DNA of 13,940 nucleotides from a virus (lineage: Duplodnaviria; Heunggongvirae; Uroviricota; Caudoviricetes), in IMG/VR virus record IMGVR_UViG_2778261579_000007, positions 1 through 13,940 of that record; one strand, given 5' to 3'. Each line of letters begins with the position of its first letter. Within the stretch, counting starts at the first letter, position 1. This document shows, piece by piece, positions 1 to 13,940 of this stretch. The translations under genes were made by a program, and so were the position numbers. The notes beneath the pieces were generated by a model, which was given only the letters and a program-made list of their open reading frames with translations, was not told where the DNA came from and did not search any database.

Positions 1-49
1 CGGCCAGACGGAGGTCGCTGTCTTCACAGCTTACGAACCTGAGGAGTAA
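1..49 (+). CDS. hokD: Hok-family toxin, 3' end only (gene starts upstream of window)
   Basis: Frame beginning at nt 2 translates GQTEVAVFTAYEPEE then TAA at 47-49; this matches my memory of the HokD/RelF C-terminus. Followed by a GNRA hairpin (58-77) and an intrinsic terminator. Confidence 0.6.
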   Translation, partial: GQTEVAVFTAYEPEE

Positions 50-118
50 GAGACCCGGCGAGGGAGAAATCCCTCGCCACCTCTGATGTGGCAGGCATCC
101 TCAACGCACCCGCACTTA

Positions 119-145
119 ACCCGCTTCGGCGGGTTTTTGTTTTTA
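119..145 (+). terminator. Rho-independent terminator downstream of hokD
   Basis: Stem ACCCGC (119-124), loop TTCG, stem GCGGGT (129-134), then TTTTGTTTTT. Confidence 0.65.
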
Positions 146-265
146 TTTTCAACGCGTTTGAAGTTCTGGACGGTGCCGGAATAGAATCAAAAATACTTAA
201 GTAGCGCGCAGGGATAAGAGGGATGGTCCCTTAAAGGGGAGAGCTAATTATCCGGAAGGATTCTG

Positions 266-517
266 ATGATGAACATCGAAGAACTGCGTAAAATTTTTTG
301 TGAAGATGGCCTCTATGCTGTGTGCGTTGAAAATGGAAATCTTGTTAGTCATTACCGCATTATGTGTTTGCGAAAGAATGGGGCTGCGTTAATTAATTTT
401 GTGGATGGTCGAGTGACAGACGGATTTATCTTGCGCGAAGGTGAGTTTGTCACTTCATTACAGGCACTGAAAGAGATCGGAATAAAAGCAGGCTTTTCAG
501 CTTTTGCAGAAGAATAA
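266..517 (+). CDS. rem: Rem-like small prophage protein, 83 aa
   Basis: ATG at 266 preceded by GGAAGGA (254-260); 83-aa ORF. Position between hokD and ydfU matches Qin gene order from memory. N-terminus MMNIEEL resembles the Gns family. Confidence 0.55.
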   Translation: MMNIEELRKIFCEDGLYAVCVENGNLVSHYRIMCLRKNGAALINFVDGRVTDGFILREGEFVTSLQALKEIGIKAGFSAFAEE

Positions 518-583
518 ACTCATCTACAATCTTGCGCGGGGCTGAACTCCCGCTGAGTAACACCGTGCCACCGGAGAAAACCG

Positions 584-862
584 ATGGCACGCAACGTAAA
601 ATATTACAATTCTGATAATTCGCCCGTTCTTGCCTGCACGCACGGGCGGTATTCTCACGCATTCAAGTCTGAATGGTTCCAGCACCCTCCATGCACTGCA
701 GAACAGGCCGAATGGCTGATTCATTCTTACCGCAGGCGCGGGTTCGAGGTTAAGAAAGCTCTCAGTCTCGACTATCGGCACTGGATAATCTCTGTCAGGC
801 TGCCTTATTCCGAACGCCCACCACGTGCGTCCCGCACTTTCCAGCAACGGATCTGGAGGTAA
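584..862 (+). CDS. Hypothetical phage protein, 92 aa, translationally coupled to ydfU-like gene
   Basis: ATG 584 with GGAG 8 nt upstream; stop TAA 860-862 lies immediately before the GTG 864 start of the next gene. No family recognised. Confidence 0.45.
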   Translation: MARNVKYYNSDNSPVLACTHGRYSHAFKSEWFQHPPCTAEQAEWLIHSYRRRGFEVKKALSLDYRHWIISVRLPYSERPPRASRTFQQRIWR

Positions 863-863
863 C

Positions 864-1913
864 GTGCGGGTATTACTTAGACCTGTTCTGGTGCCTGAGC
901 TTGGGCTGGTGGTCCTTAAGCCGGGCCGTGAATCCATACAGATATTTCATAATCCTCGAGTGCTGGTGGAACCGGAACCAAAAAGCATGCGTAATCTGCC
1001 ATCCGGAGTCGTTCCTGCCGTTCGCCAGCCGCTGGCGGAAGACAAAACATTGCTACCGTTTTTTAGTAACGAACGGGTGATTCGTGCTGCTGGCGGCGTT
1101 GGCGCATTGTCTGACTGGCTATTACGTCATGTTACATCCTGCCAGTGGCCTAATGGCGATTACCATCACACTGAAACAGTCATTCACCGTTATGGTACCG
1201 GCGCAATGGTGTTGTGCTGGCACTGCGACAACCAACTGCGTGACCAGACATCGGAATCACTGGAGCTGCTTGCTCAACAAAATCTGACAGCATGGGTGAT
1301 TGACGTCATCCGTCACGCAATAAGCGGTACGCAGGAGCGGGAATTATCTTTGGCTGAATTATCCTGGTGGGCGGTCTGCAATCAGGTGGTGGATGCACTA
1401 CCTGAGGCTGTATCGCGTCGTTCGCTGGGATTACCAGCGGAAAAAATCTGCTCGGTGTACCGCGAAAGCGACATCGTACCGGGAGAGCAGACCGCCACCA
1501 GCATATTGAAACAACGCACAAAAAATCTTGCACCGTTGCCTTACGCCCACCAGCAACAAAACCCATCACAGGAAAAGACGGTGGTAAGCATCAACGTTGA
1601 TCCAGAGTCTCCGGAATCTTTCATGAAGCTGCCTAAACGTCGCCGCTGGGTTAAGGAGAAATACACTCGTTGGGTTAAGACACAGCCGTGTGCTTGCTGC
1701 GGTATGCCAGCCGACGATCCGCATCATCTGATTGGTCACGGGCAGGGCGGAATGGGAACAAAAGCACATGATCTCTTTGTGTTGCCTTTGTGCAGAAAGC
1801 ATCACAACGAGCTGCATACGGATACAGTGGCATTTGAAGAGAAGTATGGCTCCCAACTGGAGCTGATATTTCGTTTTATCGATCGCGCGCTGGCAATTGG
1901 CGTACTGGCGTAA
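864..1913 (+). CDS. ydfU: DUF968-type prophage protein with C-terminal HNH-like Cys/His motif, 349 aa
   Basis: GTG 864 preceded by GGAGG (855-859) gives 349 aa, the length I recall for K-12 YdfU. The ORF track extends to an upstream GTG at 825 without an RBS. C-terminus CACCG...HHLIGHGQGG...CRKHHNELH is HNH-like. Confidence 0.65.
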   Translation: MRVLLRPVLVPELGLVVLKPGRESIQIFHNPRVLVEPEPKSMRNLPSGVVPAVRQPLAEDKTLLPFFSNERVIRAAGGVGALSDWLLRHVTSCQWPNGDYHHTETVIHRYGTGAMVLCWHCDNQLRDQTSESLELLAQQNLTAWVIDVIRHAISGTQERELSLAELSWWAVCNQVVDALPEAVSRRSLGLPAEKICSVYRESDIVPGEQTATSILKQRTKNLAPLPYAHQQQNPSQEKTVVSINVDPESPESFMKLPKRRRWVKEKYTRWVKTQPCACCGMPADDPHHLIGHGQGGMGTKAHDLFVLPLCRKHHNELHTDTVAFEEKYGSQLELIFRFIDRALAIGVLA

Positions 1914-1926
1914 GTGGAGAACGAGC

Positions 1927-2679
1927 ATGAACCTTGAAGCCTTACCAAAATATTACTCCCCAAAATCTCCAAAATTGAGCGATGACGCTCCAGCGACAGG
2001 CACCGGTTGTTTAACAATTACGGATGTAATGGCAGCGCAGGGGATGGTGCAGTCGAAAGCACCACTTGGGTTGGCCTTATTTCTGGCAAAAGTTGGTGTT
2101 CAGGACGCTCAGTTTGCGATTGAAGGCCTGCTAAATTACGCGATGGCACTGGATAACCCGACATTGAACAAATTGAGTGAAGAAATCCGGTTACAGATTA
2201 TTCCTTACCTCGTGAATTTTGCCTTTGCTGATTACTCCAGGTCTGCGGCAAGTAAGGCTCGCTGTGAGCATTGTTCAGGTACGGGATTTTATAATGTATT
2301 GCGCGAAGTGGTGAAACACTACAGACGCGGGGAATCTGTAATCAAGGAAGAATGGGTGAAGGAACTATGTCAGCATTGCCATGGTAAGGGCGAAGTCAGC
2401 ACAGCGTGCAGAGGGTGTAAGGGTAAAGGGATTGTTCTGGATGAAAAAAGAACCCGGTTTCATGGCGTACCGGTATATAAGATTTGTGGGCGTTGTAATG
2501 GAAACCGGTTTAGTCGTTTACCGACCACGCTGGCACGACGTCATGTCCAGAAGCTGGTACCAGACCTGACCGATTATCAGTGGTATAAGGGGTATGCGGA
2601 CGTCATTGGTAAACTGGTAACAAAGTGCTGGCAGGAAGAAGCATACGCGGAAGCGCAATTGAGGAAGGTGACGAGATAA
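1927..2679 (+). CDS. quuQ: Late-gene antiterminator Q, 250 aa
   Basis: ATG 1927 with GGAGAA upstream gives 250 aa. Multiple CxxC zinc motifs (CEHCSGTG, CQHCHGKG, CRGCKGKG, CGRCNGN). Sits directly upstream of a promoter/terminator pair and the lysis cassette. Confidence 0.8.
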   Translation: MNLEALPKYYSPKSPKLSDDAPATGTGCLTITDVMAAQGMVQSKAPLGLALFLAKVGVQDAQFAIEGLLNYAMALDNPTLNKLSEEIRLQIIPYLVNFAFADYSRSAASKARCEHCSGTGFYNVLREVVKHYRRGESVIKEEWVKELCQHCHGKGEVSTACRGCKGKGIVLDEKRTRFHGVPVYKICGRCNGNRFSRLPTTLARRHVQKLVPDLTDYQWYKGYADVIGKLVTKCWQEEAYAEAQLRKVTR

Positions 2680-2710
2680 ATGATTTTTGCTGAAGATGGC
2701 GACATGATGT

Positions 2711-2739
2711 TTGCATTTTTCAAAAAATATGGATAAAAT
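2711..2739 (+). promoter_or_regulatory. Candidate late promoter pR' (-35 TTGCAT, 17-bp spacer, -10 TAAAAT)
   Basis: Hexamers at 2711-2716 and 2734-2739, immediately 3' of Q and about 50 nt 5' of an intrinsic terminator; this is the lambdoid pR'/qut/tR' layout. Sequence-only inference. Confidence 0.3.
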
Positions 2740-2784
2740 TTTTTCAATGATGGGCTTTGTATACCCGACGTTAAGAAAAAGTAG

Positions 2785-2808
2785 AAAACCCGCTGATGAG
2801 CGGGTTTT
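2785..2808. terminator. Bidirectional intrinsic terminator (candidate tR' and cspF terminator)
   Basis: AAAA-CCCGCT-GATG-AGCGGG-TTTT: perfect stem flanked by A-run and T-run, between quuQ (+) and convergent cspF (-). Confidence 0.55.
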
Positions 2809-3100
2809 GTGCTTTAAATGGGGCAATGGTAATGTTGAATCTCATCCCGGGACTCATGTCTGTTAACTTATTATTTAGCTGGTGACTTGGTTATTTGCCT
2901 GATGTTTAAAATGTTTTCTTCCAGTACAATGTCCCTAAACACAATGAGTCTGCTTATTATATTATTAGCAGAGCTATTACGGCCAAAGTACAGCATAAGC
3001 TTTTAAAGCCAATCAACCAGTCATCAAGACAGACGGGGTTATTCATAAAAACTCTCCATGTGTGATCCGATGGGGCCTGAAATTAAAGCTTTAATATAGC

Positions 3101-3313
3101 TCATGAAAGGTAAACATTGGCAGCTGAAGGGCCACGCAGACCATTTATCCGGCAAAATTCCACGCGTAATCCGGTGGTAATTTCTTCTGCATCGCGGAGA
3201 TTGAGCGCTGAAACATGAAGCTGGACATCGATACGACCATCGGATGGGGTGATAAGACCCTTGCCGCTTTTGCCGTCAAAGGTTTTGACAATTCCTGTCA
3301 TTTTACGGGACAA
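3101..3313 (-). CDS. cspF: Cold-shock protein CspF-like, 70 aa
   Basis: Translation [37 protein letters not shown]... is a CspA-family cold-shock domain; divergent from cspB as in Qin. Confidence 0.85.
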
Positions 3314-3613
3314 AAAAATTCCTTAATACTGATAACTTGGCGCACTATACACACGTTCCTGAAGAAAGCTATAGTTTTTTGATGGGGTTGAAGATGGCTG
3401 GATGTCTAAAATAAACATTGCTTCATATGTTCAACTATGCGTTAATGATTGCGTCGGTTTGAAGAACAGACGATATACGAAGTAGTTTACTAAAGCAGTT
3501 CTCATTTCAGGTGTTATTCACTTATTCCTTCTTTGAGTCTCTCCAATTAAGTACGAAGTCGTTTCTGTTATGCAAACCATTTATGCCGAAAGGCTCAAGT
3601 TAAGGAATGTAGA

Positions 3614-3829
3614 ATGTCAAATAAAATGACTGGTTTAGTAAAATGGTTTAACGCTGATAAAGGTTTCGGCTTTATTTCTCCTGTTGATGGTAGTAAAGAT
3701 GTGTTTGTGCATTTTTCTGCGATTCAGAATGATAATTATCGAACCTTATTTGAAGGTCAAAAGGTTACCTTCTCTATAGAGAGTGGTGCTAAAGGTCCTG
3801 CAGCAGCAAATGTCATCATTACTGATTAA
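3614..3829 (+). CDS. cspB: Cold-shock protein CspB-like, 71 aa
   Basis: [38 protein letters not shown]...: canonical CspA-family RNP motifs; about 300-nt upstream leader typical of cold-shock genes. Confidence 0.85.
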
Positions 3830-4110
3830 AATTCATCGCTCGTCTGTATACGATAACGAAGAAGGCTGATGCCTGAGTAGAGATACGGACAGAGTAGTGA
3901 ATATTGGATTTCTTTAATAAAATTTAAGGAGGTCCAATACATGAAACAATGGCCAGCATATTTGGCAAAATCTTAATCAGGAAAAGTATGCTAACCATTG
4001 TGGTGAAGTGCAGGTTTGCTGCATGAATAGTTTTACAGCAGAAGCTAACTGCTGGCATGGCAAAACAAAGTGCGTAAGTGGATGACTCCCACAAAAAGCA
4101 CCACAATCTC

Positions 4111-4134
4111 AAACCCGCTCAGGCGGGTTTTTTA
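4111..4134 (+). terminator. Rho-independent terminator
   Basis: AAA-CCCGC-TCAG-GCGGG-TTTTTT at 4111-4133; lies between cspB 3' region and the convergent minus-strand zinc-ribbon ORF. Confidence 0.55.
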
Positions 4135-4192
4135 TTATCTGCTTTAAATATATTATTAAAATATAAAAAATACTTGTTACTAATAAAATCAA

Positions 4193-4363
4193 TCAGGCTA
4201 CAGCTTTAAGATTTGTCTGGAATACTTTGTTGCAATGAGGGCAGATCAAAAGGGCACCTTTTTGTACTCTTGAAAAACTGTGTTCTGACTCTTGGGTGCA
4301 GTTTGGGCAGGAACATTTAACGAGATAATTACGGCGTGATTTTGAGTCTTTACGTTCTGACAT
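4193..4363 (-). CDS. Small zinc-ribbon protein, 56 aa (CxCxxC...CxxC)
   Basis: Minus-strand ATG at 4363 has AGGAAA 6 nt upstream; the ORF-track start at 4414 lacks an RBS. Motif CSCPNC-x18-CPHC. Possibly the Qin ynfU equivalent, but I cannot confirm this from memory. Confidence 0.45.
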   Translation of the reverse strand: MSERKDSKSRRNYLVKCSCPNCTQESEHSFSRVQKGALLICPHCNKVFQTNLKAVA

Positions 4364-4582
4364 AGGCTTTTCCTGTATAAATGGCCGTATACAGTACACT
4401 AAATATGAAAACATTTCTCGTATTATTATTTTATATATGACTTTCTTTCAAAATAATTACTCACATTTTTAATGTGTATGTTTCTTTAGCGCCGTTGAGA
4501 ACAGCGTGTGCTGTCAAAACTACCCCGTAGACTCCGATCTTTTCAAACATATTGCACCATCCGTGTACATCGGGGTGAGGAT

Positions 4583-4798
4583 ATGAAATCAATGGATAAG
4601 TTAACAACAGGTGTTGCCTATGGCACATCGGCGGGTAATGCTGGTTTCTGGGCATTGCAGTTACTCGATAAAGTAACTCCGTCACAGTGGGCTGCAATCG
4701 GTGTGCTGGGTAGCCTGGTTTTTGGCCTGCTGACGTATCTGACAAATCTTTATTTCAAGATTAAAGAAGACAGGCGTAAGGCTGCGAGAGGAGAGTAA
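4583..4798 (+). CDS. essQ: Class II holin/pinholin (S21-like), 71 aa, dual-start MKSM
   Basis: [71 protein letters not shown] resembles the phage 21 S21 pinholin. RBS GGGGTGAGG upstream. Met1/Met4 dual start typical of holin/antiholin. Confidence 0.8.
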
Positions 4799-4802
4799 TC
4801 CA

Positions 4803-5110
4803 ATGACTCAAGACTATGAACTGGTTGTGAAAGGAGTCCGTAATTTTGAGAATAAAGTTACGGTAACTGTAGCCTTACAGGACAAAGAACGCTTTGACGG
4901 TGAAATTTTTGGCCTGGATGTCGCCATGGACCGTGTTGAAGGAGCTGCGCTGGAGTTTTATGAGGCAGCAGCCAGAATGAGCGTCCGGCAAGTCTTCCTG
5001 GAAGTAGCAGAAAAATTGTCAGAAAAAGTTGAGTCTTATCTGCAGCATCAGTACTCCTTTAAGATTGAAAATCCTGCCAATAAGCACGAGCGTCCTCATC
5101 ATAAATATCT

Positions 5111-5114
<4 letters not shown>
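4803..5114 (+). CDS. ydfR: Hypothetical lysis-cassette protein, 103 aa
   Basis: ATG 4803 four nt after holin stop with GGAGAG upstream; stop overlaps endolysin start (ATGA at 5111-5114). Size and position match YdfR of Qin from memory. Confidence 0.55.
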
Positions 5115-6138
<1,024 letters not shown>

Positions 6139-6501
6139 ATTAATATTAAATCGGATTATTTTTAGCGCTGAATGTGAAATTTAAATAAAAAGGACTCTTC
6201 CATGAGTCAAAATCCTTGAAATCTTAAGGGTAAGATAAAAGGTCATTAGACAGAATGACACGTTTTATTAATAAATAAAGCTATTGTTTCATTCGTGTGT
6301 TTTTCTTTACAAAAGTAATCCTTGCTATGGTTGGTTAATCATGCGTTAATGGTGTTCTGGTTTGTTACAAAATTATCTGAAGCAGTCATTGTTATAATTT
6401 TATTATTTGTACCTCTTGAGATTTCCTTGTTGGTTTTTCTCTCTGATATTTTTTTTCGGACCATTCTGCCCAAGGGCTAACTTCTTCAAAAGGTAATAAT
6501 G

Positions 6502-6714
6502 ATGTCTAACAAAATGACTGGTTTAGTGAAATGGTTTAACCCTGAAAAAGGTTTTGGTTTCATCACGCCGAAAGATGGTAGCAAAGATGTGTTTGTGCAT
6601 TTCTCAGCTATTCAGAGCAACGATTTCAAAACGTTAACTGAGAATCAGGAAGTCGAATTTGGTATTGAGAACGGACCTAAAGGCCCTGCAGCTGTTCATG
6701 TAGTGGCACTTTGA
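6502..6714 (+). CDS. cspI: Cold-shock protein CspI-like, 70 aa
   Basis: [45 protein letters not shown]...; second ATG of the ORF chosen to give the canonical CspA-family N-terminus; about 360-nt AT-rich leader upstream. Confidence 0.85.
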
Positions 6715-6918
6715 GGTAGAAAATATTACAAACCATATTCACTTTAGATGCCCGTGTTGCCATGGTTCTCAGTATAGAACATCATCTTTTGATGTTTCTG
6801 ACAGAAATCCTTTCGGGGCAAAATGTATCTTTTGTAAATCAATGATGATTACATTTGATAATATTTCACAATACTTAAATGTTAGCCATCTGTCGTTAGA
6901 TTTAAGAAAGTGAAAATG

Positions 6919-6941
6919 AAGGCTCCTTCGGGAGCTTTTTT
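6919..6941 (+). terminator. Rho-independent terminator
   Basis: AAGGCTCC-TTCG-GGAGCTTT then T-run; 8-bp stem with TTCG loop. Confidence 0.55.
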
Positions 6942-6985
6942 GCTTAGTGTCTAGTCGATGGATACTCACATATTACGGTAACATT

Positions 6986-7216
6986 ATGAAAAAAATAATA
7001 GTTTTTTTTAACTCTGAACCAGCAATGGTAGTGCCAGTGATGACCGGAGTTAACACCATCATGCGTGAATATCCAAATGGCGAAACAACACACCTCACTG
7101 TAATGGCTGCAGGGTTTCCATCTCTGACCGGAGATCATAAAGTCATTTATGTAGCAGCGGATCGACATGTAACTTCAGAAGAAATTCTGGAAGCAGCAAT
7201 GAGACTCTTGAATTGA
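6986..7216 (+). CDS. Hypothetical small protein, 76 aa, upstream of gnsB-like gene
   Basis: ATG 6986 (MKKIIVFF...), weak RBS. The ORF-track GTG at 6947 overlaps the terminator and is less likely. Occupies the position of ynfN in Qin. Confidence 0.35.
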   Translation: MKKIIVFFNSEPAMVVPVMTGVNTIMREYPNGETTHLTVMAAGFPSLTGDHKVIYVAADRHVTSEEILEAAMRLLN

Positions 7217-7388
7217 TTTGATTCTAATGCATTGATAATAAATGATAATCATCTTTATCTGTTTGTGTGAAATTTAGACCGTCGTATGTTGATTATTGCG
7301 ATGTTTCATCTTATCTTTTATACGTTTGCTCCATATAATTGACACTACTGTGTACCAGGACAGTCATAACAGACTAAAAGAGGAAATG

Positions 7389-7562
7389 ATGAACATTGAA
7401 GAGTTAAAAACAAAAACAGAAGCAGATATTTCTGAATATATAACAAAAAAAATCATTGAGCTTAAGAAAAAGACCGGGAAAGAAGTTACCAGTATCCAGT
7501 TTACTGCACGGGAAAAAATGACTGGTCTTGAAAGCTATGATATCAAGATTGATTTAATCTAG
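7389..7562 (+). CDS. gnsB: GnsA/GnsB-family protein, 57 aa
   Basis: MNIEELKTKTEADISEYITKKIIELKKKTGKEVTSIQFTAREKMTGLESYDIKIDLI; AAGAGG RBS at 7377-7382. Strong resemblance to the GnsA/GnsB family from memory. Perfect TATAAT at 7334-7339 upstream. Confidence 0.7.
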   Translation: MNIEELKTKTEADISEYITKKIIELKKKTGKEVTSIQFTAREKMTGLESYDIKIDLI

Positions 7563-7857
7563 CATGTTTATAGTATTAGCATCAATTTCTCATCAGATGC
7601 TATTCAACAATACAAATTACCCATAAACCTCGTTTTTACGGGGTTTTGTTATATTTAAACATTACCGAATAGATATAAATCTCGATTGTCGATGGTATTG
7701 GTTGTGTGACAATACCTAGTCTTTCCGGTATGCCTGAAGAGAATACAAACGACAGATTATGTAAGGGAAACGCGCTGAAACTTTCACTCTTTCATGCTGA
7801 GTGATTTGACGTTATATTTTTAGCCGCAAGTGAAGAGCAAACGAATGGAGCGACAAA

Positions 7858-8064
7858 ATGCATAAAGATCAATACACTGATGCCCCCTCCCAGGAGCAGG
7901 TTCGTGTAAAAACTATGCTTAATAGCACCATTTCGATGGGTTACCCGGATGTTGTAATTGCATGTATAGAACATCAAGTATCTCTGGAAGCATTCAGGGC
8001 AATTGAGGCCGCGTTAGTAAAGCACGATAAGAATACGAAGGATTATTCCCTGGTGGTTGACTGA
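7858..8064 (+). CDS. Hypothetical protein, 68 aa
   Basis: ATG 7858 with GGAG about 8 nt upstream; occupies the ydfO position of Qin but is shorter. No motif recognised. Confidence 0.35.
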
Positions 8065-8400
8065 TCACCATAACTGCTAACCATTCTGACCATTTCACAA
8101 GTGACAGAGTCAATATCGTATTCTGTCACTGTAAGGCTAATACAGTACTGCAATTCAACTACAGCAATGCCTCGTATTTAGGTGAATTTACAATATCGTC
8201 CAGTTCGGATGCCGGCTGCATTTCTGAAGATAAGGCATTTCGGTTCGCGTATTTTCCCCTCATGCTCGTCAGTCCTGCGCGTAGTAAGAAACAGGACACT
8301 CACACTAATTTGTGTGGGCATGCTGTGATGTCCTTCTGAATTATCCCCATGCCATTATGTAACGCTCTGTTTCAGATGCTCGTCACGGTTGTCAGGCTGT

Positions 8401-8485
8401 CGGGTCCTCCCAGTGGGGGTCCCTGCCACGGGGCGGGAGCGTCGCGGAAAAAGGCTAGTTTTTGAAATTTCATCCGTCATCACCA
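8401..8485. repeat. cos-like site copy 1 (cosQ-like GGGTCCTCCC, putative cosN 8431-8442 GGGCGGGAGCGT, start of cosB)
   Basis: Aligns to lambda cos junction recalled from memory (...ACGGGTCCTTTCCGGTGATCCGACAGGTTACG | GGGCGGCGACCT CGCGGG...). Nu1-like ATG lies 186 nt downstream of the putative cosN start; lambda has 190. Confidence 0.6.
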
Positions 8486-8616
8486 CTACTGTAATAGATT
8501 GATATTACAGTATTTTTATTTTTGCGGTGTCGATTTTGATTGTTTTTTGTTCATCACTAACACCGTTTGCCTAAAGTCGTTCGCAAGATGCATGTTTAAA
8601 ACATTCTGGAGCGGGT

Positions 8617-9111
8617 ATGGATCGAGAGTTAAAAAATCTGACGCTGAATATCAGTCAACTGGCGGCACTGTCAGGTGTACATCGCCAGACTGCTGCGGCA
8701 AGGCTGCAAAATCTACCCGTTGCAGGGGGGCATGAAAGCAACCTCAAGCTTTATCGGGTGGTTGATATTGTGTCGGCATTTCTGGCATTACCACCGCCGG
8801 TTGCAGAAGGCGAAATGGACGCGCATGAGCGCAAAGCCTGGTATCAGTCTGAACGTGAGCGTCTTAAGTTCGAACAGGAAACGGCGCAACTCATTCCGGC
8901 CAGTGATGTCAGACGGGAGTTTGCCATCTGGGCAAAAGCGGTCGTGCAGGTGCTGGAGACATTACCGGATATTCTGGAACGTGACTGCGGTCTGCAGCCT
9001 GCCGCTGTGAGCCGTGTTCAGTCCATTATTGATGATCTGCGCGATCAGATAGCCCTGCGGGTGACTGAAGCAGGTGCGGATGATGAGGAGGAATTACAGC
9101 AGGAGGAGTAA
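8617..9111 (+). CDS. Terminase small subunit, Nu1-like (copy A), 164 aa
   Basis: N-terminal HTH-like segment (LNISQLAALSGVHRQTAAARL) and overall pattern resemble lambda Nu1; GGAG RBS; positioned at the correct distance from cos; stop overlaps next ORF start (TAATG). Confidence 0.7.
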   Translation: MDRELKNLTLNISQLAALSGVHRQTAAARLQNLPVAGGHESNLKLYRVVDIVSAFLALPPPVAEGEMDAHERKAWYQSERERLKFEQETAQLIPASDVRREFAIWAKAVVQVLETLPDILERDCGLQPAAVSRVQSIIDDLRDQIALRVTEAGADDEEELQQEE

Positions 9112-9308
9112 TGCTGAATCAGGAAACCGCAAAGGCAGCACGAACCGATTCAGGTTATATCCTTCGCGCACCGAGACGAATGCGGGTTGCTGATGCCGTT
9201 GCTCAGTATATGCGGGTGCCCATGGGGGCAGGGAACTCAGTCCCGTGGGATCCGCTGGTGGCACCGTATGTTATTGAGCCTATGAACTGCCTGGCCTCGC
9301 GTGAATAG
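9111..9308 (+). CDS. Short ORF coupled to terS copy A, 65 aa (possible terminase-large-subunit remnant)
   Basis: ATG overlaps terS stop in the normal terS-terL coupling arrangement, but the ORF is only 65 codons; weak resemblance of PWDPLVAPYVIEPMN to the lambda gpA N-terminal region. Confidence 0.3.
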   Translation: MLNQETAKAARTDSGYILRAPRRMRVADAVAQYMRVPMGAGNSVPWDPLVAPYVIEPMNCLASRE

Positions 9309-9343
9309 ACAACCATCAACATTAAGTCCGGAGAGCAGACAGC

Positions 9344-9766
9344 ATGACAGCACAGATAGCAGCTTACGGGCGGCTGGCAAATGACCCGCAGTTAAAGACC
9401 ACCAGCAAGGGTACACAAATGGCAATGGCGAGTATGGCGGTCCCGCTGCCATGCAGCCAGGCAGATGACGGAACGGCGACGATGTGGTTATCCGTCTTGG
9501 CATTTGGCAGGCAGGCCGAAGCGCTGGCAAAGCACCGCAAGGGGGAACTCCTGAGCGTGGCTGGTAACATGCAGGTGAACCAGTGGACAGGCCAGAACGG
9601 CGAAATACGGCAGGGCTGGCAGGTTATCGCAGACAGTGTAATCAGTGCCAGAACGGCGCGACCAGGTGGTAAAAAAGGCCAACTGGGGCAGGCCACTGAC
9701 GCACTGAACAGGGCAAAACAACAGGCGGGAAATGATGATCCGTACGGGGATGAAATACCGTTTTAA
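9344..9766 (+). CDS. Single-stranded DNA-binding protein (SSB)-like, 140 aa, with C-terminal DEIPF tail
   Basis: OB-fold pattern alignable by eye to E. coli SSB (IAAYGRLANDPQLK.. vs ILVGNLGQDPEVRY..; WLSVLAFGRQAEALAKHRKGELLSVAGNMQVNQWTGQNG vs [40 protein letters not shown]) and acidic tail ending IPF. GGAGAG RBS. Confidence 0.7.
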   Translation: MTAQIAAYGRLANDPQLKTTSKGTQMAMASMAVPLPCSQADDGTATMWLSVLAFGRQAEALAKHRKGELLSVAGNMQVNQWTGQNGEIRQGWQVIADSVISARTARPGGKKGQLGQATDALNRAKQQAGNDDPYGDEIPF

Positions 9767-9781
9767 GCAACGAGTAACAGA

Positions 9782-9805
9782 AGCCGGAGCAATCCGGCTT
9801 TTTTA
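9782..9805 (+). terminator. Rho-independent terminator immediately 5' of cos copy 2
   Basis: AGCCGGA-GCAA-TCCGGCT followed by TTTTT. Confidence 0.6.
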
Positions 9806-9880
9806 TGGGTCCTCCCGGTGTAGTGACCTGCCACGGGGCGGGAGCGTCGCGGAAAAAGGCTGGTTTTTGCATTTTCATGG
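9806..9880. repeat. cos-like site copy 2 (cosQ-cosN, putative cosN 9836-9847 GGGCGGGAGCGT), orphan: no cosB/terS follows
   Basis: Near-identical to copies 1 and 3 over about 70 bp, then diverges into AT-rich sequence unrelated to the cosB/terS leader of the other copies. Confidence 0.6.
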
Positions 9881-10064
9881 CGGCGGCAGCATGTGTGATA
9901 ATTTATTGATAATTAAAAATTATTTCTGTTTTCACCTGTACAATATTTTTTTCTCCCTGTCATTAGACCAGTTTGCAATTAATTGAAATATATAAATAAA
10001 TTGGTTTTTCACCTGCCAGATGGAGTTGCCTGTGCAAAACGTGTTCAGATGGCGGGATATTTAT

Positions 10065-10087
10065 GCCGGATTCTCTCCGGCTTTTTT
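10065..10087 (+). terminator. Rho-independent terminator
   Basis: GCCGGA-TTCTC-TCCGGC followed by TTTTTT; same stem sequence as the 9782 terminator. Confidence 0.5.
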
Positions 10088-10189
10088 GTGTCTGAATCTG
10101 ATTAATCTATTTTTATGATAGAAATATGTTTATCTACCACTTTTATCGATCAATAATGCGCGCAGTTTAGTCAGTAAGAGGAAGTTACT

Positions 10190-10399
10190 GTGAATTGTAT
10201 TAACGACCTGAACACAGGCGAGGTAAAAGGTGGTTCCGTTCATCTGGATGCGCAGACCGTTATGCGCCTTAAGCAGTACAGGATCGACCACATAAATCAT
10301 CATCCTGACCAACCATTACCAGGTGCGGCGCAGATTGTCAGACACGCAGTTAACGCGTGGCTTGATAAGAATGGTTTTGCATCTGGGGGTGAGCAATGA
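10190..10399 (+). CDS. Hypothetical small protein, 69 aa, coupled to protease/capsid gene
   Basis: GTG 10190 with strong AAGAGGAAG RBS; in-frame stop 5 codons upstream so it is not a fragment of a longer frame; stop overlaps downstream ATG (ATGA). Confidence 0.45.
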   Translation: MNCINDLNTGEVKGGSVHLDAQTVMRLKQYRIDHINHHPDQPLPGAAQIVRHAVNAWLDKNGFASGGEQ

Positions 10400-12309
10400 A
10401 TCACTGGTACACCATTAAGGCGCTGGGTGTTCGCGGAGCGGCAGAAATATCCATCTATGAAGAAATTGGCGGCTTCGGTATTACCGCGAAGAAGTTTGCG
10501 GAAGACCTGAAAGCCCTGGGCGATGTCTCACATATCGACCTGCGGATCCATTCGCCAGGTGGTGACGTGTTTGAAGGCATCGCCATCTATAACCTGTTAC
10601 GGAATCATCCGGCAGAAATTACGGTTTATATCGATGGTGTTGCGGCTTCAATGGCTTCGGTTGTCGCAATGGCTGGCGATCGTGTTGTGATGCCGGAAAA
10701 CGCCATGATGATGATACATAAGCCGTGGGGTATCTCTGGCGGAAATGCTGGTGATATGCGTGATTATGCTGATTTGCTGGATAAGGTGGAAACCGTGTTA
10801 GTCCCTGCTTATGCCAGAAAAACGGGCAAATCAGCACAGGAAATTACCGCCATGCTGGAAGATGAAACCTGGATGGACGGGAAAGAATGCCTTAAGCACG
10901 GTTTTGCTGATGAATTGTTGCCATCTGTCACAGCAATGGCGCGAATTGAATCGAAACGCACAGGAGATTTTTCACACATGCCGGAAACCATTAAAGGAAT
11001 GATTATCCCGCCACAGGGAGCAGCCAATATTGCTGGTAATGAACAGAAGCGCATCAACGGAATAAGTGAAGTGTTTAGCCTGTTCGGCAGTCGTTACGAC
11101 GGGATCAAAATGGCGTGCCTGGAGGATGCATCATGTACACCGGAGATGGCCCGTGAAAAGTTGTTGAACGAGCTGGGGCGCGAGTCCACGCCATCCAATA
11201 AAAATATCCCGACTCATATTTATGCCGGTAACGGGAACATAACAGGCGATGCAATTCGTCAGGGGCTTTATTCTCGTCTCGGGTATGAACGCCCAGAGCG
11301 GGGAAATCCTTATGCGATGATGAGCCTTTTTGAAATGGCCCAGGCATCACTAACTGATCGTGGTATCAGTGTTGGCAGTTTTTTAAATCGCTCGCAGGTC
11401 GTTAATGCAGCTTTCACACACAGCAGCAGCGATTTTTCTCATATTCTGGCTGGTGGTGCTGAAAAGTCAGTGCTGAAAGGCTGGCAGGACAGCGGCGAAA
11501 CGTTCCAGAAATGGACGCGTACCGGATCGCTTTCAAACTTTCATGAAGCAAAGCGCGTTGGTCTGAATGGTTTTTCAAAGCTGGATAAAGTACCGGAAGG
11601 TGCGGAATATAAATACATCACCACCAGCGATAAAGGTGTACCTATTGCGCTGGCCACATACGGTAATATTTTTTCTGTTACCCGTCAGGCCATTATCAAC
11701 GATGACCTGACCCAGTTAACTACAATCCCCATGGCGATGGGGCGTGCGGCCGCCAGAACAGTAGGTAATCTGGTTTATCTTCTGTTAACCAGCAACGGCA
11801 AATTTACGGATGGTAAAGCGTTATTCCATGCCGATCATAAAAATCTTATTGCGAAGGATATGGACATGGAGGGGCTTAACGAAGCCCGTAAGCTGATGCG
11901 ATTACAGGAGGATGCCAACGGCGACTCCCTGAATATTACCCCCGCTTTTGTTCTGGTCCCTGCTGCGCTGGAGTCTGCCGCACATCGCGCCATTCTGTCA
12001 TCGTCATCACTCTTTCCGATTGATGGTGGAGGCACTATCAATCAGAACCCCGGCATCATTAACGCGGTGAAAGATATGGCAGAGGTTATCGTCGAGCCGC
12101 GTCTTGATAAAGCCAATAACAAGGAGTGGTATGTGGCAGCGGCGAAGGGGATGGACACGATAGAGGTCGCTTATCTTGATGGTATTGATACGCCATATCT
12201 TGAGGAGCAGGAGGGATTTACTGTTGATGGCGTCGCCTGGAAGGTGCGCATAGATGCAGGTGTCGCGGCCCTCGACTATCGCGGATTACTGAAATCGAGT
12301 GGAGCATGA
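10396..12309 (+). CDS. Prohead protease (ClpP/S14-like) fused to HK97-fold major capsid protein, 637 aa
   Basis: N-terminal ClpP-like motifs (HSPGGDV, GVAASMASVVAMAGD with candidate catalytic Ser, MMIHKPW with candidate His); C-terminal about 350 aa resemble capsid proteins of Gifsy-type lambdoid phages as I recall them. Confidence 0.75.
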   Translation: MNHWYTIKALGVRGAAEISIYEEIGGFGITAKKFAEDLKALGDVSHIDLRIHSPGGDVFEGIAIYNLLRNHPAEITVYIDGVAASMASVVAMAGDRVVMPENAMMMIHKPWGISGGNAGDMRDYADLLDKVETVLVPAYARKTGKSAQEITAMLEDETWMDGKECLKHGFADELLPSVTAMARIESKRTGDFSHMPETIKGMIIPPQGAANIAGNEQKRINGISEVFSLFGSRYDGIKMACLEDASCTPEMAREKLLNELGRESTPSNKNIPTHIYAGNGNITGDAIRQGLYSRLGYERPERGNPYAMMSLFEMAQASLTDRGISVGSFLNRSQVVNAAFTHSSSDFSHILAGGAEKSVLKGWQDSGETFQKWTRTGSLSNFHEAKRVGLNGFSKLDKVPEGAEYKYITTSDKGVPIALATYGNIFSVTRQAIINDDLTQLTTIPMAMGRAAARTVGNLVYLLLTSNGKFTDGKALFHADHKNLIAKDMDMEGLNEARKLMRLQEDANGDSLNITPAFVLVPAALESAAHRAILSSSSLFPIDGGGTINQNPGIINAVKDMAEVIVEPRLDKANNKEWYVAAAKGMDTIEVAYLDGIDTPYLEEQEGFTVDGVAWKVRIDAGVAALDYRGLLKSSGA

Positions 12310-12315
12310 CAACAA

Positions 12316-12339
12316 GGGCGGCGATAGCCGCCTTTTTTT
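12316..12339 (+). terminator. Rho-independent terminator immediately 5' of cos copy 3
   Basis: GGGCGGC-GATA-GCCGCC followed by TTTTTTT. Confidence 0.6.
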
Positions 12340-12340
12340 A

Positions 12341-12427
12341 CGGGTCCTCCCGGTGTAGTGACCTGCCACGGGGCGGGAGCGGCGCGGAAAAAGGCTAGTT
12401 TTTGCATTTTTATTCGTCATCATCATC
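12341..12427. repeat. cos-like site copy 3 (cosQ-cosN-cosB, putative cosN 12371-12382 GGGCGGGAGCGG)
   Basis: Same element as copies 1 and 2; Nu1-like ATG 196 nt downstream of putative cosN; leader 12534-12566 nearly identical to 8584-8616. Confidence 0.6.
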
Positions 12428-12566
12428 TTTCTATTATATTGAATTTTAAGTGTTTTTATTTTTGGTATGTTAATTTTGCTTATTTTGTGTTCAACATGCA
12501 GCGCGTTTTTTGACCTTTTTTAAAAGATATTTGCAAGATGCATTTTTAAAACATTCTGGAGCGGGT

Positions 12567-13052
12567 ATGGATCGGGAACTGAAAAATCTGATGCTGAACA
12601 TTAACCAGCTGGCGGCGATAGCGGGAATATGTCGCCAGACTGCGGCGGCAAGGCTGAAAAATATCCAGCCAGCCGGAGGACATGACAAGCTGAAACTCTA
12701 TCGGGTGACTGACATTCTGACCTGTTTTCTTGATCTTCCCGTTCCGGCATCACTGGAAGAAATGGAGCCACACGACCGTAAGGCCTGGTATCAGTCCGAA
12801 CGTGAGCGCCTCAAGTTCGAACAGGAAACGGCGCAACTCATACCCGCCGATGATGTGCGAAAAGAGATGGCTATATGGGGAGAAATCGTAAGCGAGGAAC
12901 TGGAAAAACTCCCCAGTATTCTGGCACGTGATGTTGGGCTTAAACCGATGGCAGTAAACAGAGTGCAGTCAATTATTGACGATTTGTGTAATCAGATTAT
13001 CAGCCGGATGGTAAAAAATGACGTAGTGAATGAGGTCGCAAAACAGGCATGA
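12567..13052 (+). CDS. Terminase small subunit, Nu1-like (copy C), 161 aa
   Basis: Start MDRELKNL is homologous to the copy A start and has the same GGAGCGGGT-ATG RBS context; the ORF track extends to ATG 12510, but that region is not coding in copy A. About 65-70% aa identity to copy A by eye. Confidence 0.7.
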   Translation: MDRELKNLMLNINQLAAIAGICRQTAAARLKNIQPAGGHDKLKLYRVTDILTCFLDLPVPASLEEMEPHDRKAWYQSERERLKFEQETAQLIPADDVRKEMAIWGEIVSEELEKLPSILARDVGLKPMAVNRVQSIIDDLCNQIISRMVKNDVVNEVAKQA

Positions 13053-13336
13053 TAATGACCGAATCTGAAATACTGCGATTAATCCGCTGTGCTGGTGGAA
13101 TTAGCCAGTTGGCTGACGAACAGGCCGCGCAGCCGGATACAGTCACCGCTGAAAATTACGCGCGTGTGGTGGCTGAGGTGATGCGCCGTGACGGTATTGA
13201 GCTTAACGGCGTGGATATGCGCAACATACGAACCAGAGTCCTTGAGTTGCTGGCATACCGTCGCCGTTCTCAACAACGGAGGGAGAGCGCGAAAAATACT
13301 TATCAGTGGAAGAAGCCGGAATGGTTGCGGCGGTAA
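13049..13336 (+). CDS. Probable truncated terminase large subunit (N-terminal 95 codons only)
   Basis: ATGA overlap with terS stop; N-terminus TESEILRLIRCAGGISQL resembles lambda gpA N-terminus (SQVNRLRHFVRAGLRSL) from memory; the ORF stops after 95 codons and downstream frames are full of stops. Confidence 0.4.
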   Translation: MIMTESEILRLIRCAGGISQLADEQAAQPDTVTAENYARVVAEVMRRDGIELNGVDMRNIRTRVLELLAYRRRSQQRRESAKNTYQWKKPEWLRR

Positions 13337-13710
13337 TTTGTTGATATTCCTGATAGCGCAAAAGTGCGTTGGCTGGTGGGTGAGTTGCAGATCTGCAACT
13401 CGACCATGAAATTACGGAAACTACCCGTAGTTTGGGTAGTAAGAGTAACACCCAGATTTTGGGGCTTACTTGCGATACCCAAATAAAGGGTATCGGTGGA
13501 AGAAATATCGTTTCTCATATGTGAGTTCCGAGAGCGGAATTCCGCCTCTGATTTGTCATTGTGATCATGCATAGCGGCAATAATTAATATTGCTTCCTTT
13601 TTTGCTTTTTTATCGCTTAAGCAGGTACTAAATCTGGGACTATGTTGTAGGGGGCATAACTCAATAGTACCTTATAATCATTTAGTTACCTTTTATTTAC
13701 TTCTTCCTGG

Positions 13711-13940
13711 ATGGAGGGTCCGGCAGCTGCTTATCAGACACTCTCGCAACTCGTTTACAAACTGCTTACTGCAGAACAGGAATACGAGACAACCGGAAGT
13801 GAAGAGACACTCAAGACGGTTATCAATACCGACTGGGGATTACCTTATCTTCCCCGCGCCAGCATGGAGCAACGAAAAAGTGAATTGCTTGAGCAGCGGG
13901 CAGAGCCAGTTCCTTCCCGCAGTGTGCCGGATGGCGTTAA
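13711..13940 (+). CDS. Hypothetical protein, 5' part only (ORF runs off window end)
   Basis: ATG 13711 opens a frame with no stop to the end of the window (76 codons); TATAAT at 13673-13678 upstream; no clear RBS. Function unknown. Confidence 0.3.
   Translation, partial: MEGPAAAYQTLSQLVYKLLTAEQEYETTGSEETLKTVINTDWGLPYLPRASMEQRKSELLEQRAEPVPSRSVPDGV

What the first reader, a model, noticed from the sequence alone, without database searches (positions are those of the whole stretch)
8401..12427. Three direct copies of a lambda-like cos site within about 4 kb
An 70-85 bp element recurs at 8401-8485, 9806-9880 and 12341-12427 in the same orientation. Each copy aligns to the lambda cosQ-cosN junction as I recall it: GGGTCC..CCGGTG....ACG, then a 12-nt GC-rich block, then CGCGG. 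Copies 1 and 3 continue into a cosB-like leader and a Nu1-like terS gene at the lambda-like distance of about 190 nt. A single prophage normally carries one cos. Three in tandem partition the packaging region into 1.4-kb and 2.5-kb cassettes, far below any headful or cos-to-cos packaging size. Possible explanations are repeated cos-proximal recombination between related phages, insertion of cos-bearing satellite-like modules, or decoy cos sites that interfere with a superinfecting phage terminase. The sequence alone cannot distinguish these.
Basis: partly seen in the sequence, partly recalled or inferred. Interest (0 to 1): 0.85.

Follow-up and report, generated by a model that had tools for sequence, protein, structure and literature searches.

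The report
Satellite remnant inside prophage terminase gene
The three lambda-like cos sites are real: one is a prophage's own DNA-packaging site, and the other two belong to a small phage satellite (a PICI) that inserted into the prophage's large-terminase gene and later lost most of itself, which is a known kind of element in a partly new form.

Summary
Three direct copies of an ~80-nt unit carry lambda's cosQ heptamer, an ACG|12-nt|CGCGG cosN core and a leader. Two phage records (cdtI, Tritos) begin exactly at the 12-mer.

Copy 1 is the cos of a Qin-like lambdoid prophage. It is followed by its DUF1441 small terminase and a 65-aa stub of its gpA-type large terminase. Copies 2 and 3 belong to a phage-inducible chromosomal island (PICI) of the EcCICFT073 backbone family and flank its protease/capsid fusion gene. 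Intact relatives carry the same pair 2,535 bp apart, at cspD-clpS or inside prophage terL.

The PICI is embedded in terL at a 7-bp core, so excision would restore terL. This junction occurs in 79 of 5,426 complete E. coli genomes. In this window a 6.8-kb blunt deletion removed attL, int and primase, which brought the three cos within 4 kb.

The two PICI cos sites have unrelated leaders. One is cdtI-phage type (92%). The other is paired with the PICI's own TerS homologue.

Two cos sites in E. coli PICIs and helper-embedded PICIs are both published. New here are the terL site, an unrelated integrase and the direct cos pair with unlike leaders. Interest is moderate.

The parts
825..8393 (+). Late region of a Qin-like lambdoid prophage: DUF968/ydfU, Q antiterminator, two csp genes with cspA-type leaders, DUF1327, lysozyme, DUF2514 spanin
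   Evidence: Pfam; Rfam; 95-99% identical to the IMT16316 prophage over 1-1913 and 4557-9310
8394..8473 (+). cos copy 1, the prophage's own cos: cosQ GGGTCCT 8402-8408; 12-mer GGGCGGGAGCGT 8431-8442
   Evidence: It lies between the lysis genes and terS, as in lambda. The same site is at L003 18583 in IMT16316
8443..8616 (+). Leader of copy 1: cosB-like, mEp460 type
   Evidence: 75-78% identical to the leaders of the PICI copy-3 type and ~60% (background) to copy 2. 77 of 120 IMG/VR contigs with this cosN core have this leader type
8617..9111 (+). Prophage small terminase (DUF1441, 164 aa)
   Evidence: Pfam DUF1441 E=2.7e-41; PHROG 141 'terminase small subunit' E=7e-74; the DNA over window 8592-9310 is 99% identical to phage mEp460, annotated there as terS/terL
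9111..9308 (+). 65-aa N-terminal stub of gpA-type large terminase, ended by a TAG created at the deletion junction
   Evidence: PHROG 15 'terminase large subunit'; collinear with L003 19266-19463
9307..9308 (.). Blunt deletion junction joining terL nt ~197 to the 3' end of a PICI hypothetical gene. About 6.8 kb present in IMT16316 is missing: rest of terL-N, attL, int', IS1, BRO, Icd-like, DUF4222, primase
   Evidence: Base-by-base comparison with L003 shows no microhomology and no repeat at the junction
9308..13706 (+). 3' third of a PICI satellite (end of the replication zone plus the 'late zone'), 100% identical to the PICI in E. coli IMT16316
   Evidence: Window 9308-13940 equals L003 26250-30882 at 100% over 4633 nt. 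It is 96.4% identical to the intact island at cspD-clpS in ECL27977 (annotations)
9344..9766 (+). PICI single-stranded DNA-binding protein
   Evidence: Pfam SSB E=3.5e-15. It is in the same position as ssb of EcCICFT073
9779..9805 (+). Intrinsic-terminator-like hairpin plus T-run directly upstream of copy 2
   Evidence: RNA fold -15.4 kcal/mol, z=-4.6, 0 of 200 shuffles as good
9799..9878 (+). cos copy 2, the PICI cos after ssb: cosQ 9807-9813; 12-mer GGGCGGGAGCGT 9836-9847
   Evidence: The same site is present in L001 (12526), L003 (26775), L095 (8228) and L156 (7636)
9848..10038 (+). Leader of copy 2: cosB-like, cdtI/Tritos/HannyBb phage type. It contains two direct repeats ending in TTTTCACCTG (9900-9938 and 9977-10015)
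   Evidence: Window 9836-10038 is 92% identical to nt 1-204 of phage cdtI, and homology stops where cdtI terS begins. It is 92-96% identical to the cdtI and O121-prophage leaders and ~60% to copies 1 and 3. Repeat D9
10190..10399 (+). 69-aa ORF overlapping the capsid gene start by 4 nt (function unknown)
   Evidence: PHROG 4934 E=5e-30. The protein pattern is conserved in the diverged O121 PICI (read directly)
10396..12309 (+). PICI ClpP-like prohead protease / major capsid protein fusion (637 aa), a diverged paralogue of the prophage's own
   Evidence: Pfam CLP_protease plus Phage_capsid_4. 56% identical to the IMT16316 prophage protease/capsid
12314..12341 (+). Intrinsic-terminator-like hairpin plus T-run directly upstream of copy 3
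   Evidence: RNA fold -16.2 kcal/mol, z=-5.6, 0 of 200 shuffles as good
12334..12413 (+). cos copy 3, the PICI cos after the capsid gene: cosQ 12342-12348; 12-mer GGGCGGGAGCGG 12371-12382
   Evidence: This position is the conserved one: PICI-type capsid genes in Trabulsiella, Kluyvera, Buttiauxella, Phytobacter and Moellerella have their single cos here
12383..12566 (+). Leader of copy 3: cosB-like, PICI-specific derivative of the mEp460 type
   Evidence: 75% identical to copy 1 and 89% to L001 copy B. Only 71-73% identical to any phage record
12567..13052 (+). PICI-encoded small-terminase homologue (DUF1441, 161 aa)
   Evidence: Pfam DUF1441 E=2.2e-35; PHROG 141. 68% identical to the prophage TerS and 31% to the cdtI TerS
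13049..13336 (+). Conserved 95-aa PICI gene of unknown function, also the last gene of EcCICFT073
   Evidence: PHROG 1561 E=1e-51. 79% nucleotide identity to L008 33373-33667
13337..13713 (+). PICI right arm and attR; the core CTGGATG is at 13707-13713
   Evidence: attL/attR comparison in L003, L009 and L010 against intact cdtI terL
13702..13940 (+). C-terminal part of the prophage gpA-type terL, from the SFWMEGPAA motif onward; it runs off the window
   Evidence: Translation; 89% identical to cdtI terL nt 1713-1949; RefSeq 'terminase gpA endonuclease subunit'; Pfam GpA_nuclease begins at residue 325

Best explanation
The three-cos array is a composite of two mobile elements. Copy 1 is the cos of a Qin-like lambdoid prophage whose packaging module resembles phage mEp460 (DUF1441 TerS plus lambda gpA-type TerL). 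Copies 2 and 3 are the two packaging sites of a ~10-kb PICI satellite of the EcCICFT073 backbone family. That PICI integrated, co-oriented, into the prophage's terL at a 7-bp core in the codons for SFWM, at the start of the nuclease domain. This is a 'helper-embedded' PICI, and excision of an intact copy would rebuild terL. In this window a later blunt 6.8-kb deletion removed the rest of terL-N, attL, integrase, regulators and primase. That brought the three cos sites within 4 kb and left both elements immobile.

Inferred mechanism for the intact satellite: all copies share a cosQ-cosN that a gpA-type helper TerL can nick. Copy 3 has a PICI-specific leader followed by the PICI's own TerS homologue, which would direct helper TerL to satellite DNA. 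Copy 2 carries an almost unaltered cdtI-type phage leader, which a helper of that second TerS lineage could use directly. The pair would therefore give the satellite two packaging specificities. The array in this window is most likely a recent fossil with no function of its own.
For: Shown:
- The repeat and its lambda-type anatomy are real.
- The records of phages cdtI and Tritos start at the first base of the 12-mer.
- An intact island (int, HTH, YlcI, Icd-like, DUF4222, primase, ssb, cos, capsid, cos, DUF1441, hyp) lies at cspD-clpS, with two cos cores in the same places. A reference PICI, EcCIIHE3034, is listed at that chromosomal site.
- The backbone is collinear with EcCICFT073 and 77-94% identical to it in patches.
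- The same PICI lies inside terL in IMT16316, 100% identical to window 9308-13940. It also lies inside terL in O121, O145 and IMG/VR contig L095.
- The right junction is present in 79 of 5,426 complete E. coli genomes.
- The att core is defined, and joining the terL flanks reproduces intact cdtI terL.
- The deletion junction is blunt and not in a repeat.
- Copy 2's leader is 92-96% identical to cdtI-type phages. Copy 3's is 75-78% identical to the mEp460 type. Copy 2 against copy 3 is ~60%, the background level.
- Both phage leader types occur with the same cosN core in 77 and 32 of 120 viral contigs.
- mEp460-type and cdtI-type TerS differ mainly in the N-terminal half (21% identity) and less in the C-terminal half (53%).
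- A second, diverged PICI variant (O121/O145) again has two different cos sites at the same two positions. One of them matches the cos of the Stx1a prophage that hosts it.

From the literature:
- EcCICFT073 has two functional cos sites with different cosB, one served by a PICI protein (PMC6092414, PMC6739421).
- Helper-embedded PICIs excise after composite replication (PMC10111431).
Against: - Nothing here is experimental. Cleavage at this cosN variant has not been shown in any source I could read, and phage records may start at the 12-mer by analogy with lambda.
- The window itself lacks int, alpA and primase, so calling it a PICI rests on relatives.
- The second cos may be functionless. In EcCICFT073 one of the two sites is dispensable and its deletion increases transfer.
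- PICI-type capsid loci in five other genera have only the site downstream of the capsid gene.
- In O121 neither PICI cos matches the cos of the prophage it sits in.
- DUF1441 could not be tied to Nu1 by sequence or structure.
Confidence: 0.85

Rival explanations
1. The satellite's second cos (the copy-2 position) is a functionless passenger. It came in when the PICI captured a cos-to-capsid block from a cdtI-type phage and later lost terS, terL and portal. Only the site downstream of the capsid gene is used.
For: Copy 2's leader is 92-96% phage-like right up to where terS should start, and homology then stops. Relatives in five other genera have one cos only, downstream of the capsid gene. 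In EcCICFT073 one cos is dispensable. Capture of late-gene clusters by PICIs is documented (PMC10111431).
Against: Two diverged E. coli PICI variants both keep a cos at this position, each of a different cosN/cosB class. The cosQ-cosN halves of copies 2 and 3 are 95% alike and PICI-specific, while the leaders are unrelated. That is what recircularisation after cos-to-cos packaging between the two sites would produce. cosQ, cosN and the leader of copy 2 are all intact.
Confidence: 0.3
2. The extra cos sites act as decoys or interference devices. The immobile remnant (cos sites plus TerS homologue plus capsid paralogue) is kept because it misdirects the terminase or capsid assembly of superinfecting lambdoid phages.
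For: PICIs are known to block helper packaging through TerS-binding proteins (PMC6739421). The TerS homologue and the 637-aa capsid ORF are intact in the remnant.
Against: The remnant is 100% identical to IMT16316 over 4.6 kb. The deletion is therefore recent, and intact ORFs say nothing about selection. This deletion was not found in any of 5,426 complete genomes. No defence-family evidence was sought or found.
Confidence: 0.07
3. The tandem cos sites arose by repeated cos-proximal recombination between related phages, with no satellite involved.
For: The cos units and DUF1441 genes of copies 1 and 3 are homologous.
Against: The intervening DNA is PICI backbone. It ends at an att core inside terL, and in relatives it carries an integrase, primase and regulators. 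The same pair occurs at a chromosomal PICI site with no prophage around it.
Confidence: 0.03
4. The triplication or the close spacing is an assembly artefact.
For: Repeats can mislead assemblers, and this exact deletion is absent from the complete-genome collection.
Against: The three-cos array exists in independent complete genomes and in an IMG/VR contig. The deletion junction lies in unique sequence, away from any repeat.
Confidence: 0.03

Closest known systems
EcCICFT073, the prototype Gram-negative cos PICI (Fillol-Salom et al. 2018, PMC6092414; 2019, PMC6739421)
   Same: The backbone and gene order are the same: int, HTH, YlcI/YnfO, Icd-like, DUF4222, primase, hyp, ssb, small ORF, capsid homologue, then a final ~95-aa gene, with 77-94% nucleotide identity in patches. 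Both carry two lambda-type cos sites with conserved cosQ/cosN but different cosB. In both, one cos lies next to a PICI gene that sets packaging specificity.
   Different: In EcCICFT073 the two cos cores are inverted (L008 32556 + and 33312 -) and flank a 435-bp gene. Here they are direct repeats flanking the capsid gene. EcCICFT073 has lambda E/D-type capsid and decoration genes and, per the paper, Rpp and no TerS homologue. This PICI has a ClpP-protease/capsid fusion and a DUF1441 TerS homologue. Its cohesive-end sequence is GGGCGGGAGCG(T/G), not lambda's GGGCGGCGACCT.
Helper-embedded PICIs (HE-PICI; Tommasini, Mageeney & Williams 2023, PMC10111431), prototype 11capE
   Same: [quoted passage not shown] A short att identity block lies inside the ORF, so excision restores the gene. 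The four-zone PICI organisation is the same.
   Different: The target is the start of the nuclease domain of a gpA-type terL. The paper's gene-A sites are in Terminase_1-type TerL. 'GpA' and this element's att flanks are absent from the supplements I could read. The integrase is only ~25% identical to the 11capE integrase, so it lies outside the integrase clade that defines that study. 11capE has a single cos-like site.
Bacteriophage lambda cos (cosQ-cosN-cosB) and gpNu1/gpA terminase
   Same: The cosQ heptamer GGGTCCT lies ~30 nt upstream of the nick. The core is ACG | 12 nt | CGCGG. terS starts ~190 nt downstream and is followed by a gpA-type terL.
   Different: The 12-mer differs from lambda's at 4-5 positions. 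The leader (cosB) is unrelated to lambda's (36-44%, at or below background). TerS is DUF1441 and not Phage_Nu1.
Capsid-forming PICIs (cf-PICIs)
   Same: The satellite encodes its own major capsid protein and a small terminase homologue.
   Different: There is no terL, portal or head-tail connector genes, and the late zone is only ~3.5 kb. It cannot build a capsid or package on its own.
cos-type SaPIs (SaPIbov5; SaPIbov4 is reported to have two putative cos sites)
   Same: The satellite carries helper-type cos and a capsid-protein homologue. Two cos sites in one satellite are noted in the literature.
   Different: These are Gram-positive elements with no sequence relationship to this one. The mechanisms there concern HNH/cos phages.

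Membership tests
Lambda-type cos site | cosQ heptamer ~30 nt upstream of the nick site | tested here: met
   GGGTCCT is exact in all three copies, 29 nt upstream (30 nt in lambda). The identity and role of cosQ are from my own knowledge of lambda.
Lambda-type cos site | cosN: GC-rich 12-nt staggered-nick core in the context ACG|N12|CGCGG | tested here: met
   ACG|GGGCGGGAGCG(T/G)|CGCGG, matching lambda's 12-mer at 8/12 or 7/12 positions. The core occurs 3 times with 0 expected by chance.
Lambda-type cos site | The site coincides with the physical ends of virion DNA | tested here: inconclusive
   The cdtI and Tritos records begin at base 1 of the 12-mer. I could not confirm that these ends were mapped experimentally. 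The mEp460_4F5 record starts 5 nt earlier.
Lambda-type cos site | cosB leader followed by terS and a gpA-type terL | tested here: met
   Copy 1 has a leader, DUF1441 TerS and a gpA-type terL stub. Copy 3 has a leader and a TerS homologue but no terL. Copy 2 has a phage-type leader only.
Lambda-type cos site | Nicking by terminase and packaging in vivo | not testable with these tools
   This needs terminus mapping or cos-plasmid transduction.
Gram-negative PICI (EcCICFT073-like) | int, alpA-like regulator and primase/replication module, unidirectional, ~10-20 kb | tested here: not met
   These are absent from the window because of the 6.8-kb deletion. They are present in the relatives that share the late zone at 96-100% identity (L001, L003) or as a diverged variant (L009, L010). 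The window holds a remnant, not a complete member.
Gram-negative PICI (EcCICFT073-like) | Backbone homology and synteny with reference PICIs | tested here: met
   Collinear with EcCICFT073 and 77-94% nucleotide identity in patches. The intact relative sits at cspD-clpS, the site of reference PICI EcCIIHE3034.
Gram-negative PICI (EcCICFT073-like) | Carries helper-type cos and/or a terS homologue for packaging by a helper | tested here: met
   Two cos sites plus a DUF1441 TerS homologue.
Gram-negative PICI (EcCICFT073-like) | Helper-induced excision, replication and high-frequency transfer | not testable with these tools
   Experimental.
Helper-embedded PICI (Tommasini et al. 2023) | [quoted passage not shown] | tested here: met
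   terL-N | PICI | terL-C in L003, L009, L010 and L095. The core is (C)TGGATG, and the joined flanks equal intact cdtI terL. In the window only attR survives.
Helper-embedded PICI (Tommasini et al. 2023) | Integrase belongs to the 11capE integrase clade; site is one of the 14 catalogued | tested here: not met
   24.7% identity to the 11capE integrase. The att flanks and 'GpA' are absent from the paper's supplements as held; one file was truncated.
Rpp-type packaging redirection | A PICI protein homologous to RppA/B/C | tested here: not met
   phmmer of the PICI DUF1441 protein against all PDB chains, where I expect the Rpp and Nu1 structures to be deposited, gave nothing better than E=0.046, and that hit is unrelated.
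Capsid-forming PICI | Complete capsid/packaging set (terL, portal, capsid, connectors) | tested here: not met
   Only a protease/capsid fusion and a TerS homologue are present in any relative.
Phage_Nu1 small terminase family | Sequence or profile similarity to lambda gpNu1 | tested here: inconclusive
   There is no Pfam Phage_Nu1 hit. hhalign probability is 15%, although the only aligned stretch pairs DUF1441 residues 9-54 with Nu1 residues 2-50, which I recall as its winged-helix region. The AlphaFold model was too poor to use.

The most novel reading that the evidence does not exclude
The direct cos pair works as a two-specificity packaging signal. One site copies the cosB of one helper lineage (cdtI type). 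The other is served by the satellite's own TerS homologue (a derivative of the mEp460 type). One 10-kb satellite can then exploit two TerS lineages that share a gpA-type TerL and cosN. Separately, a second, unrelated integrase lineage has evolved helper embedding, splitting terL at the ATPase/nuclease boundary. No helper terminase can then be made until the satellite excises. This includes an Stx1a prophage in O145:H28, so the satellite would control the timing and yield of a Shiga-toxin phage.
Probability: 0.35. Interest if true: 0.65.

Novelty: new variant of a known kind. Interest (0 to 1): 0.45.

Why it matters
The result turns an apparent anomaly (three cos sites in 4 kb) into a readable signature. 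Extra cos copies downstream of a prophage cos mark an embedded or decayed PICI.

Three points go beyond what I found in print:
- The integration site is in gpA-type terL and is present in about 1.5% of complete E. coli genomes, including O121, O145 and O111 STEC.
- The integrase is unrelated to the published helper-embedded PICI clade, which suggests the embedded lifestyle arose more than once.
- The two cos sites are direct repeats flanking the capsid gene, with leaders taken from two different phage lineages.

This gives a concrete, testable answer to why E. coli PICIs carry two cos sites, a question the prototype studies left open. If the embedded satellite controls terL of an Stx1a phage, it could affect toxin-phage spread. 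For genome annotation, such composites are easily miscalled as one defective prophage.

Tried and rejected
- PDB sequence search with the PICI DUF1441 protein gave no meaningful hit, so no link to Nu1 or Rpp structures.
- AlphaFold2 prediction of the DUF1441 protein from a two-sequence alignment gave mean pLDDT 55, with the N-terminal domain below 50. I did not run a fold search on it because matches would be meaningless.
- Profile comparison of DUF1441 with lambda Nu1 was inconclusive, at 15% probability.
- A full-text search for the 12-mer GGGCGGGAGCGT found only an unrelated mammalian paper. Searches for cdtI/mEp460 cos mapping found only inferences by analogy.
- The first two CFT073 stretches I fetched were a lambda-like prophage and chromosome, not the PICI. 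The third was correct.
- The terminator scan missed the two + strand hairpins upstream of copies 2 and 3. I verified them by folding instead.
- The first cos-core pattern missed the O121/O145 PICI sites, which have 10-11-nt cores. I found them by reading the intergenic DNA.
- Rejected: cf-PICI (no terL or portal), a plain phage-phage recombinant, and an assembly artefact (see rival explanations).
- Not attempted: genome-wide co-occurrence of this PICI with cdtI-type versus mEp460-type prophages. The tools do not allow per-genome filtering.

Full report
OBSERVATION. The repeat is real. The repeat finder gives one three-copy direct family at 8394-8473, 9799-9878 and 12334-12413, at 80% and 95% identity to the middle copy. 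The 22-nt core CCACGGGGCGGGAGCGTCGCGG occurs three times, with none expected in 200 shuffles. I fetched the true ends of lambda and aligned them. Every copy has the heptamer GGGTCCT, which I recall as lambda's cosQ, 29 nt upstream of the nick position (30 nt in lambda). Every copy then has ACG | 12-nt GC-rich block | CGCGG. The 12-mer is GGGCGGGAGCGT in copies 1 and 2 and GGGCGGGAGCGG in copy 3. The records of phages cdtI and Tritos begin at the first base of that 12-mer. Related lambdoid phages with fused protease/coat genes and lambda-type TerL are inferred in the literature to make 12-nt 5' overhangs of very similar sequence (PMC12315714). I could not find experimental end-mapping for this exact variant.

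ANATOMY OF THE WINDOW. Positions 1-8400 are the late region of a Qin-like lambdoid prophage: DUF968, Q antiterminator, csp genes, DUF1327, lysozyme and spanin. Copy 1 lies where lambda's cos lies. It is followed 186 nt later by a DUF1441 gene (PHROG 141 'terminase small subunit'); the DNA over window 8592-9310 is 99% identical to phage mEp460. A 65-aa N-terminal stub of a gpA-type large terminase comes next. At 9307|9308 the sequence jumps into a different element. That element contains ssb, a terminator hairpin, copy 2, a 69-aa ORF, a 637-aa ClpP-protease/major-capsid fusion, a terminator hairpin and copy 3. It continues with a second DUF1441 gene (196 nt from the 12-mer), a 95-aa gene, a ~370-nt arm, and then the C-terminal part of terL from the motif SFWMEGPAA onward.

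WHAT THE SECOND ELEMENT IS. In E. coli ECL27977 the same late genes (96% identical) end a ~10-kb island between cspD and clpS. Its order is integrase, HTH regulator, YlcI/YnfO, Icd-like, DUF4222, primase, hyp, ssb, capsid fusion, DUF1441, hyp. It has two cos cores in exactly the positions of copies 2 and 3. That backbone is collinear with EcCICFT073, the prototype Gram-negative PICI, which I located in CFT073. A reference PICI (EcCIIHE3034) is catalogued at the cspD-clpS site. In E. coli IMT16316 the PICI lies inside the terL gene of a Qin-like prophage. Window 9308-13940 is 100% identical to it, and window 4557-9310 is 99% identical to the flanking prophage. The window differs by a blunt deletion of ~6.8 kb with no microhomology. 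The deletion removed the rest of terL-N, attL, the IS1-disrupted integrase, BRO, Icd-like, DUF4222, primase and most of a small gene. In IMT16316 copy 1 and copy 2 are 8.2 kb apart. The 2,535-bp spacing of copies 2 and 3 is constant in every relative. IMG/VR contig L095 shows the same three-cos array with a full-length PICI.

INTEGRATION INTO terL. I compared attL and attR in three genomes with the intact terL of phage cdtI. The shared core is (C)TGGATG, and the two terL flanks join to give the uninterrupted gene. The site is at residues ~327-330, the first residues of Pfam GpA_nuclease. The right junction (PICI arm plus terL-C) is present in 79 of 5,426 complete E. coli genomes at 88-100% identity, including O121:H19, O145:H28 and O111:H21. 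In O121 RM8352 and O145:H28 12E115 the embedded PICI has a full-length integrase. In 12E115 the host prophage carries stx1a. This is the 'helper-embedded PICI' configuration described by Tommasini, Mageeney and Williams (PMC10111431). Their gene-A sites, however, are in Terminase_1-type TerL. Neither 'GpA' nor these att flanks occur in their supplements as held. The integrase here is only 22-25% identical to those of 11capE, EcCICFT073 and the cspD-clpS island.

THE TWO SATELLITE cos SITES. Two functional cos sites are already published for EcCICFT073. They have conserved cosQ/cosN and different cosB, one of which is recognised by the PICI protein Rpp bound to helper TerS. The other is dispensable (PMC6092414, PMC6739421). 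In CFT073 the two cores are inverted and flank a small gene. Here they are direct and flank the capsid gene. Their left halves (cosQ to cosN) are 95% alike and PICI-specific, but their leaders are unrelated, at ~60% identity, which is background for this AT-rich DNA. Copy 2's leader is 92-96% identical to cdtI-type phages and to the O121 prophage, up to the point where terS would start. Copy 3's leader is 75-78% identical to the mEp460-type leader of copy 1 and only 71-73% to any phage record. Among 120 viral contigs sharing this cosN core, 77 have the mEp460-type leader, 32 the cdtI type and 10 the PICI type. The corresponding TerS proteins differ mainly in the N-terminal half (21% identity) and less in the C-terminal half (53%). 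The PICI TerS is 68% identical to the mEp460 type and 31% to the cdtI type. A second, diverged PICI variant (O121/O145, without a TerS gene) again has two different cos sites at the same two positions. One closely matches the cos of the Stx1a prophage that hosts it. The other has a degenerate cosQ. PICI-type capsid genes in five other genera have only the site downstream of the capsid gene. That site is therefore ancestral, and the site after ssb is an addition in E. coli lineages.

MECHANISM (inferred). Helper gpA-type TerL nicks the shared cosN. The PICI's TerS homologue, bound to the copy-3 leader, would recruit it to satellite concatemers, in analogy with SaPI TerS and Rpp. The copy-2 leader could be bound directly by the TerS of a cdtI-type helper. 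As reported for EcCICFT073, concatemers would be packaged until the head is nearly full. The role of the PICI capsid paralogue (56% identical to the prophage's) is unknown. The near-identity of the left halves of the two sites is what recircularisation would produce after packaging that starts at one site and ends at the other. I take that as weak support for both sites being used. The main rival is that copy 2 is a passenger from late-gene capture. In this window the array is most likely a recent fossil: attL, int and primase are gone, terL cannot be rebuilt, and the remnant is still 100% identical to a relative.

VERDICT. Both underlying phenomena are published. The new points are the gpA-terL site, an integrase outside the published clade, the direct pair of cos sites with unlike leaders, a PICI-encoded DUF1441 TerS, and embedding in an Stx1a prophage. 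I rate it a new variant of a known kind, of moderate interest.

Noticed in passing
L010 4267-17493 with L212 3009-4235 (E. coli O145:H28 12E115, NZ_AP024921.1): The PICI is embedded in the terL of a prophage that carries stxA1a/stxB1a. The PICI's cos downstream of its capsid gene closely matches that Stx1a prophage's own cos. A paper on O145:H28 Stx phages that includes this strain does not mention a satellite.
   Followed up: partly
L009 6341-7579; L211 7504-8739; L008 22931-24160; L001 6288-7526: The integrase of the terL-embedded PICIs is only 22-25% identical to the integrases of 11capE (the published HE-PICI clade), EcCICFT073 and the cspD-clpS island. The last two are 77% identical to each other. 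The same late zone therefore rides on backbones with unrelated integrases.
   Followed up: partly
window 10190-10399 (+) versus 10130-10312 (-): A 69-aa + strand ORF overlaps the capsid gene start by 4 nt, hits PHROG 4934, and is conserved at protein level in the diverged O121 PICI. RefSeq annotates an opposite-strand 'hypothetical protein' at this place in relatives (L001 12823-12996), which is probably a miscall.
   Followed up: partly
L009 12944-13000 and L010 12945-13001: In the O121/O145 PICI variant the cos after ssb has a degenerate cosQ (AGGTACT in place of GGGTCCT) and an 11-nt core (GGGCGGAGGGG). The cos after the capsid gene has a 10-nt core (GGGCGGGCGG). The first might start packaging but not terminate it.
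   Followed up: partly
window 12382 versus 8442 and 9847: Position 12 of the cohesive-end sequence is G in copy 3 and T in copies 1 and 2. The same difference is kept in the intact island L001. Among IMG/VR contigs the G variant is found in 9 of 10 PICI-type sites and also in 11 of 77 mEp460-type phage sites. A molecule packaged from one PICI site to the other would have one mismatched base in its annealed ends.
   Followed up: partly
window 9900-9938 and 9977-10015: Two 39-nt direct repeats (74% identical) lie within the cdtI-type leader of copy 2, both ending in TTTTCACCTG. They are candidate TerS-binding elements of this cosB type (family D9).
   Followed up: no
window 3453-3845 and 6344-6760: Two cspA-type thermoregulator leaders (Rfam RF01766, 159 and 110 bits), each with a 71-aa cold-shock gene, lie in the prophage late region on either side of the lysis cassette. 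They are also a 73%-identical direct repeat (D1).
   Followed up: no
L003 20462-21571 (E. coli IMT16316): In the closest relative the PICI integrase is truncated to its arm-binding domain by an IS1 insertion. That 'full-length' embedded PICI is therefore probably immobile too, and its terL is permanently split.
   Followed up: no
window 1914-4556: This stretch (Q antiterminator, first csp gene, YnfU on the minus strand) does not align to the otherwise 95-99% identical IMT16316 prophage. IMT16316 has RusA, a different antiterminator and two tRNA genes there. The prophage is mosaic at this point.
   Followed up: no
L011, L013, L014, L049, L068 (Trabulsiella, Buttiauxella, Phytobacter, Kluyvera, Moellerella): PICI-type protease/capsid genes (71-79% identical) in other genera each have one lambda-type cos 60-90 nt downstream of the capsid gene, each with its own 12-mer variant. 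None has a copy upstream.
   Followed up: partly

What the first reader, a model, noticed from the sequence alone, without database searches (positions are those of the whole stretch)
8431..12382. Putative cosN differs by one base between copy 3 and copies 1 and 2
The inferred 12-nt cohesive-end block is GGGCGGGAGCGT in copies 1 and 2 but GGGCGGGAGCGG in copy 3. Copy 2 also has G instead of A at 9859 (GGCTGGTTTT vs GGCTAGTTTT). Copy 1 is the most divergent in the cosQ-proximal part (CAGTGGGGGTCC vs CGGTGTAGTGAC). So the three sites are not recent identical duplicates; they are diverged, possibly of different phage origin. If the block really is the overhang, ends made at copy 3 would not anneal perfectly with ends made at copies 1 or 2.
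Basis: seen in the sequence. Interest (0 to 1): 0.5.

Follow-up and report, generated by a model that had tools for sequence, protein, structure and literature searches.

The report
Three lambda-type cos sites, one-base variant
The three repeats are phage DNA-packaging cut sites, one from a decayed lambda-like prophage and two from a remnant of a satellite element inserted in it, and their one-base difference sits at a position already known to vary harmlessly among lambda-like phages, so the finding is real but ordinary.

Summary
Three co-oriented copies of a ~72-nt core lie at 8402-8473, 9807-9878 and 12342-12413. The 12-mers are GGGCGGGAGCGT (8431, 9836) and GGGCGGGAGCGG (12371). One coordinate is slightly off: copy 2's extra G is at 9862, not 9859.

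The copies align base for base with lambda cos. All three have the 7-bp cosQ (GGGTCCT), CG flanks at both nick positions, and the invariant left half GGGCGG. The variable base is position 12, next to the bottom-strand nick. This placement rests on homology, not on mapped ends.

The copies have three origins:
- Copy 1 is the cos of a Qin-like prophage.
- Copies 2 and 3 belong to a remnant of a helper-embedded PICI satellite inserted in that prophage's terL.
- Copy 2 is a complete cdtI/Tritos-type cos.
- Copy 3 sits beside the satellite's own TerS.

T versus G at position 12 is also the lambda versus N15 difference. Published experiments show that positions 7-12 tolerate change and that ends mismatched at positions 9 and 12 still cyclise, with about 4-fold lower yield. 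Phages whose TerS is 99-100% identical to the window's prophage TerS carry either allele.

Verdict: ordinary natural cosN variation in a known kind of element. Low interest.

The parts
8402..8616 (+). cos copy 1, the prophage cos. cosQ GGGTCCT is at 8402-8408, cosN with its CG flanks at 8429-8444, then a cosB-equivalent stretch up to the terS start codon (186 nt from overhang base 1).
   Evidence: Alignment with lambda and Tritos. 100% identical over 8385-8480 to phage mEp460_ev081. Geometry.
8431..8442 (+). Inferred 12-nt 5' cohesive-end block of copy 1, GGGCGGGAGCGT.
   Evidence: The Tritos and cdtI records start at the equivalent base.
8617..9111 (+). Prophage small terminase subunit (DUF1441, 164 aa).
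   Evidence: Pfam PF07278, E=2.7e-41. PHROG 141, terminase small subunit.
9111..9308 (+). Truncated terL. Only the first 65 codons remain, ended by a stop created at a deletion junction.
   Evidence: tblastn to Tritos and cdtI TerL N-termini. Window 4557-9310 matches L003 11711-16466 and window 9308-13940 matches L003 23250-27882. Junction sequence.
9344..9766 (+). Satellite SSB gene (140 aa).
   Evidence: Pfam PF00436. Same gene in the satellites of L001 and L003.
9783..9804 (+). GC-rich hairpin plus T-run (terminator-like) that ends 2 nt before cosQ of copy 2.
   Evidence: Read from the sequence. The same terminator-cosQ junction lies upstream of EcCICFT073's cos at L047 2559.
9807..10043 (+). 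cos copy 2, the satellite's upstream cos. It is a complete cdtI/Tritos-type cos (cosQ, cosN, cosB) with no terS behind it.
   Evidence: Tritos nt 1-208 matches window 9836-10043 at 92.3%. The homology stops at the Tritos terS start.
9836..9847 (+). Inferred 12-nt cohesive-end block of copy 2, GGGCGGGAGCGT.
10190..10399 (+). orf69, a small conserved ORF that overlaps the start of the capsid gene. Function unknown.
   Evidence: PHROG 4934. Conserved at 78-100% aa in related satellites.
10396..12309 (+). Satellite ClpP-like prohead protease / major capsid protein fusion (637 aa).
   Evidence: Pfam CLP_protease plus Phage_capsid_4. RefSeq product names.
12317..12339 (+). GC-rich hairpin plus T-run after the capsid gene, directly before cosQ of copy 3.
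   Evidence: Read from the sequence. The hairpin was also picked up by the terminator scan, which listed it on the - strand.
12342..12566 (+). cos copy 3, the satellite's downstream cos. cosQ, cosN and a cosB-equivalent stretch up to the satellite terS (196 nt from overhang base 1).
12371..12382 (+). Inferred 12-nt cohesive-end block of copy 3, GGGCGGGAGCGG. The variant base is G at 12382.
   Evidence: The same G is found in all 11 satellite downstream sites sampled.
12567..13052 (+). Satellite-encoded small terminase homologue (DUF1441, 161 aa), 67-68% identical to the prophage TerS.
   Evidence: Pfam, PHROG 141, tblastn identities.
13049..13336 (+). orf95, a conserved satellite gene of unknown function.
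   Evidence: PHROG 1561. A 73% aa homologue follows rppA and cos2 in EcCICFT073. No PDB or Pfam match.
13696..13940 (+). 3' part of the interrupted prophage terL (start of the gpA nuclease domain). It runs off the window.
   Evidence: Pfam GpA_nuclease. tblastn to TerL aa 303-383 / 325-405. Similarity to the satellite in L001 ends at about 13571.

Best explanation
**What the copies are.** All three are lambda-type cohesive-end sites. Each has the same layout:
- the termination signal cosQ (GGGTCCT), 29 nt upstream of the nick;
- cosN, written CG|GGGCGGGAGCG(T/G)|CG;
- a shared spacer;
- then a type-specific cosB-like region about 190 nt before a small-terminase gene.

A DUF1441 small terminase is inferred to bind the cosB region. 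It would position a gpA-family large terminase to make nicks 12 bp apart, leaving a 5' overhang GGGCGGGAGCG(T/G).

**Where each copy comes from.**
- Copy 1 is the cos of a Qin-like defective lambdoid prophage.
- From about 9308 to 13571 the window holds the right-hand third of a PICI-type satellite. That satellite had integrated into the prophage's terL (a 'helper-embedded PICI') and later lost its integrase-to-primase part through a 6.8-kb deletion.
- Intact satellites of this type carry two direct cos sites flanking a capsid cassette.
- The upstream site (copy 2) copies the cos of cdtI/Tritos-type phages.
- The downstream site (copy 3) is paired with the satellite's own TerS.

[quoted passage not shown] That half is under little sequence constraint. 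Any change there is self-complementary, because both ends of a packaged genome come from copies of the same site. I read the difference as a neutral natural polymorphism between cos lineages, not as a functional barrier.

**Shown.** Sequence homology, gene context and allele distribution.

**Inferred.** Nick positions, which protein acts at which site, and neutrality in this particular system.
For: **Homology with lambda cos.** cosQ, the CG flanks, the GGGCGG left half and a cos-to-terS distance of 186-196 nt (lambda: 191) all match.

**Terminase type.**
- TerL has the gpA ATPase and gpA nuclease domains.
- TerS is DUF1441 / PHROG 141, terminase small subunit.

**Record ends.** The Tritos and cdtI records begin at the first G of the block, and Tritos ends just before it.

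**Context.**
- E. coli IMT16316 has the same prophage with the complete satellite splitting terL at about aa 325-331. Its genes run int, IS1, BRO, Icd-like, DUF4222, primase, SSB, capsid fusion, DUF1441, orf95.
- The window is 99-100% identical to it on both sides of a 6.8-kb gap.
- An independent copy of the satellite sits between cspD and clpS in strain ECL27977, with the same two cos sites.
- Helper-embedded PICIs in late genes including A (terL) are described in PMC10111431.

- Phage-type sites with TerS 99-100% identical to the window's prophage TerS carry T in most cases and G in at least 9.
- All 11 satellite downstream sites carry G.
- Satellite upstream sites carry T (5) or G (2).
- In 21 of 25 satellite cos pairs the two cosN cores differ.

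**Literature.**
- Lambda and N15 ends differ at positions 9 and 12. N15 has G at 12.
- Mismatched ends are viable with about 4-fold lower yield. Lambda TerL cuts both cosN versions equally well. Positions 7-12 vary naturally while cosQ, positions 1-6 and the CG flanks do not. [quoted passage not shown]
- The bottom-strand nick lies between bp 12 and 13 (PMC9026076).
Against: - No physical end mapping was found for any phage or satellite with this cosN. The Tritos and cdtI record ends may themselves have been set by analogy with lambda. The Tritos paper text I searched does not describe end mapping, and the cdtI paper is not held.
- The IMG/VR counts come from redundant, related contigs and a truncated scan. 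They are not independent events.
- G is fixed in every sampled satellite downstream site, so selection at that base cannot be excluded.
- In a related satellite family the distance between the conserved CG flanks is 10, 11 or 12 nt. That does not fit a simple fixed-geometry picture.
- The remnant in this window has no integrase, primase or intact terL nearby. Its cos sites may never be cut at all.
Confidence: 0.85

Rival explanations
1. The T/G difference is functional. It would keep the satellite's two cos sites from acting as partner ends, so that initiation at one and termination at the other gives poorly cyclising DNA. That would protect the capsid cassette from being cut out, or separate two packaging routes that use different helper phages.
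For: - G is fixed in all 11 sampled satellite downstream sites, while the upstream site is mostly T.
- 21 of 25 satellite cos pairs have different cosN cores.
- The two sites have different cosB types, one matching cdtI/Tritos phages.
- A 2-position mismatch lowers yield about 4-fold in lambda (PMC4669245).
Against: - A single terminal mismatch is expected to cost less than the viable 2-position lambda/N15 mismatch.
- One complete pair is G/G (L072), and a second satellite has G at its upstream site with its downstream site not recovered (L138).
- Capsid-less derivatives with a single hybrid cos exist anyway (L058).
- Fixation of G may simply reflect shared ancestry of closely related satellites (92-100% aa identity in the capsid fusion).
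Confidence: 0.1
2. Copy 2 (the upstream satellite cos) is a non-functional or even harmful relic, like cos2 of EcCICFT073. Only the site next to the satellite's TerS would be used, so the mismatch never matters.
For: - In EcCICFT073 only cos1 is needed for transfer, and deleting cos2 raises transfer (PMC6092414 and PMC6739421).
- Copy 2 has no terS behind it, and a terminator-like hairpin follows at 10065-10087.
- Some satellites lack the cassette and the second site altogether (L058).
Against: - Copy 2 keeps an intact cosQ, cosN and 208 nt of Tritos-type cosB at 92% identity.
- It is retained in satellites at different chromosomal sites.
- Both EcCICFT073 cos sites did support plasmid transfer when cloned.
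- Termination needs only cosQ and cosN, so a terminase passing through would still see copy 2.
Confidence: 0.35
3. The 12-mer is not the overhang. This terminase family would nick elsewhere, so the variable base lies outside the cohesive end.
For: - No mapped termini were found for this cosN type.
- Published statements for related phages (mEp213/LLS) say the ends are inferred.
- The spacing between the CG flanks varies in a sister family.
Against: - The alignment with lambda cosQ and cosN is base for base, with the CG flanks at both expected nick positions.
- TerL belongs to the gpA family.
- N15, whose 12-nt 5' extension is annotated in its record, has the same layout with G at position 12.
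Confidence: 0.05

Closest known systems
Bacteriophage lambda cos (cosQ-cosN-cosB), and the cosN variation described among lambda-like phages (lambda, 21, phi80, N15, phiD326, Gifsy-1)
   Same: - 7-bp cosQ GGGTCCT about 30 nt upstream.
- CG flanks at both nick positions and the invariant left half GGGCGG.
- Variation confined to positions 7-12.
- terS about 190 nt downstream, and a gpA-family TerL.
- T versus G at position 12 is the lambda/N15 difference.
   Different: - Positions 7-11 are GAGCG rather than CGACC.
- cosQ is 29 rather than 30 nt from the nick.
- The lambda R3 sequence is not present at bp 50-65.
- TerS is a DUF1441 protein with no phmmer match to solved structures, lambda Nu1 and Rpp included.
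- The ends have not been mapped.
EcCICFT073, the model Gram-negative PICI with two cos sites (Fillol-Salom 2018, 2019)
   Same: - A satellite that carries two lambda-like cos sites with differing cosB regions.
- A terminator-cosQ junction of the same form.
- A capsid gene homologue upstream, a packaging-specificity gene directly after the main cos, then an orf95 homologue at 73% aa.
   Different: - Here the gene after the cos is a full TerS homologue (DUF1441), not Rpp.
- The capsid gene is a protease-capsid fusion rather than lambda E-like capsid plus decoration genes.
- The two cos sites are direct repeats 2.5 kb apart flanking the capsid cassette. In CFT073 they are inverted, about 750 bp apart, and flank rppA.
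- The two cosN differ by one base here but are identical in CFT073.
Helper-embedded PICIs (HE-PICIs) integrated in prophage late genes (PMC10111431)
   Same: In the intact relative (IMT16316) the satellite is co-oriented with the terL gene of a lambdoid prophage and splits it. The satellite has an integrase, a Bro-type gene, a primase and late-gene zones.
   Different: - The copy in the window is a remnant. A 6.8-kb deletion removed part of terL and the integrase-to-primase region.
- That paper describes a shared 258-bp cos region but not a pair of cos sites.
- I could not map this insertion onto the paper's named sites.
SaPI-type satellites that encode their own small terminase, and P4 / cos-SaPIs that carry the helper's cos
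   Same: Copy 3 with the satellite TerS resembles the 'own TerS' strategy. Copy 2, a near copy of a helper-type cos, resembles the 'carry the helper's cos' strategy (strategies as summarised).
   Different: Both strategies appear together in one element here, in a cos rather than a pac system. Neither has been tested for this satellite.

Membership tests
Lambda-type cos site | cosN: 12-bp block with a conserved left half (GGGCGG) and CG dinucleotides flanking both nick positions | tested here: met
   All three copies read CG|GGGCGGGAGCG(T/G)|CG and align with lambda. Criteria taken from PMC4669245 and PMC9026076.
Lambda-type cos site | cosQ: conserved 7-bp element about 30 nt upstream of the nick | tested here: met
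   GGGTCCT at 8402, 9807 and 12342, 29 nt upstream of overhang base 1. In lambda it is 30 nt upstream. That cosQ is this particular heptamer is from my own knowledge. The paper states only that cosQ is a highly conserved 7-bp site.
Lambda-type cos site | cosB: TerS-binding R sequences (R3 at about bp 50-65), with or without an IHF site, between cosN and terS | tested here: inconclusive
   A ~190-nt AT-rich region lies in the right place. The bp 50-65 sequences differ between copies: TCACCACTACTGTAAT, GGCAGCATGTGTGATA and TCATCATCTTTCTATT. No lambda R3 match and no clear repeated R motif was identified, and the binding sites of DUF1441 TerS are unknown.
Lambda-type cos site | Located just upstream of terS-terL, with a gpA-family large terminase | tested here: met
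   Copies 1 and 3 lie 186 and 196 nt before DUF1441 terS genes. Copy 2's homologue in Tritos lies 196 nt before terS. TerL has the gpA ATPase and nuclease domains.
Lambda-type cos site | Cut by terminase to give 12-nt 5' cohesive ends | not testable with these tools
   Only indirect support: the Tritos and cdtI records begin at the block. No end-mapping data were found.
Gram-negative PICI / helper-embedded PICI | Integrase, AlpA-type regulator and primase/replication module, unidirectional, 10-20 kb | tested here: not met
   These genes are absent from the window, which holds only SSB through orf95. They are present in the intact relatives: L003 (int, IS1, BRO, Icd-like, DUF4222, primase) and L001 (int, HTH, Icd-like, DUF4222, primase). 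The window element is therefore a remnant of a PICI, not a complete one.
Gram-negative PICI / helper-embedded PICI | [quoted passage not shown] | tested here: met
   The terL 5' part (9111-9308 here; 331 codons in L003) and the terL 3' part (from about aa 325; 13696 onward here) flank the satellite on the same strand. Definition from PMC10111431.
Gram-negative PICI / helper-embedded PICI | Carries cos site(s) and a packaging-redirecting gene (Rpp or TerS) | tested here: met
   Two cos sites and a DUF1441 TerS homologue. The protein is not an Rpp: no match to solved Rpp structures.
Capsid-forming PICI (cf-PICI) | Encodes a full head and packaging set (capsid, protease, portal, connectors, HNH, TerS, TerL) | tested here: not met
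   The intact relatives have only a protease-capsid fusion and TerS. No portal, connectors, HNH or TerL are present. Definition from the cf-PICI preprint.

The most novel reading that the evidence does not exclude
Satellites of this subfamily may deliberately keep two complete cos sites with different initiation specificities around an optional capsid cassette. One site is a near copy of the cdtI/Tritos helper cos and would be read by the helper's own TerS. The other is read by the satellite's TerS. This would let the satellite exploit two helper lineages. Under this reading, the usually different cosN cores of the two sites mark two separate packaging series. Terminase cutting from one site to the other would then generate the capsid-less single-cos derivatives seen in nature.
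Probability: 0.2. Interest if true: 0.45.

Novelty: new member of a known kind. Interest (0 to 1): 0.2.

Why it matters
For the finding as stated, it matters little. A T/G change at position 12 of a lambda-type cohesive end is a documented kind of natural variation, and experiments show it is tolerated.

The context is more useful for annotation:
- It explains why three cos sites sit within 4 kb: a prophage cos plus the two cos sites of an embedded satellite remnant.
- It shows the prophage cannot package itself, because its terL is destroyed.
- It identifies a PICI subfamily that has its own TerS, a protease-capsid fusion and two direct cos sites of different cosB type.

If the two sites really serve two helper lineages, that would add a helper-range strategy to the known satellite repertoire.

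Tried and rejected
- **Literature search for the overhang sequences.** I searched for the exact overhang strings (GGGCGGGAGCG and variants). Only unrelated G-quadruplex and primer papers came back.
- **Published end mapping.** The Tritos paper text does not describe it. The Ayreon note says the cos position was only assumed. The cdtI paper and the Vahanian/Feiss cosN survey are not held.
- **Satellite TerS and orf95 versus Rpp or other solved structures.** No meaningful match.
- **A structured RNA in the repeat.** Rfam finds only two cspA thermoregulators elsewhere in the window.
- **My first collection scan.** The pattern was one base too short in the variable part. It missed this cosN type and instead recovered a sister family. 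That family proved useful for the pair comparison.
- **My first reading of copy 2.** I took it to be cosQ plus cosN without cosB. The alignment with Tritos showed it has a full cosB of another type.
- **A coarse 48-nt classification of cosB types.** It mislabelled one phage subclass as copy-3-like. Checking TerS identities corrected this.
- **The terminator scan.** It did not list the two hairpin/T-run structures before copies 2 and 3 on the + strand. They are reported from direct reading.

Full report
**1. Observation**

The window holds three co-oriented copies of a ~72-nt core, at 8402-8473, 9807-9878 and 12342-12413. A 63-nt pattern that allows the variable positions matches exactly these three places. 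It gives no match in 200 shuffles.

- The 12-mers are GGGCGGGAGCGT at 8431 and 9836, and GGGCGGGAGCGG at 12371.
- The extra G in copy 2 is at 9862, not 9859. The 10-mer that contains it starts at 9858.
- Core identities are 63/72 (copy 1 vs 2), 62/72 (1 vs 3) and 69/72 (2 vs 3).

**2. The repeats are lambda-type cos sites**

I joined lambda's right and left ends and aligned them with the three copies. The match is base for base:
- GGGTCCT lies 29 nt upstream of the block in the window and 30 nt upstream in lambda. Assigning this heptamer to cosQ is from my own knowledge.
- CG precedes the block.
- The left half GGGCGG is identical.
- CG follows position 12.
- A terS gene starts 186 nt (copy 1) or 196 nt (copy 3) after overhang base 1, against 191 nt in lambda.

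The neighbouring proteins fit this reading. The two DUF1441 proteins fall in the PHROG for small terminase subunits. The large terminase has the gpA ATPase and gpA nuclease domains.

Published work defines what to expect. cosN is the 12 overhang bp plus 2 flanking bp on each side, and the bottom-strand nick lies between bp 12 and 13 (PMC9026076). The 7-bp cosQ, positions 1-6 and the CG flanks are conserved among lambda-like phages, whereas positions 7-12 vary (PMC4669245).

By homology, then, the variable base is the last base of the 5' overhang. The Tritos and cdtI records begin at the equivalent G, and Tritos ends just before it. I found no statement that these ends were mapped. This step therefore remains inference.

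**3. The three copies have three origins**

- *Copy 1* is 100% identical over 96 nt to the cos region of phage mEp460_ev081. It follows genes typical of a Qin-like prophage, as shown by the product names in the near-identical E. coli IMT16316 locus: essD, ydfR, rrrQ, rzpQ, cspI, ynfN, gnsB.
- *Copy 2* matches nt 1-208 of phage Tritos at 92%. That span runs from the cohesive end through the whole cosB region and stops at the Tritos terS start codon. Copy 2 is therefore a complete cos of a second cosB type, not a truncated one. Its bp 50-65, where lambda has R3, differ completely from copies 1 and 3. Tritos TerS is only 42% identical to the window's prophage TerS.
- *Copy 3* resembles copy 1 at about 76-79% over roughly 500 nt, including terS. 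It is followed by a TerS that is 67-68% identical to the prophage protein.

**4. Context: a satellite remnant inside terL**

IMT16316 carries the same prophage with a complete PICI-type satellite splitting terL. The N-terminal terL fragment has 331 codons, and the C-terminal fragment starts at about aa 325. The satellite genes run: integrase (interrupted by IS1), BRO, Icd-like, DUF4222, primase, SSB, capsid fusion, DUF1441 and a small ORF.

The window is 99% identical to that locus up to 9310 and 100% identical from 9308 onward. It lacks the 6.8 kb in between. The junction shows no real microhomology and creates a stop codon after terL codon 65.

An independent copy of the satellite sits between cspD and clpS in strain ECL27977. 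It has the same two cos sites and the same T/G pair. About 88 complete E. coli genomes carry at least 80% of the 8300-12600 segment.

Satellites integrated in late genes of lambdoid prophages, including gene A, have been described as helper-embedded PICIs (PMC10111431).

The satellite is related to the model PICI EcCICFT073. The terminator-cosQ junction has the same form, and orf95 has a 73% identical homologue there. That element is known to carry two cos sites with different cosB regions. Only cos1 is needed for transfer (PMC6092414 and PMC6739421).

There are clear differences:
- The window's satellite has a TerS homologue where EcCICFT073 has rppA.
- It has a protease-capsid fusion instead of E-like capsid and decoration genes.
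- Its cos sites are direct repeats around the capsid cassette. In CFT073 they are inverted around rppA.

**5. The T/G difference in a wider sample**

I classified each site by its neighbouring genes.

| Site type | T at position 12 | G at position 12 |
|---|---|---|
| Copy-1-like (type A) cosB sites, by a coarse 48-nt classification | 57 | 12 |
| Satellite downstream sites (next to satellite TerS) | 0 | 11 |
| Satellite upstream sites | 5 | 2 |

- At least 9 of the type A G sites are followed by a TerS 99-100% identical to the window's prophage TerS. The same terminase therefore lives with either base.
- One phage-type site has a 1-nt deletion at this position.
- In a sister satellite family the two sites of a pair also usually differ. 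Over both families, 21 of 25 pairs have different cosN cores.
- The contigs are related and redundant. These numbers are descriptive, not counts of independent events.

**6. What the mismatch would mean**

Both ends of a packaged genome normally come from copies of the same site in a concatemer. A change in the overhang is therefore automatically self-complementary.

Ends from two different sites would mismatch at position 12. The closest experiment is the lambda/N15 case. Those ends differ at positions 9 and 12, and N15 has G at 12 (GGGCGGCGTCCG, annotated as a 12-base 5' extension). The results were:
- Chromosomes with one lambda end and one N15 end cyclise, replicate and give plaques, with about 4-fold lower yield.
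- Lambda TerL cuts both cosN versions equally well.

A single mismatch at position 12 should cost no more than this. In the window itself the question is probably moot. The satellite remnant lacks integrase and primase, and the prophage's terL is destroyed. The sites could only be cut by a terminase supplied by another phage.

**7. Verdict**

The feature is ordinary natural variation in the tolerant half of cosN. It distinguishes cos sites of three lineages that were brought together by a known kind of satellite-in-prophage arrangement.

The least ordinary point is that this satellite subfamily keeps two full cos sites of different cosB type around an optional capsid cassette. A relative without the cassette has a single hybrid site (L058). 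Whether that is a dual-helper strategy or just history is untested.

Noticed in passing
window 9111-9310 and 13696-13940; L003 16266-17258, 17462-27513 and 27644 onward: The prophage terL is split between its ATPase and nuclease domains by a PICI-type satellite, a helper-embedded PICI. In the window a further 6.8-kb deletion removed the rest of the terL 5' part and the satellite's integrase-to-primase region. The junction has almost no microhomology and creates a stop after terL codon 65.
   Followed up: partly
L005-L046 (for example L009 at 4194 and 6731; L017 at 9039 and 11576): In a sister satellite family, the block between the conserved CG flanks is 10, 11 or 12 nt long (for example GGGCGGAGGGG vs GGGCGGGCGG). 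The two sites of one satellite often differ in length as well as sequence. This is hard to reconcile with a fixed 12-bp nick spacing unless the right-hand flank is read differently. Not explained.
   Followed up: partly
L058 at about 6376 (also L060 at 11171 and L078 at 1828): Some related satellites lack the capsid cassette. They have one hybrid cos, with the upstream flank of the upstream site, G at position 12, and the downstream flank of the terS-side site. This is consistent with gain or loss of the cassette through the two direct cos repeats, by recombination or by terminase cutting.
   Followed up: no
window 13049-13336; L047 3374-3655: orf95 (PHROG 1561, function unknown) has a 73% identical homologue at the right end of the model PICI EcCICFT073, just after rppA and cos2. 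It is a conserved, uncharacterised satellite gene placed next to the packaging-specificity gene.
   Followed up: partly
L047 2559 (+) and 3309 (-): In E. coli CFT073 the two lambda-type cos sites of EcCICFT073 are in inverted orientation, about 750 bp apart, flanking a 144-aa gene that is presumably rppA. Both have GGGCGGCGACCT. The window's satellite instead has direct repeats.
   Followed up: partly
window 3453-3845 and 6344-6760: There are two cspA-type thermoregulator 5' leaders with cold-shock protein genes (71-aa ORFs at 3614-3829 and 6499-6714). They account for the 200-nt direct repeat D1 (73% identity) and are typical of Qin-like prophages.
   Followed up: partly
window 10044-10399: Homology of copy 2 to Tritos ends at the point where Tritos terS starts. 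A terminator-like hairpin follows at 10065-10087. After it comes a conserved 69-aa ORF (PHROG 4934, GTG start) whose stop overlaps the start of the protease-capsid gene. RefSeq instead annotates a short ORF on the opposite strand in the equivalent region of L001 and L003.
   Followed up: no
window 1913-4557: This stretch has no match in the otherwise near-identical IMT16316 prophage. Window 1-1913 is only 94.9% identical. The prophage's Q/antiterminator-proximal region is therefore a different module, showing mosaicism.
   Followed up: no

What the first reader, a model, noticed from the sequence alone, without database searches (positions are those of the whole stretch)
8584..13052. Two divergent Nu1-like terS paralogs with conserved leader and a near-identical internal DNA patch
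terS copy A (8617-9111) and copy C (12567-13052) are only about 65-70% identical at protein level. Their immediate upstream leaders (8584-8616 vs 12534-12566) are nearly identical, and an internal stretch (about 8836-8900 vs 12783-12847, encoding KAWYQSERERLKFEQETAQLIP) is about 90% identical at DNA level. This patchwork suggests recombination between two distinct phage lineages or gene conversion rather than simple duplication. The C-termini differ completely (acidic DDEEELQQEE vs KNDVVNEVAKQA); that is the region that in lambda Nu1 contacts terminase large subunit, so the two may have different partner specificity.
Basis: seen in the sequence. Interest (0 to 1): 0.5.

Follow-up and report, generated by a model that had tools for sequence, protein, structure and literature searches.

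The report
Helper prophage and satellite terS pair
The two small-terminase genes are not duplicates: one belongs to an E. coli lambda-like prophage and the other to a phage satellite (PICI) inserted in that prophage's large-terminase gene, and their patchy similarity reflects a conserved protein motif that doubles as a recombination joint between phages and satellites.

Summary
In detail: 64.6% protein identity, a 32/33 identical leader, a 60/65 identical internal patch, and unrelated C-terminal tails. The interpretation needs re-framing. Copy A (8617-9111) is the terS of a Qin/mEp460-like lambdoid prophage. Copy C (12567-13052) is the terS of a PICI satellite integrated in the prophage's terL, with the attR core at 13707-13719. 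In this window a 6.8-kb deletion (junction 9308-9310) removed the rest of terL's 5' part and the satellite's integrase-to-primase region, so the composite is a relic.

The patch encodes the near-invariant DUF1441 signature DRKAWYQSERERLKFEQE. Across about 60 distinct alleles, the 3' half falls into two discrete classes. The phage class is followed by terL; the satellite class is followed by orf95. The 5' cassette (cosB, leader, winged-helix domain) is swapped between phages and satellites in both directions, with breakpoints inside the patch.

The likely function of copy C, which is inferred and not shown, is a satellite small terminase that redirects helper TerL to the satellite cos site. Helper-embedded PICIs and PICI terS genes are already known, so this is a new member of a known kind. 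Its evolutionary detail is neat but modest.

The parts
8394..8473 (+). cos1: cosQ/cosN-like site of the prophage. The mature left end is predicted at 8431 (GGGCGGGAGCGT).
   Evidence: Three-copy repeat family D1. Register taken from cos2, whose position 9836 equals nt 1 of the phage cdtI and Tritos records.
8474..8579 (+). Prophage cosB-position spacer, allele A1. It is T-rich and 59% identical to the satellite's.
8580..8624 (+). Conserved leader with GGAG ribosome-binding site and the first codons. Contains a 30-nt exact match to 12545-12574.
   Evidence: The leader is allele-specific: 78% identical in A2-type phages and 100% identical to A in most satellites.
8617..9111 (+). terS copy A: the prophage small terminase (DUF1441 / PHROG 141) with the phage-class C-terminal half and an acidic tail.
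   Evidence: Followed by terL in all phage-class loci.
8830..8900 (+). Patch in copy A, encoding the family signature RKAWYQSERERLKFEQETAQLIPA. It acts as a recombination joint.
9111..9308 (+). Truncated 5' end of prophage terL (65 codons), closed by a stop codon created at the deletion junction.
   Evidence: 100% identical to the start of intact terL in L002. PHROG 15, terminase large subunit.
9308..9310 (.). Deletion junction with 3-nt microhomology. About 6.8 kb present in strain IMT16316 is missing here: the rest of terL's 5' part, attL, and the satellite's int, Bro, Icd, DUF4222 and primase genes.
   Evidence: window 4557-9310 = L001 3462-8217; window 9308-13940 = L001 15001-19633. The junction is absent from 5,426 complete E. 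coli genomes and from all fetched loci.
9344..9766 (+). Satellite SSB gene (replication zone).
   Evidence: Pfam SSB, E 3.5e-15. Same position in the intact satellites L168 and L169.
9799..10038 (+). cos2: a second satellite cos site with a cdtI-type cosB and only the first ~8 codons of a cdtI-type terS.
   Evidence: 95% identical to cos3 over 80 nt. Positions 9836-10038 are 92-93% identical to nt 1-204 of phages cdtI and Tritos.
10190..10399 (+). Small satellite ORF (69 aa, PHROG 4934, function unknown) overlapping the start of the capsid gene.
10396..12309 (+). Satellite ClpP-protease/major-capsid fusion gene, 56% identical to the helper prophage's own fusion protein.
12334..12413 (+). cos3: the satellite cos site next to terS copy C. 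The mature left end is predicted at 12371.
12414..12566 (+). Satellite cosB-position spacer (allele C) and leader.
12567..13052 (+). terS copy C: the satellite (PICI) small-terminase homologue with the satellite-class C-terminal half and a non-acidic tail. Predicted winged helix-turn-helix at residues 9-56, signature helix at 68-87, and C-terminal helices at 94-160.
   Evidence: Always followed by orf95 in the loci examined.
12777..12847 (+). Patch in copy C.
13049..13336 (+). orf95: the last gene of the satellite backbone, function unknown (PHROG 1561).
   Evidence: Homologues at 83% identity are the last gene of capsid-forming PICIs, directly after terL.
13707..13719 (+). attR core CTGGATGGAGGGT. 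The attL counterpart in IMT16316 is CTGGATGTAGGGT. The attB site is terL nt 987-999.
   Evidence: The same attR junction occurs in 82 of 5,426 complete E. coli genomes.
13702..13940 (+). 3' part of the prophage terL (GpA nuclease domain). It resumes at the att core and runs off the end of the window.
   Evidence: Pfam GpA_nuclease, E 4.4e-16. 100% identical to L002 terL nt 987-1220.

Best explanation
SHOWN. Copy A is the small-terminase gene of a lambdoid (Qin/mEp460-like) E. coli prophage. Copy C is the small-terminase homologue of a PICI-type phage satellite that integrates, through its own tyrosine integrase, into codons 329-333 of that prophage's GpA-type terL. The satellite's gene order is int, AlpA-like HTH, Bro, Icd, DUF4222, primase, SSB, cos, ClpP/capsid fusion, cos, terS, orf95. 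In this window the composite has lost 6.8 kb and is defective.

The patchy similarity has two causes:
- The patch encodes the near-invariant DUF1441 signature helix, so selection on the protein keeps it alike.
- cosN, the leader and the patch hold the only long exact matches between the units, and they act as homology arms. Between cosN and the patch lies a 'specificity cassette' of cosB, leader and winged-helix DNA-binding domain. This cassette is swapped between phages and satellites in both directions.

The 3' half never crosses between element types: there is a phage class followed by terL and a satellite class followed by orf95.

INFERRED. After helper induction the satellite TerS binds the satellite cosB at cos3 through its winged-helix domain. 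It then recruits the helper's TerL to cut cosN and package satellite DNA, as SaPI TerS does. The private C-terminal module is what distinguishes satellite TerS from helper TerS. It might give altered or competitive TerL binding, prevent mixing with helper TerS, or give immunity to a satellite-encoded inhibitor of helper TerS. Cassette swapping would let satellites and helpers track or escape each other's cos specificity.
For: Context:
- Window 9308-13940 is 100% identical to the satellite in IMT16316, which splits terL.
- Intact embedded copies occur in strains 20 and EC21GDE043.
- The att core was found by comparison with an uninterrupted terL.
- The same attR junction is present in 82 of 5,426 genomes.
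- The same satellite back half sits at the chromosomal cspD/clpS site and near the allantoin genes, with other integrases.
- The gene set matches the published PICI core and the helper-embedded PICI layout (PMC10085698; PMC10111431).

Mosaic:
- The segment identity table shows two discrete 3' classes (at least 89% identity within a class, about 62% between) and at least 4 alleles of the 5' part that cross classes.
- L038 breaks at 8835-8850, with 89 of 89 informative sites A-type afterwards. L036 breaks at 8865-8895. No permutation of 2,000 reached the observed chi-square.
- P0007/L173 carries cosB 92%, leader 100% and N-terminal half 100% nucleotide-identical to copy A, with a 3' half 99% identical to copy C, inside a complete PICI.
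- The signature motif is near-invariant in 60 proteins from many genera.
- Exact-match runs are confined to cosN, the leader and the patch.

Function:
- PHROG 141, terminase small subunit.
- AlphaFold model with pLDDT 81.7 showing an N-terminal winged HTH, which weakly matches MerR-type domains and the lambda TerS DNA-binding domain 6hn7_B (probability 0.90).
- The satellite has cos sites with the same cosN as the helper and no terL of its own.
Against: - No experiment or interaction prediction links the satellite C-terminal half to TerL.
- Its tail lacks the acidic character shared by phage-class tails in all genera.
- It has lost family-wide residues K106 and R141.
- Its pN/pS is 0.46, against 0.02-0.05 for phage-class C-terminal halves (the sets were biased by selection on protein identity). 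This could mean relaxed function.
- Some satellites carry a cassette identical to a phage's (L173), so DNA-level discrimination cannot be the whole story.
- cosB and N-terminal alleles are not perfectly linked (L034 and L035).
- In the window itself neither unit can work. The terL gene is irreparably broken, and the satellite lacks its integrase and primase.
Confidence: 0.6

Rival explanations
1. Rpp-like decoy. The satellite TerS homologue does not bind TerL itself. It co-assembles with helper TerS through the shared winged-helix domain and the invariant central helix. The mixed complex recognises the satellite cosB, uses the helper TerS C-terminus to bring in TerL, and so blocks phage packaging.
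For: - Precedent: Rpp mimics the TerS DNA-binding domain and forms a heterocomplex with TerS, while the TerS C-terminus stays free for TerL (PMC6739421; PMC9026076).
- The central helix is identical in copies A and C.
- The satellite C-terminal half has lost the acidic tail and two family-conserved residues, and is less constrained.
- The satellite has two cos sites, as EcCICFT073 does.
Against: - Unlike Rpp, the protein keeps the full TerS length and most conserved C-terminal residues: L112, E113, L115, P116, I118, L119, R121, D122, Q134 and D138.
- No hetero-oligomer evidence was obtained.
- Whether the patch helix is an oligomerisation surface is unknown. The model is a monomer with pTM 0.41.
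Confidence: 0.2
2. The high-identity islands reflect purifying selection only (protein motif, ribosome-binding site, cosN). Recombination plays no special role at the patch.
For: - The motif is near-invariant across genera.
- In the A/C pair, synonymous codon identity inside the patch is not significantly higher than outside (P = 0.096).
Against: - Reciprocal chimeras exist with breakpoints inside the patch, flanked by tracts 97-100% identical to one parent or the other.
- In phage cdtI a largely conserved motif gives only 64% nucleotide identity to copy A, so protein constraint alone does not yield 90%.
- The leader is non-coding and differs at about 9 of 40 positions in A2-type phages, so it is not universally constrained.
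Confidence: 0.08
3. Local duplication of a cos-terS unit inside one prophage, or recent gene conversion between the two co-resident copies, produced the patchwork.
For: - The two units are co-oriented and 3.95 kb apart in this window.
- Direct repeats of this kind can recombine.
Against: - Copy C lies inside an integrase-bounded satellite that also occurs at chromosomal sites with no prophage around it.
- The four co-resident pairs show the same segment identities as unrelated pairs: cosB 59-63%, N-terminal half 67-70%, patch 89-90%, C-terminal half 61-63%.
Confidence: 0.03
4. The satellite terS is a decaying captured late gene with no role in packaging. The satellite relies on its cos sites and on helper TerS alone.
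For: - pN/pS of the satellite C-terminal half is 0.46.
- cos2 shows that the satellite can carry a phage-type cos without a cognate terS.
- Published PICI capsid genes are dispensable for transfer (PMC10111431 introduction).
Against: - The gene is intact and full length in all satellite alleles examined, and is found in 192 of 5,426 genomes.
- Its N-terminal half shows pN/pS 0.11.
- Family-invariant residues are kept.
- The cassette is renewed by exchange together with its cosB.
Confidence: 0.09

Closest known systems
Helper-embedded PICIs (HE-PICI; Tommasini, Mageeney & Williams 2023, PMC10111431)
   Same: [quoted passage not shown] It has the zones int/AlpA, Bro, replication (primase, SSB) and late (captured capsid and packaging genes). 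The interrupted late gene is restorable only by satellite excision.
   Different: - The target is a GpA-type terL at nt 987-999. The gene-A sites I could find in their text and supplement are all in Terminase_1-family terL genes.
- Their doubled TGTATTGC attP motif is absent near this att site.
- Their model element 11capE lacks terS, whereas this one carries a full terS homologue.
- The copy in this window is deleted and defective.
PICI/SaPI-encoded small terminase (SaPI TerS; 'terS' core component of PICIs in de Sousa et al. 2023, PMC10085698)
   Same: The satellite carries a homologue of the helper's TerS next to its own packaging site and has no TerL. The presumed role is to redirect helper TerL to satellite DNA.
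   Different: This is a cos system, not a pac system. The shared and private domains are also arranged differently: the DNA-recognition cassette is shared and exchanged with phages, while the C-terminal half, expected to be the TerL-facing part, is satellite-private. No Ppi-like partner has been identified.
Rpp of EcCICFT073-type E. coli PICIs (Fillol-Salom et al. 2019, PMC6739421)
   Same: An E. coli cos PICI with lambda-like cosQ/cosN, a cosB that differs from the resident helper's, two cos sites, and a satellite protein with a TerS-like winged-helix domain.
   Different: Copy C is a full-length DUF1441 TerS homologue. It is not the 144-153-residue Rpp fold (winged helix plus coiled-coil dimeriser). 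No Rpp gene was seen in this satellite.
TerS of phages mEp460, cdtI, Tritos, Ayreon and phi458 (DUF1441 / PHROG 141)
   Same: Same protein family and same position directly downstream of cos and upstream of a GpA-type terL. The cdtI and Tritos records begin at the GGGCGGGAGCGT end that is also found in all three cos copies here.
   Different: Copy A is 75-79% identical at DNA level to these sequenced phages. Copy C has a C-terminal half not found in any sequenced phage record.
Lambda Nu1 (gpNu1)
   Same: Same position, and same role as annotated by PHROG and by some source names. It also has an N-terminal MerR-like winged HTH followed by helical C-terminal regions, and lambda-like cosN flanks.
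   Different: No detectable sequence similarity to lambda TerS chains in the PDB. Pfam family DUF1441 rather than Phage_Nu1. The fold match is weak (E 0.2).

Membership tests
PICI (phage-inducible chromosomal island), as defined by de Sousa et al. 2023 | Integrase at one end | tested here: met
   Tyrosine integrase next to attL in the intact copies L168 and L169. It is deleted in the window itself.
PICI (phage-inducible chromosomal island), as defined by de Sousa et al. 2023 | AlpA/MerR/Stl-type regulator and a primase-replicase module | tested here: met
   A 67-aa HTH regulator follows int, and a DNA primase family protein is present. Pfam Phage_AlpA and D5_N/DUF5906 are found in the related PICI L172. 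All are absent from the window because of the deletion.
PICI (phage-inducible chromosomal island), as defined by de Sousa et al. 2023 | Capsid-morphogenesis gene and small terminase, but no tail, lysis or terL genes | tested here: met
   ClpP/capsid fusion at 10396-12309 and DUF1441 terS at 12567-13052. No terL, portal or tail genes lie between attL and attR.
PICI (phage-inducible chromosomal island), as defined by de Sousa et al. 2023 | Induction, excision and high-frequency transfer by a helper phage | not testable with these tools
   Needs induction and transduction experiments.
Helper-embedded PICI (Tommasini et al. 2023) | [quoted passage not shown] | tested here: met
   terL is split at CTGGATG(G/T)AGGGT, and attB is intact in NZ_CP048107. 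All satellite core genes are on the late-operon strand. The attR junction is present in 82 genomes.
Helper-embedded PICI (Tommasini et al. 2023) | Doubled TGTATTGC motif flanking the attP centre (signature of their integrase clade) | tested here: not met
   No TGTATTGC or its complement lies within the att-flanking DNA of the window or of L001. The configuration is the same, but membership of that integrase clade is doubtful. No integrase phylogeny was done.
Small terminase subunit of cos phages (Nu1-like) | Gene immediately downstream of cos and upstream of terL | tested here: met
   Met for copy A. Copy C meets the cos part only, because orf95 follows it instead of terL.
Small terminase subunit of cos phages (Nu1-like) | N-terminal winged helix-turn-helix DNA-binding domain of the Nu1/MerR type | tested here: inconclusive
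Small terminase subunit of cos phages (Nu1-like) | C-terminal region binds the N-terminus of TerL; cosB binding by the N-terminal domain | not testable with these tools
   Only indirect support is available. The 3' class tracks the presence of terL. The tail and the extreme TerL N-terminus both differ between winA-type phages and cdtI (two lineages only).
Rpp (redirecting phage packaging) proteins | A protein of about 145-153 residues with a TerS-like DNA-binding domain and a C-terminal coiled-coil dimeriser; it binds helper TerS | tested here: not met
   Copy C is a full-length DUF1441 homologue, alignable end to end with phage TerS. No PDB sequence hit to RppC entries at E of 10 or less. Binding to helper TerS was not testable.

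The most novel reading that the evidence does not exclude
In this PICI family the small terminase may be split into two modules. One is a freely exchangeable 'address' module (cosB plus winged helix) that satellites and helper phages trade through the invariant signature helix. The other is a satellite-private 'identity' module, the C-terminal half without the acidic tail. The identity module, rather than DNA recognition, would be what lets the satellite win the packaging contest. It could do so by poisoning or out-competing helper TerS at TerL, or by escaping a satellite-encoded inhibitor that targets the phage-class C-terminus. That is the reverse of the SaPI arrangement as I recall it (not checked here), in which the DNA-binding part is private and the TerL-binding part is shared.
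Probability: 0.2. Interest if true: 0.6.

Novelty: new member of a known kind. Interest (0 to 1): 0.35.

Why it matters
It explains an odd-looking pair of 'paralogues' as a helper-satellite composite. That matters for annotation, because both genes are currently labelled only 'DUF1441 family protein' and the split terL halves are called pseudogenes. It gives a concrete, testable picture of how cos-type satellites and their helpers exchange packaging specificity, through a cassette bounded by cosN and a 24-residue invariant motif. It points to a satellite-specific TerS C-terminal module whose partner is unknown. It also adds a recurrent terL integration site (82 of 5,426 complete E. coli genomes) that I could not find among the published helper-embedded PICI sites.

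Tried and rejected
- PDB sequence searches with TerS-A and orf95 gave only chance-level hits.
- The AlphaFold model of orf95 was too poor (pLDDT 59.6) to search with.
- The species-representative genome scan found no satellite-class terS. The first scan, with the C-terminal half alone, confirmed nothing. The second, with the full protein, found 5 phage-class loci.
- The promoter and terminator scan found no sigma-70-like promoter on the + strand ahead of either terS.
- Rfam found only two cspA thermoregulators elsewhere in the window, and no tRNA genes were found.
- I considered orf95 as a specific partner of the satellite C-terminal half, because the two always co-occur. I then down-weighted this, because orf95 homologues also end capsid-forming PICIs that have an unrelated Terminase_4 TerS and their own TerL.
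- I considered P0007-type chimeras as products of deletion between the two direct repeats in a composite. I rejected this because P0007 sits in complete PICIs at another chromosomal site.
- I considered a nucleotide-level functional element in the patch. I rejected this because the patch in cdtI is only 64% identical.
- The Tommasini supplement holds no GpA-type terL site, no DUF1441 and no IMT16316 accession.
Full report
**1. The observation.** Both ORFs exist as described: 8617-9111 (164 aa), and 12567-13052 (161 aa, inside the mechanically listed ORF 12510-13052).
- Both match Pfam DUF1441 (E 2.7e-41 and 2.2e-35) and PHROG 141 'terminase small subunit'.
- Global protein identity is 104/161 (64.6%), and nucleotide identity over aligned codons is 67%.
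- The leader 8584-8616 vs 12534-12566 is 32/33 identical.
It lies within a run of 24 identical residues, RKAWYQSERERLKFEQETAQLIPA.
- Such a clean 65-nt window never arose in 20,000 permutations of mismatch positions. With whole codon columns shuffled, P = 0.00015.
- The tails are unrelated.
- Exact matches of 14 nt or more between the two units occur only in cosN (20 and 22 nt), the leader (30 nt) and the patch (14 and 29 nt).

One caveat applies. Within this pair, codon identity at identical degenerate residues is 16/23 in the patch and 37/77 elsewhere (Fisher P = 0.096). The pair alone therefore does not prove recombination.

**2. What the two copies are.** The window is the late region of an E. 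coli lambdoid prophage of the Qin type. It carries holin, ydfR, lysozyme, Rz and cold-shock genes.

Window 4557-9310 matches strain IMT16316 at 99%. Window 9308-13940 matches the same genome at 100%, but 6.8 kb further on.

In IMT16316, and intact in strains 20 and EC21GDE043, the order is:
- terS, then the first 993 nt of terL;
- then tyrosine integrase, small HTH regulator, Bro-N, Icd-like, DUF4222, primase and SSB;
- then a cos site, a small ORF, the ClpP/capsid fusion and a second cos site;
- then DUF1441 terS and a 93-95-aa ORF;
- then the rest of terL, portal, the prophage's own ClpP/capsid fusion and the tail genes.

Comparison with an uninterrupted terL (NZ_CP048107) places the insertion at terL nt 987-999. 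The shared core is CTGGATG(G/T)AGGGT, and attR lies at window 13707-13719.

The inserted element has the five core components of a PICI as defined by de Sousa et al. 2023 (PMC10085698). It also has the helper-embedded, co-oriented configuration described by Tommasini et al. 2023 (PMC10111431). The same attR junction is present in 82 of 5,426 complete E. coli genomes. About 1,400 genomes have the uninterrupted site.

The satellite's back half, from Icd to orf95, also occurs with other integrases at two chromosomal sites:
- the cspD/clpS site;
- near the allantoin genes, once as a tandem.

So copy A is the helper prophage's terS and copy C is the satellite's terS. They are homologues brought together by integration, not paralogues made by duplication.

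**3. State of the window.** Relative to the intact composites, the window lacks terL nt 199-986, attL, and the satellite's int-to-primase region. The junction at 9308-9310 has 3-nt microhomology and creates the stop codon that closes a 65-codon terL stub.

No complete E. coli genome and no fetched locus has this junction. The composite here is therefore a decayed relic. terL cannot be restored, and the satellite can neither excise nor replicate.

**4. Why the similarity is patchy.** I collected 160 loci from IMG/VR with each protein and reduced them to 64 distinct gene sequences.

The segment identities show a sharp pattern:

| Segment | Pattern across alleles |
|---|---|
| 3' half (8901-9108) | Two discrete classes. 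The phage class is always followed by terL: at least 89% identical to copy A, about 62% to copy C. The satellite class is always followed by orf95: at least 95% identical to copy C, about 62% to copy A. No intermediates. |
| cosB, leader and N-terminal half | At least four alleles, and these cross the two classes. |
| Patch | 89-100% identical in every comparison. |

The chimeras are explicit:
- L038/P0010, a prophage allele followed by terL, has a C-type cosB (86%) and N-terminal half (97%). It switches at 8835-8850 to 89 of 89 A-type informative sites.
- L036, a satellite allele, switches at about 8740 and again at 8865-8895.
- No permutation of 2,000 reached the observed chi-square for either.
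- P0007 is the reciprocal chimera. In L173, a complete PICI, cosB is 92%, the leader 100% and the N-terminal half 100% nucleotide-identical to copy A. The 3' half is 99% identical to copy C.

Four co-resident helper-satellite pairs are no more alike than unrelated pairs. There is therefore no sign of local gene conversion.

At protein level DRKAWYQSERERLKFEQE is near-invariant in 60 family members from Escherichia, Salmonella, Providencia, Proteus, Serratia, Hafnia, Enterobacter and others. In phage cdtI the motif is largely kept, yet the DNA there is only 64% identical to copy A. So protein constraint alone does not give 90% DNA identity, and there is no universal nucleotide element in the patch.

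My reading has three parts:
- Selection keeps the motif invariant.
- The resulting exact-match runs, together with those in cosN and the leader, serve as homology arms.
- Repeated crossing-over there keeps the DNA homogenised, and moves the cosB/leader/winged-helix cassette between phages and satellites.

The leader is part of this cassette and is not a universally constrained signal. It is 100% A-type in most satellites but only 78% identical in A2-type phages.

**5. Protein anatomy.** An AlphaFold model of TerS-C was built on the 60-sequence alignment and has mean pLDDT 81.7. It shows:
- a strand-helix-helix-wing-helix domain at residues 9-56;
- a helix at residues 68-87, with the following loop, that together make up the patch;
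- three further helices up to residue 160.

The satellite class differs from the phage class in these ways:
- It has remodelled the otherwise conserved stretch AKAVVQVLETLPDILERDC to GEIVSEELEKLPSILARDV.
- It has lost the family-wide residues K106 and R141.
- It has replaced the acidic tail shared by phage-class proteins of all genera.
- Its pN/pS within the class is 0.46, against 0.02-0.05 for phage-class C-terminal halves. The sequence sets were biased by selection on protein identity.

**6. How it most likely works.** The following points are shown:
- The satellite has lambda-like cosN sites identical in their core to the helper's.
- It has no terL.
- It carries diverged homologues of two helper late genes, terS (65% identical) and the protease/capsid fusion (56% identical).

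The mechanism below is inferred from the lambda, SaPI and PICI literature (PMC6739421, PMC9026076, PMC10085698):
- On helper induction the satellite excises and restores terL.
- TerS-C binds cosB at cos3 through its winged-helix domain and recruits helper TerL to package satellite DNA.
- The satellite-private C-terminal half is the feature that separates satellite TerS from helper TerS.

Whether that half gives competitive TerL binding, prevents or promotes co-assembly with helper TerS (an Rpp-like mode), or gives immunity to a satellite inhibitor cannot be decided here.

The only indirect support is twofold. The 3' class tracks the presence of terL. And the TerS tail and the extreme TerL N-terminus both differ between the winA-type phages and cdtI (two lineages only).

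**7. Comparison with what is known, and novelty.** Helper-embedded PICIs, PICI-encoded terS and two-cos PICIs are all published. This element differs from the published helper-embedded set in three ways:
- Its target is a GpA-type terL. All gene-A sites I could find in that paper and its supplement are in Terminase_1 genes.
- It lacks their doubled TGTATTGC attP motif.
- It carries a full terS, which their model element lacks.

Compared with SaPI TerS as I recall it (not checked here), the polarity is reversed: the DNA-recognition part is shared and the C-terminal part is private.

I found no paper describing the DUF1441 satellite TerS or the cassette exchange. DUF1441 appears in only three unrelated phage-genome papers in the library. 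I rate the finding as a new member of a known kind, with an evolutionary detail worth a short note but no categorical novelty.

Noticed in passing
window 9308-9310: A 6.8-kb deletion with 3-nt microhomology joins codon 65 of terL to the DNA just upstream of the satellite SSB gene. The junction is absent from 5,426 complete E. coli genomes and from all fetched IMG/VR loci, so it is private to the source of this window or possibly an assembly artefact.
   Followed up: partly
window 9799-10081: A second satellite cos site (cos2) has a cosB 92-93% identical to the left end (nt 1-204) of phages cdtI and Tritos. It carries only the first ~8 codons of a cdtI-type terS, followed by a terminator-like hairpin at 10065-10081. 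The satellite thus has two co-oriented cos sites with different cosB alleles flanking its capsid gene, which recalls cos1 and cos2 of EcCICFT073. It may widen the helper range.
   Followed up: partly
window 13707-13719; L002 6198-6210: The GpA-type terL codons 329-333 (core CTGGATGGAGGGT) are a recurrent satellite attachment site, occupied in 82 of 5,426 complete E. coli genomes. I could not find it among the published helper-embedded PICI sites, and it lacks their TGTATTGC attP motif.
   Followed up: partly
window 13049-13336; L163-L166 8001-8294: orf95 (PHROG 1561, no Pfam match) is the last gene before attR in this PICI. At 83% identity it is also the last gene of capsid-forming PICIs, directly after their own terL. 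It has a very basic C-terminus and 875 clusters in the protein database. Its function is unknown, and the AlphaFold model was poor (pLDDT 59.6).
   Followed up: partly
L168, L169 (terL); L170, L171 (cspD/clpS); L172, L173 (near allantoin genes): The same satellite back half (Icd, DUF4222, primase, SSB, cos, capsid, cos, terS, orf95) is combined with at least three different integrase and att modules. L172 holds two such PICIs in tandem.
   Followed up: partly
satellite-class terS alleles (L003-L037), codons 96-161: pN/pS of the satellite C-terminal half is 0.46, against 0.11 for its N-terminal half and 0.02-0.05 for phage-class C-terminal halves. This suggests relaxed or diversifying selection. 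The samples were biased by selection on protein identity.
   Followed up: partly
L042 3001-4380; protein P0005: Two odd alleles were seen. One is a 1,380-nt ORF that starts as a phage-class terS and reads on into other sequence. The other is a 234-aa protein annotated as ClpP-related protease that carries both CLP_protease and DUF1441 domains. They may be deletion fusions or frameshifts in decaying composites.
   Followed up: no
window 3453-3845 and 6344-6760: Two full-length cspA thermoregulator RNA elements (Rfam RF01766, 158.8 and 110.1 bits) lie ahead of prophage-borne cold-shock genes. A third csp-like gene lies on the minus strand at 3101-3313.
   Followed up: no
window 10396-12309 vs L001 22178-24202: The satellite's ClpP-protease/major-capsid fusion is a full-length, 56%-identical homologue of the helper's own fusion protein. 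It raises the question of whether the satellite builds its own or mixed capsids while lacking a portal gene.
   Followed up: partly

What the first reader, a model, noticed from the sequence alone, without database searches (positions are those of the whole stretch)
9806..12340. Orphan cos followed by a stand-alone protease/capsid fusion gene, with no terminase or portal
Between cos copies 2 and 3 the only substantial gene is a 637-aa ClpP-like protease fused to a major capsid domain, preceded by a coupled 69-aa ORF and ended by a terminator. In intact lambdoid head modules this gene follows terS, terL and portal; here terL and portal are absent and the unit is bracketed by cos sites. A capsid-protein homologue carried next to a cos site is reminiscent of the capsid-size-redirecting Ccm reported for cos-type staphylococcal satellite islands. 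It could alternatively be a remnant of a deleted head module.
Basis: partly seen in the sequence, partly recalled or inferred. Interest (0 to 1): 0.7.

Follow-up and report, generated by a model that had tools for sequence, protein, structure and literature searches.

The report
Capsid and packaging end of a phage satellite
The lone capsid gene between two cos sites is the right-hand end of a small phage-parasite island (a PICI satellite) sitting inside the terminase gene of a prophage, which is a known kind of element whose capsid gene still has no proven job.

Summary
Three co-oriented cos sites exist, with cosN at 8431, 9836 and 12371. Between cos2 and cos3 lie a real 69-aa gene, translationally coupled to an intact 637-aa ClpP-protease/major-capsid fusion gene, followed by a terminator.

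It is not a deleted head module. In complete E. coli genomes the same DNA (95-100% identical) is the late zone of a ~10.8-kb island: int, HTH, Bro, Icd, DUF4222, primase, SSB, cos2, p69, capsid, cos3, TerS homologue, p93. That backbone matches the model satellite EcCICFT073. The island sits either next to clpS or inside helper terL, at the att core TGGATGKAGGGT.

In the window only the right 4.4 kb survives, joined at 9307|9308 to terL nucleotide 197. That join is a deletion or a misassembly; the window is a whole draft contig.

- cos2 is a complete cos of cdtI-type phages.
- cos3 is the island's own cos, next to its own TerS.
- The capsid gene belongs to a satellite-specific lineage: 78% identical between genera, 53-57% to helpers, dN/dS about 0.1.

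A Ccm-like capsid role is plausible but untested. This is a new member of a known kind, of moderate interest.

The parts
8402..8616 (+). cos1: the prophage's own cos. cosQ at 8402, cosN at 8431-8442 (GGGCGGGAGCGT), and a cosB holding a perfect 10-bp inverted repeat at 8487-8512.
   Evidence: Matches the genome start of mEp460-type phages.
8617..9111 (+). Helper (prophage) small terminase, DUF1441 type, 164 aa.
   Evidence: Pfam DUF1441 E 3e-41; phrog_141 'terminase small subunit' E 7e-74.
9111..9307 (+). First 197 nt of the prophage terL (gpA type). It ends at the junction 9307|9308, where an in-frame TAG is created.
   Evidence: Window 1-9310 aligns with KE58 up to terL nt 200; sequences across the junction are shown.
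9308..9347 (+). Last 40 nt of the island's 82-aa gene. This is the left edge of the surviving island DNA.
   Evidence: Window 9308-13940 is 100% identical to IMT16316 L001 20250-24882.
9344..9766 (+). Island SSB gene (140 aa), the last gene of the replication zone.
   Evidence: Pfam SSB E 3.5e-15; 68% identical to the EcCICFT073 SSB.
9779..9806 (+). Terminator-like hairpin and U-run after SSB, abutting cosQ of cos2.
   Evidence: dG -15.4 kcal/mol, z -4.6. 23 nt of it are identical in EcCICFT073.
9807..10038 (+). cos2: a complete heterologous cos of cdtI-type phages. cosQ at 9807, cosN at 9836-9847, a cosB with two ~39-nt direct repeats (9900-9938 and 9977-10015), and the first few codons of the cdtI terS. 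No terS gene follows.
   Evidence: 91% identity over 233 nt to the cdtI end/start junction; repeats. Present in the E. coli copies, absent from the Enterobacter copies.
10065..10087 (+). Terminator-like hairpin after the terS stub.
   Evidence: dG -10.6 kcal/mol, z -4.0.
10190..10399 (+). p69: a small, conserved, satellite-specific protein with a strong Shine-Dalgarno sequence and GTG start, translationally coupled to the capsid gene. Its fold is unresolved.
   Evidence: No match in 50,697 phage records. The AlphaFold2 model has pLDDT 59 and shows two helices; no fold match.
10396..12309 (+). 637-aa ClpP-like prohead protease / linker (scaffold-like) / HK97-type major capsid fusion, of the satellite lineage.
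12314..12341 (+). Terminator-like hairpin and U-run after the capsid gene, abutting cosQ of cos3.
   Evidence: dG -16.2 kcal/mol, z -5.7.
12342..12566 (+). cos3: the island's own cos. cosQ at 12342, cosN at 12371-12382 (GGGCGGGAGCGG; the 12th base is G in every island copy read), and an island-specific cosB about 79% like the helper's but lacking its inverted repeat.
12567..13052 (+). Island small-terminase homologue TerS' (DUF1441, 161 aa). It is 67.5% identical to the helper TerS, with a different C-terminal tail.
13055..13336 (+). p93: a conserved last gene of the PICI backbone, function unknown.
   Evidence: phrog_1561 E 1e-51; 875 protein clusters; 73% identical to the last gene of EcCICFT073; also the last gene of capsid-forming PICIs next to clpS.
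13337..13719 (+). Right arm of the island and attR. The core TGGATGGAGGGT lies at 13708-13719.
   Evidence: Similarity to the clpS-site islands ends at 13571.
13707..13940 (+). Prophage terL resumes at about nt 987 of the gene and runs off the contig.
   Evidence: 98.7% identical to KE58 terL at L002 16097-16330.

Best explanation
The segment 9806-12340 is the capsid part of the late (packaging) zone of a PICI-type phage satellite with an EcCICFT073-like backbone. In intact relatives the island is about 10.8 kb and is ordered int, HTH, Bro-N, Icd-like, DUF4222, D5-type primase, 82-aa gene, SSB, cos2, p69, protease/capsid fusion, cos3, TerS', p93.

Here the island lies inside the gpA-type terL gene of a Qin-like lambdoid prophage and points the same way as that gene, the helper-embedded configuration. 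In this contig only the right 4.4 kb (9308-13719) is present.

Shown:
- the identity of the element, its borders and attR;
- three cos sites with three different cosB regions;
- cos2 is the full cos of cdtI-type phages;
- the capsid fusion and p69 form a conserved, selected, satellite-specific gene pair.

Inferred mechanism for intact copies:
1. After helper induction the island excises, replicates with its own primase and forms concatemers.
2. Its TerS' binds the island-specific cosB of cos3 and recruits the helper's TerL to cut cosN and package island DNA. This is the cos-type equivalent of a SaPI small terminase.
3. cos2 lets a second helper family (cdtI-type) package the island with its own unmodified terminase.
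4. The p69 and protease/scaffold/capsid pair is expressed with the late genes. In the embedded state this would be by Q-antiterminated read-through of the three terminators. The proteins assemble on the helper's portal, giving satellite-made or mixed capsids.

The window's copy lacks int, attL, primase and probably the origin, so it cannot move by itself. Its late genes remain inside the prophage late operon.
For: Identity and context:
- Window 9308-13940 is 100% identical to E. coli IMT16316.
- Intact islands lie inside terL with complete helpers in strains 20 and C6.
- The same late zone, 95-96% identical, sits next to clpS with another integrase.
- attL and attR share the core TGGATGKAGGGT, which equals the uninterrupted terL sequence; the island measures 10,766 bp.
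- The backbone is shared with EcCICFT073: SSB 68% and p93 73% identical, and a small ORF coupled to a capsid gene occupies the same position.

Literature:
- Gram-negative PICIs commonly carry a capsid gene (21 of 29 reference islands).
- They can sit inside helper late genes (PMC10111431).
- EcCICFT073 has two cos sites (PMC6092414, PMC6739421).

cos sites.

TerS': DUF1441 / phrog_141, 67.5% identical to the helper TerS.

Capsid lineage:
- 78% identity between the E. coli and Enterobacter islands against 53-57% to helpers, with a conserved length of 637/638 aa against 675 aa.
- dN/dS 0.10-0.15 in all three domains.
- The protease Ser and His motifs (AASMAS, MIHKP) are kept.

p69-capsid adjacency in 78 of 79 loci.

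No sigma-70-like promoter on the + strand in 9300-13800, which is consistent with read-through expression.
Against: - No experiment exists on this island. Packaging by TerS' at cos3, use of cos2 by cdtI-type phages and any capsid role are all inferences.
- In EcCICFT073 the island's capsid and decoration genes were dispensable for interference, and DNA was packaged at phage size (PMC6092414).
- The predicted recognition helix of TerS' (RQTAAARL) is identical to the helper's, so a different cosB specificity is not evident from the protein.
- cos2 is missing from about a quarter of close relatives and from all more distant ones, so it is dispensable.
- The left junction 9307|9308 is found in no complete genome, and the window is a whole draft contig. 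The truncation could therefore be an assembly error.
- The 67-aa HTH next to the terL-type integrase has no Pfam match, including none to Phage_AlpA, at E 1e-3.
Confidence: 0.85

Rival explanations
1. Ccm-like size redirection. The island's capsid homologue, perhaps with p69, co-assembles with helper capsid protein. This forces small capsids that fit the ~10.8-kb island and exclude the ~44-kb helper genome. It is a specific version of the last inferred step above, not a rival to the element's identity.
For: - The protein is a diverged, selected homologue of the helper capsid protein carried by a cos-type satellite.
- Its linker between protease and capsid domain is 29 aa shorter than the helper's.
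- It has a conserved small partner protein of about 70 aa, with two predicted helices.
- Precedent: SaPIbov5 Ccm, as cited in bioRxiv 10.1101/2022.09.08.507074 and PMC8569155.
Against: - EcCICFT073, with the same backbone, makes no small capsids, and its capsid homologue is dispensable (PMC6092414).
- Four island copies (43 kb) would fill a helper-sized head, so small capsids are not required.
- Nothing here measures capsid size.
Confidence: 0.25
2. Remnant of a deleted prophage head module. The gene would be the prophage's own protease/capsid gene, left behind after terL and portal were deleted.
For: - terL is indeed broken on both sides of the block.
- The contig shows a deletion-like junction at 9307|9308.
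Against: - The gene is only 56% identical to the capsid fusion of the same type of prophage. That fusion is still present downstream of the island in IMT16316, strain 20 and C6.
- The block is bounded by a site-specific att core.
- It travels with int, primase and SSB to a chromosomal site next to clpS.
- p69 and p93 are absent from 50,697 phage records, apart from one weak p93 hit.
Confidence: 0.03
3. Anti-phage or interference cargo. The capsid fusion acts as a poison subunit against related incoming or resident phages. TerS', at 67% identity, forms mixed and inactive oligomers with helper TerS. The extra cos sites act as decoys. The benefit would be helper inhibition rather than capsid building.
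For: - Classical PICIs interfere strongly with their helpers, and Rpp works by binding helper TerS (PMC6739421).
- TerS' is close enough to the helper TerS to co-oligomerise, yet has a different C-terminal tail.
- The truncated window copy keeps exactly these genes, inside a late operon.
Against: - No match to any PADLOC defence model, apart from a chance-level hit for p93.
- The capsid homologue of EcCICFT073 did not contribute to interference (PMC6092414).
- An intact protease catalytic motif and strong selection on all domains fit a working assembly protein better than a mere poison.
Confidence: 0.15
4. The left border, and hence the 'orphan' look of the locus, is an assembly artefact. The real genome would carry a complete helper-embedded island as in IMT16316, with the contig wrongly joining terL nt 197 to the island's 82-aa gene.
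For: - The window is an entire 13,940-bp draft contig.
- The junction is absent from 5,426 complete genomes.
- Window 5250-8250 and 9308-13940 are 100% identical to IMT16316, while the stretch 8345-9245 just left of the junction differs by about 1%, as if taken from another prophage copy.
Against: - No repeat is shared at the junction that would explain a mis-join.
- The window also differs from IMT16316 further left (1914-4556 is replaced), so the prophage is mosaic in any case.
- Other contigs ending at terL nt 197 are retrieved by construction of the exact-product look-up, so they say nothing either way.
Confidence: 0.3

Closest known systems
EcCICFT073 and other Gram-negative PICIs (Fillol-Salom et al. 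2018, 2019; PMC6092414, PMC6739421)
   Same: - Same backbone order in intact copies: int, HTH, Icd-like, DUF4222, D5-type primase, small gene, SSB, small ORF coupled to a capsid-protein gene, cos, packaging-specificity gene, 93-aa last gene.
- SSB is 68% and p93 73% identical.
- Both carry two cos sites with lambda-like cosQ/cosN and non-helper cosB, and both use cos-type lambdoid helpers.
   Different: - The capsid gene here is a protease/scaffold/capsid fusion of the mEp460/Gifsy type, not lambda-E-like plus a decoration gene.
- The specificity gene is a full TerS homologue (DUF1441), not Rpp.
- The two cos sites are co-oriented and flank the capsid gene. In EcCICFT073 they are inverted and flank rpp.
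- One cos here is a full copy of a known phage's cos.
Helper-embedded PICIs (Tommasini, Mageeney and Williams 2023; PMC10111431)
   Same: - The island is integrated inside a helper late gene and co-oriented with it.
- It carries a homologue of a helper late gene.
- The same p69-capsid-cos-DUF1441 module occurs in Enterobacter islands at their C:CLP_protease:110 site, with the published doubled TGTATTGC motif.
   Different: - The target here is a gpA-type terL at about codon 330. The terminase sites found in that paper's supplementary files all carry Terminase_1 labels, and no Terminase_GpA label occurs there (file 3 was cut when stored).
- The integrase is only 28% identical to one of that clade.
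- The doubled motif is absent.
SaPIbov5 Ccm (cos-type staphylococcal island)
   Same: A cos-packaged satellite that carries a homologue of its helper's major capsid protein and a copy of a helper cos site.
   Different: - No sequence relationship was tested.
- The protein here also contains an intact protease and a linker.
- Size redirection is unproven here and was not seen in the nearest studied relative.
Capsid-forming PICIs (EcCIEDL933; bioRxiv 10.1101/2022.09.08.507074)
   Same: They share the replication zone type, the clpS-side attachment site and the p93 last gene. They also encode their own capsid protein and protease.
   Different: cf-PICIs additionally encode portal, head-tail connectors, HNH, TerS and TerL. 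This island has none of these except a TerS homologue.

Membership tests
Gram-negative PICI (EcCICFT073 type) | Tyrosine integrase at one end and specific att sites | tested here: not met
   The window holds only attR (13708-13719); int and attL are missing. Intact copies of the same island have a 399-aa or 412-aa integrase and both att sites.
Gram-negative PICI (EcCICFT073 type) | AlpA-type regulator or excisionase next to int | tested here: inconclusive
   Absent from the window. Intact terL-site copies have a 67-aa HTH gene after int, but it has no Pfam match, including none to Phage_AlpA, at E 1e-3. The Enterobacter relatives do have Phage_AlpA.
Gram-negative PICI (EcCICFT073 type) | Own primase/replicase module | tested here: not met
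   Only SSB survives in the window. Intact copies have a 605-aa D5_N/DUF5906/Pox_D5 primase.
Gram-negative PICI (EcCICFT073 type) | About 10-15 kb, no lysis or tail genes, genes co-oriented | tested here: met
   10,766 bp between att cores in strain 20, with no tail or lysis gene. One variant (C6) has captured a tail-assembly gene.
Gram-negative PICI (EcCICFT073 type) | Packaging hijack determinants (cos and/or TerS or Rpp) | tested here: met
   cos2, cos3 and TerS' are all in the window.
Gram-negative PICI (EcCICFT073 type) | Sequence homology of backbone genes to a validated PICI | tested here: met
   SSB 68% and p93 73% identical to EcCICFT073; nucleotide matches of 77-79%.
Gram-negative PICI (EcCICFT073 type) | Induction by, and high-frequency transfer with, a helper phage | not testable with these tools
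   Needs induction and transduction experiments.
Helper-embedded PICI (Tommasini et al. 2023) | [quoted passage not shown] | tested here: met
   terL 5' part at 9111-9307 and 3' part from 13707, attR core at 13708, all on the + strand. A complete helper surrounds the island in strains 20 and C6.
Helper-embedded PICI (Tommasini et al. 2023) | Integrase of the single HE-PICI clade | tested here: not met
   The terL-site integrase is 28% identical to a C:CLP_protease:110 integrase and 21-22% to the EcCICFT073 and clpS-site integrases. No tree was built.
Helper-embedded PICI (Tommasini et al. 2023) | Doubled TGTATTGC motif in both attP arms | tested here: not met
   No match in the window with up to 3 mismatches, nor in the attP rebuilt from strain 20. 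The motif is present in the Enterobacter island used as a control.
Ccm-type capsid-size redirector | Satellite-encoded homologue of the helper major capsid protein | tested here: met
   56% identity over the full length to the helper's fusion protein.
Ccm-type capsid-size redirector | Causes small capsids that exclude the helper genome | not testable with these tools
The result was negative for the capsid homologue of EcCICFT073 (PMC6092414).
Capsid-forming PICI | Encodes portal, connectors, HNH, TerS and TerL besides capsid and protease | tested here: not met
   In the window, ORFs and Pfam scans of the island part show only the protease/capsid fusion and a TerS homologue. In intact copies the record annotation lists no portal, connector, HNH or TerL gene inside the island.
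Rpp-based packaging redirection | Rpp protein next to the island cos | tested here: not met
   The gene after cos3 is a full DUF1441 TerS homologue. Neither it nor p93 matches any solved chain at E <= 0.05. The EcCICFT073 gene in that position (144 aa) shows no BLASTP similarity to it.

The most novel reading that the evidence does not exclude
The p69 and protease/scaffold/capsid pair is a minimal capsid-forming module. With only two genes the satellite would build its own, possibly smaller, proheads on a stolen helper portal. That would be an intermediate between classical PICIs, which steal whole capsids, and capsid-forming PICIs, which steal only tails. The two different cos sites would let the same island be packaged by two helper families, one through its own TerS' at cos3 and one through the helper's unmodified terminase at cos2. 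This would answer the question left open for EcCICFT073 of why some PICIs carry two cos sites.
Probability: 0.2. Interest if true: 0.65.

Novelty: new member of a known kind. Interest (0 to 1): 0.35.

Why it matters
The finding turns an odd-looking 'capsid gene between two cos sites' into a recognisable piece of a phage satellite, so it should not be scored as a new system.

Three details are useful to people who work on satellites:
- The function of the capsid genes carried by most Gram-negative PICIs is unknown. This lineage is clearly selected, differs from every helper, and always comes with a small partner gene, which makes it a good test case.
- One of the two cos sites can be assigned to a known phage group. 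That gives a testable reason for dual cos sites.
- The island's terL-targeting integrase is unrelated to the published helper-embedded clade. Integration into helper late genes therefore seems to have arisen more than once.

For genome annotation, p69 is missing from the RefSeq records read here, which annotate an antisense ORF at its position.

Tried and rejected
- Sequence search of TerS', p93 and a p69 profile against all solved structures gave nothing meaningful and no Rpp-like hit.
- The AlphaFold2 model of p69, built from 13 homologues, was low confidence (pLDDT 59), and Foldseek against the PDB gave only noise. The ribbon-helix-helix idea, suggested by the 'GGSVHLDAQTVMRLK' start, is therefore unsupported.
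- A profile comparison of p69 with the 68-aa ORF that precedes the EcCICFT073 capsid gene was colinear but not significant (probability 2%). Position is shared; homology is not shown.
- p93 was tested as a TerL N-terminal mimic or a W-like protein and showed no similarity. It is a general PICI backbone gene.
- PADLOC gave no defence-system match.
- Rfam found only the two cspA thermoregulators of the prophage.
- IMG/VR contigs were inspected for cos-ended or circular island genomes as evidence of packaging. They are provirus predictions trimmed at gene borders, so they are uninformative on that point.
- Other assemblies whose contigs end exactly at terL nt 197 looked at first like support for a recurrent junction. 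The exact-product look-up can only return such contigs, so this was discarded.
- The sigma-70 promoter scan found nothing on the + strand in the island part.
- The first fetch of the CFT073 region returned the icd prophage rather than the island.


Full report
**1. What is in the window**

The window is a whole 13,940-bp draft contig, NLND01000052.1 of assembly GCA_002229195.1.

Positions 1-9307 are the late region of a Qin-like lambdoid prophage. In order it carries rem, ydfU, a Q-type antiterminator, cspF/cspB, lysis genes, cspI, ynfN, gnsB, cos1, a DUF1441 small terminase, and the first 197 nt of a gpA-type terL. This stretch is 98.7% identical to E. coli KE58.

From 9308 to the end the contig is 100% identical to E. 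coli IMT16316.

**2. The observation**

An 80-nt unit occurs three times in direct orientation. Each copy has a lambda-like cosQ and cosN. Deposited genomes of related cos phages (cdtI, Tritos) begin at the base that aligns with window 8431.

Between cos2 and cos3 lie:
- a 69-aa ORF (10190-10399);
- a 637-aa gene overlapping it by 4 nt, with an N-terminal ClpP-like protease domain and a C-terminal HK97-type capsid domain;
- a strong terminator-like hairpin.

The 69-aa ORF is a real gene. It matches a PHROG family and is conserved in four genera. It shows third-position substitution bias, and a homologue sits just upstream of the capsid gene in 78 of 79 related loci.

**3. What it is**

In complete genomes the segment 9308-13571 is always the right end of a small island. 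The gene order is integrase, HTH, Bro-N, Icd-like, DUF4222, D5-type primase, 82-aa gene, SSB, cos2, p69, capsid fusion, cos3, DUF1441 TerS homologue, 93-aa gene.

In 129 of 5,426 complete E. coli genomes one place covers at least 80% of window 9100-13940. Two locations were seen:
- Between cspD/yljB and clpS.
- Inside terL of a complete lambdoid prophage, as in strains 20 and C6. There attL and attR share the core TGGATGKAGGGT, which is the uninterrupted terL sequence, and the island is 10,766 bp.

The window contains that attR at 13708-13719, and terL resumes at about nt 987 of the gene.

The backbone is that of the model satellite EcCICFT073:
- SSB is 68% identical.
- The last gene is 73% identical.
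- A small ORF is coupled to a capsid gene in the same position.
- A cos lies in front of the packaging-specificity gene.

The literature already states that Gram-negative PICIs commonly carry a capsid gene and can sit inside helper late genes (PMC10111431), and that EcCICFT073 has two cos sites (PMC6092414, PMC6739421). The finding is therefore the late zone of a PICI-type satellite in the helper-embedded configuration.

**4. Not a deleted head module**

The 637-aa protein is only 56% identical to the helper's own 675-aa fusion. That fusion is still present downstream of the island in the complete genomes.

No phage record is close: 1,581 of 1,582 matching records are below 60% identical, and the best listed are 56.8%.

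The island proteins of E. coli and Enterobacter are 78% identical to each other and 53-57% to helpers, with a conserved length of 637/638 aa. dN/dS is 0.10-0.15 across the protease, linker and capsid domains. The protease Ser and His motifs are kept.

p69 and p93 are absent from 50,697 phage records, apart from one weak p93 hit.

**5. The cos sites**

- cos1 is the prophage's own cos. Its cosB has a perfect 10-bp inverted repeat.
- cos3 lies in front of the island's TerS'. It has an island-specific cosB without that repeat, and a cosN whose 12th base is G in every island copy read.
- cos2 is not a partial duplicate. Over 233 nt it is 91% identical to the whole cos of phage cdtI, from cosQ through cosB to the first codons of the cdtI terS, after which similarity stops and a terminator follows.

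cos2 is an accessory feature. The Enterobacter relatives and all loci with 71-79% capsid identity have only the downstream cos. About a quarter of the close E. coli relatives also lack cos2.

So 'capsid gene bracketed by cos sites' is not a conserved unit. The conserved core is p69, capsid, cos, then the TerS homologue.

**6. How it most likely works**

These steps are inferred for intact copies:
1. Excision, followed by replication with the island's own primase.
2. TerS' binds the cosB of cos3 and recruits helper TerL.
3. cos2 allows packaging by cdtI-type helpers using their own terminase.
4. The capsid pair is expressed with the late genes.

No sigma-70-like promoter is seen on the + strand. 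In the embedded state the three terminators would be read through by the Q-modified polymerase. That step rests on established lambda biology and was not tested here.

The capsid protein probably assembles on the helper portal. Whether this changes capsid size (Ccm-like), merely supplies subunits, or poisons the helper is open. The EcCICFT073 precedent is negative for size redirection (PMC6092414).

TerS' is 67.5% identical to the helper TerS, with an identical putative recognition helix and a different C-terminal tail. Both altered specificity and mixed-oligomer interference remain possible.

**7. The window's copy**

The join at 9307|9308 links terL nt 197 to the last 40 nt of the island's 82-aa gene, with no shared repeat. 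It removes the following, by comparison with IMT16316 and strain 20:
- terL nt 198 to about 990;
- attL, int, the HTH gene and the Bro-N gene;
- the Icd-like gene, DUF4222 and the primase.

The join occurs in no complete genome. The stretch just to its left differs by about 1% from IMT16316, while both neighbouring stretches are identical to it. I cannot tell a real deletion from a misassembly. If it is real, this copy is an immobile remnant whose late genes remain inside the prophage late operon.

**8. Comparison and novelty**

Membership in the Gram-negative PICI family is supported by backbone homology and by the architecture of intact copies. The window itself lacks the integration and replication zones.

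The element fits the helper-embedded configuration. Its integrase, however, is only 28% identical to one of the published clade, and the published doubled motif is absent. The target, a gpA-type terL, was not found under a Terminase_GpA label in the supplementary files of that paper held here (file 3 was cut when stored).

It is not a capsid-forming PICI, since it has no portal, connectors or TerL. It does not carry Rpp.

Overall this is a new member of a known kind. Interest is moderate, at 0.35. The open and testable parts are the role of the satellite-lineage capsid pair and the dual-cos design.

Noticed in passing
L005 5638-16415 (E. coli strain 20); also L006 and L001; attR in the window at 13708-13719: The islands inside terL use a 399-aa integrase that is only 28% identical to an integrase of the published helper-embedded clade and 21-22% to the EcCICFT073 and clpS-site integrases. 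Their att arms lack the published doubled TGTATTGC motif. The target is a gpA-type terL at about codon 330, with core TGGATGKAGGGT. This looks like an independent origin of integration into a helper late gene.
   Followed up: partly
window 9308-13571 against L003, L004 and L005: The same replication and late zones (95-96% identical) are joined to two unrelated integration modules, one for the clpS site and one for the terL site. The integration zone has therefore been swapped as a module.
   Followed up: partly
window 10130-10303 (- strand) against 10190-10399 (+ strand): The RefSeq records read here annotate a 57-aa antisense ORF (WP_001475270.1 or WP_001298307.1) and omit the conserved 69-aa gene on the + strand. 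Codon-position bias and cross-genus conservation favour the + strand gene.
   Followed up: yes
L006 15033-15733 (E. coli C6): One island variant has an extra tail-assembly gene and a tail-gene fragment inserted between the capsid gene and cos3. This is an example of late-gene capture in the island's late zone.
   Followed up: no
window 13055-13336; L013-L015 10001-10294; L022 33374-33655: The 93-aa last gene is shared by this island, by EcCICFT073 and by capsid-forming PICIs at the clpS site (875 protein clusters). It is always the final gene before the right att site. It has a very basic C-terminal tail, and its function is unknown.
   Followed up: partly
window 3453-3845 and 6344-6760: Two cspA-type thermoregulator leaders (Rfam RF01766) precede the cspB-like and cspI-like genes of the prophage. 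They account for the 200-nt direct repeat at 3614-3813 and 6502-6701.
   Followed up: no
window 12382 against 8442 and 9847: The 12th base of the putative cohesive end is G in cos3 of every island copy read, but T in cos1, cos2 and the helpers. Ends cut at cos3 and at cos2 would therefore not be fully complementary.
   Followed up: no
L082-L101 (IMG/VR): A second lineage of island-borne protease/capsid fusions (62% identical to this one) sits in similar ~10-kb elements. Each has a p69-like gene (about 37% identical) directly upstream. My cosN pattern found no cos downstream of the capsid gene in any of them.
   Followed up: no
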